Source: Candidatus Poribacteria bacterium
Lineage (GTDB): Bacteria > Poribacteria > WGA-4E > PCPOR2b
DNA: 64,000 nucleotides
Reading direction: 5' to 3'
Assembly (NCBI GenBank): GCA_965208675.1
Contig: OZ242351.1
Span: 3,200,001 to 3,264,000, forward strand
Below are positions 1 through 64,000 of the stretch, in pieces. Every line of letters starts with the position of its first letter. The stretch's first letter is position 1. The translations under genes were made by a program, and so were the position numbers. The notes beneath the pieces were generated by a model, which was not told the origin of the DNA, did not search any database, and saw only the letters and a list, made by a program, of their open reading frames with translations.

Positions 1-1
1 G

Positions 2-424
2 TTGATTCCGCCGGCGCGGGCTCTGAAAAATGATCTGGAGGCAAGTATCCACACGGAACTTTATGAAGGCACCGGCGATTTGGCGGTGAAAAGTTATAAT
101 AATCTGCATACCAGCGTTAGTAGATTAATAGACCATCCGTATGTGGAATCACTTGCTTTAGAAGCACCTGAAAAGTCAAATGACAGAGAAAAGGTAATGC
201 TCGCTCGCTTAGCAACTAGCCAGCTTGTAGCTTTTCTTGAAGGGCAAACCGGATTAGTAGGTCAAGGGGGAGGTAGCAGCGGTTACGCATATCACGTCGG
301 TCCTATCATCAATGGACCTATAAACAGTATGAGCGATGAAACCCTTGAAAAACTGATTGGTATCGTAAAGGCTCCAAAACCAGAAGACGAGAAGAAAGAA
401 CAGGATGAGAACGAGCAAGAGTAG
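2..424 (+). CDS. Hypothetical protein, 5'-truncated by the window edge
   Basis: Frame open from the window start, acidic C-terminal tail, followed by a terminator; no family recognised. Confidence 0.6.
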   Translation: MIPPARALKNDLEASIHTELYEGTGDLAVKSYNNLHTSVSRLIDHPYVESLALEAPEKSNDREKVMLARLATSQLVAFLEGQTGLVGQGGGSSGYAYHVGPIINGPINSMSDETLEKLIGIVKAPKPEDEKKEQDENEQE

Positions 425-449
425 AGCCGCTCAGCCTGTACAAGATTAG

Positions 450-485
450 GGTGGCTGGATTTAATCCAGCCGCCTTTTTTATTTT
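450..485 (+). terminator. Rho-independent terminator
   Basis: GGTGGCTGGATT-T-AATCCAGCCGCC stem followed by TTTTTTATTTT, ~25 nt after the stop at 424. Confidence 0.8.
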
Positions 486-745
486 AATCATGCTTCTATT
501 GATGTAGCGATTCGCCAAGATGTCGCTCCCGTGTCGGCGAGCACAACCAACGGTTCAATCAGTTTGAAGTTACTAGGGGATTTTTTTGGGTATCTTGGCG
601 CGAAAACCAGTTACGGACGGGAGCGTTCAGATTTCCCTATCCCCCTCACGGACAAATCCAATTCCGTCCCGCCCAGAATACACCGCAACATACTCCATAC
701 GATAAACCGAGTTCATGTTAACGATGTCAGACGATAGGAATCCCT

Positions 746-772
746 CTCCTTACCAAGGAGGAAGGAGGTTGT
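746..772. repeat. 27-bp dispersed repeat; exact reverse complement at 12814-12840
   Basis: CTCCTTACCAAGGAGGAAGGAGGTTGT vs ACAACCTCCTTCCTCCTTGGTAAGGAG; internal CTCCTT-ACC-AAGGAG hairpin. Confidence 0.85.
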
Positions 773-813
773 CCTTGTAGTCTGAGTTAAAATCAATCAA
801 TCATCTGACAGTT

Positions 814-832
814 TTTGTAGGTTGGGTAGAGC
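814..832. repeat. GTAG-type REP-like half element; exact reverse complement at 13565-13583
   Basis: TTTGTAGGTTGGGTAGAGC; related copies at 12778-12816 and ~12914-12940. Confidence 0.75.
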
Positions 833-1163
833 AATCAACTTTGTGAATACCGAAGACAGACAGTAGTCTTCCTATAGTCCTCACCAATCCTCTCCCGGCT
901 TCACTAATTCCCGCCGACACCCATTATCATTGCCGCAAAATCAAATTATCGATTCCCCCACATCGCATTCTTCCAAAGACCCAAAATCGACATTTCGGTG
1001 TCGAGAGGTGAATATAGACCTATTCCCTTCCGATGACACCGATGAATCCGGACATTCTCTTGGATTTTTTTGTGATTTCACCGCTTAATTGAAAAAAAAC
1101 CTTTCACCTGCCAAGAAAAACAGTTACGCATAAACGCCCCCGCCGCCTCAAACCCTTATTTGC

Positions 1164-1279
1164 TGTCTCAAAATGGGACTAATTCCCAATTTGGGAAAAC
1201 ACCCGAATCCCGCTCCATTACTGGATTTGCGCCGCTTTTCTTCCATTTTACCCTTATTAAAGATTCTCATTTTGGGACA
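1164..1279. promoter_or_regulatory. Three 17-bp imperfect palindromes (TCYCA-WWW-TGGGA), putative upstream activator sites
   Basis: TGTCTCAAAATGGGACT (1164-1180), ATTCCCAATTTGGGAAA (1182-1198), ATTCTCATTTTGGGACA (1263-1279), 120-235 bp upstream of a sigma-54 motif. Confidence 0.55.
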
Positions 1280-1397
1280 CCTGCCCCCATCCACCATCGC
1301 ACATCTCTGCCCGACCGAACCCGCCGTACCCTATAAAGATCAGTCTATGACAGGGTTTATCCGTCTGTAAGCCTTAACACTCGCCTTCGACTACGCG

Positions 1398-1414
1398 TTG
1401 GCATGGTTTTTGCC
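1398..1414 (+). promoter_or_regulatory. Sigma-54 (RpoN) -24/-12 promoter
   Basis: TTGGCATGGTTTTTGCC: GG(1400-1401)-N10-GC(1412-1413), close to consensus YTGGCACGRNNNTTGCW. Confidence 0.7.
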
Positions 1415-1613
1415 TAGTAATAAAGCGTCTGAAGACCATGGTGTAAATAGATTTCACTTACTTGATACGAAACCGCATCAAATGACTTTTCAAACAATTT
1501 CTAACGAATAAACCAATCATGAATTCGTATCTCCTTTTTCTTTTTCGCAACAATTTATCGGATTTGTAACGAAAGAAATTAACCCCATACCGAATGAACC
1601 ACAAACAATTGAT

Positions 1614-4600
1614 TTGGACCTGCTCCAGCCCGGCACATGTCTGGTTGATAGGAATCAAAGCACGGAGAGAGTCATTCGTCGGGTTGAGAGGTACGATTCG
1701 TTTGTCCGGCTCTACTTTCAAAGTGAGGATGAACCGTTTACCTATTCCATCGCGGAACTGGAATTGCGTTTCGATGTGGTATCGGGTGCGTTTCGGGCGG
1801 ATGCAAACGTCGTCAGACTTGTTGCTGAAGCCCATCGCCTTCGACATGCCTACCTGTTCAATCCAATCTTCTCCACAGAAACATCGCTTATCGATCCGCT
1901 TCCCCACCAGTTCATCGCGGTATACGACCATCTGCTAAAACACTTCCCGTTGCGATTCCTGTTGGCGGACGATGCCGGCGCCGGAAAAACCATCATGACA
2001 GGGCTTTATATCCAAGAAGTGTTACTGCGGCGGCAGGTGGAACGGGTATTGATTGTGCCGCCCGCAGGACTAATCGGAAACTGGGAGCGCGAATTGCGCC
2101 TGTTTTTTCGACTCAGTTTCCGTATTCTATCTAGCGCCGATGCCGCAGACGCCAACCCCTTCCTTAACCCGCAATACGACTTAGCCATTGTCAGTCTCGA
2201 TACGCTGCGCCAAGAACGGATGCAGGAGTTCCTTTTCGAAGCGCCGCCTTACGACCTGATTGTCTTTGATGAAGCCCACAAGTTATCGGCAAGGTTTGAG
2301 TCGGACGGAACAGTCACGAAATCAAAGCGATACCAGCTTGCCGAGTGGATCGCCGCGGGAGGAAGAAGTCTGTTACTGTTGACCGCAACGCCTCACATGG
2401 GCAAAAACGATGCCTACTACTTTCTCTGGCGGCTTCTGATGCCAGATTTACTTGCCGCACAAGAGGCATTTAATCGGTTGCCTGAGTCGGAGAAGTCAAA
2501 GCATTTACTCCGCCGCATGAAGGAGGAGATGATTACTTTTGACGAAAAACTCATTTACCCGCCTCGAATGAGCCGAACCATTGCTTACCCCTTGAAACAC
2601 GGCGAAATCAGTGAACAGTCGCTGTACGAAAAAGTCACCGACTATTGTGAGACCTACTTCGATCTTGCCGGACAGTACAACCGGTCGGCGGCGAAGATGG
2701 CGATGATGGTGCTTCAGCGGCGCCTCGCTAGTTCAACTTACGCGTTACTGCAAAGCCTGATTCGACGCGAAGAAAAACTTCGTGCAACGCTTCGCGATCT
2801 CCGCGACGGACAATTGACTTTAGAGACATTAAAAGAGCAGCAAGACAAACTCCCCGGATTTGACATCAGAGAAGACAAAACAGGTGATGAGGAGGAGACT
2901 ATTGACGGCCGAGAGGAAGCGGAACAGCTTGATGATGAACTTGCTGAGGCAACGAGCGCTAGATCAATCGAGGATTTAGAAGAGGAAATCGTCCGTGTTC
3001 AATCCCTTACCATTTTGGCGAGGAAGGTTTACGACCTGAAAGATGAAAGTAAGTTCAAGAAACTGCGGGAGGCATTAAAGGCATATCCGGACGAAAAGGT
3101 GCTCATTTTCACCGAGCATCGGGACACAATGGAATTTGTCATCGGACGGCTGGAAGCCCTAGGTTTCGCCGGAAAGGTCGCTCAAATCCACGGCGGCATG
3201 AAATACGACGCGCGTGAGAAGCAAGTTGAGTTCTTTCGCGACGCCGACGGGGCGCGTTATCTCGTCGCAACCGATGCTGCTGGTGAAGGCATCAACCTTC
3301 AATTCTGTCGGCTAATGGTGAACTACGACATTCCGTGGAACCCGGCCCGGCTTGAACAGCGGATGGGGCGAATCCACCGATACAAGCAAACGCGCACGGT
3401 GGTTCTGTTAAACCTCGTTGCCCAAGACACGCGCGAGGGCAGAGTGTTGAAGGTACTGCTGGAAAAGTTGGAACAGATGCGCAACGAATTGAGTGACGAC
3501 AAGGTTTTTGATGTGGTCGGTCAGCAATTCAGCGGCGCATCACTGTCGAAACTCATTGAACAAGCCATCACGGGTAATCAAGTTGACGCCTCAATCCAAA
3601 CCATCAATAACCAATTTACGGCGGGCAATGTCAAAAAGCAACTGGAAGCGCAGCAGAAATTGGTCGCCTGTAGCGAAGTCAGGCGTTTACTGAGCGGTAT
3701 AGAGAAGCGGAGGGAAGCCGCCGAAACGTTGCGAATGATGCCGGCGTATGTCCGCGGCTTCTTTCATGAAGCTGCATCGCTAGTCGGGTATGAAATTGAG
3801 GGTGATGTCGAGGACGTTTTCAAGCTGTCCCGCTGCCCGCCATCGGTGCAAAGTGCAATTGAGAAATATCCGTTGCATCTGAGAGACCGATTGACATTCT
3901 CCAAAGAGATTGCCCTGCCCGATGGATTCAATCAGCCGCAGGCGATTTACCTCCACCCGGGTGAACCCATCTTTGAGTCGGTTTTGTCCCTTTTCTTGGG
4001 AGAATTTGACGATGAAGGATATCGCGGGGCGGTGTATGCCGATTCTCAGACGGATGAACCGTATCTGTTCTATTTGGTAGGAGTGCCGGTGCTGCGGCAG
4101 GATGATACAGAACCCCGTGTCCTCGACGCAGTCCTTGCCGGTGTTAAACATTTTTCAGACGGGCGGTGTGAAAAAACTCCTGCCCATCTGTTGTTGACAC
4201 TAACCCCGCCGGAGAGAGACAACTCACCAATTTCCCGCGAATGGATTAATCTTGCTGACGATGCCGAATTCGTGAAAGGTTTCGTCGCTGAGAAATTAGG
4301 GAATCCAAGCGTTTCTGACATCCGCAGCGAACTTCAATCTCAATTGGAGAATAAGAAAAGACAGATTCAAATCTCATTTAACCTGAGGAAAGGCGAGCTG
4401 CTCGAACAGCGGGGTAAACTTAAAGACGCCGTTGCCAGAGCGGTTCCAGCGGCGCGGACGAAACTCAACGACTGCGAACGAGAACTCGCCGAACTTCCTA
4501 CAAAACGTTCCGCGCTTGAAGCTAGTCTCATTGACGAAATCAAAAGCACCCAATTGGGGCATGTGACCATTTACCTACGCGCCCTTGTCGTACCACCTGC

Positions 4601-4997
4601 ACAGGACGAAACCGAGACCCAGCCAACACATGACGCCGAGATAATCGCTCTCAAAACTGTCATCGAATATGAACGGGAACATGGCGGCCGGATTCAGGAT
4701 GTCTCCGATCCACGCCTCATGAAAGGATTTGACCTAGAGTCCAGACGCCCCAACGGCGAGGTTCGGTTTATTGAGGTCAAGGGGCGGACGGGAGTTACAA
4801 ACATCGAATTGACACCGAATGAATGGCGCCAAGCCGCTAATCATCAAGACCGCTACTGGCTCTACACGGTTTATCACTGTGAGTCAGGCAGTCCGAAGTT
4901 GTACCGTTGCCAAAATCCCCATGCAAAAGGAATTGGTAAACCTGAGGAGAGCGTGGTTGTCAACGCCAATGACATTATCAGTAACAGCGAGGAATGA
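1614..4997 (+). CDS. SNF2-family helicase with C-terminal DUF3883-like PD-(D/E)xK nuclease domain
   Basis: LADDAGAGKT, DEAH, LTATP, ATDAAGEGINLQ, QRMGRIHR motifs; C-terminal GFDLES...FIEVKG. Confidence 0.9.
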   Translation: MDLLQPGTCLVDRNQSTERVIRRVERYDSFVRLYFQSEDEPFTYSIAELELRFDVVSGAFRADANVVRLVAEAHRLRHAYLFNPIFSTETSLIDPLPHQFIAVYDHLLKHFPLRFLLADDAGAGKTIMTGLYIQEVLLRRQVERVLIVPPAGLIGNWERELRLFFRLSFRILSSADAADANPFLNPQYDLAIVSLDTLRQERMQEFLFEAPPYDLIVFDEAHKLSARFESDGTVTKSKRYQLAEWIAAGGRSLLLLTATPHMGKNDAYYFLWRLLMPDLLAAQEAFNRLPESEKSKHLLRRMKEEMITFDEKLIYPPRMSRTIAYPLKHGEISEQSLYEKVTDYCETYFDLAGQYNRSAAKMAMMVLQRRLASSTYALLQSLIRREEKLRATLRDLRDGQLTLETLKEQQDKLPGFDIREDKTGDEEETIDGREEAEQLDDELAEATSARSIEDLEEEIVRVQSLTILARKVYDLKDESKFKKLREALKAYPDEKVLIFTEHRDTMEFVIGRLEALGFAGKVAQIHGGMKYDAREKQVEFFRDADGARYLVATDAAGEGINLQFCRLMVNYDIPWNPARLEQRMGRIHRYKQTRTVVLLNLVAQDTREGRVLKVLLEKLEQMRNELSDDKVFDVVGQQFSGASLSKLIEQAITGNQVDASIQTINNQFTAGNVKKQLEAQQKLVACSEVRRLLSGIEKRREAAETLRMMPAYVRGFFHEAASLVGYEIEGDVEDVFKLSRCPPSVQSAIEKYPLHLRDRLTFSKEIALPDGFNQPQAIYLHPGEPIFESVLSLFLGEFDDEGYRGAVYADSQTDEPYLFYLVGVPVLRQDDTEPRVLDAVLAGVKHFSDGRCEKTPAHLLLTLTPPERDNSPISREWINLADDAEFVKGFVAEKLGNPSVSDIRSELQSQLENKKRQIQISFNLRKGELLEQRGKLKDAVARAVPAARTKLNDCERELAELPTKRSALEASLIDEIKSTQLGHVTIYLRALVVPPAQDETETQPTHDAEIIALKTVIEYEREHGGRIQDVSDPRLMKGFDLESRRPNGEVRFIEVKGRTGVTNIELTPNEWRQAANHQDRYWLYTVYHCESGSPKLYRCQNPHAKGIGKPEESVVVNANDIISNSEE

Positions 4998-5854
4998 AAG
5001 TGTCAATTCCGATAATTCCCATTGATCAAGAACGATTGGCTAGAGTCCTAGAATCAGAATTTGAGTTCTGGGTTCATAATTTCGGGAAGAGGCCGGTTAC
5101 ACGGGCACAGGAACTACGTGCATTTTTTGTGCAATGGTTCGCCGCATTCGCGCCTGAGTGTGTTAAGCATCCGTTTGTTAAGGAAATCTCGAGCTTCGCC
5201 AATGAAATGAGACAGCAAGAAAATTACAACGCACGTTATTGGTATGAGGCGCTGCCGATTGAAAATGCGTTGTACGCAATTACGCTAGATGACTTTTGGA
5301 TAAGCACTTCGCGGGTAAATCTGAATCATCATAACTCGTCACTTCGGATGTTCGTCTTGGAATCCCTTCTTCTCGTGGTTGACAAACTCCGATTTGACGA
5401 CCCTCACTTGCTTGACTGTGTTACTGATAACCTGAAGTCATGGCATGTTGACAGCGATGAATCCGTACTTTTCCTCATTATGGCGCAAGGCAGTCCGAAG
5501 GCAAAAAAGAGCCAAATCAAACAGTGGTTAGATGAGGTGAAGATGAGCCCTCATGATCGCGATAAACTTCTAGCGTTATCCAATGGAGAGTTCATATCTA
5601 ATCCATTTTTGCATTATGTTACTAAATTCGCGTGCTATGTCTTGCTACGATTGGCATCTGAAGAAACTCGCCTCCAGCAGCTAACTCTCTTTCCTGAATT
5701 GCCGGACAAGAAGTTTACAACAGATGTTGATGAACACCAGTTGAATCTCCCAAACGTACCTGTAGATACCGAACCCGATCCCGGAACTGTCATTTGGCAA
5801 CGAATGAACTGCCATCCAGTGTTTCAATCGCATTTCCATATTTGCGAAGACTAG
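4994..5854 (+). CDS. Hypothetical protein (286 aa) inside the defence operon
   Basis: ATGA overlap with the helicase stop; 12-nt gap with GGAG to the methylase; no recognisable motif. Confidence 0.7.
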   Translation: MKVSIPIIPIDQERLARVLESEFEFWVHNFGKRPVTRAQELRAFFVQWFAAFAPECVKHPFVKEISSFANEMRQQENYNARYWYEALPIENALYAITLDDFWISTSRVNLNHHNSSLRMFVLESLLLVVDKLRFDDPHLLDCVTDNLKSWHVDSDESVLFLIMAQGSPKAKKSQIKQWLDEVKMSPHDRDKLLALSNGEFISNPFLHYVTKFACYVLLRLASEETRLQQLTLFPELPDKKFTTDVDEHQLNLPNVPVDTEPDPGTVIWQRMNCHPVFQSHFHICED

Positions 5855-5866
5855 GAGAATCCCCCA

Positions 5867-8761
5867 ATGCCACGTAGACTCATTGAGGAAGCCTTTCCGT
5901 TGCAGAAGGTTTCCAAGGATTCAATAGATGAACAGGAGGTGAACCACGGAAGACCGAATGGCTTACACTATTGGCCCGCGCGCCGTCCTCTCGCCGCATG
6001 CCGCGCCGTAACAATAGCAACTTTGCTGCCCGATCCCGGCGATGCCCCTGAAATAATGAAAAGGGAGTACACACGACTTTCCGGGTCGCCGTTGCCTGAC
6101 AAACAGCGTGACTACGTTTGCGACCTCATTTCTTCGCTGACCCGTTGGGGCGATGAAAATGGACAGGCGAATTGGGACGAAAAAGACCAGAAAGGACGCT
6201 GGCTCAATAAGCTACGAATCGCCAGAGAACTCGTACAGAAGGCGTACGACGGGCGTCCGCCGAAAGTGATGGATATGTTTGCTGGGGGAGGTGCCATTCC
6301 GCTTGAGGCAATGCGGCTCGGTTGTTCGGTGACAGCCAACGACTATAACCCGGTGGCGTGGTTCCTACTCAAGTGCACACTTGAATATCCTCAACGGTTT
6401 GCCGGAAAGACCTATGAACTTCCTGACTTGAATCTTAATGAACACCCCGATTTAAGAAATGGAGATCTCGCTAATCATGTCCGCTTGTGGGGGCAGTGGA
6501 TTTTGGAAAAAGCCCGCGATGATCTCGTGCAATACTATCCCCTAATTAATGACAAACCCACGGTCGCCTATCTCTGGGCGAGAACGATTCCGTGCCAAGA
6601 TCCAAGATGCGATGGGACGATTCCACTGCTCAAGACCCTCTGGGTTTGTAAAAAAGCTGAGAAAACACTTACGGACACCCCTGACAATCGAAAACGTCCT
6701 GACTTTCTCCGACTAAAAAAAACAAAAAGTCGGACCAAAGTCATCATAAATGGAAAGCGTGCACTTAAGTTCAGGCCTGACTTCGAGACGAAGCGTGTCC
6801 ACTTTGAGATTTTCACACCTAAAGACTCAGGGGATGTTGGGGAACCTACAATGTCCGGGTCGACAGCAACCTGTCCGTTTTGCTGCTCACAACAGCCTGG
6901 GGACTACATCAAGCAGTGTGGACATGAGGGCAAACTTAAGGCGCAGATGACTACAGTTGTCTATCAAGAGAAACATGGCAAAGAATATCGTCCCCCCACT
7001 CAGGCGGAGATTGCCGCCGCGGACGTGTCAACAGAAGCGTTGGCTGCAATTACCGATGCAATTCCACATGGGATTCCTGATGAACCAATGCCTGGACCTG
7101 CAACGCTCGGATTTCGTGTTCCACTCTACGGCTTTAAGAAATGGTCGGATCTCTTCACACCCCGGCAGTTGTTGGCGTTGATGACATTCGTGAAATGGAC
7201 GCGAGCGGCTAGGATAGAGATGGAAAATTTCAGTTATTCATCTGAGTGGATCGAAGCAGTATCAGCTTACCTCGCGCTGCTGATTAGCAAGATCGCAGAC
7301 TACAACTGCACCAGTGCAACTTGGGGTTTGAATCAGGAAGCGGTTGGGCGTTTGTTTGTTGCCGCACGGATTCCGATTACTTGGGATTACGGAGAGGCAA
7401 ACATGATTGGTGGGTCGAGCGGTTCGTATCAGCTCCATCAAATAGTCCAGGGACGAGTGTTATCCCGCTTATTTGGCTGGCCCCATATCCAAGACCCCTC
7501 ACCGTCGGTAACCTGTGGGGATGTGCTTCAGACGGCGTTTCCGTCCGACGTGGATCTGATTGTGACGGATCCACCGTACTACGATGCAGTTCCGTATGCG
7601 GATGCCTCCGATTTCTTCTTTGTGTGGAACAAAAGAAATGGATTCATTCCAGAGACACTTGGTGTTCAAACCGATGATTCCGTCGTGCCGAAAGCGGCGG
7701 AACTAATTCAGCATACCGCTCGGTTCGGTGGGGCTAAGGATGAGGCGAGGGAATATTACACACAGGGTATGAAAAAGGCGTTCGCGCGGGCACATCGCAC
7801 CCTATCTGATGATGCACTTATAGTTATCGTTTTTGCTCACAAAGATCCAGAGGCGTGGGAGACGTTGCTAACAGCAATCATTGGTGCGGGCTTCACTGTG
7901 ACCGCATCGTGGCCAATTGATACAGAAAAAGCAAGCCGAATGCGCGGGAAGAACTCCGCCGCGCTCGCGACTTCGCTGTGGCTGGTCTGCCGAAAGCGAC
8001 TAGAGAACGCAAAAGTGGGGCATTACAGCAAAGTCAAAGAAACAATGCAGCAACGGATTACCGAACGCCTGCGGTATTTCTGGGATGCCGGAATTCAAGG
8101 ACCGGACTTCGTCTGGACGGCGATAGGCCCTGCGTTGGAAAGCTATTCCAGCTATAAAGAGGTCCGGCGGATGGATGGAGGGGCGTTTACGGTGGCAGAG
8201 TTTCTCACAGAGGTACGGCGTATCGTGACAGACTTTGCATTGGGACAAATTCTGCACGGCGCAAGCACGGAAGCGCTAGACGAATGGACACGCTACTACC
8301 TGATGCACATGAATCACTTCGGAGCGGGGGATGCGCCGGTGGGCGAGTGCATTCTATTGGCGCAAGGGTATGGACTGCCGCTTGACGATTTGACGGAACG
8401 CCGAATCGGTATTTTGACGAAAGCCTCGTCAGGTAACGCGCTCCGTCTGTTGGATCATACCGACCGGCGTTCGGATCGAGTGGGACAGACTCACCCCTCC
8501 GGTGGACTGCCAATGGTAGACATGCTCCATAGGGTCATGAATCTCTGGAAGGCTGGTGACCAAAAGCTGATTAGCACCTATCTCACCGAGCAGGGTTTGC
8601 GAGAAAACAACCTCTTTAAGTCGGTCGTTCAAGCCCTCATCGAAATGAGTCCGCAGGGTTCCGATGAAAGATCGCTTTTGGAGACAATCATCAATTACAC
8701 CCCAAATCTATCGGGGGAGGACACCGAACAACAACTCACTTTTCGAGAGATTACCCCATGA
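5867..8761 (+). CDS. DUF1156-family N6-adenine DNA methyltransferase
   Basis: RRLIEEAFP / HYWPARRPLAACRA N-terminus, motif I DMFAGGGAIPLEA, catalytic TDPPYY, CxxC cysteines. Confidence 0.9.
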   Translation: MPRRLIEEAFPLQKVSKDSIDEQEVNHGRPNGLHYWPARRPLAACRAVTIATLLPDPGDAPEIMKREYTRLSGSPLPDKQRDYVCDLISSLTRWGDENGQANWDEKDQKGRWLNKLRIARELVQKAYDGRPPKVMDMFAGGGAIPLEAMRLGCSVTANDYNPVAWFLLKCTLEYPQRFAGKTYELPDLNLNEHPDLRNGDLANHVRLWGQWILEKARDDLVQYYPLINDKPTVAYLWARTIPCQDPRCDGTIPLLKTLWVCKKAEKTLTDTPDNRKRPDFLRLKKTKSRTKVIINGKRALKFRPDFETKRVHFEIFTPKDSGDVGEPTMSGSTATCPFCCSQQPGDYIKQCGHEGKLKAQMTTVVYQEKHGKEYRPPTQAEIAAADVSTEALAAITDAIPHGIPDEPMPGPATLGFRVPLYGFKKWSDLFTPRQLLALMTFVKWTRAARIEMENFSYSSEWIEAVSAYLALLISKIADYNCTSATWGLNQEAVGRLFVAARIPITWDYGEANMIGGSSGSYQLHQIVQGRVLSRLFGWPHIQDPSPSVTCGDVLQTAFPSDVDLIVTDPPYYDAVPYADASDFFFVWNKRNGFIPETLGVQTDDSVVPKAAELIQHTARFGGAKDEAREYYTQGMKKAFARAHRTLSDDALIVIVFAHKDPEAWETLLTAIIGAGFTVTASWPIDTEKASRMRGKNSAALATSLWLVCRKRLENAKVGHYSKVKETMQQRITERLRYFWDAGIQGPDFVWTAIGPALESYSSYKEVRRMDGGAFTVAEFLTEVRRIVTDFALGQILHGASTEALDEWTRYYLMHMNHFGAGDAPVGECILLAQGYGLPLDDLTERRIGILTKASSGNALRLLDHTDRRSDRVGQTHPSGGLPMVDMLHRVMNLWKAGDQKLISTYLTEQGLRENNLFKSVVQALIEMSPQGSDERSLLETIINYTPNLSGEDTEQQLTFREITP

Positions 8762-8799
8762 TTGCTGAGATTCAAAGCACAATCATAGCGGAGTATGTT

Positions 8800-9130
8800 T
8801 TGTGGGAGGGGCATCCTTGCCCCGATAAGCAAACGAAATGATGAGTTTATGCGAAACCAAGAAGAATGGATGGAAGGGACAAAACTGGAAGGTTGGAAGG
8901 ATAGGTACAAGTTGCTTTGAATCCCGATCCCATCGAGGACCTACCCCTAAATTCTTTCCAAAGATTCGCGCTCCAGTGGCTCAGTTTGTAGTAACGCGTT
9001 CATTGCGCGTTCTTCCTTCCCCCTGCTTGCGGGGGGATAGAGGGGGGACGGGCGATAAATCGTCCTACGACAAACCATCGGTCAAAAATCCGTGCAATCC
9101 CTTAATCCGTTTAATCCGCGATTCAGACAA
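8800..9130. repeat. Cluster of several short palindromic and tandem repeat families
   Basis: GGGGCATCCTTGCCCC (cf. ~17967-17982), GGAAGG-type tandem units, TTTGTAGTAACGCGTTCATTGCGCGT (cf. ~12956-12982), CCCCCTGCTTGCGGGGG hairpin, AATCC 9-mer tandem. Confidence 0.7.
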
Positions 9131-9178
9131 TTATTATGTCCCCCTACAGATACTTACAGTCTTTGAAAAGGAGATAAC

Positions 9179-12100
9179 ATGAACAACATCGCATGGCATG
9201 AACATTGTGTGTTGAGAGATGATGTTCGCCAAGGTACACTCACACTCGCAGAATTTGCGGCGGATCTGTATGGAGTGCGAACAGATGATGCGCCGAATGT
9301 TTATCGATTGCCCGATCGATTTTTTGACCGCACCTACCCAACCTACAACCTGAAAACATTGGTGCGAGATGTATTTCAGCGGTTATCGGGGCGCGGCGGA
9401 AAGCCTGTGATTCGGGTTCAAGTCGCTTACGGCGGCGGTAAAACTCACGCACTGATTGCTCTGTTACATTTGGCAGAGCAGGGCAATCAATTGAAAACCC
9501 ATCGAACCGTGCAGGAGTTTATAGGATTCAGTGGGATCGATCCACTGCCGCGGGCGAGAGTTGCCCTACTGCCGTTCGATAAATTTGACGTGAGAGCGGG
9601 ACTTTCGGTATTCAGTCCTGAAGGGACGCCGCGGCAAGTCAAAACACCGTGGGGTGCGTTGGCTTATCAGTTGGCAGGTAATGATGGGCTGGAAAAGGTC
9701 GCTGAACATGAAGCCGGTTATGTCACACCCGCTGAACCCCTCCTTGTTGAACTCCTGAAAACACCGCACGCCGCGGGGTTATCCACGCTCGTCCTAATTG
9801 ATGAAACCCTCATGTACATGCGCGGTGCGGCAAACGATGATCCGAGGCGATTGGGAATTCTTCAAGATTTTTTCCAAATACTTACACAAGCGGTTAGCAG
9901 GACGGACGGCACCGCAATTGTTGCTAGCCTCATTACGTCGGAGGTTGTGTCTGGCGATTCAACCGGTGCCCAAGTTTTAAGTGCGGTGGAGAGTGTGTTC
10001 CGTCGCGTCGAAGAAACGGTTGAACCGGTGTCGCGTGACGACATCTCAGAATTGCTTAGACGGCGGTTATTTGAATCTATCCCGTCTGAGACAACACGTC
10101 GTACTATTGTAGACAGCCTTACTGGAGCGATGCAAAGACTGCCCCTGCGGGATTCGCAGAAGGATCGGGCTGCATACGATCAACTCTTGGAATCTTATCC
10201 ATTTCACCCGGAATTGCTCAATGTTTTCTATCAGAAGTGGACGCAATTGAGTAAATTCCAACGCACGCGCGGCGTCCTTCGGACATTTGCAACCGCCTTG
10301 AGAGCGTCCGACGGGAAAGATCTCGCTCCGTTTGTCGGACCGAGCGCGTTACTCGGAACGGAGGATAAACTCTCTGATGCGGTGGGTGAACTGATTGAAG
10401 CGTGCGAAGAGGGCAATCAGTGGACGCCAATTCTCGCTGGCGAACTTCAAAAAGCCCGCGAGATTCAGAGAGGTTTCCCGCTGCTCAAATCCCGAGAAAT
10501 AGAAGCATCCGTGCTCTCTACCTTTCTGCATTCACAGCCGCTTGGGCAGAAAGCGGATCTGACAGACCTCTATCCACTGCTCGCACACCCGGATATCGAC
10601 AAGATGTCGGTGGAGGATGGGCTTTCTGGGTGGCGCGACGTTTCCTGGTTTCTCAAAGAGGACGAAAGCATTTGGAGTCTAGGGATAACACCCAATCTCA
10701 CCAGCATGCACGCACGGGCAATGGCGCGGCTGACAGAAGACCGAATCAACGACGATTTGATACAGCGGATAAGAAAAACCAGACTCGGTGAGAATACCGC
10801 TGAGGTGGTCGTTCACGTCTTGCCCGATTCATCCGCCGATGTTTCCGACAATCCCGATCTCCACTTCGTGGTTGTTGGTCCCGAGTCTTCCGCAGTGCCC
10901 GGCGCGGATGTCCCCGAATCCCTCAAAGTCTTTTTCGATAGGACCTACCGTAACAACATCATCATACTTGCTCCTGATAACGCGCGGTTGGCAGGATTGC
11001 GCCAGCGAATTCGTAAGATTCTTGGTTGGGTGGGAATCGAAAGCGGCGATGAGTTAAACCTCTTGAGCGAACCGCAAAAAGCCCTGCTGCTGCAACGCAA
11101 ACGGGATGATGAAGCCGGCATCGCAGATTCCATCAAATTGACATATAGTGTACTGATTGCGATTGACGAGGCGGGTAAAATTAAAGCACATCTGTTGCCG
11201 CCGGGACCTGCATCACCCTTTGATCGGATAACAACCTTTCTGGTGGAAGCAGAACGCCTTCTGACGACCTCACTGGATCCGGACCTGCTAACACCCGACA
11301 GCATTTTTGAACTGTGGGGCGCCGATGAAACCTCAAAGCCTATCCAAGGACTATATCGCATGTTTGCCAGCCTTCCCCGGCTGCCTAGATTGTTGGGACG
11401 GACGGTATTCGTCGAAACACTTCAACGCGGCATTACAGCAGGACGAATAGTCCTGCGTGACGTTCGATCGGACGGCTCTCAGCGCACATTCTGGCGCGAA
11501 TCGCCATCCGCTGAAGAGCTCGCAAAACGAGATTTGGAAATTGTTCCGGTTGAACACGCAGAACTCCACAATCTTAGCCCCGAGTTGTTGCGTCCTGGGG
11601 TATTACCGGAACTGTGGCAAAACGATAATGTTCCGATAACGGTGGGTGGAATTCGGGAATACTTCGAACGAGACGACGTTCCGACACTCGCGTCCGACGC
11701 GATTCTGTTCGGTGCAATCAGGGCTGCAGTTGACGCAGGTATGCTGATGGGACGCAGCCGGAGCAAAGCTTATTATAAGGAAGCGTTGCCTGAATCCGAA
11801 TTTCATGATGACTTGGAGCTACTCGCCCCGCCCGAACCCCTTCGTGGCGGGGAAATTACGCAGCACACGCTGCCCGAGGCGTGGGAAGGGAACAAATCCT
11901 CTGTCGGTAAGGTGATGGCTGAACTCGTCAAACGTCGAGGAGGTCCGATGCCGTGGACCTTCATAGTTGACGCTGTCAACGACGGTTTGGACAAAAAACT
12001 CTTTGAAATCGGCGAAAGCAGCCGCGCTTGGCCCTGTGATGCCGACAATGCGGACAAGATTGGTTTAAAAGTTTCGGAAGCGCCTATGACGCTATCTCCC

Positions 12101-12541
12101 GCCGAGATTGTGGCGGTGATGCAAAATCCACCCGATAGTTCGGGTTATGTCACACTTGAATGGATAAAACACGCGCTCGAATCCAAGAAAGGCTTTCCCA
12201 TTTCCGATGGTGTCTTTCGCTATGCGGTCGATCAAGCATTAAAAAACAAACTGATCATTGCTGAGGATCCGCCGGTCAGCGACTTTTATCAAACGCCGGT
12301 ACGGCTCCCATTATGGGTAGGTCATACTGAATCGCACCTCACTGAAACTCAAATCCAGGATTTCGCAGAAACCGTTAGCGACTTTTCCGAAATTGCACCT
12401 GAGCTTGAGTTTGAATTTCGAATCGTGGTTACTGCGGAGGGAGAATCCCCGTCAAGGGAGGTGTTGGAAAAGATAAACAACAAATTTCGCACGGTGACAG
12501 ACAAGCTGGAGTTTCCTGTGGAATCGAACTCCGAAAGCTAA
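9179..12541 (+). CDS. DUF499-family AAA+ ATPase (BrxC/PglY-related)
   Basis: AEFAADL, FFDRTYPT, Walker A YGGGKTH, Walker B LVLIDE, SYPFHP, FQRTRGVLR; SD AAAGGAG. Confidence 0.9.
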   Translation: MNNIAWHEHCVLRDDVRQGTLTLAEFAADLYGVRTDDAPNVYRLPDRFFDRTYPTYNLKTLVRDVFQRLSGRGGKPVIRVQVAYGGGKTHALIALLHLAEQGNQLKTHRTVQEFIGFSGIDPLPRARVALLPFDKFDVRAGLSVFSPEGTPRQVKTPWGALAYQLAGNDGLEKVAEHEAGYVTPAEPLLVELLKTPHAAGLSTLVLIDETLMYMRGAANDDPRRLGILQDFFQILTQAVSRTDGTAIVASLITSEVVSGDSTGAQVLSAVESVFRRVEETVEPVSRDDISELLRRRLFESIPSETTRRTIVDSLTGAMQRLPLRDSQKDRAAYDQLLESYPFHPELLNVFYQKWTQLSKFQRTRGVLRTFATALRASDGKDLAPFVGPSALLGTEDKLSDAVGELIEACEEGNQWTPILAGELQKAREIQRGFPLLKSREIEASVLSTFLHSQPLGQKADLTDLYPLLAHPDIDKMSVEDGLSGWRDVSWFLKEDESIWSLGITPNLTSMHARAMARLTEDRINDDLIQRIRKTRLGENTAEVVVHVLPDSSADVSDNPDLHFVVVGPESSAVPGADVPESLKVFFDRTYRNNIIILAPDNARLAGLRQRIRKILGWVGIESGDELNLLSEPQKALLLQRKRDDEAGIADSIKLTYSVLIAIDEAGKIKAHLLPPGPASPFDRITTFLVEAERLLTTSLDPDLLTPDSIFELWGADETSKPIQGLYRMFASLPRLPRLLGRTVFVETLQRGITAGRIVLRDVRSDGSQRTFWRESPSAEELAKRDLEIVPVEHAELHNLSPELLRPGVLPELWQNDNVPITVGGIREYFERDDVPTLASDAILFGAIRAAVDAGMLMGRSRSKAYYKEALPESEFHDDLELLAPPEPLRGGEITQHTLPEAWEGNKSSVGKVMAELVKRRGGPMPWTFIVDAVNDGLDKKLFEIGESSRAWPCDADNADKIGLKVSEAPMTLSPAEIVAVMQNPPDSSGYVTLEWIKHALESKKGFPISDGVFRYAVDQALKNKLIIAEDPPVSDFYQTPVRLPLWVGHTESHLTETQIQDFAETVSDFSEIAPELEFEFRIVVTAEGESPSREVLEKINNKFRTVTDKLEFPVESNSES

Positions 12542-12777
12542 GCGTAATGCGCGGATTTTTGGTTGATGCCGTTCAACTCAAACTACTCTATTCAGATGTT
12601 TCAGACGGAAACCCAAAATATGTGAGGTTTTGTGACATCCGTAGATATTTTACAAAACCGAAACGCCTCCGAATCCGCATCACAAGCGGGCTTCAGCGAA
12701 TCTCACAAGTCCGTTTTCCACATCACACCATACCTCACAAAATGTGACACGGTGTGAGGTTTTGTGGCATCCTGTAG

Positions 12778-12840
12778 TGTAGGTTGGGTTTTGCCGTTGA
12801 CTCAACCCAACCTACAACCTCCTTCCTCCTTGGTAAGGAG
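12778..12840. repeat. REP-like hairpin joined to the 27-bp repeat
   Basis: Perfect 13-bp stem TGTAGGTTGGGTT (12778-12790) / AACCCAACCTACA (12804-12816), overlapping the inverted copy of 746-772. Confidence 0.8.
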
Positions 12841-13050
12841 GGGAATGAACATTGAATGAACCGAAAAAGATCTCCCACCGTGAGAGAGAACTATCACCCT
12901 CCCTATTCAGTCGGTTGATAGCTCAATCCTACCTACAGAACCTTACGCAATTCAGTTTGTAGTGGCGCAATTTATTGCGCGTCCGGCAGGCCGTTCTCTT
13001 CCTCCATCTGACATGTTGTTTTATGTAGAAACGGGCAATGAAGAGGAATC

Positions 13051-13478
13051 ACTATCGCCTTCACTATTCGCTCAGTTGATCCCTACTACATACCTTCGGG
13101 CGTTCAACTGCAAAACTCCTATTTTAGCAAAATTTTAATTTTTCACAGTTTTTCATAGTGTGGTGTCACGCCGCGCCCGATGAAACCCGCCTAAAGATCT
13201 GTCCACGACTGGATTACCGACCGTTTTCTCTGCAATTCGGAACTACATCAGAACTGCGCCAAACTATGAAAACTATGAAATTTTGAATTATCTGTAAAGT
13301 TGCAATATCCCTATTGTTAAAATTCGCCATTGCAATACCCGCTTTCGCAACCCTTTTTTCATTTGATTTTTGAGTACGGTTTCAACAATCCACCAAAATC
13401 TGGTTAGCGACCGAACAAGGAACGCTATAGTTTTCGTGTCGGTGAAGACTATCGCCTTCGCTATTCACTCAGTTGATC
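13051..13478. repeat. 31-bp direct repeat, two copies (13051-13081, 13448-13478)
   Basis: ACTATCGCCTTC[A/G]CTATTC[G/A]CTCAGTTGATC, 2 mismatches. Confidence 0.8.
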
Positions 13479-13642
13479 GTTGGGTTTCGCTGCAGGCTAA
13501 CAACTTTCAAACTGTTGCCTCCCCTGAAACCCTTCCTAAATATGAAACAACCCCTACCGAATCCGCTCTACCCAACCTACAAATACTTTCCATCAAGTTG
13601 AACGTAAACGATGCGCCCAGAATCCCGCCCAAATTTTACATC

Positions 13643-13671
13643 TTGACATATCAACCATATTCTGGAATAAT
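13643..13671 (+). promoter_or_regulatory. Sigma-70-type promoter for the glycosyltransferase
   Basis: TTGACA-N17-AATAAT with TG extension, 35 nt before ATG 13706. Confidence 0.55.
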
Positions 13672-13705
13672 CAAAACAGCCATTTCCGCCAGAAAGCAAT
13701 GGAGC

Positions 13706-14929
13706 ATGAATATTCTTTTCCTATCTATCACGGTTCCGTTCCCGCCCAACGATGGCGGACGCATCCGCATATTGAACTTGCTCAAACAGATTGCCTCCAA
13801 AAACCGGATTTCCCTGCTAGCGCTGGAAACTGCACCGACGGATAGTGAAGGAATTGCCTACCTCCGCGAATTGGGGATTGACGCCCATCTGGTGCAACGA
13901 GCCCCGAATTTGCCGCCGCTGCGCCCGAACACGGCTTTACGCGCCCTTATAATGAGGCAGCCCATTACCGTGGCTCGTTACTATTTCCCGGCATTCAAAC
14001 AAAAATTGCACGCGCTGTTGACGCAAAACACCTTTGATTTGATTGACCACGAATACCTGCATACGGCGCCATATCGCGTAAAGGCGAATCTGCCCGCATT
14101 GCTCACCGCGCATAATGTCGATTCTCACATTTGGCGCCGCCTGTGTCAACAGACAAATAATCCCGCGCGCAAATTCCTATTCTGGTCACAGAAATACCTC
14201 TTTGAACGCTACGAACGCCGGACACTGCCAAAATTCGATGCGATTGCGTGCACCTCCGAAACCGATCGCGCCGTACTCCAGAGCATCGCTCCCAATGCCG
14301 CCGTTGACGTGATTCCCAATGGGGTAGACTTGGAGTTGTATCAACCAAACCACACGTGTGAGGACGAAGCCGCCCTCGTCTTCACCGGTAGTATGGATTG
14401 GTATCCAAACGAGGACGCCGTCATCTATTTCGCGGATGAGATTTTTCCAATAATTAAAGCCAGGCGGGCAGATGCAAAATTTTACATTGTCGGGCAGCAT
14501 CCCACGAATCGAGTGCAAAAACTAGGGGAGCGTCCGGGGATTATCGTTACCGGGAGAGTCGAAGATACCAAGCCGTACATCGCGCGCGCAACGGTTTACG
14601 TCGTACCCCTGCGGATTGGCAGCGGTACGCGCCTCAAAATTCTTGAAGCGCTCGCCATGGAAAAAGCTGTTGTTTCAACAACGGTAGGAGAAGAGGGTTT
14701 AAATCTAATTGGCGGCGAAGAAATTATCATCGCTGACGAACCGGCGCGCTTTGCCGATGCCGTCGTTCAACTCATTGGAGATAAACAGATGCGCCGGCAG
14801 ATCGGGGAAAAAGGCTGGCAGCGCGTCGAGGCTGATTACGACTGGCGCCGAATCGGCGAGAAATTACATCAGCTTTACGAATCAGTTGTAACCAATCACT
14901 CACGGAAAAGCAGTGCCAGTGGTCAGTGA
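13706..14929 (+). CDS. GT4-family glycosyltransferase
   Basis: MNILFLS..PFPPNDGGRIR, PNGVD, GSGTRLKILEALA; start moved from 13370 to 13706 because the extension runs through repeats and a promoter. Confidence 0.88.
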   Translation: MNILFLSITVPFPPNDGGRIRILNLLKQIASKNRISLLALETAPTDSEGIAYLRELGIDAHLVQRAPNLPPLRPNTALRALIMRQPITVARYYFPAFKQKLHALLTQNTFDLIDHEYLHTAPYRVKANLPALLTAHNVDSHIWRRLCQQTNNPARKFLFWSQKYLFERYERRTLPKFDAIACTSETDRAVLQSIAPNAAVDVIPNGVDLELYQPNHTCEDEAALVFTGSMDWYPNEDAVIYFADEIFPIIKARRADAKFYIVGQHPTNRVQKLGERPGIIVTGRVEDTKPYIARATVYVVPLRIGSGTRLKILEALAMEKAVVSTTVGEEGLNLIGGEEIIIADEPARFADAVVQLIGDKQMRRQIGEKGWQRVEADYDWRRIGEKLHQLYESVVTNHSRKSSASGQ

Positions 14930-14942
14930 CCAGTGGCTAGTG
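14911..14942. repeat. Heptamer-type tandem repeat (CAGTGRC-like) at gene ends; also ~16013-16058, ~17252-17349, ~31395-31429
   Basis: CAGTGCCAGTGGTCAGTGACCAGTGGCTAGTG and reverse-complement versions such as CCACTGACCACTGGCTACTGGCACTG. Confidence 0.75.
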
Positions 14943-14957
14943 ATGTGTGGTGTACAT

Positions 14958-15003
14958 TCCGTTACAGAAACCGAGTTTTGAAGGATAAAAACTCGGTTTC
15001 AAA
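14958..15003. repeat. Palindromic repeat, copy 1
   Basis: TCCGTTACAGAAACCGAGTTTT-GAAGGATA-AAAACTCGGTTTCAAA, abutting the thiN stop codon. Confidence 0.85.
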
Positions 15004-15849
15004 CTACTGGTTGTACCAGTTATGGATAACGTAAACCGGGTCAGAACCTTTTGCGAGCTGAATCGAAGCGCTATCTGCATTCGGCGTGAACTCGTTTCGC
15101 AGAGTACTCGGAACATCCGCGTCCATGTCCGGATCGACTCGCAATCCTGATAAACCCCAACGTAGATTCTTGCTGCTTGCCACAATCACATGGGGATGCG
15201 CTGCAACTAGCGAGATCCGCTGCAACCCCTCGTTTTTTCGTTCTAATGTCAAATCCGAAACTACAAAATGAATCGTTTGGAAAACGTCCCGCATTTCTGC
15301 ACAATAAGCATTACGAGAAACGGAAGGTGATTCGTTAATTCGGCCGCCTTGACTGGTTGGTGAGAGCGGCTGGGTTGAACTAATGGCTTTCACAAGTTTT
15401 TTTGAAAATACGCCAAAACCGAAGCGCATGAGTTTCAGATTCCCAAGGAAATGGTCGGTCTCATAGCCATTCGACTTAGGCAACCCGCCGTAGATAATAA
15501 TCTGGGCGGAGTTGAATTCCTCTATTGCATAGGCTACCGCTAATTGTCCATCTGTATAATCCTTGTCAACCATGCCAACCCACTCGTGGATAATTCGCAT
15601 GCCGCCTGCTCGGAAACCTTCGATACCGCGTATTGTCTGGGCTTCATCCAATGAATCGAGATCGCCGATAAGCACCGTTGGGGCAAACTGAGCGCCATAC
15701 GTCTGATTGACGTTACAAAAACACTGCAACCCTGCATCAGCGCAGATTAATGGGTATCTGTTCTCCAACCCCCATTCAATCTCCTGTCTGTAGAACTCAG
15801 GATTGCCAGAGTCGTAATTGCCGTTTAGGAAGATTAATGCAGGTTTGAT
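15004..15849 (-). CDS. thiN: Thiamine pyrophosphokinase
   Basis: ICADAG, IGDLDS, DKDYTD, DHFLGNL motifs; frame extends 27 codons above the listed TTG to (I)KPALIFLNG, implying an ATC start. Confidence 0.78.
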   Translation of the reverse strand: MKPALIFLNGNYDSGNPEFYRQEIEWGLENRYPLICADAGLQCFCNVNQTYGAQFAPTVLIGDLDSLDEAQTIRGIEGFRAGGMRIIHEWVGMVDKDYTDGQLAVAYAIEEFNSAQIIIYGGLPKSNGYETDHFLGNLKLMRFGFGVFSKKLVKAISSTQPLSPTSQGGRINESPSVSRNAYCAEMRDVFQTIHFVVSDLTLERKNEGLQRISLVAAHPHVIVASSKNLRWGLSGLRVDPDMDADVPSTLRNEFTPNADSASIQLAKGSDPVYVIHNWYNQ

Positions 15850-15860
15850 TGGGATTTGCC

Positions 15861-15908
15861 TCCGTTACAGACAGAAACCGAGTTTTGAATAAAAAACTCG
15901 GTTTCAAA
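15861..15908. repeat. Palindromic repeat, copy 2
   Basis: TCCGTTACAGACAGAAACCGAGTTTT-GAATAA-AAAACTCGGTTTCAAA, same orientation as copy 1. Confidence 0.85.
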
Positions 15909-16128
15909 TTACACATCTTACACTGTATAAAGGGATTCACGCGGATTAGGTATTAGCCGATTTCAGCTTATGTTACAGAAGAATTGAAAGGCGAGTATAG
16001 TATATCATAAAACCAGTGGCTAGTTGCCAGTGGTCAGTGAAAAAACTGGTCACTAGCCGCAGGCAGCGGTGCACCGCTTTTAGAGCTACTCCCTCTTGGG
16101 GTCGCCCAGACATTGAAAGGAAAAACGG

Positions 16129-17271
16129 TTGTTAACTTGGGGCCGCAATTTTCGGTTGTTGGCATGCGCAGTCTTTGGAACCGGCGTGTTTTTCGGAATC
16201 CAGACAGCGCTCTTTTACAACTTCATTGTGGATCGAATCGGTATCGATTCCGTTGAATTGGGCTATATGGAATCACTGCGGGAAGTGCCCGGATTCCTCA
16301 ACGCATTCTTTACCGCTATTACAATCTATTTTGCGCCGCCCATTCTCAGTGGAATCGCTCTCATCGTCATGGGATGTGGAATGGCGGCATACTCGCAGGC
16401 GAATGCATTCTTAGAGGTGCTCATCTACTCGTTCGTATGGAGCATCGGCTTTCACGCATGGCTGCCCCTGCGCGGTGCAATGACGTTAGCCTACTCCGAG
16501 GGAGACGAGAAGGGAAAATGGCTAGGTCAATTGAGAAGCGTGGAGAGTTTTGCTACGTTAGGGGCAATCTTGCTGTGCCTGCTCGCTGTGAACGCCTTAG
16601 AGTTTGAAGGGCTGTTTCAAATTGGCGGCGCGTTAGTTGCTGTCGGCGGAGTAATTTTGATGTTCGCTTCGCGTCAGTTACAAGCGGAACGCGAGCCTCG
16701 GCTTGTGCTCCGGAAACGCTATTGGCTCTATTATCTATTATCCTTCCTTCAAGGATGCCGCAGGCAAATTTTCATTACTTTTGCGATATTCGCGCTTGTC
16801 AAAGTGTACGGCACCGATAGAAATCTGATTATTAGACTCGTCCTGATTAATCAGGTCGTAGTGCTGGTTGTGGCTCCAATTGCAGGTCAACTTATCGACA
16901 AACTCGGCGAACGCAAGATGTTGAGCGCCAGTTATATCGGCTTATTTTTCGTGTTCATAGGTTATGCGGTGCTGCATAATGCAAACCATTTGTATATCCT
17001 ATACTGTATTGATAATTTCTTGTTTATTGGAGGTATCGCGCTAACCACCTACCTGAACAAAATCGCGCCGAAAAGCGATCTCAAGCCAACGCTCGCGATG
17101 GGCGTAACCATGAACCATGTCGCTGCAGTCGCGGTACCGCTAATCGGCGGACTCGCATGGAAACATTTTGGCTATCAAGTCATCTTCATTAGCGGCGCAG
17201 TTTTCGTGTTAATCTCGTTGATAGTCACACAGTGGATTAAAACGGGAAGAAGCAGTGCCGGTGGAGAGTGA
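16129..17271 (+). CDS. MFS transporter
   Basis: About 12 hydrophobic segments, GQLIDKLGERK MFS loop motif. Confidence 0.85.
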   Translation: MLTWGRNFRLLACAVFGTGVFFGIQTALFYNFIVDRIGIDSVELGYMESLREVPGFLNAFFTAITIYFAPPILSGIALIVMGCGMAAYSQANAFLEVLIYSFVWSIGFHAWLPLRGAMTLAYSEGDEKGKWLGQLRSVESFATLGAILLCLLAVNALEFEGLFQIGGALVAVGGVILMFASRQLQAEREPRLVLRKRYWLYYLLSFLQGCRRQIFITFAIFALVKVYGTDRNLIIRLVLINQVVVLVVAPIAGQLIDKLGERKMLSASYIGLFFVFIGYAVLHNANHLYILYCIDNFLFIGGIALTTYLNKIAPKSDLKPTLAMGVTMNHVAAVAVPLIGGLAWKHFGYQVIFISGAVFVLISLIVTQWIKTGRSSAGGE

Positions 17272-17350
17272 CGAGTGGGGGAGAAAACGAGAAAACGGAA
17301 AGACGTGAGCCGCCAGTAGCCACTGACCACTGGCTACTGGCACTGTTTTT

Positions 17351-17902
17351 TCAGTCAAGGGTTTTTACTTTCCCGAATTTATCAGTAACGGCGACCGCCC
17401 CGCCGTCTTCACTAATACCAATCGCCACCCCCGATTTCTCGTCCTTACCCAAGACACCGACAAAACCACCGTTTGACCCGTAATCGAGCGACGCCACCGG
17501 TTTCCCGTCTTTGTTCCGGACCTCGACAATCCCGCCGTGTTCACCGATACCAAGCCACGCCATCGATTCCCCGTCCTTACCCTTAGCAGTCACACGCCCG
17601 CTGTCTTCGTCGGATTGGAGAATCACCCGGAATTCCCCGTCCTTGCCCAAGACTCCGACACGCCCGCCGTGTTCATCACCAATGACACTCACCTTTGCGT
17701 CGGTTTCCAGCACGCTTGCGTATGTTCTTGTAGTGAGAAACACCCTCACCTTGCCTGACGCATCAACGACTCTCAAACTTGTGCACTCAATATCCCCGAA
17801 TTTATCGCGTTGCGCTGTCACTGACGACACCGCCAACGCCGTGATGATACTGCCTACAATACCGCCAATGATACCGCTGATAACCTGATGTTTCGTGTGC
17901 AT
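17351..17902 (-). CDS. Exported or membrane-anchored protein with ~22-aa beta-hairpin repeats
   Basis: SD AAGGAG before ATG 17902; hydrophobic N-terminus; repeats of the form GGxVxVxxKDGK. Confidence 0.7.
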   Translation of the reverse strand: MHTKHQVISGIIGGIVGSIITALAVSSVTAQRDKFGDIECTSLRVVDASGKVRVFLTTRTYASVLETDAKVSVIGDEHGGRVGVLGKDGEFRVILQSDEDSGRVTAKGKDGESMAWLGIGEHGGIVEVRNKDGKPVASLDYGSNGGFVGVLGKDEKSGVAIGISEDGGAVAVTDKFGKVKTLD

Positions 17903-18106
17903 TGTAATCTCCTTTTGGGTTGGGTTAGCTACGAGAATCAACTTCAGACGCTACACCTTCCGTAGGCGGGGCATCTTGCCCCGCATTCATGTCGCCTGTC
18001 CATTGGAATTTCTACTTTTGAGTCGGGTTAGCTACAAAAATCATCTTAGGTAGTCAATATCGAGGCCAGGAAGCCTCTCCCACAAGCCAAATTCGGTCGG
18101 TTGATC

Positions 18107-21100
18107 TCACTGAAATTCGCCGCGCACCGTCACTGAACTCGCAATTGATAAGAAATCCCGCCCCTCCTCGACATGGTCGTTGTTATAGCTGAGACCGAGA
18201 TTCAAATTCGCAGTCAGGCGCGTGCTTAGGTTGTACCGCGTTCGTAACGTCGTCTCGTAACGTTCCGATCTCTCCTCCCGATTCTTCCCATAGTTCTCCC
18301 GGCGGATAACCGTAGACAACGTATTCGTGAGATCCAAATCGTGCTTGAGAGGGATTCGCCCCAGAATCGGTATCGGAAGTCCTCCCTCTAAACGAAGCTT
18401 GTAGTCAATGCTGAGATTCGGCGTGATTATCAGCGCCGAACTGTCAATCCCGCCGCCGCGAACCTGGTCTCGCATCGTCATGCGAACACCCAGCGCACCC
18501 CGCGTTGATGCCCCCAGCGACTGGGTCCAACTGACGGACGGTTCTTGGGAGACACTCTCGTTTATCGTCGTATTGATGTTACTCTGATCCCGCTGCGTAT
18601 GCCGGTATCTTAACTGCAAGCTCGAACTGGCGTTAAACAACAGTTTGATGTTGCCTTCGTAGCTTATTGTCAGGTTGTCGGACGAAGTGCTTAAGGATTT
18701 CGTAAAACCCTTGCCGCGGGAGACGTTTGTGCCGAGCGACATCCACGACCATGGATCGACCGAAGTCCGAAATCCATACCGGTTTCTCTGCCGAGATTGG
18801 CTGCGCTCCGGTGTGTCGGCTGGAAGTTCCAGAATATCTCGAATTGAGGTTCCCGGTGCGAGCCGCTGAAGGGAGTCTTGCGTATCAAAACTAACATCAG
18901 CGTTTAACGCAAGACTCTCCATACTTCGACGAAGTAGACCGGATTGCCCATCACCCTGTTTGCCCTGCCTCTCCTTCAGCTTGCGCTCTAGTTCAGCTTT
19001 GTCTCGGGAAATCCAATCTCCTCTTTGGCTCTCTGCCTCTTCGAGCATGTCCATATCAACATCCATACGTTCAAGTCGATCCAGCTCGCGCTGCCGTTTC
19101 TCTTCGAGTTTTATCTCTTCTTCAAAGCTGTCGAGTGTCTCTTGGTTTTTTTCATCCAAAACTTTCGCCTTCGCTGTTCGGTTAGAACTATCTTCCTCCC
19201 TATTCGGTCGGTCGATCCCGTCTCCAATCGTTTCAATATTCGCATCTCGGAACAGCCATCCAAACCATACTCTTGGGCGCATACTAAGGCCAAAGCGGAT
19301 ATTCGCGTTGATTCGGGCGTTCTTCTGATCGCGAAACCAGTCTTCACGTAAACTGATACGGTTGCTGATTGTTGGACGAATGCCAAAAAAATCGCGGTTC
19401 AATCGCGGGTTCAAAGACATCCGATGTTCACGTCCGCCAATGGTAAACTCCGATTTGGTTTCGGGTGACTCAGGCTCAGCCGTCATGGATAGGTTGGTTG
19501 TTACCGGCGTTGTTTGGAACGGTGTTCCAAAACTAGTGGCACCGAACCCGCTTGTACGATTGAGATTATCATCGCGCCTTTCAAGCGTACGGCTAACCTC
19601 GTAGGTCGGATTCAGGCTGAAGCTTGCAACCGGACTGATATTGATTGAGATTGAGCCGCTGTCAACTTTCTCGTCTCGGTTACGTCCGTAACCATAACCA
19701 AAGGATGAAAAACTGCTGCCGCCGGACTCTGTTGCCGTAGATGGATCGACCTCAACGTCTTCGTGTCGGTACTGCACATCAAGCCCGAAGATTTGGCCAA
19801 GTCCGTATTGGAAGGTGGATGTATAGAGATTGCTAACCTCGGTCCCCTGGCGTTCGTTCCAGAAATTCTGTCGATTGTAAGCAAAACCCAAGGCGGGCAC
19901 GTATCGGTGCGGATTAAAGCGGGCGGACACATCGCGGTTATGCGTTTTGCTTTTCCCGCTTTGAAACGTGCTAAACGATCCGCGGCGGCTCTCCGTCTCA
20001 GATTCCTGTTCGCGGATGGAGTAGGAAATTGGCAGCCAGCGGAAAAGATGGAGATCGGCATCTATGTTGTAATCGTTGCTGGTTGTGCTAAACCCTAAAT
20101 CCTGCCTGCGTTGCCGCCCTGTTTGTCCGGATGAACTTTCAAAATCCTTGTCTTGTCTTGCAAATCCGCCGCGAACACTGAGAAAAGGACCAAGTTCTAT
20201 AGACATGTTGGCGCGCCGCGCCCAGCCCGACCGCACGAGTGGATCACTCAAGTGGATTTCGTTAACCCAAACTTCCCCGCCAACCTCATGTTCCGTGTCG
20301 TTGCGAATGCCGACCAAGATACCGCCGATGCTCTTAATTGAAAGTTGAGAACTGTTTGTACCACGGATGACTAACCCGTCCGGATGGCCGTCAGTTTCGT
20401 TTGAATCGACCGGCTCCTCAATCTCCCCTTCAATGGTGTCAAGCGATTCTTCCTCCTGTGCCGCAGGCAGGTTTAAATCTGGGTATTCATTCCGTTTCAC
20501 ATCCTCCAGATCGATTTCAATCAGTTCCCAACCTTCAAAATCAATCACGCGCGTATATTCATAAAAGTCGTTAAGATTCTCAAAGATATTCACCCCTTCC
20601 TCCGGTTCCCGACTCGGTTCATCAAAAGAGCCCGAAGAATAAAAGGACGATCGGTAATTGGTGCGAATGCTCGGCGCCAACCGCATCACAAATGTCGAGT
20701 GGCTCTTGTCCCCGTAAATCCACAGCTTGAGTTTATCATGTTTTGAGAAATCTTGGCCCTCGCCCTGGCGAAGACCCCGCAACTTTTGCGAAGTAACTCC
20801 GAATGAACCCGGAAGTAAATTGTAGGTTAAAGTCAGAGTTTGTTCGCGCTGTTCCTGTTGAAAACCAAAAACACTGCTCGATACAAACGGATGGAGTTTC
20901 TTAAATGCCTTGTTGTCTTTAATCTGGTCGTAGGCATCTTGATAATCATCAAAGTTATAGTTGTCTTTCGTGGCAACAGTAAACACTTCTGCCGTCTCAG
21001 TAACGACGTTTCCCTGCTGAGTGACAACGCCCTGTTGCCATTGGTTTCCTACGAGTTCAATCGAAGCCCACTCCATAGTCCCATTAACAGTGCCGGGGCG

Positions 21101-24100
21101 GTTCTTCCGCAGCCAAAAACGGAGATGTTGCACAAACCCTAAGTTTGGGAGACGGCTACCCGCAGACGCCGCTTCCCGCAGCGGAATGCTCAAGAAGGTC
21201 CAACCGCTCTGGTTACGTTTTTTGACCCACTCTTCCGGAATATCGTTCAGCGGGATGGCAATCTCAAGGTAAGCGTCAATTGTGTCCAGAACCCCGTCGC
21301 CGTTCAAATCTTCAGTATCGAACTCTTTATTGTCGGCGCCAACCCGCCTCGGTTGGAGTGAAGCATCATAATCCCATCCTTCATCTTCGCCGGTGTCGAG
21401 CGATCCGTTCGCACTGAATTTTTGGGATGGCGGCAAATTTTCCAAATCTAAGTCTAGCGTATCAACTTTCCCGTCCCCGTTAGTATCTTCCAACTCCTTC
21501 GGAAGATCCTCTGAATCAAGTCGGTTGTCAAAATCGCTGTCCTCGCTGACAACACCGAGATCTAGATATAACGTAACATCATCATCGCCGCGCACACGCA
21601 ACCAAATTTCCAACGCCTCTCGATCTGAAAAATCAGCCCCCGAGGCTGATAGTCCATACGAAAATCCGCCCCACTCTTCAATGACATCCGTGAAATCATA
21701 CCCGACCTCCATCACAAGACGCTGCTCCGTCGATAGTGCGAACGGGTTTATGGAGGATGCCGGTACGTCACGGTTCCGCATGTAATTGCCGACAGCCTTG
21801 GAATCGTCTTTATCTCTTAGCAGGACGCGAAAGAGCGCGCGATTCTCCGGCGTCAATTCTTCTATGAATGGCGGACTGCAAACGCGCCAACTATGCTTAA
21901 ACGTAGACACGCTTGTCGCCTCTCTCGCGCCTTCCATGCTATCAATTAACGCGACCCCCACGCTGTTTGGGTTGTTATGGGAGAATGCCGTCTCGCCGCT
22001 GAAATCAATCGACAGTGGAAAGTGCTTCACGGTAACGAACGGCATTGGATTGAACAGCCATGCGAGGTTGAAGCTACGCCCGAAACTCGTATTGACGTTG
22101 AACGCTTGCAGACGATTAGGCGCATCGTTCACATCAGGAATACGGCTCGGCTTCTGCCCAGTATTCAGAATATAACCCGTTGACAGGCTAAATCCTTTTC
22201 GGAATACCGGGTTAAAATACGAACTTGCGCCCGTGTTAAGCCGCCGCCGGGAACGTCCGCTCAAGCTTGAGTAATCGCTGCCAAAGCCGCCTCCAAAGCC
22301 GCCGCGCCCGAATTGATTGCCAAAACCGCCAAAGGAGGCTCCCTGCCTAAAGCGATTGCTCTCTTCGCGTCTATCAAGACCGCCGCCTAGCCGCTCAAAT
22401 CGATTAGATTGACCTTCTTCGGCAGGTGTCTTCGACTTGGGGACGTAAGCGTATTCCAACCATACGCCAGCGACGGTTTGCTGCAACGCGCTGCCGAAAG
22501 GCGTGCGCTCAAATTCAACCTCGATTTCATCATATTCATCTAGCTTGGTAAAGAAGCGGAGGCTCCCCACCTCATAAATCATTGTGTAATCAATATCACG
22601 CTGTAGTAGGCGATTGTTAAGGCGCACCTTTTCGCTGCCCGGAATCACAAAGAGACCCACGTTGTAAGTTTCGGATTGGTAGGCGTAGTCGCACACTATT
22701 GTGTACACCTGATCACTGGGACGCGGGTTTTCAAGGTAAATCAGTTCGTTGTTCAGTTGTTCACGGAACGGGTAGTACGGGCTGGCCGGTTCTTCGATTA
22801 CAAACGGCCGCAAACTGGGAAAGATTAAGAGGCCGCGGTCAAAATCAATAAACTCCGGATCGACAACCCCGTCCCCGTTAGTATCTAGTCCAAATATTTG
22901 AATATAAGGAATCGGCCCGTCTGGCGTCTCGAACGCTTCACTGCCGCCCTGCTGCCAAATCGCAATCTGATAATCGCGAGGGTTGATATTTCGGTTGCCG
23001 AGGCTGTACACACGGCGCGCTTCAGTGCCGCGCAAACTTTTTTCTTTGAGGACTACGTAACCAACTTCTTCGCCCTCTTCATCAATCGAACCATCGCCGT
23101 TTTCATCTTCAAAGACATTACCCGGTTTCCCTACAACGCCTCCGCCATCCCCGAGATACTCATAGGCAACGACAATTCGGTAACTTGGTGAAATTTGCGT
23201 TAGGAATTCAATCTCTCCAGTTTCATAATCGATGTTATAGTCCTGGCCCGGGAATTGGAGGTTGAAATATCCCTGCACCGTCCGCTGGCCGCCTTGATTG
23301 TTGCCCGCAACGTTATCATCAATGTAAATTTCTTCGCTCCCCTTTTTTATTGGAGGATAGGAGCCGTGGAGTAGGCCGTCTTCACCCAGTGAAATTAAGT
23401 AGAAACGCTCTTTAACGTAGTTTGCATCGGGAATCTGAACGCCGCCGCCATACCCCGAACCCGCACGCCTTGATTGTCCGCTGAAGCGGCGTGTCTCGGA
23501 TATGCCTTTGCTGCGCGAGCCAAACGCCGTCATTTTGACATCACCCAGCGCCGCGACAGCTTCGAGCCCGAATAAATTCCGGTTGACGTTCAGGAAACGA
23601 GTGTTTGGCAAATTCAGTGTAATGTCGCCAAAAGAGAGAGTTTTGAGGATGCTGTCCTGTCCGCCCTGGTACCAAACCCGAATTTTCTGTTCCTTCGCGC
23701 CGCCGAATCCGCCGCTGTAGCCTCCATAGCCGCCATAACCGCCGCCCAATGCATCACCGGAATCGCTATAATCAACCTCGACGTGTGTATGTTCCCCCAC
23801 TCGACCGTGCAGGCCGACTTGGAGGGTTTGTCGGATAGTCGGTCCGGAGGCGCGGGGTACACCCCCAAAACGGGTCGTTCCAAAACCCCCGCCGAACCCA
23901 CTGCCATAGCCGCCGCCGTAACCGGTACTCCCATAGCCTCCGCCGAATCCACCCCCGAAATCGTCATAGCTGTCGTAGCCGTAAGAAGAGGTCAATCCCA
24001 GATCCAGCCCAGAACCGAAACCGCCCTGGTACCCGCCCCCGAAGCGGTTAATGTCGCCCTGACCGAAGTAGTGCGTATGATTCATTTCAACGGTTACCGA

Positions 24101-24643
24101 TTTGTGTCCTGTAATCTGCAGGGTAGAATTCAGAGGCAGTACCAACCCTTTCTCTTCCTTTCCCGGCTCGTTATCGCGCAGTCGGTACAAATCTCGAGGT
24201 TCAATCGCGAAGGGAGAATCCTTCCACCGTCGCAGCGCCTCAAGGTATGGCGTCACCATCTCTAGGGACGGCTCTTCTTCCGGTGTGGACTCGAGTCTTG
24301 CATCCACTTTCCATGGATCGGCCCATGTTTTGCGCGGGGATTTATACCTTCTGAAAAAATCGAGAGCGGGCGCCGTACTTTCCGACGATGATTCATAATT
24401 CTGCTTCACCGACCCATCAGAATCTTCTTCTCCAAAGGTCTGTGTGGTGTCCTCAGATTCTTCCTCATTGTCCTTTGGCGGCACCGTGCGAAGTTCCAAA
24501 TAACGATGGGTTAAGGCGGCATCTTTGCGGACAGGTTCCGCCTGGACGCGGGTGATAGAAGAGATAACCAAAATCACTCCGGAAGCGATAAGCATGAAGC
24601 GTGGAACCGAACGTTCCGTGATGGGATTTGTTTTAGACTTCAT
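18107..24643 (-). CDS. sprA: SprA/Sov-like large outer-membrane beta-barrel (T9SS translocon homologue)
   Basis: Signal peptide; segment KIRVWYQGGQDSILKTLSFGDITLNLP..NLFGL and motifs DTEDLNGDG and GEVWVNEIHL resemble SprA; amphipathic strands ending ..VRGEFQ; 2178 aa. Confidence 0.7.
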   Translation of the reverse strand: MKSKTNPITERSVPRFMLIASGVILVISSITRVQAEPVRKDAALTHRYLELRTVPPKDNEEESEDTTQTFGEEDSDGSVKQNYESSSESTAPALDFFRRYKSPRKTWADPWKVDARLESTPEEEPSLEMVTPYLEALRRWKDSPFAIEPRDLYRLRDNEPGKEEKGLVLPLNSTLQITGHKSVTVEMNHTHYFGQGDINRFGGGYQGGFGSGLDLGLTSSYGYDSYDDFGGGFGGGYGSTGYGGGYGSGFGGGFGTTRFGGVPRASGPTIRQTLQVGLHGRVGEHTHVEVDYSDSGDALGGGYGGYGGYSGGFGGAKEQKIRVWYQGGQDSILKTLSFGDITLNLPNTRFLNVNRNLFGLEAVAALGDVKMTAFGSRSKGISETRRFSGQSRRAGSGYGGGVQIPDANYVKERFYLISLGEDGLLHGSYPPIKKGSEEIYIDDNVAGNNQGGQRTVQGYFNLQFPGQDYNIDYETGEIEFLTQISPSYRIVVAYEYLGDGGGVVGKPGNVFEDENGDGSIDEEGEEVGYVVLKEKSLRGTEARRVYSLGNRNINPRDYQIAIWQQGGSEAFETPDGPIPYIQIFGLDTNGDGVVDPEFIDFDRGLLIFPSLRPFVIEEPASPYYPFREQLNNELIYLENPRPSDQVYTIVCDYAYQSETYNVGLFVIPGSEKVRLNNRLLQRDIDYTMIYEVGSLRFFTKLDEYDEIEVEFERTPFGSALQQTVAGVWLEYAYVPKSKTPAEEGQSNRFERLGGGLDRREESNRFRQGASFGGFGNQFGRGGFGGGFGSDYSSLSGRSRRRLNTGASSYFNPVFRKGFSLSTGYILNTGQKPSRIPDVNDAPNRLQAFNVNTSFGRSFNLAWLFNPMPFVTVKHFPLSIDFSGETAFSHNNPNSVGVALIDSMEGAREATSVSTFKHSWRVCSPPFIEELTPENRALFRVLLRDKDDSKAVGNYMRNRDVPASSINPFALSTEQRLVMEVGYDFTDVIEEWGGFSYGLSASGADFSDREALEIWLRVRGDDDVTLYLDLGVVSEDSDFDNRLDSEDLPKELEDTNGDGKVDTLDLDLENLPPSQKFSANGSLDTGEDEGWDYDASLQPRRVGADNKEFDTEDLNGDGVLDTIDAYLEIAIPLNDIPEEWVKKRNQSGWTFLSIPLREAASAGSRLPNLGFVQHLRFWLRKNRPGTVNGTMEWASIELVGNQWQQGVVTQQGNVVTETAEVFTVATKDNYNFDDYQDAYDQIKDNKAFKKLHPFVSSSVFGFQQEQREQTLTLTYNLLPGSFGVTSQKLRGLRQGEGQDFSKHDKLKLWIYGDKSHSTFVMRLAPSIRTNYRSSFYSSGSFDEPSREPEEGVNIFENLNDFYEYTRVIDFEGWELIEIDLEDVKRNEYPDLNLPAAQEEESLDTIEGEIEEPVDSNETDGHPDGLVIRGTNSSQLSIKSIGGILVGIRNDTEHEVGGEVWVNEIHLSDPLVRSGWARRANMSIELGPFLSVRGGFARQDKDFESSSGQTGRQRRQDLGFSTTSNDYNIDADLHLFRWLPISYSIREQESETESRRGSFSTFQSGKSKTHNRDVSARFNPHRYVPALGFAYNRQNFWNERQGTEVSNLYTSTFQYGLGQIFGLDVQYRHEDVEVDPSTATESGGSSFSSFGYGYGRNRDEKVDSGSISINISPVASFSLNPTYEVSRTLERRDDNLNRTSGFGATSFGTPFQTTPVTTNLSMTAEPESPETKSEFTIGGREHRMSLNPRLNRDFFGIRPTISNRISLREDWFRDQKNARINANIRFGLSMRPRVWFGWLFRDANIETIGDGIDRPNREEDSSNRTAKAKVLDEKNQETLDSFEEEIKLEEKRQRELDRLERMDVDMDMLEEAESQRGDWISRDKAELERKLKERQGKQGDGQSGLLRRSMESLALNADVSFDTQDSLQRLAPGTSIRDILELPADTPERSQSRQRNRYGFRTSVDPWSWMSLGTNVSRGKGFTKSLSTSSDNLTISYEGNIKLLFNASSSLQLRYRHTQRDQSNINTTINESVSQEPSVSWTQSLGASTRGALGVRMTMRDQVRGGGIDSSALIITPNLSIDYKLRLEGGLPIPILGRIPLKHDLDLTNTLSTVIRRENYGKNREERSERYETTLRTRYNLSTRLTANLNLGLSYNNDHVEEGRDFLSIASSVTVRGEFQ

Positions 24644-24931
24644 AGAATCTGGGAATGGAACACGTCGTTAGTTTGTAACCACGGTTCTAAATGAATTGAT
24701 AACGATAAGGCTAGGGATTAAACGGGAAAACGAAAAGGCTAGTTTACCGCGGGAATGGAAGATTGGGAGGTGAGTGAGGCAATCTTGCCCTTCTTGATGC
24801 CTTTAAGCGATTATGGTAGAATCCTCACGTGGTTTTTGTGTACAGAATCCGAATCAAGACAAAAGAAAATACATAATCAAGCGAACCATTCCCTCTTGAG
24901 ATCCGCCTAATAGCGTGAAGAGATTTTAATA

Positions 24932-26605
24932 ATGAGTCGAATCCCAGACAGAGAACTGATTAAACGGAGTATTGATGGTGACAGCCAAGCTTTCTCGATC
25001 CTGATAAAACGTGTTGAGACGCCGCTGGTGAAGCTTGTCAAATCCAAAATCCCTGACCCTGCATCTGCCGAGGATGTCCTACAAGAAGTACTTTTGGATG
25101 TGTGGCAAGGTTTAAAGGGACTTCGGGACCCGGACCGGTGGGCTGCATGGGTCATGCAGATTGCTCGAAACCGATGTCATGATTTCTTCCGGTTAGCTCA
25201 GCGTCGAGAGGCGCCCATGGCGAATTGCGATCTTGAACCCATCCTCAATAGACAAAGTCAACACGGTAGCTTTCAGACCGATCTGCTTGATACTGTGCTC
25301 CAAACCCTGTCCCAAGCGCCGCCGGATCATGTCGAAGCCGCTCACCTATTCTATCTTGAAGGATTAACCATCAGACAAATTGCAGTGCAGTTGGGAAAGC
25401 CGGAAGGAACGATCAAGCGATGGCTTTCCCACACTCGTAGTTTTGTTAGGAATCGCCTCGGATTGAGGCAGATGAGAATCGAAAGGAGGAAGACCATGAC
25501 TTCCGCTAGCCCTTTAACCGGCAACTACCCTCAACAGAATACCCTCTGTTTACCGCCCGGCGCTGTCGCCAGGTTCGGCAAAGACGGAAAGGATCTACCA
25601 GTTCAAGACTCTCAAGAGATTAACCGCTGGATTGCCACTTTTTCACGCAATGGGGAGCACCTCGTCGGTCTCGACACAGACTACTCTCTGACGCTGTGGG
25701 ATATTGAAAACGGGGAAAAAATCCGGACACTTGAGCAAGTTACAGGGCATAGTTTGCATGTTAATTTATCCCGAGGGGAAACTGTAGCCTGCTCATCCGA
25801 TGGGCGCTTTCTGGTTATCAGTTTTTTTACAACCGGCGGGCAAGAAACAGTCAGATTGTGGAAGGACGGGACTATCGCGGACTTCACACCGGAACAACCT
25901 GTATTTACTGCGGCGGTATCACCGGATGGTCAACTCATGGCAACTGGCGGCTGGGATAGAACAGTCACACTCTGGAGTGTGGAAACCCAAACCGTCTATC
26001 GAACTCTGAAAGGCCATATAGGCGAAATCTACGTGCTTGCGTTTTCGCCCGACGGAAAATTTCTAGTAAGTGGAGGAGCGGACAATTGGATAGAACATCC
26101 AGAGAGTGTAGCTAGAAACACAGACGGTGAACTTGTGTTTATTATGAAAGAGGGTATATCTCATTTTTTTACCCCTGATGAGAACCATATTGACAAGACC
26201 GCCAGAGTTTGGGAAGTCGCCACGGGCAAAAATATTGCCACGCTCGAAAACCCGTCCCAGGTTAGAGCGGTTGCGTTTTCACCCGATGGACATCATGTCG
26301 CCGCCGCTTCAAATGGACATGTTAATCTGTGGCATACAGGGACATGGCAAAAGACGGCGACATTTGATGTCAGAAAGGTTATGTCTATTGCGTTTTCGCC
26401 GGACGGCTCCCGCCTCGCCACCGGCGGAACTTTGCCGGAGCAAACCATTAGGCTGTGGGATGTAGAAACAGGAAACCTCGTTGCTGAATTTTCAGGACAT
26501 AAGAGCCAAGTTGAATCTCTCGCCTTTTCCCCCGATGGTCGTCTGCTCGCAAGCGGCAGTTTTGACCGCACTATCCTGCTGTGGGATGTCACACTGCACT
26601 CCTAA
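24932..26605 (+). CDS. ECF sigma factor fused to WD40 repeats
   Basis: Region 2 AEDVLQEV..WVMQIARNRCHD, region 4 YLEGLTIRQIA..GKPEGTIKRWL; repeats such as AFSPDG..LASGSFDRTILLWDV. Confidence 0.9.
   Translation: MSRIPDRELIKRSIDGDSQAFSILIKRVETPLVKLVKSKIPDPASAEDVLQEVLLDVWQGLKGLRDPDRWAAWVMQIARNRCHDFFRLAQRREAPMANCDLEPILNRQSQHGSFQTDLLDTVLQTLSQAPPDHVEAAHLFYLEGLTIRQIAVQLGKPEGTIKRWLSHTRSFVRNRLGLRQMRIERRKTMTSASPLTGNYPQQNTLCLPPGAVARFGKDGKDLPVQDSQEINRWIATFSRNGEHLVGLDTDYSLTLWDIENGEKIRTLEQVTGHSLHVNLSRGETVACSSDGRFLVISFFTTGGQETVRLWKDGTIADFTPEQPVFTAAVSPDGQLMATGGWDRTVTLWSVETQTVYRTLKGHIGEIYVLAFSPDGKFLVSGGADNWIEHPESVARNTDGELVFIMKEGISHFFTPDENHIDKTARVWEVATGKNIATLENPSQVRAVAFSPDGHHVAAASNGHVNLWHTGTWQKTATFDVRKVMSIAFSPDGSRLATGGTLPEQTIRLWDVETGNLVAEFSGHKSQVESLAFSPDGRLLASGSFDRTILLWDVTLHS
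25482..25498 (+). promoter_or_regulatory. Internal in-frame ribosome-binding site and ATG (Met189)
   Basis: AAAGGAGG-6 nt-ATG at 25496. Confidence 0.65.
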
Positions 26606-26704
26606 CATGGTTAACTTCACGCCTGCCCGGCGCCCAGCCGAGATATGCCAATAGGACGCACCCATTTTTTGGAAAACGGTTTTGCGTGGAAAAACAACCT
26701 CATA

Positions 26705-28213
26705 ATGAGTCGAATCCCAGACAGAGAACTGATTAAACAGAGTATTGATGGTGACAGCCAAGCCTTCTCGACACTGATAAAACGCGTTGAGACGCCGCTG
26801 GTGAAGCTTGTCAAATCCAAAATCCCTGACCCTGCATCTGCCGAGGATATCTTACAAGAAGTACTTTTGGATGTGTGGCAAGGTTTAAAGGGACTTCGGG
26901 ACCCGGACAGGTGGGCTGCATGGGTCATGCAGATTGCTCGAAACCGATGTCATGATTTCTTCCGGTCAGTCCAGCGTCGAGAGGCGCCCATGGCGAATAG
27001 TGAACTTGAACCCATCATCAATAGACGAAGTCAACACGATGGCTTCCAGACCGACCTGCTCAATACCGTGCTCCAAACCCTGTCCCAAGCGCCGTCGAAT
27101 CATGTCGAAGCCGCCCATCTATACTATCTCGAAGGTTTAACCATAAGACAAATTGCGGCACAGCTGGGGAAACCGGAAGGAACAATCAAGCGATGGCTTT
27201 CACACGCCCGTAGTTTTGTCAGAAGCCGCCTAGGACTAAGGCAAATCAGAATCGAAAGGAGGAAGATCATGACTTCCGATACGCACGAATCCGAATATTA
27301 CCAACGTCGAGCGCAACGCGATATCGCCGCCTGTCGCGAAGACGGGGCCGCGTCGCTCAACCTGAAAAATCCCGTTGGATCAAAAGAACTCCCCAGTGAG
27401 GTGTGGACGCTGACTCAGTTGAAAGATCTCTCGCTGTGGTGGAACAAGCTTGAGAACATCTCAGAGGATATCGGGAGATTGAAGCACCTGGAAAGTCTTT
27501 ATGTAGAGAGTGACCAACTCAAACAGTTGCCAAACCAGATTGTGTCCCTGTCACGCCTGAGACATCTGGAAGTTATTGGCAGCCAAATGACTGAACTGCC
27601 GGCGGATTTGGGCCGTCTTAGTGCATTACGGACGATTATTTTCCAGCGCACGCAACTCCAGGAATTGCCCGCCAGCTTTGGCGAATTAAACCGACTTGAA
27701 GTCGCTGAGATGGACGATAACCAGTTTAGAAAGTTACCAGACGATTTGAGCGGATTGACCAATCTCCACGTGTTAACGCTGCAAGGCCACCAGCTTTCGG
27801 TGTTACCCAAAACATTAGGTCAACTCTCCGCTATGGAAGAACTGTATCTTGACTACAACCACTTAGATAGCTTACCCGAGGAAATTTGTAATCTTCGAAA
27901 CCTTGAGACGCTGTCAATAGCGAATAACCAAATCCACTCGCTGCCGCCGTGCATAGGCAATTTTTCCAAGCTACAGTATCTTTTCGTCGAGTCAAATCAG
28001 CTCGCGAATATTCCACGAGAAATTGGGAAACTCACCGAATTACGGGAGTTGGCGTTGAGTAGCAATCAGTTAACTTCCTTACCGAAAGCGCTTGCAAACC
28101 TCCCAAACTTGCAAATTTTAAAACTCCACGACAATCCCCTGCCTGACCAGTTGATTCAGGCAGCGAAAAACGGAATTGATGAGTTCCGCGGGGCGCTAGC
28201 GGCGATCGCTTAA
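26705..28213 (+). CDS. ECF sigma factor fused to leucine-rich repeats
   Basis: Sigma domain paralogous to 24932 (start assigned by homology); ~11 23-aa LRRs (LxxLxLxxNxLxxLPxxIGxL). Confidence 0.9.
   Translation: MSRIPDRELIKQSIDGDSQAFSTLIKRVETPLVKLVKSKIPDPASAEDILQEVLLDVWQGLKGLRDPDRWAAWVMQIARNRCHDFFRSVQRREAPMANSELEPIINRRSQHDGFQTDLLNTVLQTLSQAPSNHVEAAHLYYLEGLTIRQIAAQLGKPEGTIKRWLSHARSFVRSRLGLRQIRIERRKIMTSDTHESEYYQRRAQRDIAACREDGAASLNLKNPVGSKELPSEVWTLTQLKDLSLWWNKLENISEDIGRLKHLESLYVESDQLKQLPNQIVSLSRLRHLEVIGSQMTELPADLGRLSALRTIIFQRTQLQELPASFGELNRLEVAEMDDNQFRKLPDDLSGLTNLHVLTLQGHQLSVLPKTLGQLSAMEELYLDYNHLDSLPEEICNLRNLETLSIANNQIHSLPPCIGNFSKLQYLFVESNQLANIPREIGKLTELRELALSSNQLTSLPKALANLPNLQILKLHDNPLPDQLIQAAKNGIDEFRGALAAIA
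27255..27271 (+). promoter_or_regulatory. Internal in-frame ribosome-binding site and ATG (Met189)
   Basis: AAAGGAGG-6 nt-ATG at 27269. Confidence 0.65.
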
Positions 28214-28384
28214 CAGGTTCATCTGTTAGGTGATAGTAGAGCAACAATTCAATTAGTTTTCACCTGTTGGAATTTACGAATTCGTGGTATAATCTATGAA
28301 TTGTGTGAGTCCTTGTGCAAATGATGTAAGCAGGGAAAAAGTATTGTTCGCCGATAATATCTTCTCCTCGTGACGGGAGGTTAT

Positions 28385-29350
28385 TTGAAAGCTGCTCAAA
28401 TTGTTGCGCCGCGCCAACTTGAAATCATCGACATAGGTGTACCCGATATTTCCTCGGAACCTGAAGGCGCAGTGCTTATTAAAGCGCGTCTTAGCGCAAT
28501 TTGCGGAACGGATATGCCGTATTTTGCGATGGAACATCCTGCGGCAGATTATCCATTTGCGACGGGGTTGTCCATCCATGAGTGCATCGGTACGATTGCT
28601 GCAAGTAAGTCCGATCGTTTCAAGGAAGGTGAAACTGTGCTTGCGCTTCCGAACGAGATGCGCGGGCTCGCAGAGTACTTTTTGTCGCATGAAGATGTCA
28701 CAGTCCCACTGCAAACATTCCATCGCGGCGACTGTATTTTGATGTCACAACCGTTAGGCACCGTCATCTGGGCATGTCGGAAGTTTGGCAATTTGCTACA
28801 TCAGAACGTCGTGATTGTAGGGCAAGGACCAATGGGTTTGCTCATGGCGCATATGTTGAGTAATCTCGGTGCGAAGGCGATTATTGGGACAGACTTGTTT
28901 GATTATCGTCTAGCGGTCTCAAAACAGATGCGTGCCACGCACATAATAAACGCAAGCAAAGAAGACGCGGTTGCCCGTGTTGCCGAGCTGACACACGGCG
29001 TGATGGCTGACCTTGTAGTTGAAGCGGTGGGACACCAGACGGAGACAATCAATGACTGCCTAAATCTCGTGAAACCAGGCGGGACAATCCTTGCGTTTGG
29101 TGTGCCTGATGACGATGTATACGATTTTCATTTTGGCGGCTTTTTCCATAAAAACGTGCGTTTCATTGCATCTGTTGGACCGGATGTCCAGAACGACTTC
29201 CCGCTGGCGATGGATATGATCTCGCAAGGACGTATTGATGTGTCGCCAATCATCACTCATAATCTTCCGTTCACTGAAGTACAGCGGGCGTTTGAGCTGT
29301 CCCTTTATAAAAAAGATGGCGCAATCAAGATTACCCTCGAATATGATTAA
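28385..29350 (+). CDS. Zn-dependent (MDR family) alcohol/sugar dehydrogenase
   Basis: ICGTD, HECIG, GQGPMG; GGAGG precedes TTG at 28385. Confidence 0.85.
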   Translation: MKAAQIVAPRQLEIIDIGVPDISSEPEGAVLIKARLSAICGTDMPYFAMEHPAADYPFATGLSIHECIGTIAASKSDRFKEGETVLALPNEMRGLAEYFLSHEDVTVPLQTFHRGDCILMSQPLGTVIWACRKFGNLLHQNVVIVGQGPMGLLMAHMLSNLGAKAIIGTDLFDYRLAVSKQMRATHIINASKEDAVARVAELTHGVMADLVVEAVGHQTETINDCLNLVKPGGTILAFGVPDDDVYDFHFGGFFHKNVRFIASVGPDVQNDFPLAMDMISQGRIDVSPIITHNLPFTEVQRAFELSLYKKDGAIKITLEYD

Positions 29351-29491
29351 CACAACCGATATGCCCGGAAGGGAGGAAGAATCATGCGGAAGCCGGAGGA
29401 TGGAAGAAATTACAATCTAAAAGCGGGCGGAAGAAGAAATAGACTGATTGCTGAAATTGCATTTTAACCCGAATGATACGAGACTTCAGGT

Positions 29492-30559
29492 CTAAATTAG
29501 TGTTTGTTGTTCCAGCGGCAAGTGGACCATCCGCCCTTCACGGCTGGATTTATAGATGGCAAGGATAATCTCAACTGCTTTTCGCCCCTCGCGCCCATCA
29601 ACAAGGTGAGGCATACCGGTATTGATACTGTGGATAAAATCTGTCATTTGCCGTTGATGGTTAGCATGCTTAATTTCTCGCGGATCAGCCGCACCGCCTC
29701 CTCCTGATTGTCTCCTCGCATATTTGCGGCGTATCTCGGCGTCTTCCGGCAACTCCGGATCAAACTTCCATGTTGTAATATCTTCTTCTTCCAAAATGAC
29801 TGTGCCGTTGCTGCCCGAAATCTCAATACGTTTCAAAAACCCTGGGTATACAGCGGTTGAACCTTCAATGATTCCCAAGGCGCCGTTTGCAAAACGCAGA
29901 GCGGCAACAGCAACATCCTCTACCTCAATACGCTCATGCGCCAATGTATACGTGAATGCCTGTACCGCTTTGACAGGCCCCATGAAGTATTGGATGAGAT
30001 CGACGGCATGGATGGACTGATTCATAAGTGAGCCGCCGCCGTCAAGTTTCCACGTGCCTCGCCATCCGCCGCTGTCGTAATATGCTTGCGAACGGTGCCA
30101 CTTAACGTAAGCGTCGCCCAAAGTAAGTTTCCCGAAACGGCCGGAATGGATTGTCTTCTTTAACAACCGACTCGCTTCGACAAATCGCGAGTTAAAGATT
30201 GCACATAGACGCACCCCGGCTTCGTCACAAGTTTGGATAATTTCATCGCACCGATCCAATGTGATTTCCAACGGCTTTTCTACAATGACATGTTTGCCGG
30301 CTTCCGCAGCCGCGACTGCCGCCTCCAGATGGACACCGCTAGGCGTGCATACACAGACGATGTCGAGGTCATCGCGTTTGAGCATCTCACGGTAGTCCGA
30401 ATAGCCGTCCACATGATATCTATCTGCTAACCGCCTGACATTTTCGTAATGTCGGGAACTGACAGCGGCTAATCGTCCACGGTCTAGCTCGGCGATTGCC
30501 GCGGCGTGGACATCCGCAATCATGCCGCAGCCGACAATTCCGAAACCATAAGTTTTCAT
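29492..30559 (-). CDS. Gfo/Idh/MocA oxidoreductase
   Basis: GIVGCGMIA, HVIVEKPL, GGGSLMNQSIH. Confidence 0.9.
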   Translation of the reverse strand: MKTYGFGIVGCGMIADVHAAAIAELDRGRLAAVSSRHYENVRRLADRYHVDGYSDYREMLKRDDLDIVCVCTPSGVHLEAAVAAAEAGKHVIVEKPLEITLDRCDEIIQTCDEAGVRLCAIFNSRFVEASRLLKKTIHSGRFGKLTLGDAYVKWHRSQAYYDSGGWRGTWKLDGGGSLMNQSIHAVDLIQYFMGPVKAVQAFTYTLAHERIEVEDVAVAALRFANGALGIIEGSTAVYPGFLKRIEISGSNGTVILEEEDITTWKFDPELPEDAEIRRKYARRQSGGGGAADPREIKHANHQRQMTDFIHSINTGMPHLVDGREGRKAVEIILAIYKSSREGRMVHLPLEQQTLI

Positions 30560-30738
30560 GGCAATAGGCGCCCCAATGCAAATAATTCCCACTGCCTACC
30601 ATACGTAAAGTTCATACGGCCTCTCGGTAAAAATAATAAAAATGATACGGTCATTTGAGTCTCCCCAAGCCAAACCCCGTCATTTTTTTCGACAACAAGA
30701 CAATAGTCAAATGTCTTGAGAAACGCAGGATTTTCATC

Positions 30739-31314
30739 ATGAAAAAGCTTATCATGGCGTTCTGCCTCATTGTGACGATTGGATTTATCTGGATCTGGCA
30801 CCATCAAATTCAGTTTAACGATGAGTCGCGCAAAGCCTTTTTTCATCTGAAGAGCGGCGAAGTTGACCAAGCAATCAATGCTTATACTAGCGCCATCAAG
30901 CATAAAAAGCGTACCCTCTTTTTCTCGAAAGCACCATTCCTATATAATAACCTCGGTCAAGCCTATCTGAGTAAGGCACAATATGATGAAGCGATCGCGG
31001 CTTTCAAGCATGCCCTCGAAATCAAGCCGGATGCAGTGGAAGTTTATATCAATCTAGCAACGGCTTACCTGAAGCAGAATTTGCCTCGCCGAGCACTCGA
31101 GGCGTGTCAGCAAGCCATCCGGATTGACCCTCGCTCTCCCTTCGCCCACTACAACTTGGCTTGTGCTTACGCGCTAGCCGACGACGCTGCAAAAGCGATT
31201 GATTCCCTCGAAAGCGCCATTAAACTTGACAAGCAAATAAAAAAGTACGCGCAAGAAGAAAGGGCGTTCGATACACTTCGGTCCCACCCTCTGTTTCCAA
31301 AATCCAATCCCTAG
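30739..31314 (+). CDS. Membrane-anchored TPR protein
   Basis: N-terminal TM helix; repeats YNNLGQAY, YINLATAY, HYNLACAY. Confidence 0.85.
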   Translation: MKKLIMAFCLIVTIGFIWIWHHQIQFNDESRKAFFHLKSGEVDQAINAYTSAIKHKKRTLFFSKAPFLYNNLGQAYLSKAQYDEAIAAFKHALEIKPDAVEVYINLATAYLKQNLPRRALEACQQAIRIDPRSPFAHYNLACAYALADDAAKAIDSLESAIKLDKQIKKYAQEERAFDTLRSHPLFPKSNP

Positions 31315-31393
31315 TCGACAACCGCCCCTCCAGAATTATGCCGTAACCGAATGCAGCAGCCGGTGGCGAGCGTTCAGTAAGATGCGCTTCTTG

Positions 31394-32122
31394 CTAACCA
31401 CTGGTCACTGGCTGCCGGTCACTGTTTTTTATCTTGCTTCCATATCGGCGAGACAAATCTCTTAATCCAATTTCACCTTTCACAGCAACAGATTCAATCT
31501 GCCCATTCAGTAGAAAAATGAATCGCGAACCGGCAAGATATCCCAATTCTGTATCGTGGGTGGTAAGTAAAACGCCTTTACCACGTTCACGCTCTTTCTC
31601 AATCAACCTGAGCGCAATCTCTTTCGCTGCCGCATCGAGTCCCGAAAACGGCTCATCAAGAAGGAGGATACTCGAATCATGGATAAGGGCTTTGGCAATC
31701 ATAAACCGTTGCATCATGCCGCGTGAGAAGATTCGGACGGGTTCGTGGGCAAAGGAGGTGAGTTCAACATCGGCGAGGACATCAGAAATCCGCCCTTCCA
31801 AATCATCAATACCGTAAATCCGTCCGAAAAATTTAAGGTTTTCATACGGACTAAATCCGAGATAGGCAAGCGGTTCGTGAAGCACCAGCCCTAATGATTG
31901 ACGAACGCGCTGGGGTTCAGCAAGCGCATCTACATCGCCAATCTGAAGACTGCCAGAGGTGGGTTTGATTAACGTGGAGAGAATTTTGACGAGTGTTGTT
32001 TTGCCCGATCCGTTTGGCCCAAAAATCGAAACTACTTCGTCAGGCTGGACGACAAGATCCACACCGTTTAAAATGTTCCGATGACCATAACATTTCGTGA
32101 TTTGCCGTGCTTGTAAAAGCAT
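31394..32122 (-). CDS. ABC ATP-binding protein, CcmA-like
   Basis: GPNGSGKTT, FSRGMMQR signature, LLLDEP, TTHD. Confidence 0.85.
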   Translation of the reverse strand: MLLQARQITKCYGHRNILNGVDLVVQPDEVVSIFGPNGSGKTTLVKILSTLIKPTSGSLQIGDVDALAEPQRVRQSLGLVLHEPLAYLGFSPYENLKFFGRIYGIDDLEGRISDVLADVELTSFAHEPVRIFSRGMMQRFMIAKALIHDSSILLLDEPFSGLDAAAKEIALRLIEKERERGKGVLLTTHDTELGYLAGSRFIFLLNGQIESVAVKGEIGLRDLSRRYGSKIKNSDRQPVTSG

Positions 32123-32184
32123 CCTCGGTACAAATTAAAATAGGACCAGAACACAATTAGCCCCATTGGGATTTTTTTTAGGTA

Positions 32185-33588
32185 TTAGAACAAATCACGC
32201 ATTGAGCGTCGGCGATCTTCTTCCACTTGGTCCTGGAATTCCTCATCGCTTGGTCGTTGCCACGCGGTTGGTACACGTGATGTGTACTGCGCCACCTCAC
32301 TCTTCCGCTTGAATACCCTAAAATACTCGAACCGCGTGAGGGTAGGAGGAATATTGCCCGGACAAAGCGCGTGCAAACCAACCTGAACCGGATCGCCCAT
32401 GCCGACATGTGTTTTTCCGCAGCTTTGCCAGTTCGTACCATCAGAACTAGCGAATCCAGAAAAGAGATTCCCTGTGCGTTCAAGTCGAAGGAAGAGCGCC
32501 CTTCCCCGATTATGACTCGCCGACACGCCTATCAATCCCGTACCACGGCCAACGAGGGAGTAAACTCTATTCATATGCCGTTCAAAACGAACATCGCCTC
32601 TGAATGCGTGGGGAGCGGAAGTTTTCTCTAACCTAACGAAGGCATGCGGCCCTTTCCATACAATGAGCCCACCGTGTTCTCTCTGCTCAGGGGTTACGCG
32701 AATCCGGCACTCAATGGCAAAATCGCCGGACACCTCCATTAATAGACGCGGGGCATCCATGTTGCCGCCATGTCCCGGCGGACTGCCGTGCCATAAATCC
32801 TGTCCGGGCTGAACATGCATTTCTAGATAACCCTGGCTCTCTGACCACGTACCGCCGCCATGGGGATCCTCCCATTTCCATTCCGGGCGCATCTGGTTGC
32901 CGATGAATTCATCTTCAAAGACTATCTCAGGAAATTCGCTGGAGGAAGACCAGCCTTCAATCTTAATAGAGGAAATTGTATCTCCGAAATTCTGAGGCAG
33001 TACGTGGAGGTTTTCAATTTCCTTTTTATAATCCTTAGGTTCCATCTGGATTCGTACTTGAGCACCTTCGAAGTTCGTATGTTGATAGAGTATCACCTCG
33101 GCGCCATTAGGTGGAAAATCTGGGCCCTTGAAGATGCGAACAGAAGAAACTGCGTCGTGAAGTCCTTGTTCCCAGTGGACAATATCACGCAACACTGTGA
33201 TTTTCTGGCCCTGAAAATCTATATGCTCATAGCATTCGACAATCAGGGGAATCGTTCCCCATTCGGGGCCAACAGTCTGTAAAACCGACCCGAAGCTAAT
33301 CGAGGAGACGATATCTCCAAAGTCGTAAGCCATTTCATGCAAATTCGCATAAATCCCCGGCCCAAGTGGTAGCTTCCGTCCTTTGAAATCGGCGTGTTCA
33401 TGAAGGATGACTTTATAATTTGGACTTGATGCAAAATTGGGTCCTTTATAGACTCTGAGAGAGGAGATGTTATCTTGAAACCCAATTTCTGCTGTTGACC
33501 GGACCGGCTCAATTACAAACCCTTGTCTACCTTGGAAATCATGGTGTTGGAACACCTCAACGACTAGACGTGGTATTACGACTGGCAT
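32185..33588 (-). CDS. Beta/gamma-crystallin repeats plus concanavalin-like (DUF1349 / beta-xylosidase C-terminal-like) domain
   Basis: Four [YF]xHxxFxG...D.[IV]SS motifs; C-terminal APRLLMEVSGDF, LRLERTGN, SSDGTNW, VQVGL. Confidence 0.75.
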   Translation of the reverse strand: MPVVIPRLVVEVFQHHDFQGRQGFVIEPVRSTAEIGFQDNISSLRVYKGPNFASSPNYKVILHEHADFKGRKLPLGPGIYANLHEMAYDFGDIVSSISFGSVLQTVGPEWGTIPLIVECYEHIDFQGQKITVLRDIVHWEQGLHDAVSSVRIFKGPDFPPNGAEVILYQHTNFEGAQVRIQMEPKDYKKEIENLHVLPQNFGDTISSIKIEGWSSSSEFPEIVFEDEFIGNQMRPEWKWEDPHGGGTWSESQGYLEMHVQPGQDLWHGSPPGHGGNMDAPRLLMEVSGDFAIECRIRVTPEQREHGGLIVWKGPHAFVRLEKTSAPHAFRGDVRFERHMNRVYSLVGRGTGLIGVSASHNRGRALFLRLERTGNLFSGFASSDGTNWQSCGKTHVGMGDPVQVGLHALCPGNIPPTLTRFEYFRVFKRKSEVAQYTSRVPTAWQRPSDEEFQDQVEEDRRRSMRDLF

Positions 33589-33798
33589 GTTTTCCCCCGC
33601 GAAATACGATTTTTCAAATTAGATTATTCTAGTAGTTTTCACCCGACCGGTACAAAATCTAACTGTTTCTCTCTTTTTCTCCGAGGCGAGGTATTCGTAC
33701 CTCTCTGTTGTTTCAGGTTGAGTTGGTTTCTTTTTTCCTGTTTTCCCGTAGGGAAGTTAGAATACTCCATACAGTGATAAAGTGGTGTCATCTTTAAG

Positions 33799-34623
33799 CT
33801 ATGATAGGTAACGTTCCATTCGCAACCTGCACTCTTGGGCAACATCCAACGGATTCCATTCCCAGTGCTTGGGGCTGACAAGCTCACAAGACCATATCCC
33901 ATCAAACCCTGTCGATTTGACCGCACTAACCCACTCCTCAATCGGAATTTCACCATCTCCAGGCAGGTATCCCCTAAGTTCCGCCTCATTCCATGGAGCA
34001 CCTGTTTTGTGCGCTACCCCATCGCAGAAATGAACCGAGTAAATCATTGCACTATCCAACTTTGCCACCTCGTCAGGTGTCGTACCGCCTCCAGCGTAGA
34101 GGTGCCAAAAGTCGATTACCATCGCCACGTTATCCCGATCAGCCTCTTCAATAACCTGCAAACTCTGGGACAGAGAGTAGATTGGCGCCCAAGCGATGGG
34201 TTCAAATTGAAAACTCACGCCGTGTTGCTTCCCAATATCTGCGATATCGGCGACGTTCCTAGCTGTCAGCTTCAATATCTCGCTCCACGGCCTCCCTTCA
34301 AGGCGGCAGAAAGCCACAATCTGAATGGTCGGGCATTGGATGGTTGCAGCGGCAATGCAGAGCCGCTCCACTTCCGTGAGCAGTTGGTCGCGCTCTCGAC
34401 CATCCACACGGTCAATGTCTCGCACCGAATTAATCATGACAGGCCGGACATCGTTGGCCCGAAAGATTGGGAGTAATTCCTCAGCTTTAAATCCTTGGTC
34501 CAAATAACGTAAAAGCTTGCCCACTTCAATTTCTAACGCCTCATGGTTAGTCTCGAAGGCAACCCGGATATCAGTGATGAGATTACAGTACATTATGGAC
34601 ACACCATGCAACGCAATGATCAT
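33799..34623 (-). CDS. Sugar phosphate isomerase/epimerase (xylose-isomerase-like TIM barrel)
   Basis: FEP, IDFWH, VHFCD, LPGDGEIP, SCE metal ligands. Confidence 0.85.
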   Translation of the reverse strand: MIIALHGVSIMYCNLITDIRVAFETNHEALEIEVGKLLRYLDQGFKAEELLPIFRANDVRPVMINSVRDIDRVDGRERDQLLTEVERLCIAAATIQCPTIQIVAFCRLEGRPWSEILKLTARNVADIADIGKQHGVSFQFEPIAWAPIYSLSQSLQVIEEADRDNVAMVIDFWHLYAGGGTTPDEVAKLDSAMIYSVHFCDGVAHKTGAPWNEAELRGYLPGDGEIPIEEWVSAVKSTGFDGIWSCELVSPKHWEWNPLDVAQECRLRMERYLS

Positions 34624-35001
34624 TTATTTTTCCAGGATAAATTCGCACCCTAGTCCATAAGTGATTGAATCGTCCATAACCAACGCCGTATTCGGAAAAC
34701 TGATTATGTGCCAGCCATCGCGCATTGCCTCAATGACGGATTCATACGGTAGTTCATTTCGATTCGATGGCAGCGGAATTCGCCTTCCATTGGTATAGAG
34801 CGACATGCCCAAAACGGGAGATTCAAGCGCTGTATTTGTCGCCTGAATATAAAGAATGTCCTGCACATTTCGGTCGGCCTCATCCAGCGCGTCAATGATT
34901 GTCTGCAGGTCATCAAGCGTCAAACTACCTTGCACCAGTTTGTTGCGGCACTTCTCAAGTTGGTTTCGGATGTGCGTGAGATGCGCTGTTGGTACCGCCA
35001 T
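34624..35001 (-). CDS. Small hypothetical protein, paralogue of 35979-36338
   Basis: Shared motif PY.S...AMRDGW.II.FPN.AL.MD.S.TYGLGCEFILEK. Confidence 0.8.
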   Translation of the reverse strand: MAVPTAHLTHIRNQLEKCRNKLVQGSLTLDDLQTIIDALDEADRNVQDILYIQATNTALESPVLGMSLYTNGRRIPLPSNRNELPYESVIEAMRDGWHIISFPNTALVMDDSITYGLGCEFILEK

Positions 35002-35083
35002 GGATTGCCTTGATTGATGATGGGTTGGTCAATATCGTCAGATGGCGACTCGCACAACACGTAACCCGCGCAAATCGTACATG

Positions 35084-35923
35084 CTAAGTCAAGTCGGCGG
35101 GCAGACCCGGACAAAACCCTCTCGCATGCGCCGCGGTTGCTGAAGCAGGCCAGGCAAGTCCGCCAATCCATTCGTAGTTATTCAGCTCGCCGCGTAGCCA
35201 TAGGTACATCCTTGCAGCATCGTGGCAGACGCGCGACCAGTCACGGCGGGGTTCTGGCGAACCCGTTGCGAAGTCCGCGTTCTTCAACCTGAAATCCGGA
35301 TCAATAACCCAGTCCCGCGCCGGCACGGCGGTGCGCCAATAAGTGTACTTAATCAGATTTCGGATTCCCGCTGCCGTAGCAGTAGTGGCACGGTGCCAAA
35401 TAGAATAGACAGTAATAAAAATGGAACCAGCCGGCGCAGCAGTCTTGTGGGCGTCAACAATTGAATCAAGGTGTTTCATAAAATGGGAAGACATGGACAG
35501 ATGGTGGGAGCCGGGCAACAATTCGGTTGGCCCCATCTCAAGAGGCGTCGCCTGAGGGTAGTAAAACACCTGAAGGTAATCGACATTCGGCGCATGTTGC
35601 GAACCATCGTCACAATGCCAACCGCCGTTAATCTCTCTAGGGCAATGGACACGATGGTTGCTGATAGTGAGCGGCATTCCGAAATCACGACCGAGTAGGG
35701 ACCTCACAGCACCTGCCGTCGGCGCGTTGCACAAGACTTGATCGACAAACCATGCTTCTTTCAGGAATTCGTTCGGGTTGCCTTCAGGATGCGCATCGCA
35801 AAACGCCATGACTCGCTCATTAATCTCGTCGGGTACCACTTCCTCCAACATGAGGTAGCCATATTTACAAAACTCAATAATTTCCTGGTCTGTGAGCGTG
35901 GGTTTGCAGTTATAGGTTTTCAT
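35084..35923 (-). CDS. PhyH-family Fe(II)/2-oxoglutarate dioxygenase
   Basis: WHCD, GPTELLPGSH, IWHR. Confidence 0.88.
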   Translation of the reverse strand: MKTYNCKPTLTDQEIIEFCKYGYLMLEEVVPDEINERVMAFCDAHPEGNPNEFLKEAWFVDQVLCNAPTAGAVRSLLGRDFGMPLTISNHRVHCPREINGGWHCDDGSQHAPNVDYLQVFYYPQATPLEMGPTELLPGSHHLSMSSHFMKHLDSIVDAHKTAAPAGSIFITVYSIWHRATTATAAGIRNLIKYTYWRTAVPARDWVIDPDFRLKNADFATGSPEPRRDWSRVCHDAARMYLWLRGELNNYEWIGGLAWPASATAAHARGFCPGLPADLT

Positions 35924-35978
35924 CTCATTCCCATAATGAAGAGTGTTTGCCCACAGACCCGATTACGGGCGTTTTAGC

Positions 35979-36338
35979 TTACTCCCATTTTTCTAGGATA
36001 AACTCGCAGCCAAGCCCGTAGGTGCGTGATTCGTCCATCAACAACGCCAAGTTGGGGAATTCAATAATCCGCCATCCATCTCGCATCGCATCAAGCGGTG
36101 AGCTATATGGCCAATTGTCTTGATCCGGTGGTTCAGTAATCTGACCATCTACAACCATGGTGCAACCGTGGGCGCCTGACCCGACGGAAGTCCCTCCGGT
36201 TTGAAGGTAGAGCAAGTTTTGGCGTTTCGGTTTCGTCTCATCAAGCGCATCAAGAACTGCGGACAGGTCTGCTTCGGTAAGCGCATCCTGTCTCAGCGCT
36301 TCAATGCATTGTTCAATTTGCTGCTTTATCGCTGGCAT
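35979..36338 (-). CDS. Small hypothetical protein, paralogue of 34624-35001
   Basis: Same C-terminal motif; SD GGAGG upstream. Confidence 0.8.
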   Translation of the reverse strand: MPAIKQQIEQCIEALRQDALTEADLSAVLDALDETKPKRQNLLYLQTGGTSVGSGAHGCTMVVDGQITEPPDQDNWPYSSPLDAMRDGWRIIEFPNLALLMDESRTYGLGCEFILEKWE

Positions 36339-36487
36339 AAAATATTCCCTCCATATTAACTTTTACCGCATCAGTACACTTGGTTCGACCATTAGTTGAA
36401 ATTAAGCCCCTTCAGCATCGTATCATACATGAGTTAAAATTAGACTAGAATTCCAAGGTTTCAATTACTACAAAAGTTTGGACTAGG

Positions 36488-37306
36488 TTACCATTGTGGC
36501 GGACCAGATGGAAACCCATATGATTTTTGAATTTGGTTAGCCTGCGAACCCGAATAGGGCCAAGCTTGACCGCCCATTGTCCGAAATCCGTCGCCATTGC
36601 CGCATAGCCAGAAGAACTTGTGCGCCACAAGTTTCGCAGTCCCATGTCCGCCATAGTTCGCCGTGTGGAAATCAAAGTCTGGTTCGACAACCCAATCCCG
36701 TTGGGGCGGCACTGTTCGCCAGTAACTCCACTTTAACATATTTCTTATCCCCTCGGCGGTAGACTCGCCCTTGCGGTGCAGGATTGGATACATCGTAATG
36801 AAAACTGTGCCCGCAGGCGAGTCCATTAGGCGCCCTCCACGCCATGCTATATCTCGCCCTGTCGGCGCTAAATGCGAACCGGGCAATATTTCAGTCGGTC
36901 CCATCTCTGGCGTGACATCCTTCGGATAATAGAACACCTGTAAATAATTGACTTCGGGACCGAATACCGAGTCGCCGTCGTGATGCCACCCCTGCGCAGG
37001 AGCAGGACATTTGGCACGATGATTACTCATAAGTACCGGCAAACCGACATTCCGCCCCAGTATTGACCTCACAGCGCCTGCTACTAGGGGATGAAGCAGC
37101 ACATTCTCAAGAAACCAATCCTCAAGAATGATTGTGCTTGGTTCTCCGGTCGGATGTTCGACTAGATATTCGTCTGTTCGCTGATTAATTGCATCTGGAA
37201 TGACACTTTCCAGCACGATTGCGCCGTGACTACAGAACTCCAATACCTGAGAGTCCGTCAGTGTAGGATCACAATCAAAAGTTCTCGTCTCTTTATCTAG
37301 CTTCAT
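36488..37306 (-). CDS. PhyH-family Fe(II)/2-oxoglutarate dioxygenase
   Basis: WHHD, GPTEILPGSH, ILHR; GGAGGT before ATG 37306. Confidence 0.88.
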   Translation of the reverse strand: MKLDKETRTFDCDPTLTDSQVLEFCSHGAIVLESVIPDAINQRTDEYLVEHPTGEPSTIILEDWFLENVLLHPLVAGAVRSILGRNVGLPVLMSNHRAKCPAPAQGWHHDGDSVFGPEVNYLQVFYYPKDVTPEMGPTEILPGSHLAPTGRDIAWRGGRLMDSPAGTVFITMYPILHRKGESTAEGIRNMLKWSYWRTVPPQRDWVVEPDFDFHTANYGGHGTAKLVAHKFFWLCGNGDGFRTMGGQAWPYSGSQANQIQKSYGFPSGPPQW

Positions 37307-37381
37307 TGTGGATCTACCTCCACTTCTTTTTGATAAACTCCTAACCAAGGTCCTCCGTATACCATTATTAATCCATCAGCC

Positions 37382-38272
37382 TCAAACCTTAATTTGGTCT
37401 TTTATTGGGCTTATGGGAAATCTGTAGAACCCTTGGGGCGGATATATCTGTGCCGAGGATCGAGGTGGCGGGTAGCCCATGGGCCAATCTTCACCGCCCA
37501 CCAACTCCCGGAGTATACTCATATCCCCACACAACCAGCAAAACATCGCCGCGGCATCATACCAATCTCGGAATTGCTGCCGGGGGACGCCGCCGAAGCT
37601 AAATTGAGCCATAGCGAAATCAAAGTCCGGTTCGGCAATCCAATCCCGCTGGGGTGGCACCGTTCGCCAGTAGCAGTATTTCAACATATTGCGGAGTCCG
37701 TGCGCAGTGGACTCAGAGCGGCGATGCCAGATGGGATAAGCTGTGATGAAAATAGTACCAGCCGGTGAAGCCATGCGAAGTCCCGATCGAATGTTGCCGT
37801 AGTGTTGCATCCAACTTTGCAAGCAAAAGAGGAAATGGGAGCCGGGTACTATCTCCGTAGGACCAAGCTCTACAGGGGTATCCTGTGGGTAATAGAATAC
37901 CTGCAAATGATTTGTTTCCGGGCCATAGCGTGAGCCGCCATCCCGGTGCCAGCACTGCGCTGGTGCCGGACATTCTAGCCGATGATTTGCCACTCCAACC
38001 GGAAGGCCGAATTCCTCGCCTAGAAGCGACCGTACGGCACCTGCCGCCTGCGGATTGAGAAGCACGTTCTCAATGAACCAATCCTCCTGTCGAAGAGGTG
38101 CCTGTCCATGCTTTTCGATGAATTCAGAAACTCTCCGGTTGATTTCGTTCGGAACGACACCTTCGTACACTAGGTAACCCTGTCTGCAGAAATCGAGTAC
38201 TTCCGTGTCGTTAAGTGTAGGCTCGCAGTTAGCTGTTTGTAATGCCTTCTTTCCAATTTTCACCGGCTGCAT
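37382..38272 (-). CDS. PhyH-family Fe(II)/2-oxoglutarate dioxygenase
   Basis: WHRD, GPTEIVPGSH, IWHR. Confidence 0.88.
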   Translation of the reverse strand: MQPVKIGKKALQTANCEPTLNDTEVLDFCRQGYLVYEGVVPNEINRRVSEFIEKHGQAPLRQEDWFIENVLLNPQAAGAVRSLLGEEFGLPVGVANHRLECPAPAQCWHRDGGSRYGPETNHLQVFYYPQDTPVELGPTEIVPGSHFLFCLQSWMQHYGNIRSGLRMASPAGTIFITAYPIWHRRSESTAHGLRNMLKYCYWRTVPPQRDWIAEPDFDFAMAQFSFGGVPRQQFRDWYDAAAMFCWLCGDMSILRELVGGEDWPMGYPPPRSSAQIYPPQGFYRFPISPIKDQIKV

Positions 38273-38326
38273 TGCTAGCGGTCTCCCTCTTAAACGCGAA
38301 AATTACTCACGTGGTTCAAAGGCGGT

Positions 38327-38355
38327 ATTATACTATATATTGAGTCATACTGCAA
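38327..38355 (-). promoter_or_regulatory. Sigma-70-type promoter for the PhyH cluster
   Basis: TTGCAG-N17-TATAAT on the minus strand, 55 nt before the start. Confidence 0.55.
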
Positions 38356-38508
38356 CCAATAAAAGGACAACACCTGTGATTCATCCAATCTCAAGTAACG
38401 TGTTAAATTTTGCCGATGGTGGCTTTTTTACGCGTGACGCTAAAGTACCCATGCTAAACTTGAGCAATTCCAGTGAATACGGGGGATACATTTACACGAC
38501 GCCGCGCA

Positions 38509-40311
38509 CTACTTCAGTTCAAGATTGCCCTCGCCCGTCAGCTCATCCAAAAAGAATACTTTCCAGTGGACCTCTTCCAAGTTGACTGCCGGCGAAAGGT
38601 AGAGCGGAAACGAATAAAGCGCTCCAGACCGAACGGATTTCATTGGTACTCTCGTCGTAATCACGGATGTAACCACCGATTCACCCTCGGTTACGGAGAT
38701 TAGCGGCGCCATCACACTTATCACGTCGTCTGGAACAGCGATGACATCCCAATACCTTGGATGTACGGGATTCGGCAATACAGCCAAACGAAACGCTACG
38801 TTCTCGCCTCGTCTAGTACTGTAGGCGTAAGATGTTGTCTTTTCGATTGATGAGAAGGGTTCCGGTTGCACACTGGGTACAAGAATAACTTGTTCGACGC
38901 CCGTTCCAAAATTTGGAATGCTGAGTTGTGCCTTCCCATCCCCGGCCAACGGCATGCGGCGAACGGCAATTGGCTGAGAAGATTGTAGTTCAATCACCCG
39001 TATTTGGTAAGCGTGCTCCCCATCAGTCTGAAAAGCGATGCTCAATGACCCCGCCCCACCCACGGCTGACAGGCCTATATAGTCTGCCGCATAGGCAGCA
39101 AGCCGGTTCCCGGTAACGGCAACCGGATGAGACTGATGGTTACGGTGGAGATGCAGATTCAGATGCTCGTTTCTATAACCGTACTGGCCTTCTGCAAAAT
39201 CGGAGTCGTCCAAGAAGTTCGCTATCTTCCAGTCGGAAAAGATGGTTGAAAACCTCTTCGTTACGCCGCGCGAATCTAACGCATTATTGATACCGGTAAT
39301 TCCATTTCCACGCTGATTTACAACGGCCGCGATAGTGTCTGCGCCGCCGTAATGTTCGTGGAGATACAGCATCCATAAATACGCCGCGCCATAATGCGAT
39401 AACTGGCTGCGAGATCCATGGGGCCAATTGACCAATGATACACTCGCATTTCGTTCAAACGGTATGACATGGTCTTCAACACTGTATCCACAGATAAACA
39501 TGGCATAATCAGAACACCCTTCATTGACCCAAATCTCTTCGTCTTCGTCCTGCTGCCAGTGAATAAGATGCTGAAATTCGTGCGCTAATACTCCCAACCC
39601 CTTTTCTCCTCCAGCATCTAGGGGATGGGTGTCAACATAAATCATGTCGCGCTCATTGCTATGCACCAATGTGCCGAATTCCGGGTGTCGAAGCACCCCT
39701 CGCTGTTGATCGACGGGGCTAAAAAATCCACCGATAAATCCGCCGCTGACTGTCGCTAGATCGCGAATGTCTAGTAAGAGAATATAGATTTTATCTTCAC
39801 CGTCAATGTTGGGCGGCGGTCCAAATAGTGCAGTCTCAATTTCGTAAATACCTCGCCCAAAATCGGCCGGTGTCGCATCGTCAAACGCGTGCCGGACAGC
39901 CTCAACGGTCGCCGCATTCACAGTCTGTCCCCACTGTGAATCTTCGACGAAAATGTAGCAGAATTTTCCAACTATTTGTAAAGTCGATTGGACAACATAT
40001 TGTTCACGCTTTCTAAAATCAATTGAGAAGAAAGATTGGCGGCTTCCTACTGCCAGTTCGGGTACGCACGGTTGAGCAGGCACAGAAGCATCAACAGGCC
40101 GGTTAGGGCGAGTGATAGATTTATCGTCTGTATCTGCATCTAAGACTAACTCGCTACTTACCCATACGTTTGATCGGTCATAAAAAAAGGGAGTACCATC
40201 AATCCAGCCATGAGCCGTTGGCACTCCCAATACCGTGAATATAATTGTAATATGCCGCAATACGTAATGCGTAGAACGAGAAACGTACAGTTGGATTGGA
40301 TTGGCCGTCAT
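38509..40311 (-). CDS. Secreted zinc metallopeptidase (M30/M6-like)
   Basis: Signal-like N-terminus, GGFFSPVD, LAHEFQHLIH, WVNEGCS, HYGAAYLW. Confidence 0.75.
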   Translation of the reverse strand: MTANPIQLYVSRSTHYVLRHITIIFTVLGVPTAHGWIDGTPFFYDRSNVWVSSELVLDADTDDKSITRPNRPVDASVPAQPCVPELAVGSRQSFFSIDFRKREQYVVQSTLQIVGKFCYIFVEDSQWGQTVNAATVEAVRHAFDDATPADFGRGIYEIETALFGPPPNIDGEDKIYILLLDIRDLATVSGGFIGGFFSPVDQQRGVLRHPEFGTLVHSNERDMIYVDTHPLDAGGEKGLGVLAHEFQHLIHWQQDEDEEIWVNEGCSDYAMFICGYSVEDHVIPFERNASVSLVNWPHGSRSQLSHYGAAYLWMLYLHEHYGGADTIAAVVNQRGNGITGINNALDSRGVTKRFSTIFSDWKIANFLDDSDFAEGQYGYRNEHLNLHLHRNHQSHPVAVTGNRLAAYAADYIGLSAVGGAGSLSIAFQTDGEHAYQIRVIELQSSQPIAVRRMPLAGDGKAQLSIPNFGTGVEQVILVPSVQPEPFSSIEKTTSYAYSTRRGENVAFRLAVLPNPVHPRYWDVIAVPDDVISVMAPLISVTEGESVVTSVITTRVPMKSVRSGALYSFPLYLSPAVNLEEVHWKVFFLDELTGEGNLELK

Positions 40312-40372
40312 TCTTCTCCTCTCCTTATTCCGCTCGTTCTCCCACCCTTAAACCTCGCGGTTTTCTCTTCGT

Positions 40373-41881
40373 CTACCGTTCTTCACTCATCCCATCTTCC
40401 AATCTTATCAATTTTTCTTGTATTTTCACATTATCTGGTTCAAGTTGAATCGCTTTACGCCAAGCTGAGATTGCTTTCTTTTTGTACCCGACCTTCAGAT
40501 AGACTTCTCCTAGATGATCCTGAATCTCAACGCTGTTGGGAATGTAGCTGACAGCCTTTTCAAGATGCTCTAGGGCGGCGGACAGTTTCCCTTGCTTGAA
40601 ATATGCCCAACCCAAACTATCAAGGTAAGCTCCATTTTCCGGCGATTTCTCCAGTGCTTTCTTTATGAGTTCAACAGCCTCGTCTAGATTGGTGCTATAC
40701 TCCGCAAAGAGATAACCCAGTGCATTATATCCCTCGTCACGATTGGGAGCAAGTGCAACGACTTTTCTGAGATAGTGTTCGGCTTTCTCGAAGTTCCCAC
40801 GCGCCTGATAAGAAAGTCCAATCCAATAGTTTGCGTCAACATTGTTCGAGTCTTCATCTAAAACTCTTTGTAATACCTCTATTGCTTTTTCTTCTTTCGA
40901 CAAGTAGGTATAGAGGCTTCCAAGACGAGTACGAAAAACCGACAGTCCGTAATTGTACCTATCCCGTTCAGCGGGATTAAGCCGGCGCAATTCTGTATAT
41001 GCATTGATGGCTTTTATAAGATTTCCTTCCGCAATCTCTGCGGTGTCGGTTGTTGCTGTATAATTCCAAATTAGATTTTCTAGTTTTTCATACTCTTCGA
41101 TATATAGCTTCCCCAATTCTTGATGCACCTGCCACATATTTCGATCGATTCTAACCGCCCGCTCGTAAGCGGATATCGCTTCTTCATTCTTCCCCAAATC
41201 TTTGTAAGCATCACCGAGTCGCTTATGGTATATCGGCTGATAAGATTCGATACGCGTCAGTTCTTTGAAAGCGTGAACCGCTGATTCATAATCCTCTCGG
41301 TTGTATGCAAGAGTTCCAAGATATCGATGGGAGTCAACGAGGCATTTGACAATAATTCCCCCGAATTTTACTGTAGCATGATTGGAATTGAGTTCAATCA
41401 CTGTCTCGAATTCTGCTATGGCATCGTCTAAATTTCCAGTGCTATTTTTTTGCCGCAGTATTAAAATATAACCCAGCAGAAAACGGGGAGCCGGCATTTC
41501 TGGATTTATCGCAATCGCCCTGCGGCATTCCTTTTCGGCCGCTCTGATGTTTTGCAAGTCTATCAAAAGGCTCGCAAATTGAGTATGTACAAAGGCAGAC
41601 GGCTCATATACTCTCAAAACTTCCTCATATGCCCTTTTCACATCAGACTGCTTTTTATCGAACCTCAGGTAATTCGATCGTAAGTAAGTTGCCCAAGCTA
41701 GTTGCGTATAAACACGGCTCGCCTTTTCATACGCACGGTTTAACGCTGTGTGATTTACACCCGGCGAATCACCGCCCATCATATCGGCCCGGGTGAAGGA
41801 AACTGCAAATACTACCAAAATAATGTAATGCGCTATACGTAAAACGTAAAACATGAGAACAGATGAAATCAATCTTAACAT
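40373..41881 (-). CDS. Exported TPR protein
   Basis: Hydrophobic N-terminus; many TPRs, YNALGY, YLDSLGWAYFKQG, DHLGEVY. Confidence 0.88.
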   Translation of the reverse strand: MLRLISSVLMFYVLRIAHYIILVVFAVSFTRADMMGGDSPGVNHTALNRAYEKASRVYTQLAWATYLRSNYLRFDKKQSDVKRAYEEVLRVYEPSAFVHTQFASLLIDLQNIRAAEKECRRAIAINPEMPAPRFLLGYILILRQKNSTGNLDDAIAEFETVIELNSNHATVKFGGIIVKCLVDSHRYLGTLAYNREDYESAVHAFKELTRIESYQPIYHKRLGDAYKDLGKNEEAISAYERAVRIDRNMWQVHQELGKLYIEEYEKLENLIWNYTATTDTAEIAEGNLIKAINAYTELRRLNPAERDRYNYGLSVFRTRLGSLYTYLSKEEKAIEVLQRVLDEDSNNVDANYWIGLSYQARGNFEKAEHYLRKVVALAPNRDEGYNALGYLFAEYSTNLDEAVELIKKALEKSPENGAYLDSLGWAYFKQGKLSAALEHLEKAVSYIPNSVEIQDHLGEVYLKVGYKKKAISAWRKAIQLEPDNVKIQEKLIRLEDGMSEER

Positions 41882-41900
41882 TTCAGTTTCCCTTTATACG

Positions 41901-44351
41901 CTATTCCTGCGCATCGCTGCCATTTCCAGAAATTTTTCCAACATCAACGACAATTTCATCTGGACGCAAAGCCATCAGACGAACCCCTTGCGTATTTCTG
42001 CCAATTGCTCGTATGTCGCTTACCGGGATTCGAGTCACCATACCGTTCGAACTGATGAAAATTAGTTCATCATCATTCGATACCATTTTCACGGCGACGA
42101 CGGTACCGTTTCGCTCGCTTGTTTTAATAGCGATTACTCCCTTTCCGCCACGCGCTTGCAATCGATATGCCTTCAAGGAAGTTCGTTTCCCATAGCCGTT
42201 TTTCGTAACAACTAGCAGCATTAGCCTCTCATCCGCGGCAGACACCATTCCAACAACAAAATCATCATCCGCTAAACGAATCCCCCGCACCCCTGCCGCT
42301 GTTCGCCCCATACTACGGACCTCATGCTCATTAAAGCGAATCGACAGTCCGGATTTCGTCACAAGGACGACCTGGTGGTCTCCTTCGGTTAACTGTACTT
42401 CAATCAACTTATCCCCTACATCAAGATTAATGGCGATAATGCCAGCGGAGTACGGCCTACTGAAAACGTCGAGGCTGCATTTTTTTACAATCCCATTTTG
42501 AGTTGCCATGAAAACAAACCGATTTTCGTCAAACTCCCGTACTGAAACAAACGCTGTAATTTTTTCGTCATTCTCGACCCGTAAAAGGTTGACTATTGCT
42601 CGACCAATTGATGTCCGGCTGCCCTCGGGAATCTGAAAGACCTTAAGCCAATAACATTTTCCGCTATCCGTAAAGAATAGGATATACTGGTGCGCGGAAG
42701 CAACAAATATGTGTTCGACGAAATCCCCTTCCTTTGTCCCCATCCCCATAACTCCGACGCCGCCTCGATGCTGGCGACGGTAGACCGAGATTGGCATCCG
42801 CTTGATGTAACCAGTGTGTGAGATAACCACAACCATCTCTTCATCGGCAATCAAATCTTCAATATTAAACTCTTTGACGGCATCAATGATTTCAGTTCGA
42901 CGTTCATCCCCGTATTTGGATTTTAATTCTAATAGCTCCGTCTTGATTATGTCGGTAATTAACATCTCACTTTCAAGAATGGCTTTCAGTTCTTCAATCT
43001 TTTCCAGAAGATCGGCGTATTCGTTATTGATTTTCTGTCGTTCCAAGCCGGTCAACTGGCGTAATGTCATTCCCAATATCTCATTGGCTTGTATTTCCGA
43101 CAAGGAAAAACTTCTGATTAATTCATCCCTCGCATCTTGCGGATTGTCCGCTGTCTGAACAATCTCGATTACCTCCTCGATTTGATTCAATGCTATACGA
43201 TACCCTTCCAGAATGTGCGCTCGTCTCTCGCATTGATCCAAATCAAACTGAGTTCGACGACGAAGAACTTCTCGCCGGTGATCAAGATATGCTTGGAGTA
43301 TCTCTTTCAGAGGCAATACTTTCGGAATTCCGTCGACCAAGCACAACATAATCGAGTTGAAGTTGCTCTGCATCTGGGTGTGCTTGTACAATTGATTCAA
43401 GATGACTTGTGCAATCTCGCCCCGCTTCAGTTCAACAATAACACGTATTTCCCGATCCGATTCGTCACGTATGTCGCTAATGCCAGTGATTGTTTTACTT
43501 ACGACCAGTTCATACATCTTCTCAAGCAACTGGTTTTTCTTGATTTGGTACGGTATTTCTGTAATGACAATCTGTTCCTTTCCCCCTGCCAACCGCTCAA
43601 TCACAACTCTTGCCCGAACCGTGATACTCCCCTTGCCAACTGCGTACGTTTCGCGTATGCCTTCTTTACCGACTATTAAACCTGCTGTCGGAAAATCGGG
43701 ACCGGGTATGCATTTCATCAAATCTTCAACTGTCGCACCCGAATTCTCAAGAATCAAAATTAAGCCATCGATAATCTCGTTTAAATTATGGGGTGGGATG
43801 CGCGTAAGATATCCGACGCCGATTCCAGTAGTGCCGTTGACAATCAAATTAGGTAAACATGCCGGAAGTACCGTTGGCTCGGTCGCCGATTCCTTGTAGT
43901 TCGGCTGAAAATCTACAGTATTCTTATGAATGTCCGCCAGCATCTCATCAGCAACTGGCATTAACCGGCATTCTGTGTAACGCATGGCTCCAGGGGGATC
44001 ATCATCAATCGAGCCAAAGTTCCCCTGTCCATCAATTAACGGGTAGCGCATCGTAAATTCTTGCGCTAACCCGACCAATGTGTCGTAAATCGGACCATCT
44101 CCGTGCGGATGAAAATTTTTCATCACCTCGCCAACAACTGCCGCACACTTATCGTAAGGGCGATTAGCCGTCAGGTTAATCTCGCCCATAGCATAGATGA
44201 TGCGCCGCGTGCTCGGTTTCATCCCATCTCTTACATCAGGAATCGCCCGGTTCGTATTGACACTCATCGCATAGGTCAGGTAGGATTCCTTTAATTCTTC
44301 TTCGATGTATCTCGTAACAATATTTTGGTTTTCTCTATCTGATGTGAGCAC
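41901..44351 (-). CDS. gyrA: DNA gyrase subunit A
   Basis: PDVRDG, HPHGD, GQGNFGS, AMRYTE, GyrA-box QHRGGVG. Confidence 0.97.
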   Translation of the reverse strand: MLTSDRENQNIVTRYIEEELKESYLTYAMSVNTNRAIPDVRDGMKPSTRRIIYAMGEINLTANRPYDKCAAVVGEVMKNFHPHGDGPIYDTLVGLAQEFTMRYPLIDGQGNFGSIDDDPPGAMRYTECRLMPVADEMLADIHKNTVDFQPNYKESATEPTVLPACLPNLIVNGTTGIGVGYLTRIPPHNLNEIIDGLILILENSGATVEDLMKCIPGPDFPTAGLIVGKEGIRETYAVGKGSITVRARVVIERLAGGKEQIVITEIPYQIKKNQLLEKMYELVVSKTITGISDIRDESDREIRVIVELKRGEIAQVILNQLYKHTQMQSNFNSIMLCLVDGIPKVLPLKEILQAYLDHRREVLRRRTQFDLDQCERRAHILEGYRIALNQIEEVIEIVQTADNPQDARDELIRSFSLSEIQANEILGMTLRQLTGLERQKINNEYADLLEKIEELKAILESEMLITDIIKTELLELKSKYGDERRTEIIDAVKEFNIEDLIADEEMVVVISHTGYIKRMPISVYRRQHRGGVGVMGMGTKEGDFVEHIFVASAHQYILFFTDSGKCYWLKVFQIPEGSRTSIGRAIVNLLRVENDEKITAFVSVREFDENRFVFMATQNGIVKKCSLDVFSRPYSAGIIAINLDVGDKLIEVQLTEGDHQVVLVTKSGLSIRFNEHEVRSMGRTAAGVRGIRLADDDFVVGMVSAADERLMLLVVTKNGYGKRTSLKAYRLQARGGKGVIAIKTSERNGTVVAVKMVSNDDELIFISSNGMVTRIPVSDIRAIGRNTQGVRLMALRPDEIVVDVGKISGNGSDAQE

Positions 44352-44415
44352 GTTCTACCCTACTTCTGTTACAGTTGGTGAGTACAAATCCTTTTCTAAT
44401 ATCAGGCGCCAAGCC

Positions 44416-46884
<2,469 letters not shown>

Positions 46885-46977
46885 TTATTTGATATCCATT
46901 GATGAGCCGGGTAGGAGATTAATATTTCGCGAAGATTGTTACTTCTTTTTCGGACTCCAAGTTGGTAATGTCTGTCC

Positions 46978-47559
46978 CTATGAGGCACCGCGGCCGCGTT
47001 CAGGAGAATCAGTATCGTGATTAGGTTGATTCTGGGAGGAAATGTAACCGGATTTCGACTGGGCATCATCAATTAAAGCGCGTTGGCTCTGTTTGATAAA
47101 AACACGTTTCAAGCTCGCTTTCAATTCTGTATCCTCTACTTCGGCTATCTTCCGATCAATGCGTTCTATAATATAAGGGGTAAGTACAACTTTCTCTAAA
47201 CTATTTAGACGCTTGGAACGCTGACGAGGTTGCATTTTTCGGGTACACGGCTTGATTGCCTTCACAGAAAACTGCAAATCTCTCACCGCGGTTTTACCAA
47301 CGGTATGGTTAATTTTTTCAGTGACATGCTGCTTGAGTAACGATAGCTCAGTTATCAAAACGGTATTCACCGCATAAACCGTTAACTTACCGTTAATCAG
47401 CGATATGGGTCGAGTATTGCGCGCCACAGGTTCGCCCACGGCACTAGCCCAGGCCGCAAGCACTTTCGCCTCAAGTATTTTCCGATCGTAACCATACTCG
47501 CGCAATAAGTATGAAAGGATATTTTCAATTTTGTGCGTGTTGTCTGATAACTTGTCCAT
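46978..47559 (-). CDS. dciA: DUF721 / DciA-family protein
   Basis: W..AVGE.VA..T.P....GKL.V pattern; canonical position between recF and gyrB. Confidence 0.75.
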   Translation of the reverse strand: MDKLSDNTHKIENILSYLLREYGYDRKILEAKVLAAWASAVGEPVARNTRPISLINGKLTVYAVNTVLITELSLLKQHVTEKINHTVGKTAVRDLQFSVKAIKPCTRKMQPRQRSKRLNSLEKVVLTPYIIERIDRKIAEVEDTELKASLKRVFIKQSQRALIDDAQSKSGYISSQNQPNHDTDSPERGRGAS

Positions 47560-48853
47560 TTTTTATCGTTAAAATGCAACTGTCTTCCAGATATTCGGTC
47601 CAAACCTCTCGCCGCGTCGAAGTGATAAAAGTCTGTGAATTTAATCTTTGCAGCAAATCAAACAAATATTTTGAACGCATCTCATCAAGTTCTGAAATTA
47701 CATCATCCAACAACACAATTGGCGCCTTATTTGATAACGTATGTATTAACTCTAACTCCCCCAATTTTAGAGCTAACGCAATCGTACGTTGTTGTCCCTG
47801 TGAACAGAAGGCTTTGGCATCCTGACGTTGGAAATTTTCGTCTCGCCCTGTTTCTAACATGAGTTTCAAATCGTCTCGATGGGGACCTACAGACGTCGTC
47901 CCACGCAGTATGTCGTGCGATCGAGAATAAGTTAAGGCTTTTAGATATATATCCTCGGCTTCGGATTGGCTAATGGAGGAGATACCTTCCAAAGCCTGAG
48001 GAGGCATGTACTCCAAGTCGAGTGTCTCACTCCCGCCGGTCAGTTCGATATGTTTCATTTGCGCATATGTTCTCATCTGACTTAGCATGTCATTACGAGA
48101 TTGAATAATAGCAATACCATCTTCAATGAGTAACATATCCCAAGGCTCCAAATCGTCGCTTCCGGCTTGTTTCGCCCGAATTTGCTTCAGGAGCTCATTA
48201 CGTTGCTTGAGCGCAAACTGGTAATTTTGCAGATGGTTTAAGTAAGCCGGACTGAGTTGGGATATTAGAATATCAATAAAACGCCGGCGTTCGGAGGGCG
48301 CCCCCTTTACTAAAGTAAGCGATTCAGGTGAAAAGAAAACGACGTTGAACTGTCCAATCCACTCGGAAAGTTTCCGTTGAAGATCTCCATTCAGCTTAAA
48401 CCGCTTTTTGCCATTCGATTCGTTCGAGACTTCCAGAGTCATATTAGGCGAGTCTAGATCCTGCCTACCGGGCTTAGACGAAGTAGAATAGCAATTGCTA
48501 ATATCGGCAGATGGCTGGAATCCTTCAATATAACTGGATTTAACCGCCGAGTTAGCGAGCGGGAATTCGTGAATTAGATTAGAGTGAGTACCGGTGGGTT
48601 GAGTTGCTGTAGTCGAATCGCTTTCACCCGCAATCATACCCTTTAGATAAAACCAGTCTTCGTTATGCCGTATAAGTTCATCATCTGGGTAGGTGCGGTG
48701 GGATTTAGCCGTGCTAAGAAAGTAAATTGCCTCTAACAGGCTAGTTTTACCCTGTGCATTTCCGCCGATAATCAGGTTACCTTTATTTGGAAATTCAATC
48801 TCGCAATCTACATAATTCCGAAAGTTGCGTAACAGAAGGTAGTTTAATCGCAT
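47525..48853 (-). CDS. recF: DNA replication/repair protein RecF
   Basis: NFRNY, GNAQGKTSLLEAI, ERRRFID, GPHRDDL, SQGQQR, LLDDVISELD. Confidence 0.96.
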   Translation of the reverse strand: MRLNYLLLRNFRNYVDCEIEFPNKGNLIIGGNAQGKTSLLEAIYFLSTAKSHRTYPDDELIRHNEDWFYLKGMIAGESDSTTATQPTGTHSNLIHEFPLANSAVKSSYIEGFQPSADISNCYSTSSKPGRQDLDSPNMTLEVSNESNGKKRFKLNGDLQRKLSEWIGQFNVVFFSPESLTLVKGAPSERRRFIDILISQLSPAYLNHLQNYQFALKQRNELLKQIRAKQAGSDDLEPWDMLLIEDGIAIIQSRNDMLSQMRTYAQMKHIELTGGSETLDLEYMPPQALEGISSISQSEAEDIYLKALTYSRSHDILRGTTSVGPHRDDLKLMLETGRDENFQRQDAKAFCSQGQQRTIALALKLGELELIHTLSNKAPIVLLDDVISELDEMRSKYLFDLLQRLNSQTFITSTRREVWTEYLEDSCILTIKNGQVIRQHAQN

Positions 48854-48885
48854 CGTTTTAACGAGTAATGTCGGAGACCTTGGGC

Positions 48886-49989
48886 CTAGCTTTCAAGCCT
48901 CATAGGCATAATCAATCCGAGATGATTATCTTCGCCAACAGGTTTTAAAACCACGGCACTTAACGCATCTTTGAATTCCATCACCACCTCTTCAGTTTGA
49001 ATATGCCTCAACACATCTATCAGAAAACGCGCATCAAATGCGATTTCGATTTCGCCATTGCTGCTTTTGAAATCTATAGTTTCCTCAGCTTCTCCTAATT
49101 CCGGCGTTTTTGCAGAGATATTAACCGCGTTTTCATGTACATCCAGTCGGATGGAGAAATTTTTTGGGTTTGAGAACAAAGCAACACGCCTCAATGCACT
49201 GAAAAACAACTCCACATCAAGCACAACTCTTCCCTCATTGTCTTTCGGGATAATCTGCTCGTATTTAGGATATTCCCCTTCCACCAATCGAGAAGTAAGG
49301 GTTGCAACATCATCTGCGAAAATGATTTGATTTTCCCGCAAACAGACGCGTATCTCCTCCGATTCAGCAAATGTCTTTACAATTTCACGGACTGCTTTGA
49401 GGGGTACAATTATACCCATCGGTTCCGTTGGCGCTGGTGTCAATGGGCCATCAGAAGCGATAGCCAAACGCCGCCCGTCTGTCGCAACCATCTGAGTGAT
49501 TTCGGGTGTCAAATAAAAGTAAAGCCCGTTAAGAAAATACCGCGTTTCCTCAGTCGAAGCTGCAAACTCAGTCTTGTAAATCATTGATCGTAGAATTTCC
49601 CCGTTAATTGTAAAAAAATCGTCCTTAATTGTAGGAAGATTCGGAAATTCGTCATCGGGCAAACCAATCATTTTGTAAGTACCTTGTGCGCATACAATTT
49701 CAACGCGATCGTTCGCGGTGGTAGTAAACCTAATTTCTGCCGGCGGAAGTTCACGTGCAATTTCAGCAAGTTTTCTTGCGGAGAGAGTAATAGCACCTTC
49801 GTCGGATATTGTTCCCGGAACAATCATTCGAATACCGACCTCCAAATCTGTTGATGCTATTACAATTTGGTCGCCGGTCGCATCAATTAAAACGTTCGAT
49901 AATATCGGCAGCGTGTTTCTTCCAGCAGCTACACTCTGTACTACTTGTATTGCTTTTAGTAAATTGTCCTTTTCAAATGTTAATTCCAT
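48886..49989 (-). CDS. dnaN: DNA polymerase III beta clamp
   Basis: TLPILSNV, STDLEV, ATDGRRLA, EGEYPKY, LIMPMR. Confidence 0.97.
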   Translation of the reverse strand: MELTFEKDNLLKAIQVVQSVAAGRNTLPILSNVLIDATGDQIVIASTDLEVGIRMIVPGTISDEGAITLSARKLAEIARELPPAEIRFTTTANDRVEIVCAQGTYKMIGLPDDEFPNLPTIKDDFFTINGEILRSMIYKTEFAASTEETRYFLNGLYFYLTPEITQMVATDGRRLAIASDGPLTPAPTEPMGIIVPLKAVREIVKTFAESEEIRVCLRENQIIFADDVATLTSRLVEGEYPKYEQIIPKDNEGRVVLDVELFFSALRRVALFSNPKNFSIRLDVHENAVNISAKTPELGEAEETIDFKSSNGEIEIAFDARFLIDVLRHIQTEEVVMEFKDALSAVVLKPVGEDNHLGLIMPMRLES

Positions 49990-50084
49990 TTTTTTCCTCC
50001 TTAAAGCACGTAATTAAAATTTTAAGTTCTTTTTTCATTACTTGGGTTCCAAGCAAGCATTTCCGCCTACATATCCGGTGTACT

Positions 50085-50309
50085 ATTCTCTATATATTAT
50101 AAATATAAAAATAAATTAAAGTATTAGTAGTAGCTGTGGACATGTGGACAACTGCTGTAAACCCAAATGATTATTGAGTTGCAATACTGGGTAAAAGTTG
50201 TGGATAAATAATCAGATATCCACAATTTCTGTACATCAACTTATTTATCCACATTTATCCACGGACTATACACAGAGTTATCCACATACTTATCCACAAG
50301 TTATACACA
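50085..50309. other. oriC: oriC, dnaA-dnaN part: AT-rich unwinding element, DnaA-trios, DnaA boxes
   Basis: Perfect TTATCCACA-type boxes at 50199-50207 (reverse), 50245-50253, 50278-50286, 50290-50298; TTATACACA 50301-50309; further near-matches; TAG trios 50119-50133 next to an AT tract. Confidence 0.92.
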
Positions 50310-50665
50310 TTATTATTTGTACGATGTTTTTCTAAAATTTAAACCCAATTGCTAAATTTTGTGGTGCAGTGCGCGCTTGAGACTGATGGCGCAGTCATTT
50401 TTGTTTCTATCGTCACACCGCTGCCTGTCGATCGAAATTCTAATTAGCGGGTATATGTAGATAAGTATTACACTTACAATGCAATCGTAATGGAATTTTT
50501 TGGGTAACGCAGTGCGTGTTCAGCGCGGGAACATCCGACATGAGAGACTTCACGAGGCAAATGCCATTGATAGTTTTTCAACGCGATGGCGCAATGGTAT
50601 GGAAAAATTTCGTCTCAACCAACAACAATGGGACTCAAATATTTGATGTATCGGCATTAATCAAG

Positions 50666-52009
50666 TTATTGTATATCAGCAATCAATAATTTGATATCCT
50701 GCTCGAGTTTTGTATCGTCTGGTATCCTTTCTTGGATTTTGTCGTACGCATGGATAACGGTGGTATGATCCTGCTTATTGAAAGCAGCCGCAATTTCCTG
50801 TAATGACATACTTGTCAATTCTCTACAGAGATACATCGAAATTTGCCGTGGGTAAACGTAAGCCCGGTTTCGCTTGGAAGATTTCAGGTCCGATATCTTT
50901 AATTCAAAATAGTTGGCGACAGCTTCTTGTATATCATCGACGGTGATAGCTCTATGGTGACCAACAGGCGACTGTGTGGAAAGAGGGCCTAACACTTGCG
51001 CCGCAAACTCGACAGTTAATTCTTCCTCACAGACACTACTCTCCATAACAAGGCGATTGAGTTTGCCTTCAAGATCGCGGATGTTAGTTTGAACCACTTC
51101 AGCAATGAAACTTAAAACACTATCAGTAATATTTTCATATCCATAGTCTTCGCACTTCTGGCGCAGGATAGCCAGTCGTGTTTCAAATTGCGGCGGATCG
51201 ATATCTGCTACCATGCCGCACCCAAAGCGAGACGTAAGTCTTTCCTCAACAGTTTCAAGGTTTCTGGGTGGGCGGTCACTTGTCATCACGATCTGATTCG
51301 AGTTCAAATGTAACTCGTTGAAGGTGTGGAAGAATTCCTCCTGTGTGCCCTCTTTGCCTCGTAGAAACTGGATGTCATCAATCAAAAGCACGTTTGCTGT
51401 TCGGTATTTGTTACGAAAATCCTGCGCAGTTGTCCGGGCGGAAATAGAATCAATGTATTCGTTCATGAAGATTTCAGAAGTCACGTAAAGCACTTTGAGG
51501 TGTGAATGATGTGCCTGGATATAATTGCCGACTGCATGTAGCAGGTGCGTTTTCCCCAACCCAACTCCGCCATGGATGAATAGCGGGTTGTGTTTATCTC
51601 CGGGCTCTTTAGCGCAGCCAAGTGCAGCAGCATGGCTCAAACGGTTACTGGCTCCAACAACAAATCGGTCGAACGTGCACTTGGGGTCTAGGCGAGTTTC
51701 TTTAGCGGGAAGTACGGAGGTTGCGGCAGCGGCGGACGAAAAACCAGGAGTCGAATTATTATCAGGCTGAACCACGGTGATGTTAAGCCTACATCCCGTC
51801 CCCACGAACTCTTCTAAGTATTCGTTTATCGATGTTAGAAATCGATCGTGTATTTGCTCTTGTGTGAAGAGAGCTGGCACTGAAACTGTGAACTGACTCT
51901 CGGTCAGGGTAATAGGTTTGGTCTGTTTTAGAAAAATATCGTCGCGCGCAATGTCACCAAGTTCAGATAGTATTTGCATCCAGATGTCATTGGGGCTTTG
52001 CTGCATCAT
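50666..52009 (-). CDS. dnaA: Chromosomal replication initiator DnaA
   Basis: NPLFIHGGVGLGKTHL, LLIDDIQF, TQEEFFHTFN, PRQISMYL, DHTTVIHA. Confidence 0.98.
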   Translation of the reverse strand: MMQQSPNDIWMQILSELGDIARDDIFLKQTKPITLTESQFTVSVPALFTQEQIHDRFLTSINEYLEEFVGTGCRLNITVVQPDNNSTPGFSSAAAATSVLPAKETRLDPKCTFDRFVVGASNRLSHAAALGCAKEPGDKHNPLFIHGGVGLGKTHLLHAVGNYIQAHHSHLKVLYVTSEIFMNEYIDSISARTTAQDFRNKYRTANVLLIDDIQFLRGKEGTQEEFFHTFNELHLNSNQIVMTSDRPPRNLETVEERLTSRFGCGMVADIDPPQFETRLAILRQKCEDYGYENITDSVLSFIAEVVQTNIRDLEGKLNRLVMESSVCEEELTVEFAAQVLGPLSTQSPVGHHRAITVDDIQEAVANYFELKISDLKSSKRNRAYVYPRQISMYLCRELTSMSLQEIAAAFNKQDHTTVIHAYDKIQERIPDDTKLEQDIKLLIADIQ

Positions 52010-52180
52010 AGTATTCCTAGATTCATTTGTGCGGGGAGATTACTGCACCATACGAGAGTTTCATTAAAGCTGTTTTAAGCAAAGTAAAACACATCAAGCC
52101 CCTAATACAGGTGGCAATGCAAACAATTTGAAATAACTATGCTTTGGTGTATGGGCGGGTAAATGATGAGAGAGGAATTT

Positions 52181-52211
52181 ATATCCACAAGTTATTCACA
52201 AATTATCCACA
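52181..52211. promoter_or_regulatory. DnaA-box cluster upstream of dnaA
   Basis: ATATCCACA (52181), TTATTCACA (52192), TTATCCACA (52203), phased 11 bp apart. Confidence 0.85.
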
Positions 52212-52492
52212 AAATTTATACGACCTAGAAACTTGGTGGTGGTAGTACTTTGTATAGCAAAAGAAGAGTATAAATGTCGGAAAAGATGATTGTCAAAAAT
52301 CCCGCTAAATTTTAATTTCGGTACGATTACCGTCATTCAATACACCTTGTGCAAAGTAACGTCTCAAGAATATATGACCTATATACATTGTTGCCGCGCT
52401 GCCCACGAAATAGGATGCAACTAGAATCCTAGTATATCATGATTTGGAACTTTACGCAAGATGTAAATCAGACTTGTTGAAGGGGATTATAC

Positions 52493-52522
52493 TTGACAAA
52501 TTCTAATCGAATAGACTATTAT
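52493..52522 (+). promoter_or_regulatory. Sigma-70-type promoter for rpmH
   Basis: TTGACA-N18-TATTAT, ~40 nt before the start. Confidence 0.5.
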
Positions 52523-52563
52523 TCCTCTGCTTTTCGCAGATTAATCTAGGAAGGAGCGAGCTA

Positions 52564-52698
52564 TTGAAACGTACATATCAACCTCACCGCCGCAAACGAA
52601 AAAACAAATTTGGCTTCCGTAAACGTATGTCCTATCGGGACGGGAGAAAAATCCTGTCACGAAGACGCGCGAAGGGGCGAAAAGTGCTCAGTGCCTAA
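52564..52698 (+). CDS. rpmH: 50S ribosomal protein L34 (absent from the ORF track)
   Basis: TTG start after AAGGAG; [44 protein letters not shown]; divergent from dnaA. Confidence 0.97.
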
Positions 52699-52718
52699 AT
52701 TACATATCTAAAGCATGC

Positions 52719-53726
52719 TTGACGATGATACTGCCGCCCGGTAAGCTAAGTATAGATTTCTTGCAGGAAATTCTACCCAAATTCCAGAACGTAAGCCGCC
52801 TTATCGCGGGACCAACCATCGGCGAAGATGCTGCAGTTATTGACTTTGGGGAAACTTGTCTTGTTGCAACGACAGATCCAATTACGTTTGCAACTGAAGA
52901 GATTGGTTGGTACCTTGTCTGCGTGAATAGCAACGACATTGCAACGATGGGTGCAGTTCCAAAATGGTTGTTAGTGTCCATTCTCTTGCCCGAAAATCAA
53001 ACAACCGAGGATTTGGTTCGTAAGATTATGCTGCAAATAACCTCGGCATGCAGGCAATTTGACATTACGCTATGCGGCGGGCATACTGAAGTCACTTGCG
53101 GCTTGAATCGGCCGATCGTCATCGGACAAATGCTCGGCGAGGTCAAAAAGGAGAACTTGATTACTGCAGCAGGAGCTCGCGCGGGGGACGATTTAATACT
53201 AACCAAAGGGATTGGCATCGAAGCCACAGCAATAATCGCGCGTGAGCAAGAGGGATATTTGTCTAACCGATTTTCGCCCGCATTCTTGAAACGGGCGAGA
53301 GGCTATTTGACAAATCCCGGCATTTCAGTCTTGAAAGAAGCTGCAATTGCTGCCGGCATCAAGGGCGTTCATGCGATGCACGATCCAACTGAAGGCGGTG
53401 TGGCGACGGCAATTCACGAGTTAGCGTATGCAACGAAGCTTGGTGCAATACTATGGGAGAAAAGACTGATTATCTCGGAAGAGACCGAACAACTGTGTGC
53501 AGAATTTCACCTCAATCCTTTGGGCGTTATCTCTTCGGGGGCATTACTCATTGCCGCGGCGCCAGCGTACACCAAAGAAATTTTGTTTGCTCTATCTAAC
53601 GAAAATATCTCTTGTGAGGTAGTTGGTCAATTATTAGCTCCGGATAGCGGACTCTGGCTTGAGACCGACGACCAACGCAGTCCGCTGCCTATTTTTGAAA
53701 CCGACGAGATTACTAAGATATTATAA
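52719..53726 (+). CDS. AIR synthase-related (HypE/ThiL-like) protein
   Basis: IGEDAAV, TTDPIT, NDIATMGA, GGHTEVT, AMHDPTEGG. Confidence 0.85.
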   Translation: MTMILPPGKLSIDFLQEILPKFQNVSRLIAGPTIGEDAAVIDFGETCLVATTDPITFATEEIGWYLVCVNSNDIATMGAVPKWLLVSILLPENQTTEDLVRKIMLQITSACRQFDITLCGGHTEVTCGLNRPIVIGQMLGEVKKENLITAAGARAGDDLILTKGIGIEATAIIAREQEGYLSNRFSPAFLKRARGYLTNPGISVLKEAAIAAGIKGVHAMHDPTEGGVATAIHELAYATKLGAILWEKRLIISEETEQLCAEFHLNPLGVISSGALLIAAAPAYTKEILFALSNENISCEVVGQLLAPDSGLWLETDDQRSPLPIFETDEITKIL

Positions 53727-53829
53727 ATTTTCCAAGTTTAATTACCGGATTTTCTGTCCAAAGGACTAGATGTTGGTTAATGAACAACAGCGCATGGAGG
53801 CGTGGATTGGACTGTCCGGAGTAATGTAA

Positions 53830-55080
53830 ATGCCCAGAGAGTTTGATGTTCCCCACTTCTACCGAAGTTCCATCATTTCCTTGGTCAAAAAGTCGCGCCG
53901 CATTACCGATCCGCGAAAGCGCGATCTCGCCCCTTCAGTGCTGGAATTTGGTCCGGTTCGTTTCAAAATTGCGAGACATTTCGGATTCTGTTACGGGGTT
54001 GAAAACGCTATTGAGATTGCCTATCGTGCGCTTGAAGAAAATCCGGATAAACGGGTGTTTCTACTGTCGGAAATGATCCACAATCCGCGTGTAAACGCAA
54101 ATTTGCGACAGCGCGGCGTGCAATTCCTCTGCGACACCGCAGGCAACCAACTCATTCCATTCGATACATTGACGCCGTATGATATTGTCATTGTGCCCGC
54201 GTTTGGTACCACGCTGGAAATACAAGCTGAACTAGATCGGCGCGGCATCAATCCCTATGCGTACAATACTACCTGTCCTTTTGTCGAGAAGGTGTGGAAA
54301 AAAAGCCGAGAGATAGGTCTGCAAAATTACACCGTTGTTGTCCACGGTAAGCGGTACCACGAGGAAACGCGTGCAACGTTTTCTCATGCTATAGCGGAAG
54401 CGCCTGTAGTCGTGGTGCGCGATTTGGAAGAAACGAAAAACCTCGCAAAGGTTATACGCGGGGAAGCATCCGCTGCATTTTTCTTTGCGTGTTTCGAGGA
54501 CCGATTCTCTGAGGGTTTCGACCCGAATCTCCATCTCCAGCGTATCGGCGTGGTTAATCAAACAACGATGCTCGCTACTGAGACACAGGCAATTGCCAAT
54601 CTGCTACGAGGAGCGATGACTGATCGGTATGGCGAGGAAAATATTGACGAACACTTTGCCGACGCGAAGGACACGCTTTGCTACGCCACGAAAGAAAACC
54701 AGGATGCAACTATTGCCCTTATCGAAGACGGCGGCGACTTGGCAGTAATTGTAGGGGGATACAATTCCTCCAATACTAGCCACCTGGTCGAACTGTGTGA
54801 ACAAAAAATGCCGACCTATTTCATCTGCGACGCCGACGAAATGATCTCGCCAACACGCATTCGACACTTAGGAATCGACACAAAAACCGTGCGTGAAACA
54901 GACAATTGGCTTCCGATGAATCCTCCCGGTTGCGCCCCAATCGACATCGTCCTCACAGCAGGTGCTTCTTGTCCCGATGCGCTACTCGACGACGTGTTGC
55001 GCAAAATTATTTCTTGGTTCCCCGAAACCTCTTCAATCGATACTGTGCTCGGTCCATACAACGATCAAATGTTAGATTAA
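53830..55080 (+). CDS. ispH: 4-hydroxy-3-methylbut-2-enyl diphosphate reductase
   Basis: GFCYGV, IHNP, TTCPFV, NQTTM, TLCYAT, GGYNSSNT. Confidence 0.95.
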   Translation: MPREFDVPHFYRSSIISLVKKSRRITDPRKRDLAPSVLEFGPVRFKIARHFGFCYGVENAIEIAYRALEENPDKRVFLLSEMIHNPRVNANLRQRGVQFLCDTAGNQLIPFDTLTPYDIVIVPAFGTTLEIQAELDRRGINPYAYNTTCPFVEKVWKKSREIGLQNYTVVVHGKRYHEETRATFSHAIAEAPVVVVRDLEETKNLAKVIRGEASAAFFFACFEDRFSEGFDPNLHLQRIGVVNQTTMLATETQAIANLLRGAMTDRYGEENIDEHFADAKDTLCYATKENQDATIALIEDGGDLAVIVGGYNSSNTSHLVELCEQKMPTYFICDADEMISPTRIRHLGIDTKTVRETDNWLPMNPPGCAPIDIVLTAGASCPDALLDDVLRKIISWFPETSSIDTVLGPYNDQMLD

Positions 55081-55178
55081 ATCATAATTCTGTCTGCCTC
55101 GAATGATACAGTCGAACATCAGGACAAGCATATCCCCACCGTCTAACGAAAGCAACTTCAGCAACACTTCATTCAACC

Positions 55179-58100
55179 TCACTTCAACATAGTACAATCG
55201 AATACCATACCGACGCTTCCCTCGAACTTCACTCGCACGCGGTCTTTATCGCGGGTAAGCTCAATAGGAATATCGTAAGTTACATCAAAAAATTCACCGG
55301 GGTGATTAATGTTGAGGGTTTGCCTAGCAATACGCGAATCCTCCACAAAAATGTCAAAAGTACGCCCATCCTCACTGCCCCAGTAGGTAACGCTTAGCGT
55401 CATCGGTACGTCTGCAAGAACAGCCAACTCGTAACTAAACCATCCGCCTTCTGATGTGTTTCGCCAGTGTCGGCCCATGTATTGTGAAGCTGAACTGTGT
55501 TCGCTCTCGAGCTTATGTAAATATTCGGACTCAATATTCGAAATCACCTTGACGGTATCGACGGTTCGCCTCAATTTTTCCTTTCTTTGTTGGTCTTCGG
55601 CTAAATAGTCTGCATGGGCTTTGCTGCCTCGTTGGTATACACGCCAATAAAGCGCGTAGCGATCATCAAATAGTTGATAAAACGGGATGAGCGCCACGTC
55701 TTCATTTTGCCCCACGGTGCGAAAGGTCAGCCGTTTTCCTTCGACGGGCTGTATCCATTTATTAAGGTCATCCGAATCGGCAATGAGAACCGGCGCATCA
55801 ACCGGCTCCATCATACTCGCCTCACCAGCTTTGACGCGGGGGACATCTTCCTTACCCAATTCCCCTGCCAACACCAACGGGCCATACATAATGGCGGTGA
55901 GTGTTTCATCGTCCGGCATGGGGTGGAGATGTAAACACATCGGCAAACGCAGTTTCAACGTGTCGCCATCCTCCCATATACGTTTGATCGTCAAAAAATC
56001 TTCGTGGCCGGAAGAGACCTGTAGTGAATTGCCGTTGAGCAACATCTCGCCGCCATGTACTGCCCAGTAAGGTATGCGAAAATGTATGGAGAATTCGATA
56101 GGGTTCTCTAATGACAGTACAATATGGGTGTAATCCTCTTCAGGAAAGTTGGTTTCCTGGCGTAGGCGGAGTCCTTTTTCTCGCCACGACAACTCTGATG
56201 CTATAAACTGGTTTATGTAAAGTTCCTCGCCATTATGGAAATAAATGCTGTCGCCAGATTTGGCGAATGACTCGATTCCTGTACCTACACAGCACATGAA
56301 GGCGTCTTTTCGTTCTGGGGTGTCGTCGCTTTCAGGCATGCTAAAGCATTTGAAGTAGCCTGAAGCCATAGGTACATACCACATCAACATGCCGTCATCG
56401 GGATTTTGCGTGGGGAGAATCCCGTTGAATAACGCTCGTTCATAGTAATCCGCATATCGCGCACCGGCAGTCCATCCAAAAAGATGGCGCGTAAGTTTCA
56501 ACATGTTGTAGGTCGTACAGGATTCATGCGTTCGATTGCTTAGTTGGCACGACAATTCATTCGACTGTTGCCAGTGTTCATGATCCGTTGATCCGCCGGT
56601 AACATACGAGCGGGTATTGACAATTTGATTCCAAAAGAAATCAACAATGTCGTGATAACGCTTCTCGCCAAATAGTTCATACCGGTGGGCAGCGCCAAGA
56701 ATTTTGGGTATAGTCGAGTTGCCATGAAGCCAGATTAAGATGTCATCGTCGCCTTCAGCTAGCGGGTCAAAGACTCGGTTATGCTCAAATCGCATAGCCA
56801 ATCTCAGATGATCCCGGTCTTGGGTTACGGCATACAGTTTCAACAGCAGCCCCTTCATCCCGCCGTGCTCAATATTTAGAACCTCCTGCAAATGATCTTC
56901 ATCCAATCGATTTATACGCCATTTTGCCCACGCGGCCATATTTTTGAGCACGTCCAACGCTTGTTGGTTGCGAATAAGATGGTATACATTATAAAGCCCA
57001 TCCATTATTTTATGGATGACGTACCATGACACTCTCGAGATGCCGATACGCCCAGGCTCACCGGCTTCGATGTCGTCAAAGTAATCTTCCGGAAATGCGC
57101 TGAGATAACCGCCTTTGATGTCCTGTTGGCATTTAGCCAATTCCGCTACTATATAATTGGCTTTGTCCTTGAGCACTGCATCGTCGTCGCTGATATACAT
57201 TAAGGCGCAGGCTGTGAGGTAATGCCCAATGAAGGCGCCGCGGAGGATAAAATCCGGACTTTCCCATCCGCCGAGCGGCTCGGCGGACGACGGCATACCC
57301 GCCGTTACGCGAAACATGTGCAGCAAGCGGTCGGCATCTAGTGCATGAAGGTATTTGCCGTCTCGCAGCATAGCATCTTTAAACGGGCCATCGTGCAAAC
57401 GCACGTGCTGCAAATCAAATGGTTGGGCTTGTAATTGTACGGGATTGGCACTTGGAACGTTGTCGCTGCGGACAGATGCTTTTTGGCCAGTTGGATAGAA
57501 CGGGTAAAAATCATTATTGGGAGTAATGTCAAACACTTCATCTCCCCGCCAACTGAGAGTGTATTCCATTTTGTCAGTGATTTCAACTTCTTGATATACC
57601 GGTAACTCGTATGATAAGTCAATATTGCCCGGTAATTTTTCTTTCGGGATAACGATAAAATCACCAATTTTGTCTGGTGCATACTCTTCATCATTTACGG
57701 ACACGCGAACTGTGTCTTTGGGCGTCCACCGGGGTATCCTTATAAACGTATTTTCCTGGTTTTTGGGACTGATTTTGACCTTCGCCTGATGCGATCTCGT
57801 ACCGGTGATTTTTAGGTTTTCATCTTCGTAATCGAGATGAAAGTATATGGTTAATCCTTTATCGTCGGCTACGGCGATATGATGGTAGATATCAATGAGC
57901 GAGTGTAAAGCCGCGGCGGTGACATCGGTGACGGATTGTTTGCCCGCATGCGGCATGGCGTGCAGGCCGCCAATAGCGCCGATAATCCGCTCTCTCACAT
58001 CGGCCTGTGCACCATCCGAATTGGACGGTTCCAGCGGAGGACTATCGGTAATCTGCGAAGGAATGAGGCGGGCTCTGACGTTATGTTCGACATCGTCGAG

Positions 58101-59075
58101 AAACTCGCTGTAGCCGTGGCGAACGGCGAGCCAGAGTGCAATCTGAGCGGCGTCGCCTGGAGAAGTTACTTCACCTTTGTGGGCACTATCGTCTCCGAGG
58201 TCATGGCATGTGTAACCAGATTTTTTGACAATCTTTGGTATGGTTTCTCGATAAGTGTTAGCGACCACATCAATATACTTGTGTTGACCGGAGATTTCGC
58301 CAAAGCGCAACAACCCGCGCAGCGTGTTGAGATAGGAGTGCGTATGTCCGCGCATGATGAAAGGGTCTTCTGTGGCGTCCCACCTTGCGTGGTAGCGTCC
58401 ATCTGGCCTGGTGGTTTGAGCCAGGTGATATCGAGCGAATTTCTCCGCTAGTTTCAACGCTAAGGCGTCCTTTGATATTTCATAATACTCAATTAGCGCT
58501 TCTATCAGGCGGCCGTGGGATACAACTGCGGAAAGCGCCCAAGCAGATTGGATTTCGGGGCTGCCTGCTTCTCTATAACGATGGGTCGCTTCGACATTCC
58601 AGATGCCTCTGCCAGGGTCAGTCTCCCAATGTTCGTAGGGATACAGAATATGGTCGATGGACTCCAACATCAAATGCGCTTTTTCAATCGCCCATTGGTC
58701 GTTACGGTATTTGATAAGTCCGGTGAGGGCTAGGAGGCTTTCTCGAGGAGAATGGAAGTCGAGGATTTCGCCATCGACGCGGGGCATGTCGAGCGGGCGG
58801 AGGCACAAATGATCCGGATTGTCGTAAAACCTCTTTAGGTTCTCCAGCATGGCTGCTTCTATATCCGGCGGAATTTTGAAGCCCGTCGCGTCTTCCAGAC
58901 GGAGCAAAGCATCCCACCATCGGCCGATATTATGACCCGGACCGAAGAAACGGATTTCTGAACCGTAGTCGTTACCCACGAAAATCCAGAAGTTGGGCAA
59001 GTAGTTTTCATCCGGCGAAAGCATATGAATTAAGTTGTGCCCTGCTAAATTCATGGACTCCTTCAAATTCACCAT
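55179..59075 (-). CDS. GH127/GH146-like beta-L-arabinofuranosidase fused to a second, divergent GH127-like module
   Basis: C-terminal half: GGWE, GHYL, HESCTTYNMLKL, YYERAL, CCVGTG; N-terminal half has helical-barrel plus IRIP.W sandwich pattern. Confidence 0.8.
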   Translation of the reverse strand: MVNLKESMNLAGHNLIHMLSPDENYLPNFWIFVGNDYGSEIRFFGPGHNIGRWWDALLRLEDATGFKIPPDIEAAMLENLKRFYDNPDHLCLRPLDMPRVDGEILDFHSPRESLLALTGLIKYRNDQWAIEKAHLMLESIDHILYPYEHWETDPGRGIWNVEATHRYREAGSPEIQSAWALSAVVSHGRLIEALIEYYEISKDALALKLAEKFARYHLAQTTRPDGRYHARWDATEDPFIMRGHTHSYLNTLRGLLRFGEISGQHKYIDVVANTYRETIPKIVKKSGYTCHDLGDDSAHKGEVTSPGDAAQIALWLAVRHGYSEFLDDVEHNVRARLIPSQITDSPPLEPSNSDGAQADVRERIIGAIGGLHAMPHAGKQSVTDVTAAALHSLIDIYHHIAVADDKGLTIYFHLDYEDENLKITGTRSHQAKVKISPKNQENTFIRIPRWTPKDTVRVSVNDEEYAPDKIGDFIVIPKEKLPGNIDLSYELPVYQEVEITDKMEYTLSWRGDEVFDITPNNDFYPFYPTGQKASVRSDNVPSANPVQLQAQPFDLQHVRLHDGPFKDAMLRDGKYLHALDADRLLHMFRVTAGMPSSAEPLGGWESPDFILRGAFIGHYLTACALMYISDDDAVLKDKANYIVAELAKCQQDIKGGYLSAFPEDYFDDIEAGEPGRIGISRVSWYVIHKIMDGLYNVYHLIRNQQALDVLKNMAAWAKWRINRLDEDHLQEVLNIEHGGMKGLLLKLYAVTQDRDHLRLAMRFEHNRVFDPLAEGDDDILIWLHGNSTIPKILGAAHRYELFGEKRYHDIVDFFWNQIVNTRSYVTGGSTDHEHWQQSNELSCQLSNRTHESCTTYNMLKLTRHLFGWTAGARYADYYERALFNGILPTQNPDDGMLMWYVPMASGYFKCFSMPESDDTPERKDAFMCCVGTGIESFAKSGDSIYFHNGEELYINQFIASELSWREKGLRLRQETNFPEEDYTHIVLSLENPIEFSIHFRIPYWAVHGGEMLLNGNSLQVSSGHEDFLTIKRIWEDGDTLKLRLPMCLHLHPMPDDETLTAIMYGPLVLAGELGKEDVPRVKAGEASMMEPVDAPVLIADSDDLNKWIQPVEGKRLTFRTVGQNEDVALIPFYQLFDDRYALYWRVYQRGSKAHADYLAEDQQRKEKLRRTVDTVKVISNIESEYLHKLESEHSSASQYMGRHWRNTSEGGWFSYELAVLADVPMTLSVTYWGSEDGRTFDIFVEDSRIARQTLNINHPGEFFDVTYDIPIELTRDKDRVRVKFEGSVGMVFDCTMLK

Positions 59076-59102
59076 TGTGTAATCCTCCCCCTTTCAGTAA
59101 AA

Positions 59103-60077
59103 CTACCCAAAGGCGACGCCCAATTTGACGCTCCGTTCAGGGTGCTTGTCCATCTCTATGTAAGCTTCAACTGAATCTTCAAACGGCACCACCGGGTCAA
59201 CAACGTCTTCGCAGTCAAATCTGCCGTCTTCCAGCCACTTCCAGCAGGTTTCGAAGATACGTTTGAAATCCCAACGCGGATGATCGCGGTTCGGATCGCT
59301 GTTGGCGCGTGCGAAGATGATGTTAGGAATGTTGACATGTGCGACAGCACCGAGGTCAAGTCCGCCTGTACACATTTTCGCGCGTCCAGCGTAGACGATT
59401 GTCCCTTCAAAAGCGACGCCGCGAAGCGCATCATCAAGGGCTTCGTACACTGCACTCGTTTCTACAGCCACATCAACGCCAAGTCCGCCAGTCGCTTCTT
59501 TAAGTACCTCGCCGGTATTTGAGTCAGCGGGATCAATGACAAGCTCCGCCCCAGTCTTTTCCGCGACCTTCCGCCGTCTTTCGAGCGGGTCTACGGCAGC
59601 GACAAAATCAGCCCCCGCAATGCGTGCCATCTGCACCGTCATCAACCCTATTGCGCCAAGTCCAAAGACAGCCACCCGATCGCCAACGCGGACCTTTCCA
59701 TCACGAATCGCAGACATTGCGAAGTGCGCCGGATCATAGCAGACCGCCTCTTTCCACGTCATCCGGTCAGGCATCTTAACGACATTCCCAGCAGGCAACG
59801 TATGCGTCTCCCTAAGATGTCCGTGATTGGAGACGCGTTCCCCAATCTCGCAACCTTCAACCTCTTCCCCGATTTCAATAATTTTTCCGACGTACATATT
59901 CCCAAGGCCCATCGGAAAAGTTTCGCCGTCGTGTGCGTAGTATGCTGTGAGTTCGGTGCCGCGTTTGGGTGAGCCGAACTCGACTTGAACCCGCACACTG
60001 TCCGCAGGAATGGGACCATCTTCATACTCTCTCAAGACCGGCTGACCGGGGGCAACCGCGACTAATTCTCTTGGCAT
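59103..60077 (-). CDS. MDR-family (zinc-binding ADH-like) oxidoreductase
   Basis: GTEL, GLGAIG, GVDVAVE; canonical Zn cysteines not evident. Confidence 0.82.
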   Translation of the reverse strand: MPRELVAVAPGQPVLREYEDGPIPADSVRVQVEFGSPKRGTELTAYYAHDGETFPMGLGNMYVGKIIEIGEEVEGCEIGERVSNHGHLRETHTLPAGNVVKMPDRMTWKEAVCYDPAHFAMSAIRDGKVRVGDRVAVFGLGAIGLMTVQMARIAGADFVAAVDPLERRRKVAEKTGAELVIDPADSNTGEVLKEATGGLGVDVAVETSAVYEALDDALRGVAFEGTIVYAGRAKMCTGGLDLGAVAHVNIPNIIFARANSDPNRDHPRWDFKRIFETCWKWLEDGRFDCEDVVDPVVPFEDSVEAYIEMDKHPERSVKLGVAFG

Positions 60078-60206
60078 CTCTTTCTCCTTAAAGTAGTAGG
60101 CACTCGCCGTGTGCCGTAAACCTAAAACAGGCCATTAATTGATGCGGAATCTGCGATTAATGCATCCGACGGTGAATTGCTTTCCTCGCCTCTTGACACA
60201 CGCCAT

Positions 60207-60235
60207 ATTATAGCACGATGCGGGGATTTAGTTAA
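60207..60235 (-). promoter_or_regulatory. Sigma-70-type promoter with extended -10
   Basis: TTAACT-N17-TATAAT with TGn on the minus strand. Confidence 0.5.
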
Positions 60236-60497
60236 GACGATTTGTGTACGTGTAACAGCCGCTTGTTCAACAACTTTCGAACCGGTTTCTTTTTCCCATT
60301 ACGCAGGAATGATATAATCGCCGGACTCAATGCAGCATCGAATTACATTGTTTAGGTGTGTACGTCCAAGAACTTGGTAAGCTTTTCAGTTTACCTTTCA
60401 CCGTAATCGTGCTAAAATGGCAAAAATTCCGGTGTATCAATTGAGGTCGGACAGCAATTGTAATGTGACAAACCGATAAAGGAGAAACGCACGCAAA

Positions 60498-61472
60498 ATG
60501 AGACGAGTTGGTTTTGGTGACTTCGTTTATGAAGAAGTTCGGGAATGGGGACAATTTCCTGCGGACTGGCCGTTCGAAGATAGTCCTGGCGTTGCTGTTG
60601 ATTCACAAGACAGAGTTTACGCCTTTACCCGCGAGACAACCGGTATGGTCGTTTTAGACGCAGACGGCGCCGTCTTGCAGACGTGGGGGAGGGACCAATT
60701 TAAGCGGCCGCACGGCATATTCATTGGTCCGGATGACGCGATATACTGCGCTGACGATTGGGGGCATTCGATTCGGAAATTTACGACTGACGGCGAGTTG
60801 CTCATGGAAATCGAGACCAAAGACCATCCTGCGGATACCGGCTATGTGTGGGGGGACCAGGCATCAGCCGTACGGCGCGGAGGCCCGCCGTTTAACTTTC
60901 CGACGTGGGCAACGCTATCCCCGGAAGGCGATTTGTACGTAACCGACGGCTATGGCAACGCTCGGGTACATAAATTCACCGCCGATGGCGAGTTGCTCTT
61001 TTCGTGGGGTGAACCCGGCGACGGCCCGGGCCAGTTTGTCACGCCGCACAGTGTCTGTGTAGATAAAAGCGGTTTAGTTTATGTTGCTGATCGGCAGAAC
61101 CTTCGTATTCAAGTTTTTAATTCGCAAGGTGAATTTATCAATCAATGGAGCGACATTTATTGGCCTTGCGATATGTGCCTCGATCCTAACGAGAATATGT
61201 ATGTCGCGGAGGTCGGCGGGGTGTTCATGAGCTCGGGCAAAGTTCCCGATCACGACAATCCGTCGGCGCGAGTGACCGTGCGCAACTTGAATGGTGAAAT
61301 TTTGTCTGAATGGGGGGCAGCCGATCCACTTGGAGAAGGTAGATACTTCGCACCGCATAGCATCGCCATTGACTCGCAGGGAAGCCTTTATATCGGTGAA
61401 GTTTCGACATCATACACCGGCGGCGCCGCACCCGCTGATTGGCACGCGTTTCGCAAATTCGCTAGAATCTGA
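60498..61472 (+). CDS. NHL-repeat protein (PAL-like family)
   Basis: FKRPHGI, YVTDGYGNARVHKF, GQFVTPHSV, VADRQNLRIQVF. Confidence 0.88.
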   Translation: MRRVGFGDFVYEEVREWGQFPADWPFEDSPGVAVDSQDRVYAFTRETTGMVVLDADGAVLQTWGRDQFKRPHGIFIGPDDAIYCADDWGHSIRKFTTDGELLMEIETKDHPADTGYVWGDQASAVRRGGPPFNFPTWATLSPEGDLYVTDGYGNARVHKFTADGELLFSWGEPGDGPGQFVTPHSVCVDKSGLVYVADRQNLRIQVFNSQGEFINQWSDIYWPCDMCLDPNENMYVAEVGGVFMSSGKVPDHDNPSARVTVRNLNGEILSEWGAADPLGEGRYFAPHSIAIDSQGSLYIGEVSTSYTGGAAPADWHAFRKFARI

Positions 61473-61557
61473 CAAATCGGTTACACTTTCATCAGCCCAA
61501 CGTTGAGCGCAAGAAGAGGCGTACCTGACCGAGAAAAAGGTGCGAAAAGAGGAATCC

Positions 61558-62790
61558 ATGTCTGAAAGCGACAGAACCACATTAGATCGACACCTGCTTT
61601 CGCCCGATTTCTATGCGAATCCGTATCCGATTTACCACCAGCTTCGCGACGCCGATCCAGTACATTGGAGTGATGCCTGGAACAGTTGGGTGCTTACACG
61701 CTATGATGATGTCACCGCCACCTTGCGTGACTTTTCCCGCTTCTCAAATGTGGGCAGGATTGACCTGTTTCTCGAACAGTTGCCAGAGAATGGACGCGGT
61801 AAATTGGGTCCCCTCAAGGGGCACTTTTCAAGGGCGATAACGCACTTGGATCCACCGGATCATACGCGAATCCGGAAGTTGTTGAAAACAGTCCTTTCGA
61901 CGCGCTTAGTTCAGAGCATGCGCCCGCGTATTGAAGCGCTTGTTGACGAGCTAATCAGTAAGGTCAAAGACGCCGGGCGGATGGATGTCATTCGCGATTT
62001 TGCCTATCCACTGCCCGCCATCGTGCTCGGTGAAATGCTCGGCATACCGCCGGAAGACCGCGACCAATATAAGAGATGGTCAGACGATATCGGCGTAGGA
62101 CTTGTTGGAACAGGCCGCGCCGCGCTGGACAACGTTGAGCGGGCACGCCAAAGCCTATACGAACTGACACATTATCTCCGCCCACTTGTCACAGAACGCC
62201 GCCAACAACCCCGGAACGACCTCATCAGCAATCTTATTGCCATTGAGGTGAGGGGCGATCGACTCACCGAAAGCGAGCTGTTTTCAACCTGTATTACACT
62301 CATCCTCGCCGGGCACGGGACGACAACCAACTTGATTGGCAACGGTTTATTGGCGTTACTGCGCCACCCTGACCAACTAGAAACTTTGAGAAGCGACCCG
62401 GCTTTAATAGAAGCGGCTGTGGAGGAACTGCTGCGATACGATAGCCCGCTCCAGCGGATTTGGCGGATGGCTAAGGAAGATGTCGAGATTGGCGGCAATC
62501 AGATACGCAAGGGACAGATTGTCTTACCGACGATGGGCGCCGCAAATCGTGACCCGGCAGAATTTTCTGAACCTGACCGGCTGAATATCAGGCGGCCGGA
62601 TAATCCACATGTTGCACTCGGCACCGGTATCCATCTATGTGTGGGCGGACCGCTAGCACGCGTGCAGGGCGCAATTGCCATTAATGCGCTGCTTCAACGC
62701 CTGCCTTCGCTGCAGCTTGAGACGGAAGCACTAGAGTGGGAAGCAAATCTGTTTCATCGCGGCTTGAAATCGCTGCCTATTGTGTTTTAG
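61558..62790 (+). CDS. Cytochrome P450
   Basis: DPPDHTRIR, EELLR (ExxR), ANRDP, heme motif GTGIHLCVG; GAGG before ATG 61558. Confidence 0.95.
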   Translation: MSESDRTTLDRHLLSPDFYANPYPIYHQLRDADPVHWSDAWNSWVLTRYDDVTATLRDFSRFSNVGRIDLFLEQLPENGRGKLGPLKGHFSRAITHLDPPDHTRIRKLLKTVLSTRLVQSMRPRIEALVDELISKVKDAGRMDVIRDFAYPLPAIVLGEMLGIPPEDRDQYKRWSDDIGVGLVGTGRAALDNVERARQSLYELTHYLRPLVTERRQQPRNDLISNLIAIEVRGDRLTESELFSTCITLILAGHGTTTNLIGNGLLALLRHPDQLETLRSDPALIEAAVEELLRYDSPLQRIWRMAKEDVEIGGNQIRKGQIVLPTMGAANRDPAEFSEPDRLNIRRPDNPHVALGTGIHLCVGGPLARVQGAIAINALLQRLPSLQLETEALEWEANLFHRGLKSLPIVF

Positions 62791-62812
62791 GGGCGGTGGC
62801 GTATCAATCGGC

Positions 62813-64000
62813 TTAATTCAAATCCGGCTTGAGCATCAAGGTGTGTACGGGCGGGCCCGGCAGGAACGCGTGAACTTCTCCTTTCACCCAGTGCTTATGC
62901 CCATCCCTGTAATTTCGCGACAGTGGGTGCCCCGACTGACCGCCGGGCATGTGTAATATGCCGTCTGCGTGCTGCCCCGGTGAGACGACGAATCGTTCAG
63001 ACGCACCAAAGTCCGGTTTCGTGACGCGGACGCAAAACGTCCCTCCCGGTTGTAAATCTTGCGCCATGTTCAAATATTTGCCCAATACCGGGATGCGCCG
63101 CCCCAATGGATGGGTGATATCCGCCGCGTTGATTCGGCCCCAAGTCAGTTCATCAAGCGCAATTATATGGTATTCACGATATAACTGTTGCAACACCTCT
63201 TCCAGCTTGACGCGTATCCACACCTCCCAATTTGGGTAGCTGGTATCCGGAATCAGCTCGGGCACCTGCGCTGTGAGCATCATCCGAAGCGGGGGTTCGA
63301 TGGTACGCCATGTAAAAACGAAGTTATCATCCACTTCTTTACAGCGTGCCAAGAACGGCGTAAAGACATCAGTCGCTAAGCGCTGGTGGAAGTGAACAAG
63401 TACACCGTAGCTGACGCTGTCCTCTTCTGCTTTACCGCTCCACGCTTCGATGTGTCGTCGCACGGCTTTCAGCTCTGGCTCATTCGCAATAGCCTCGATC
63501 GTCAGCACTGAAAGCGCTAGCTGTTGGTAAAAATCGTAGAAGCGGCTGGTCGTATCCAACTGGAGTTGGAGCATATCTCCTTCCGTAATCTGATCCATTT
63601 CACTTAGGCGTTCGTTGATTCGGTAGGCGCGGTAGCTGTTTGAGTAATTGTGACCGATTATATACGGGTAGTCTTTCCCTAGCGTCCGATTGTTCGCTGT
63701 TACCAAGAATCCCGCAGGCGGATCTATCACGCGCGGCAGCTCTTCCGGTGGAATGTAGCCTTCCCAACCGGTTTTTCCATCTGCCCAAGACTCGCTCGTA
63801 GCGCCGTCAAAACCCTTTCGAACGGGCGTCCTGCCGCAGTAGGTCCATGCAATCCGTCCGGTGTTGTCAGCTATGGCGGCATTAAGCGGCGGTCCCCCGG
63901 AACGATTCATGACGCGAATCGCGTCTTCAAGCGTGTCGGCTTCATCAATGTGTAACAAGCCGATGTCAACTGCTTGCGGCTCAAGTGCGGTCCAGTGTAT
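62813..64000 (-). CDS. Penicillin acylase family (Ntn-hydrolase), 5'-truncated by the window edge
   Basis: Frame open to the window end; ELPRVIDP..GFLVTANNR, GASERFVV, PGGQSGHPLS. Confidence 0.9.
   Translation of the reverse strand: MHWTALEPQAVDIGLLHIDEADTLEDAIRVMNRSGGPPLNAAIADNTGRIAWTYCGRTPVRKGFDGATSESWADGKTGWEGYIPPEELPRVIDPPAGFLVTANNRTLGKDYPYIIGHNYSNSYRAYRINERLSEMDQITEGDMLQLQLDTTSRFYDFYQQLALSVLTIEAIANEPELKAVRRHIEAWSGKAEEDSVSYGVLVHFHQRLATDVFTPFLARCKEVDDNFVFTWRTIEPPLRMMLTAQVPELIPDTSYPNWEVWIRVKLEEVLQQLYREYHIIALDELTWGRINAADITHPLGRRIPVLGKYLNMAQDLQPGGTFCVRVTKPDFGASERFVVSPGQHADGILHMPGGQSGHPLSRNYRDGHKHWVKGEVHAFLPGPPVHTLMLKPDLN

Follow-up and report, generated by a model that had tools for sequence, protein, structure and literature searches.

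Paired sigma-WD40 and sigma-LRR genes of Candidatus Poribacteria carry a Shine-Dalgarno and ATG at the sigma-cargo joint, from which a second product may be made

C-terminal extensions are known in 19 groups of ECF sigma factors, among them a WD40-like one in ECF57 (PMC8999054, PMC7826278). Proteins of this kind, such as ECF41 with a SnoaL-like, ECF42 with a TPR and ECF57 with a WD40-like domain, have an ECF core limited to regions 2 and 4, after which the reading frame continues into a soluble domain. Sigma factor and regulator are also united in one polypeptide in the IutY-type hybrids (ECF243), which are membrane-bound and released by regulated proteolysis (PMC8999054). Internal initiation at a domain boundary is known as well: in ArcB-C of E. 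coli, a Shine-Dalgarno (SD)-like sequence and a start codon at the boundary of the C-terminal domain give a diffusible copy of this domain in addition to the full-length protein. Orthologues in 26 species keep the site, and Ribo-RET and western blotting demonstrated the product (bioRxiv 10.1101/520783).

The Candidatus Poribacteria locus described here lies in a 64-kb stretch of DNA (the window) and consists of two adjoining genes, in which one ECF sigma factor is joined to two different C-terminal repeat domains, a WD40 beta-propeller and leucine-rich repeats (LRR), hereafter the cargos (Table 1). The organism is known through genome assemblies alone. An earlier note had claimed such a tandem, and every element that it described was found in the sequence. 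The sigma core of 188 aa, without regions 1.1 and 3, is that of an ECF (group IV) sigma-70 factor: Pfam Sigma70_r2 (PF04542) covers residues 24-91 with 45.2 bits in gene 1 and 46.2 bits in gene 2 (cut-off 24), Sigma70_r4_2 (PF08281) is found in gene 2 (35 bits, cut-off 25.7), and NCBIfam TIGR02937, sigma70-ECF, matches residues 20-176 in a scan of residues 1-188 of gene 1 (69.2 bits, cut-off 42.9). For gene 1, where 25 of 52 Pfam families are listed, region 4 is indicated by the orthologue P0002, which has PF08281 among its precomputed domains, and by the 89% identity of its sigma module to that of gene 2. The cargos are identified by Pfam as WD40 in gene 1 and as LRR_14 and LRR_8 in gene 2. 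An alternative upstream ATG of gene 2 at 26645, taken as the start in the ORF listing, would give 522 aa.

Table 1. Features of the two-gene locus (positions in the window)
Feature	Positions	Strand	Basis or remark
Candidate ECF-type promoter of gene 1: GCGAACC, 16 nt, CGCCTA	24881..24909	+	ends 22 nt before ATG
Module copy 1: sigma coding region and joint	24929..25508	+	blastn, ungapped comparison
Gene 1: ECF sigma (residues 1-188) and in-frame WD40 beta-propeller (residues 189-557)	24932..26605	+	ORF, 557 aa; Pfam, NCBIfam
Gene 1 internal SD AAAGGAGG (25482-25489), 6-nt spacer, ATG (25496-25498, codon 189)	25482..25498	+	
WD40 cargo frame from internal ATG, 369 aa	25496..26605	+	ORF; public predicted proteins
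Intergenic spacer, 99 nt	26606..26704	+	
Module copy 2	26702..27281	+	blastn, ungapped comparison
Gene 2: ECF sigma (residues 1-188) and in-frame LRR domain (residues 189-502)	26705..28213	+	ORF, 502 aa from MSRIPD; Pfam
Gene 2 internal SD AAAGGAGG (27255-27262), 6-nt spacer, ATG (27269-27271, codon 189)	27255..27271	+	
LRR cargo frame from internal ATG, 314 aa	27269..28213	+	starts 3 residues before LRR capping helix (model)

As in ECF41, ECF42 and ECF57, the reading frame runs on from the core into a soluble domain, here of more than 300 aa, an ECF C-terminal extension being defined by more than 50 aa after region 4. The likeness to ECF57 is by description only; NCBIfam TIGR02989, a Rhodopirellula/Verrucomicrobium family, gives 69.4 bits, under its cut-off of 124.55. 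The window genes resemble the known ECFs with extensions also in having neither a membrane segment nor a recognisable adjoining anti-sigma gene. The highest Kyte-Doolittle mean over 19 residues is 0.86 and 0.65 in the two proteins and about 0 around the joint, where the earlier note had likewise seen no transmembrane helix between sigma and cargo, and none of the four scanned neighbours (a SprA-like giant protein, a zinc dehydrogenase, a GFO/IDH/MocA oxidoreductase and a TPR protein) has an anti-sigma domain. In this respect the proteins differ from the IutY-type hybrids, and the proposed second product would come from initiation instead of proteolysis. The main texts of PMC8999054 and PMC7826278 make no mention of an LRR extension, nor do they describe a conserved internal start at the joint, in which the window genes differ from the ECFs with extensions. 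A search of the wider full-text literature found no report of a sigma-LRR fusion.

LRR, WD40, TPR and ankyrin repeats of Poribacteria are usually taken as host-interaction proteins. Phylum and repeat classes are the same here; the repeats of the window, however, are appendages of a transcription factor. Neither repeat protein has a signal peptide or a membrane segment, and both are predicted to be cytoplasmic. Against the type III effector and internalin families of NCBIfam, every match of the LRR cargo stays far under cut-off (175 bits at best, where 600 is required) and mirrors nothing but the repeat. In the AlphaFold2 model of gene 2 (mean pLDDT 84.8), a helix at residues 178-189 is followed by a break, a helix at 192-213 and then the repeats, the block 181-190 at the joint having a mean pLDDT of 58.

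The two genes share a module of 580 nt with 91.0% identity by blastn (52 differences over 576 nt from the ATG). Similarity begins 3 nt 5' of the sigma ATG and stops after ATGACTTCCG, 10 nt past the joint ATG; in the flanks, only 15-22 of 60 positions are identical. At the protein level there are 21 differences in 192 aa, 20 of which lie within residues 1-189, exactly the number that had been counted by hand in the earlier note. The dN/dS between the copies (NG86) is 0.18, and the window holds no third copy by tblastn and blastn. In a second pair, P0009/P0010, the modules are identical, and dS is a mosaic along the module of the window pair; the modules of one genome's pair are homogenised, in the window's pair partly and most likely by gene conversion. 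With near-identical promoter-recognition regions, both sigma modules would serve one regulon.

An SD-like sequence and a start codon stand in frame at the domain boundary of both genes, and the boundary agrees with the gene 2 model. The ideal SD with 6-nt spacing that the earlier note had proposed at codon 189 is borne out by a duplex energy of -11.6 kcal/mol in both copies, calculated with a generic anti-SD motif, the window having no 16S rRNA (full junction string at 25481-25505 and 27254-27278). Across 35 long ORFs of the window, which have 284 internal ATGs in frame, the joint ATGs rank 3rd and 4th, on par with the window's best true starts (-11.9 and -11.3). By comparison, the 5' starts are weak, as had also been claimed: -2.9 for gene 1 at 24932 and -3.0 for the upstream ATG of gene 2 at 26645, and inspection of the sequence before ATG 26705 showed no SD-like run. 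Strong SDs do occur at true starts elsewhere in the window, e.g., at 48886..49989 and 59103..60077, both on the minus strand, and 11 of 35 crude longest-ORF starts score -7.3 or lower. The likeness to ArcB-C is that the joints are also conserved, in frame and at a domain boundary, here known from sequence alone; the difference is that a sigma factor takes the place of the kinase and that the signal appears traceable to a formerly separate gene.

Upstream of gene 1, all 7 aligned regions (window, L001-L006) share AAGCGAACC and CGCCT without change, and this motif may well be an ECF-type promoter; a loose pattern of it has 3 matches in the window, which is not above chance (3 were reached in 30 of 100 shuffles). 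The intergenic spacer contains neither a copy of the motif nor a terminator-like hairpin, and gene 2 is probably co-transcribed with gene 1.

Sigma-LRR proteins of about 500 aa are a conserved family in Poribacteria, and sigma-WD40 is restricted to the closest relatives of the window's organism (557-aa orthologues of gene 1: P0002/L001, P0399, P0401 and P0404); sigma-WD40 is a recent derivative, sigma-LRR the older form. All sigma hallmarks are conserved in an alignment of 49 sigma-LRR homologues of 500-502 aa. Within residues 179-200, the sole invariant or near-invariant columns are R185, R186 and M189, present in every row, and K187, present in 48. In the DNA of five species, AAAGGAG-N-ATG is kept despite a saturated dS of 1.8-2.4 to the window, and all five intact sigma-LRR/sigma-WD40 loci with DNA (L001-L005) are continuous ORFs, as in the window.

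The WD40 capture point lies 2-3 codons after the joint ATG of the module. Free WD40 relatives (P0218, P0219) start at most a few residues away from the internal ATG, and the LRR capping helix follows 3 residues after it; free products would therefore be complete domains. Public sets also contain predicted proteins that start with MTSAS and are exactly 369 or 374 aa long (P0215-P0217, P0400, P0402, P0406-P0408). Many of the "free" 369-aa predictions stand on contigs of 1.3-1.9 kb and are no evidence for a free gene, because these assemblies are probably broken at the repeated module.

In Poribacteria and Bacillota, the nearest sigma relatives (about 40% identity) carry an unrelated beta-barrel domain as their fusion partner. 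This partner has no Pfam or NCBIfam match, with weak fold matches to the YmcC-like proteins 4fvs_A and 3fzx, and is at most a putative anti-sigma factor. Cultivable Bacillota are among the carriers of the beta-barrel form. The joints read AGGAGG or AAAGGAG(G), 7-9 nt and ATG in Poribacteria (L007, L009, L010, L011), and AAAGGAG, 5-8 nt and ATG in Bacillota (L015, L016, L017, L027). The motif occurs in two codon registers, coding R-R in Poribacteria and K-G-E/V/D in Bacillota, and L009 has R-S with the motif kept. Counting all fusions, a strong SD with in-frame ATG (-7.9 kcal/mol or lower with the generic anti-SD) was found at 16 of 17 scored joints (13 independent DNA joints and close duplicates, L006 left out), which cover three cargo types and two phyla; the sole miss, L024, scores -3.6. 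There is no in-frame stop at the joint in the window, L001-L005, L007, L009-L011, L015-L017, L024 or L027.

The joint Met is present in 28/28 beta-barrel fusion proteins, and in 21 of 28 cases the pentapeptide before it is compatible with AGGAG or GGAGG, against 40 of 167 for the other Mets of the same proteins (Fisher p = 3e-7). In the L010 model it lies in a disordered linker (residues 172-184, pLDDT below 50). In relatives, few stretches of the gene are less structured than the 60 nt that surround the internal ATG: 1% of windows are at least as unstructured in L003-L005 and 2-6% in L007, L010 and L011, with 12% in L002. Three ECF41-like SnoaL fusions were used as controls, L066 and L073 being called SnoaL-like from sequence only. 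Neither L069 (SnoaL_2 by Pfam) nor L073 has a linker Met bearing a strong SD, and the only strong site of L066 lies 8 codons inside sigma region 4.

In Planctomycetota (L008, L012), sigma and beta-barrel partner are separate overlapping genes, with the SD and ATG inside the 3' end of the sigma gene, which ends a few bases past the partner ATG. The window joint is equivalent in its place after region 4 and differs from these coupled operons in lacking a stop, in having both frames merged and in carrying LRR or WD40 instead of the partner. The two-product idea had been given a check beforehand, namely whether orthologues have a stop before the SD. Such a stop was found only in distant L008 and L012, with their other cargo, where it comes just after the ATG and in another frame; in the intact sigma-LRR and sigma-WD40 loci the frame is continuous. 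The overlap explains the origin of the signal and does not refute the idea.

We think that each gene is read both as a fusion and as a free cargo, by way of an operon start signal that was kept after in-frame fusion and is still used; judging by these comparisons, we give this reading a probability of about 0.58. The SD, spacer and ATG at the joint would stem from a partner gene, whose start signal they form and which in related bacteria lies directly downstream of the sigma gene, overlapping its end. In the window's lineage, both reading frames would have merged while selection on the nucleotides kept the start signal; later, the sigma module with its joint would have been duplicated and joined, 2-3 codons past the joint ATG, to a WD40 protein. 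Since the frames would be merged and the start signal retained, each mRNA would most likely be read twice: the weak 5' start would give the sigma-cargo fusion, and the strong internal site, which ribosomes are predicted to use, free cargo, probably in excess. Our guess is that the free cargo acts like a coupled partner and modulates the fused sigma; the in-trans anti-sigma or sensor role put forward in the earlier note is likewise conjecture. The earlier proposal of two products per gene is supported by the comparison, namely by the 16 of 17 joints, the two registers and the Met in 49/49 and 28/28 proteins. That SD and ATG are kept beyond what the amino acids require, a check named along with it, is suggested by the two registers and not by codon identity at the joint within sigma-LRR, which is not exceptional (baseline identical-codon frequency 98/264; conserved Arg columns all-AGR 6/23), a sliding test ranking other stretches higher.

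That codon-level result would suit a fossil, in which SD and ATG are leftovers of the operon that no longer initiate and only fusions are made, the extension regulating sigma in cis as it does in other ECF sigma factors of this build. The unfused genes L008 and L012 exist, so the signal has an ordinary origin; L024 has kept its fusion without the SD, and the window copies are not locally poor in RNA structure at the internal ATG (39-47% of windows are equally unstructured). Some joint signals could be young relics if fusions from coupled operons were repeated and recent. We nevertheless hold a fossil to be rather unlikely, as the joint persists in fused lineages at saturated dS and at 35-80% protein identity, in two codon registers with different amino acids, and with its Met retained throughout both families in a variable, partly disordered linker. 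The four conserved residues of sigma-LRR, which end the helix 178-189 in the model, might instead point to a constraint on the protein, namely a basic end of region 4 with a hydrophobic contact by the Met, or to an SD-like run that slows ribosomes for folding. This appears improbable: across the wider family the residues vary (R-R, R-S, K-G-E, K-G-V, K-G-D) while the AAAGGAG nucleotides are kept, the Met is universal although a pause signal would do without an ATG 5-9 nt downstream, and pLDDT at the joint is low in both the LRR and the beta-barrel model.

A transient state is harder still to credit. Of two redundant sigma modules one would decay, the pair heading to one sigma gene with free cargo genes; the internal start would become the only start of the decayed gene, so that two products from one gene would be a passing condition without design. 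Several cases look like such decay. The L001 LRR gene has lost in frame about residues 31-129 (sigma region 2) with joint and cargo intact and a cargo dN/dS of 0.28 against the window, L006 is interrupted inside region 4 with an intact cargo ORF, the sigma part of P0057 begins only at Met 96, and long contigs (5.0 Mb, 51.9 kb, 24 kb) also bear 369/374-aa forms. Against this stand the 49 intact sigma-LRR fusions with every sigma hallmark and the dN/dS of 0.10 of the gene 1 sigma module against L001; moreover, L001 and the window diverge little (dS 0.12-0.16), so the L001 deletion may be very recent.

A broader extension of the two-product reading can be offered only tentatively, and we consider it doubtful: across phyla, these genes might be operons without a stop codon, each frame giving a fusion and a free partner and thereby setting the partner-over-sigma ratio, with the cassette recruiting new sensor domains (LRR, then WD40, replacing the beta-barrel) to an existing regulon. 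With a full start signal at the end of its sigma part, the cassette could be fused in frame to the beginnings of other genes. The earlier idea of a portable sigma and ribosome-binding unit stands insofar as one joint serves beta-barrel, LRR and WD40 cargos, and is restricted by the single recent capture documented.

ECF sigma factors with fused extensions are currently treated as one-protein signalling systems. If the joint start is used, at least one ECF lineage makes two proteins, and the sigma:regulator stoichiometry is set in one reading frame. LRR is newly added to the domains known on sigma factors, and some "eukaryote-like" repeat proteins of Poribacteria are parts of transcription factors and not secreted host-interaction proteins. 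The locus thereby offers a concrete case that may link coupled operon, gene fusion and domain swap as successive steps.

The two genes are paralogous ECF sigma genes with soluble extensions, which have in common a joint carrying a strong start signal between the sigma core and its cargo, either WD40 or LRR. Pfam recognizes Sigma70_r2 in both genes, WD40 repeats in gene 1 and LRR_14/LRR_8 in gene 2; Sigma70_r4_2 is listed for gene 2, gene 1 having been seen via the best 25 of 52 families, and the NCBIfam sigma70-ECF superfamily model scores 69.2 bits on residues 1-188 for a cut-off of 42.9. No hydrophobic segment was found in either gene product. The similarity between the two copies of the module extends from 3 nt 5' of the ATG to just past ATGACTTCCG, and no further copy was found in the window. 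There are 21 amino-acid differences within 192 residues, and the 20 differences within residues 1-189 that the earlier note had counted by hand were obtained again on recount; 11 of these 20 bunch in the linker between regions 2 and 4 (residues 88-132). The dN/dS between the two module copies is 0.18. For gene 2 the ORF listing offers an alternative upstream ATG at 26645.

Location of the two fusion genes, their shared elements and their neighbours in the window
Feature	Position	Strand	Remarks
2178-aa protein	18107-24643	-	divergent to gene 1
Gene 1, sigma-WD40	24932..26605	+	ORF, 557 aa
Gene 2, sigma-LRR	26705..28213	+	ORF, 502 aa from MSRIPD; head to tail with gene 1
Region common to both genes	24929-25508 and 26702-27281		580 nt, 91% identity
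Module spans compared for dS	24932-25495 and 26705-27268
Joint	25482-25498 and 27255-27271	+	AAAGGAGG, 6 nt, ATG at codon 189; motif location
Cys82	25175-25177		NRC of sigma region 2
Second Cys, gene 1	25547-25549		Cys206
Second Cys, gene 2	27332-27334		Cys210
Zinc-type dehydrogenase	28370-29350	+	downstream neighbour; adjoins in L001 too
GFO/IDH/MocA oxidoreductase	29492-30592	-	downstream neighbour
TPR protein	30655-31314	+	downstream neighbour

At the joint both genes read, in frame, GAA AGG AGG AAG AYC ATG. The strength of this Shine-Dalgarno (SD) signal was evaluated by scoring all 284 in-frame internal ATGs in 35 long ORFs from the window, with a generic anti-SD motif as reference, which may not be the organism's own; an Rfam scan of the window gave no match, hence no 16S rRNA from which the organism's anti-SD could be taken. 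With this generic anti-SD both joints reach -11.6 kcal/mol, ranking third and fourth of the 284, and equal in strength the best true starts in the window (-11.9 and -11.3 kcal/mol). The 5' starts give -2.9 kcal/mol for gene 1 (24932) and -3.0 kcal/mol for gene 2, the latter value referring to ATG 26645 and not to ATG 26705. Sites of the AAGGAG type do occur at real starts in this organism.

The origin of the joint can be traced among the nearest other sigma relatives, which are 36-47% identical and mostly 440-470 aa long. They extend into an all-beta domain that belongs to no named family, here called the beta-barrel partner: neither Pfam nor NCBIfam matches it, a protein atlas offers no more than a weak DUF3108-like lead, and its fold matches (4fvs_A, 3fzx) have TM values of about 0.2-0.4. 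An in-frame SD and ATG recur at the joint of four Poribacteria beta-barrel loci, as AGGAGG-9-ATG in L007, AAAGGAG-7-ATG in L009, where R-S replaces R-R, and AAAGGAGG-9-ATG in L010 and L011. Five Bacillota loci likewise have the beta-barrel cargo fused in frame after an ECF sigma, and four of the five joints consist of AAAGGAG, 5-8 nt and ATG; there the motif codes for K-G-E, K-G-V or K-G-D, which is a different codon register. The fifth joint, that of L024, keeps the ATG, but its SD is weak. Two Planctomycetota loci (L008 and L012) encode sigma and partner separately, as two genes in different frames, the partner ATG lying 4-10 nt before the sigma stop and its SD within the sigma gene. The joint signal is thus the homologue of the one at which an independent partner gene begins in those loci, and these overlapping genes, together with the fused joints elsewhere, indicate that it once started a coupled partner gene and was kept when the reading frames merged. 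In a further locus (L018:673-800) an ECF sigma gene ends in TAA, followed by three more same-frame stops within 24 nt and then by beta-barrel partner sequence, at the beginning of which no ATG, GTG or TTG is visible. A decayed joint is one possible reading of this, an error in the sequence another.

Proteins of the sigma-LRR type, of about 500 aa, form a large family, with 67 matches of which some 50 are clusters at about 70% identity in the sigma part. The LRR part is at least 52% identical in 51 fused relatives, among which no free LRR form was seen. The sigma-WD40 form was found only in the closest relatives (P0001, P0002/L001, P0010, P0398, P0399, P0401 and P0404), and sigma-LRR stands by itself in the Poribacteria loci L002-L006, where no WD40 lies within 6 kb. 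In the alignment of upstream regions (A3), gene 1 shares a homologous 5' leader with the sigma-LRR genes of L002-L006, and therefore gene 1 occupies the ancestral position. Those leaders have an invariant element, AAGCGAACC-N16-CGCCT, which is missing from the new 99-nt spacer that precedes gene 2. A loose search of the window for this conserved upstream motif gave 3 matches, not above chance and none of them before gene 2, and thus did not delimit a regulon; a scan for sigma-70 promoters and terminators did not exceed shuffled sequences.

The WD40 cargo has free-standing relatives of about 630 aa (P0218/P0219) and of 366 aa (P0297 and others), which start within a few residues of the joint. 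The breakpoint lies 2-3 codons past the module ATG (free MMRCDSSASTLTG... versus fused ...MT/SASPLTG...), and therefore the SD and ATG were brought by the sigma module and not by the WD40 gene. An 810-aa fused form also exists (P0398, P0010), from which it is clear that the WD40 cargo of the window has lost about 250 residues internally. The modules themselves evolve in concert: the 188-aa modules of P0009 (LRR) and P0010 (WD40), on one contig, are identical, and the window's two modules fall together with each other's orthologues in the tree, on an unstarred branch with support 89/99. Moreover, dS between the window modules is a mosaic, with 0.09 over codons 1-87 and 0.50 over codons 88-188, and the low value over the region 2 half fits a recent gene-conversion tract.

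Several observations favour retention of the joint by selection, and some speak against it. Sixteen of the 17 fused joints that were scored, a set that leaves aside the L006 joint and holds few independent joint DNA sequences, combine an SD of -7.9 kcal/mol or stronger with an in-frame ATG. Judged by dS, the lineages carrying the joint are old: it amounts to 1.8-2.4 within the LRR family and to 0.6-1.1 between beta-barrel genes of Poribacteria, and it ranges from 0.7 up to saturation in the Bacillota genes (identity 49-84%). The joint Met is present in all 49 sigma-LRR homologues of alignment A2 and in 28/28 beta-barrel fusions, and between A2 residues 179 and 200 only R185, R186, K187 and M189 are invariant or nearly so. 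The pentapeptide before the joint Met could encode AGGAG or GGAGG in 21 of 28 cases, whereas for the remaining Mets the figure is 40 of 167 (Fisher p = 3e-7). Predicted models, with a mean pLDDT of 58 at block 181-190 and below 50 at residues 172-184 (beta-barrel), suggest that the joint is flexible. In L003-L005 (1%) and in L007, L010 and L011 (2-6%), few other stretches of the gene are as unstructured as the 60 nt around the joint. Three ECF41-like SnoaL fusions served as controls: in L069 and L073 no Met of the linker comes with a strong SD, and the sole strong site of L066 lies inside sigma region 4. Against selection, RNA structure at the site is ordinary in the window's two copies (39-47%), and a sliding codon-identity test, underpowered with three sigma-LRR lineages only, gave no peak at the joint and was not significant.

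As a separate observation, Cys82 is kept in 49/49 LRR and 26/27 beta-barrel fusions, and a second Cys lies 17-33 residues past the joint Met in all three cargo types (49/49 LRR, 18/27 beta-barrel, present in WD40); the two Cys might conceivably connect sigma with its cargo through redox chemistry or a metal.

Relatives with a broken sigma part and predicted free cargos are also found. In the second gene of the L001 pair (7675-8994) there is an in-frame loss of about residues 31-129, including all of sigma region 2, and the joint SD, ATG and LRR part of this sigma-LRR are intact (P0062, 426 aa), with a cargo dN/dS of 0.28 against the window. The sigma-LRR at L006:5983-7998 is interrupted in region 4 by a stop after ...TIKRWLS; after about 360 nt part of the region 4 coding sequence recurs, and then a frame stays open through the joint and LRR. 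An insertion accompanied by a duplication could account for this, as could a fault in the assembly. Several predicted proteins start at the joint Met. The 369-aa WD40 proteins were rejected as proof of a separate gene where their contigs measure 1348-1872 nt, a length that fits the unique segment between two module copies, and for such calls on contigs 1.3-1.9 kb long an assembly break at the repeat is the best explanation. However, WD40 proteins of 369/374 aa starting at the joint Met are also predicted on long contigs (P0400, 5.0 Mb; P0217, 51.9 kb; P0406, 24 kb), where an assembly break cannot explain them.

Concerning the neighbours, no link of the three downstream genes to the sigma genes is evident. 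The 2178-aa protein is hydrophobic over an N-terminal stretch and contains long runs rich in Gly (GGFGGGYG...), and its sole Pfam signal is a sub-threshold match to SprA_N, of a type IX secretion/gliding protein (22.9 bits, cut-off 27). Other sigma fusions were met as well. A second, unrelated ECF sigma-WD40 family of about 540 aa (P0321, P0325, P0326, P0328, P0329) has a joint of the type ...SGG(L/P)TAMKI..., in which, from protein sequence only, Gly-Gly could encode GGAGG about 9 nt before Met, and its cargo has free 366-aa cousins (P0297 and others). Four Armatimonadota loci contain other ECF sigmas with fused extensions, receiver-like in L014, L023 and L061, as judged by eye from sequence, and a YNCE-like beta-propeller in L035; just past region 4, both L023 and L035 show Met residues and weak SD-like stretches (-5.1 to -6.6 kcal/mol). 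L019, L022 and L048, found through their WD40 part, were rejected as ECF57 controls, being kinase-membrane-WD40 proteins and not sigma fusions.

ECF sigmas with C-terminal extensions are well described, the WD40-like ones being ECF57 (PMC8999054, PMC7826278). In excerpts of these two articles and in literature searches, supplements excluded, neither an LRR extension nor an internal start at the joint was found. An established case of internal initiation, placed exactly at a domain boundary in a signalling protein, is ArcB-C (excerpts of bioRxiv 10.1101/520783). The sigma-LRR/WD40 locus unites a C-terminal ECF extension with a predicted internal start of the ArcB-C type, and in comparison with both cases it adds the evolutionary origin of the start signal. 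An uncontrolled prediction of a complex between the sigma module (residues 1-188 of A2) and the LRR cargo as a free protein (189-502) scored 0.47, 0.00 and 0.01, values that speak neither for nor against binding. We think that ribosomes would initiate at the joint, so that each mRNA would yield a sigma-cargo fusion and a free cargo, the latter possibly in excess because the 5' sites are weak. Gene 2 is probably co-transcribed with gene 1, and the same promoters would be read by both modules.
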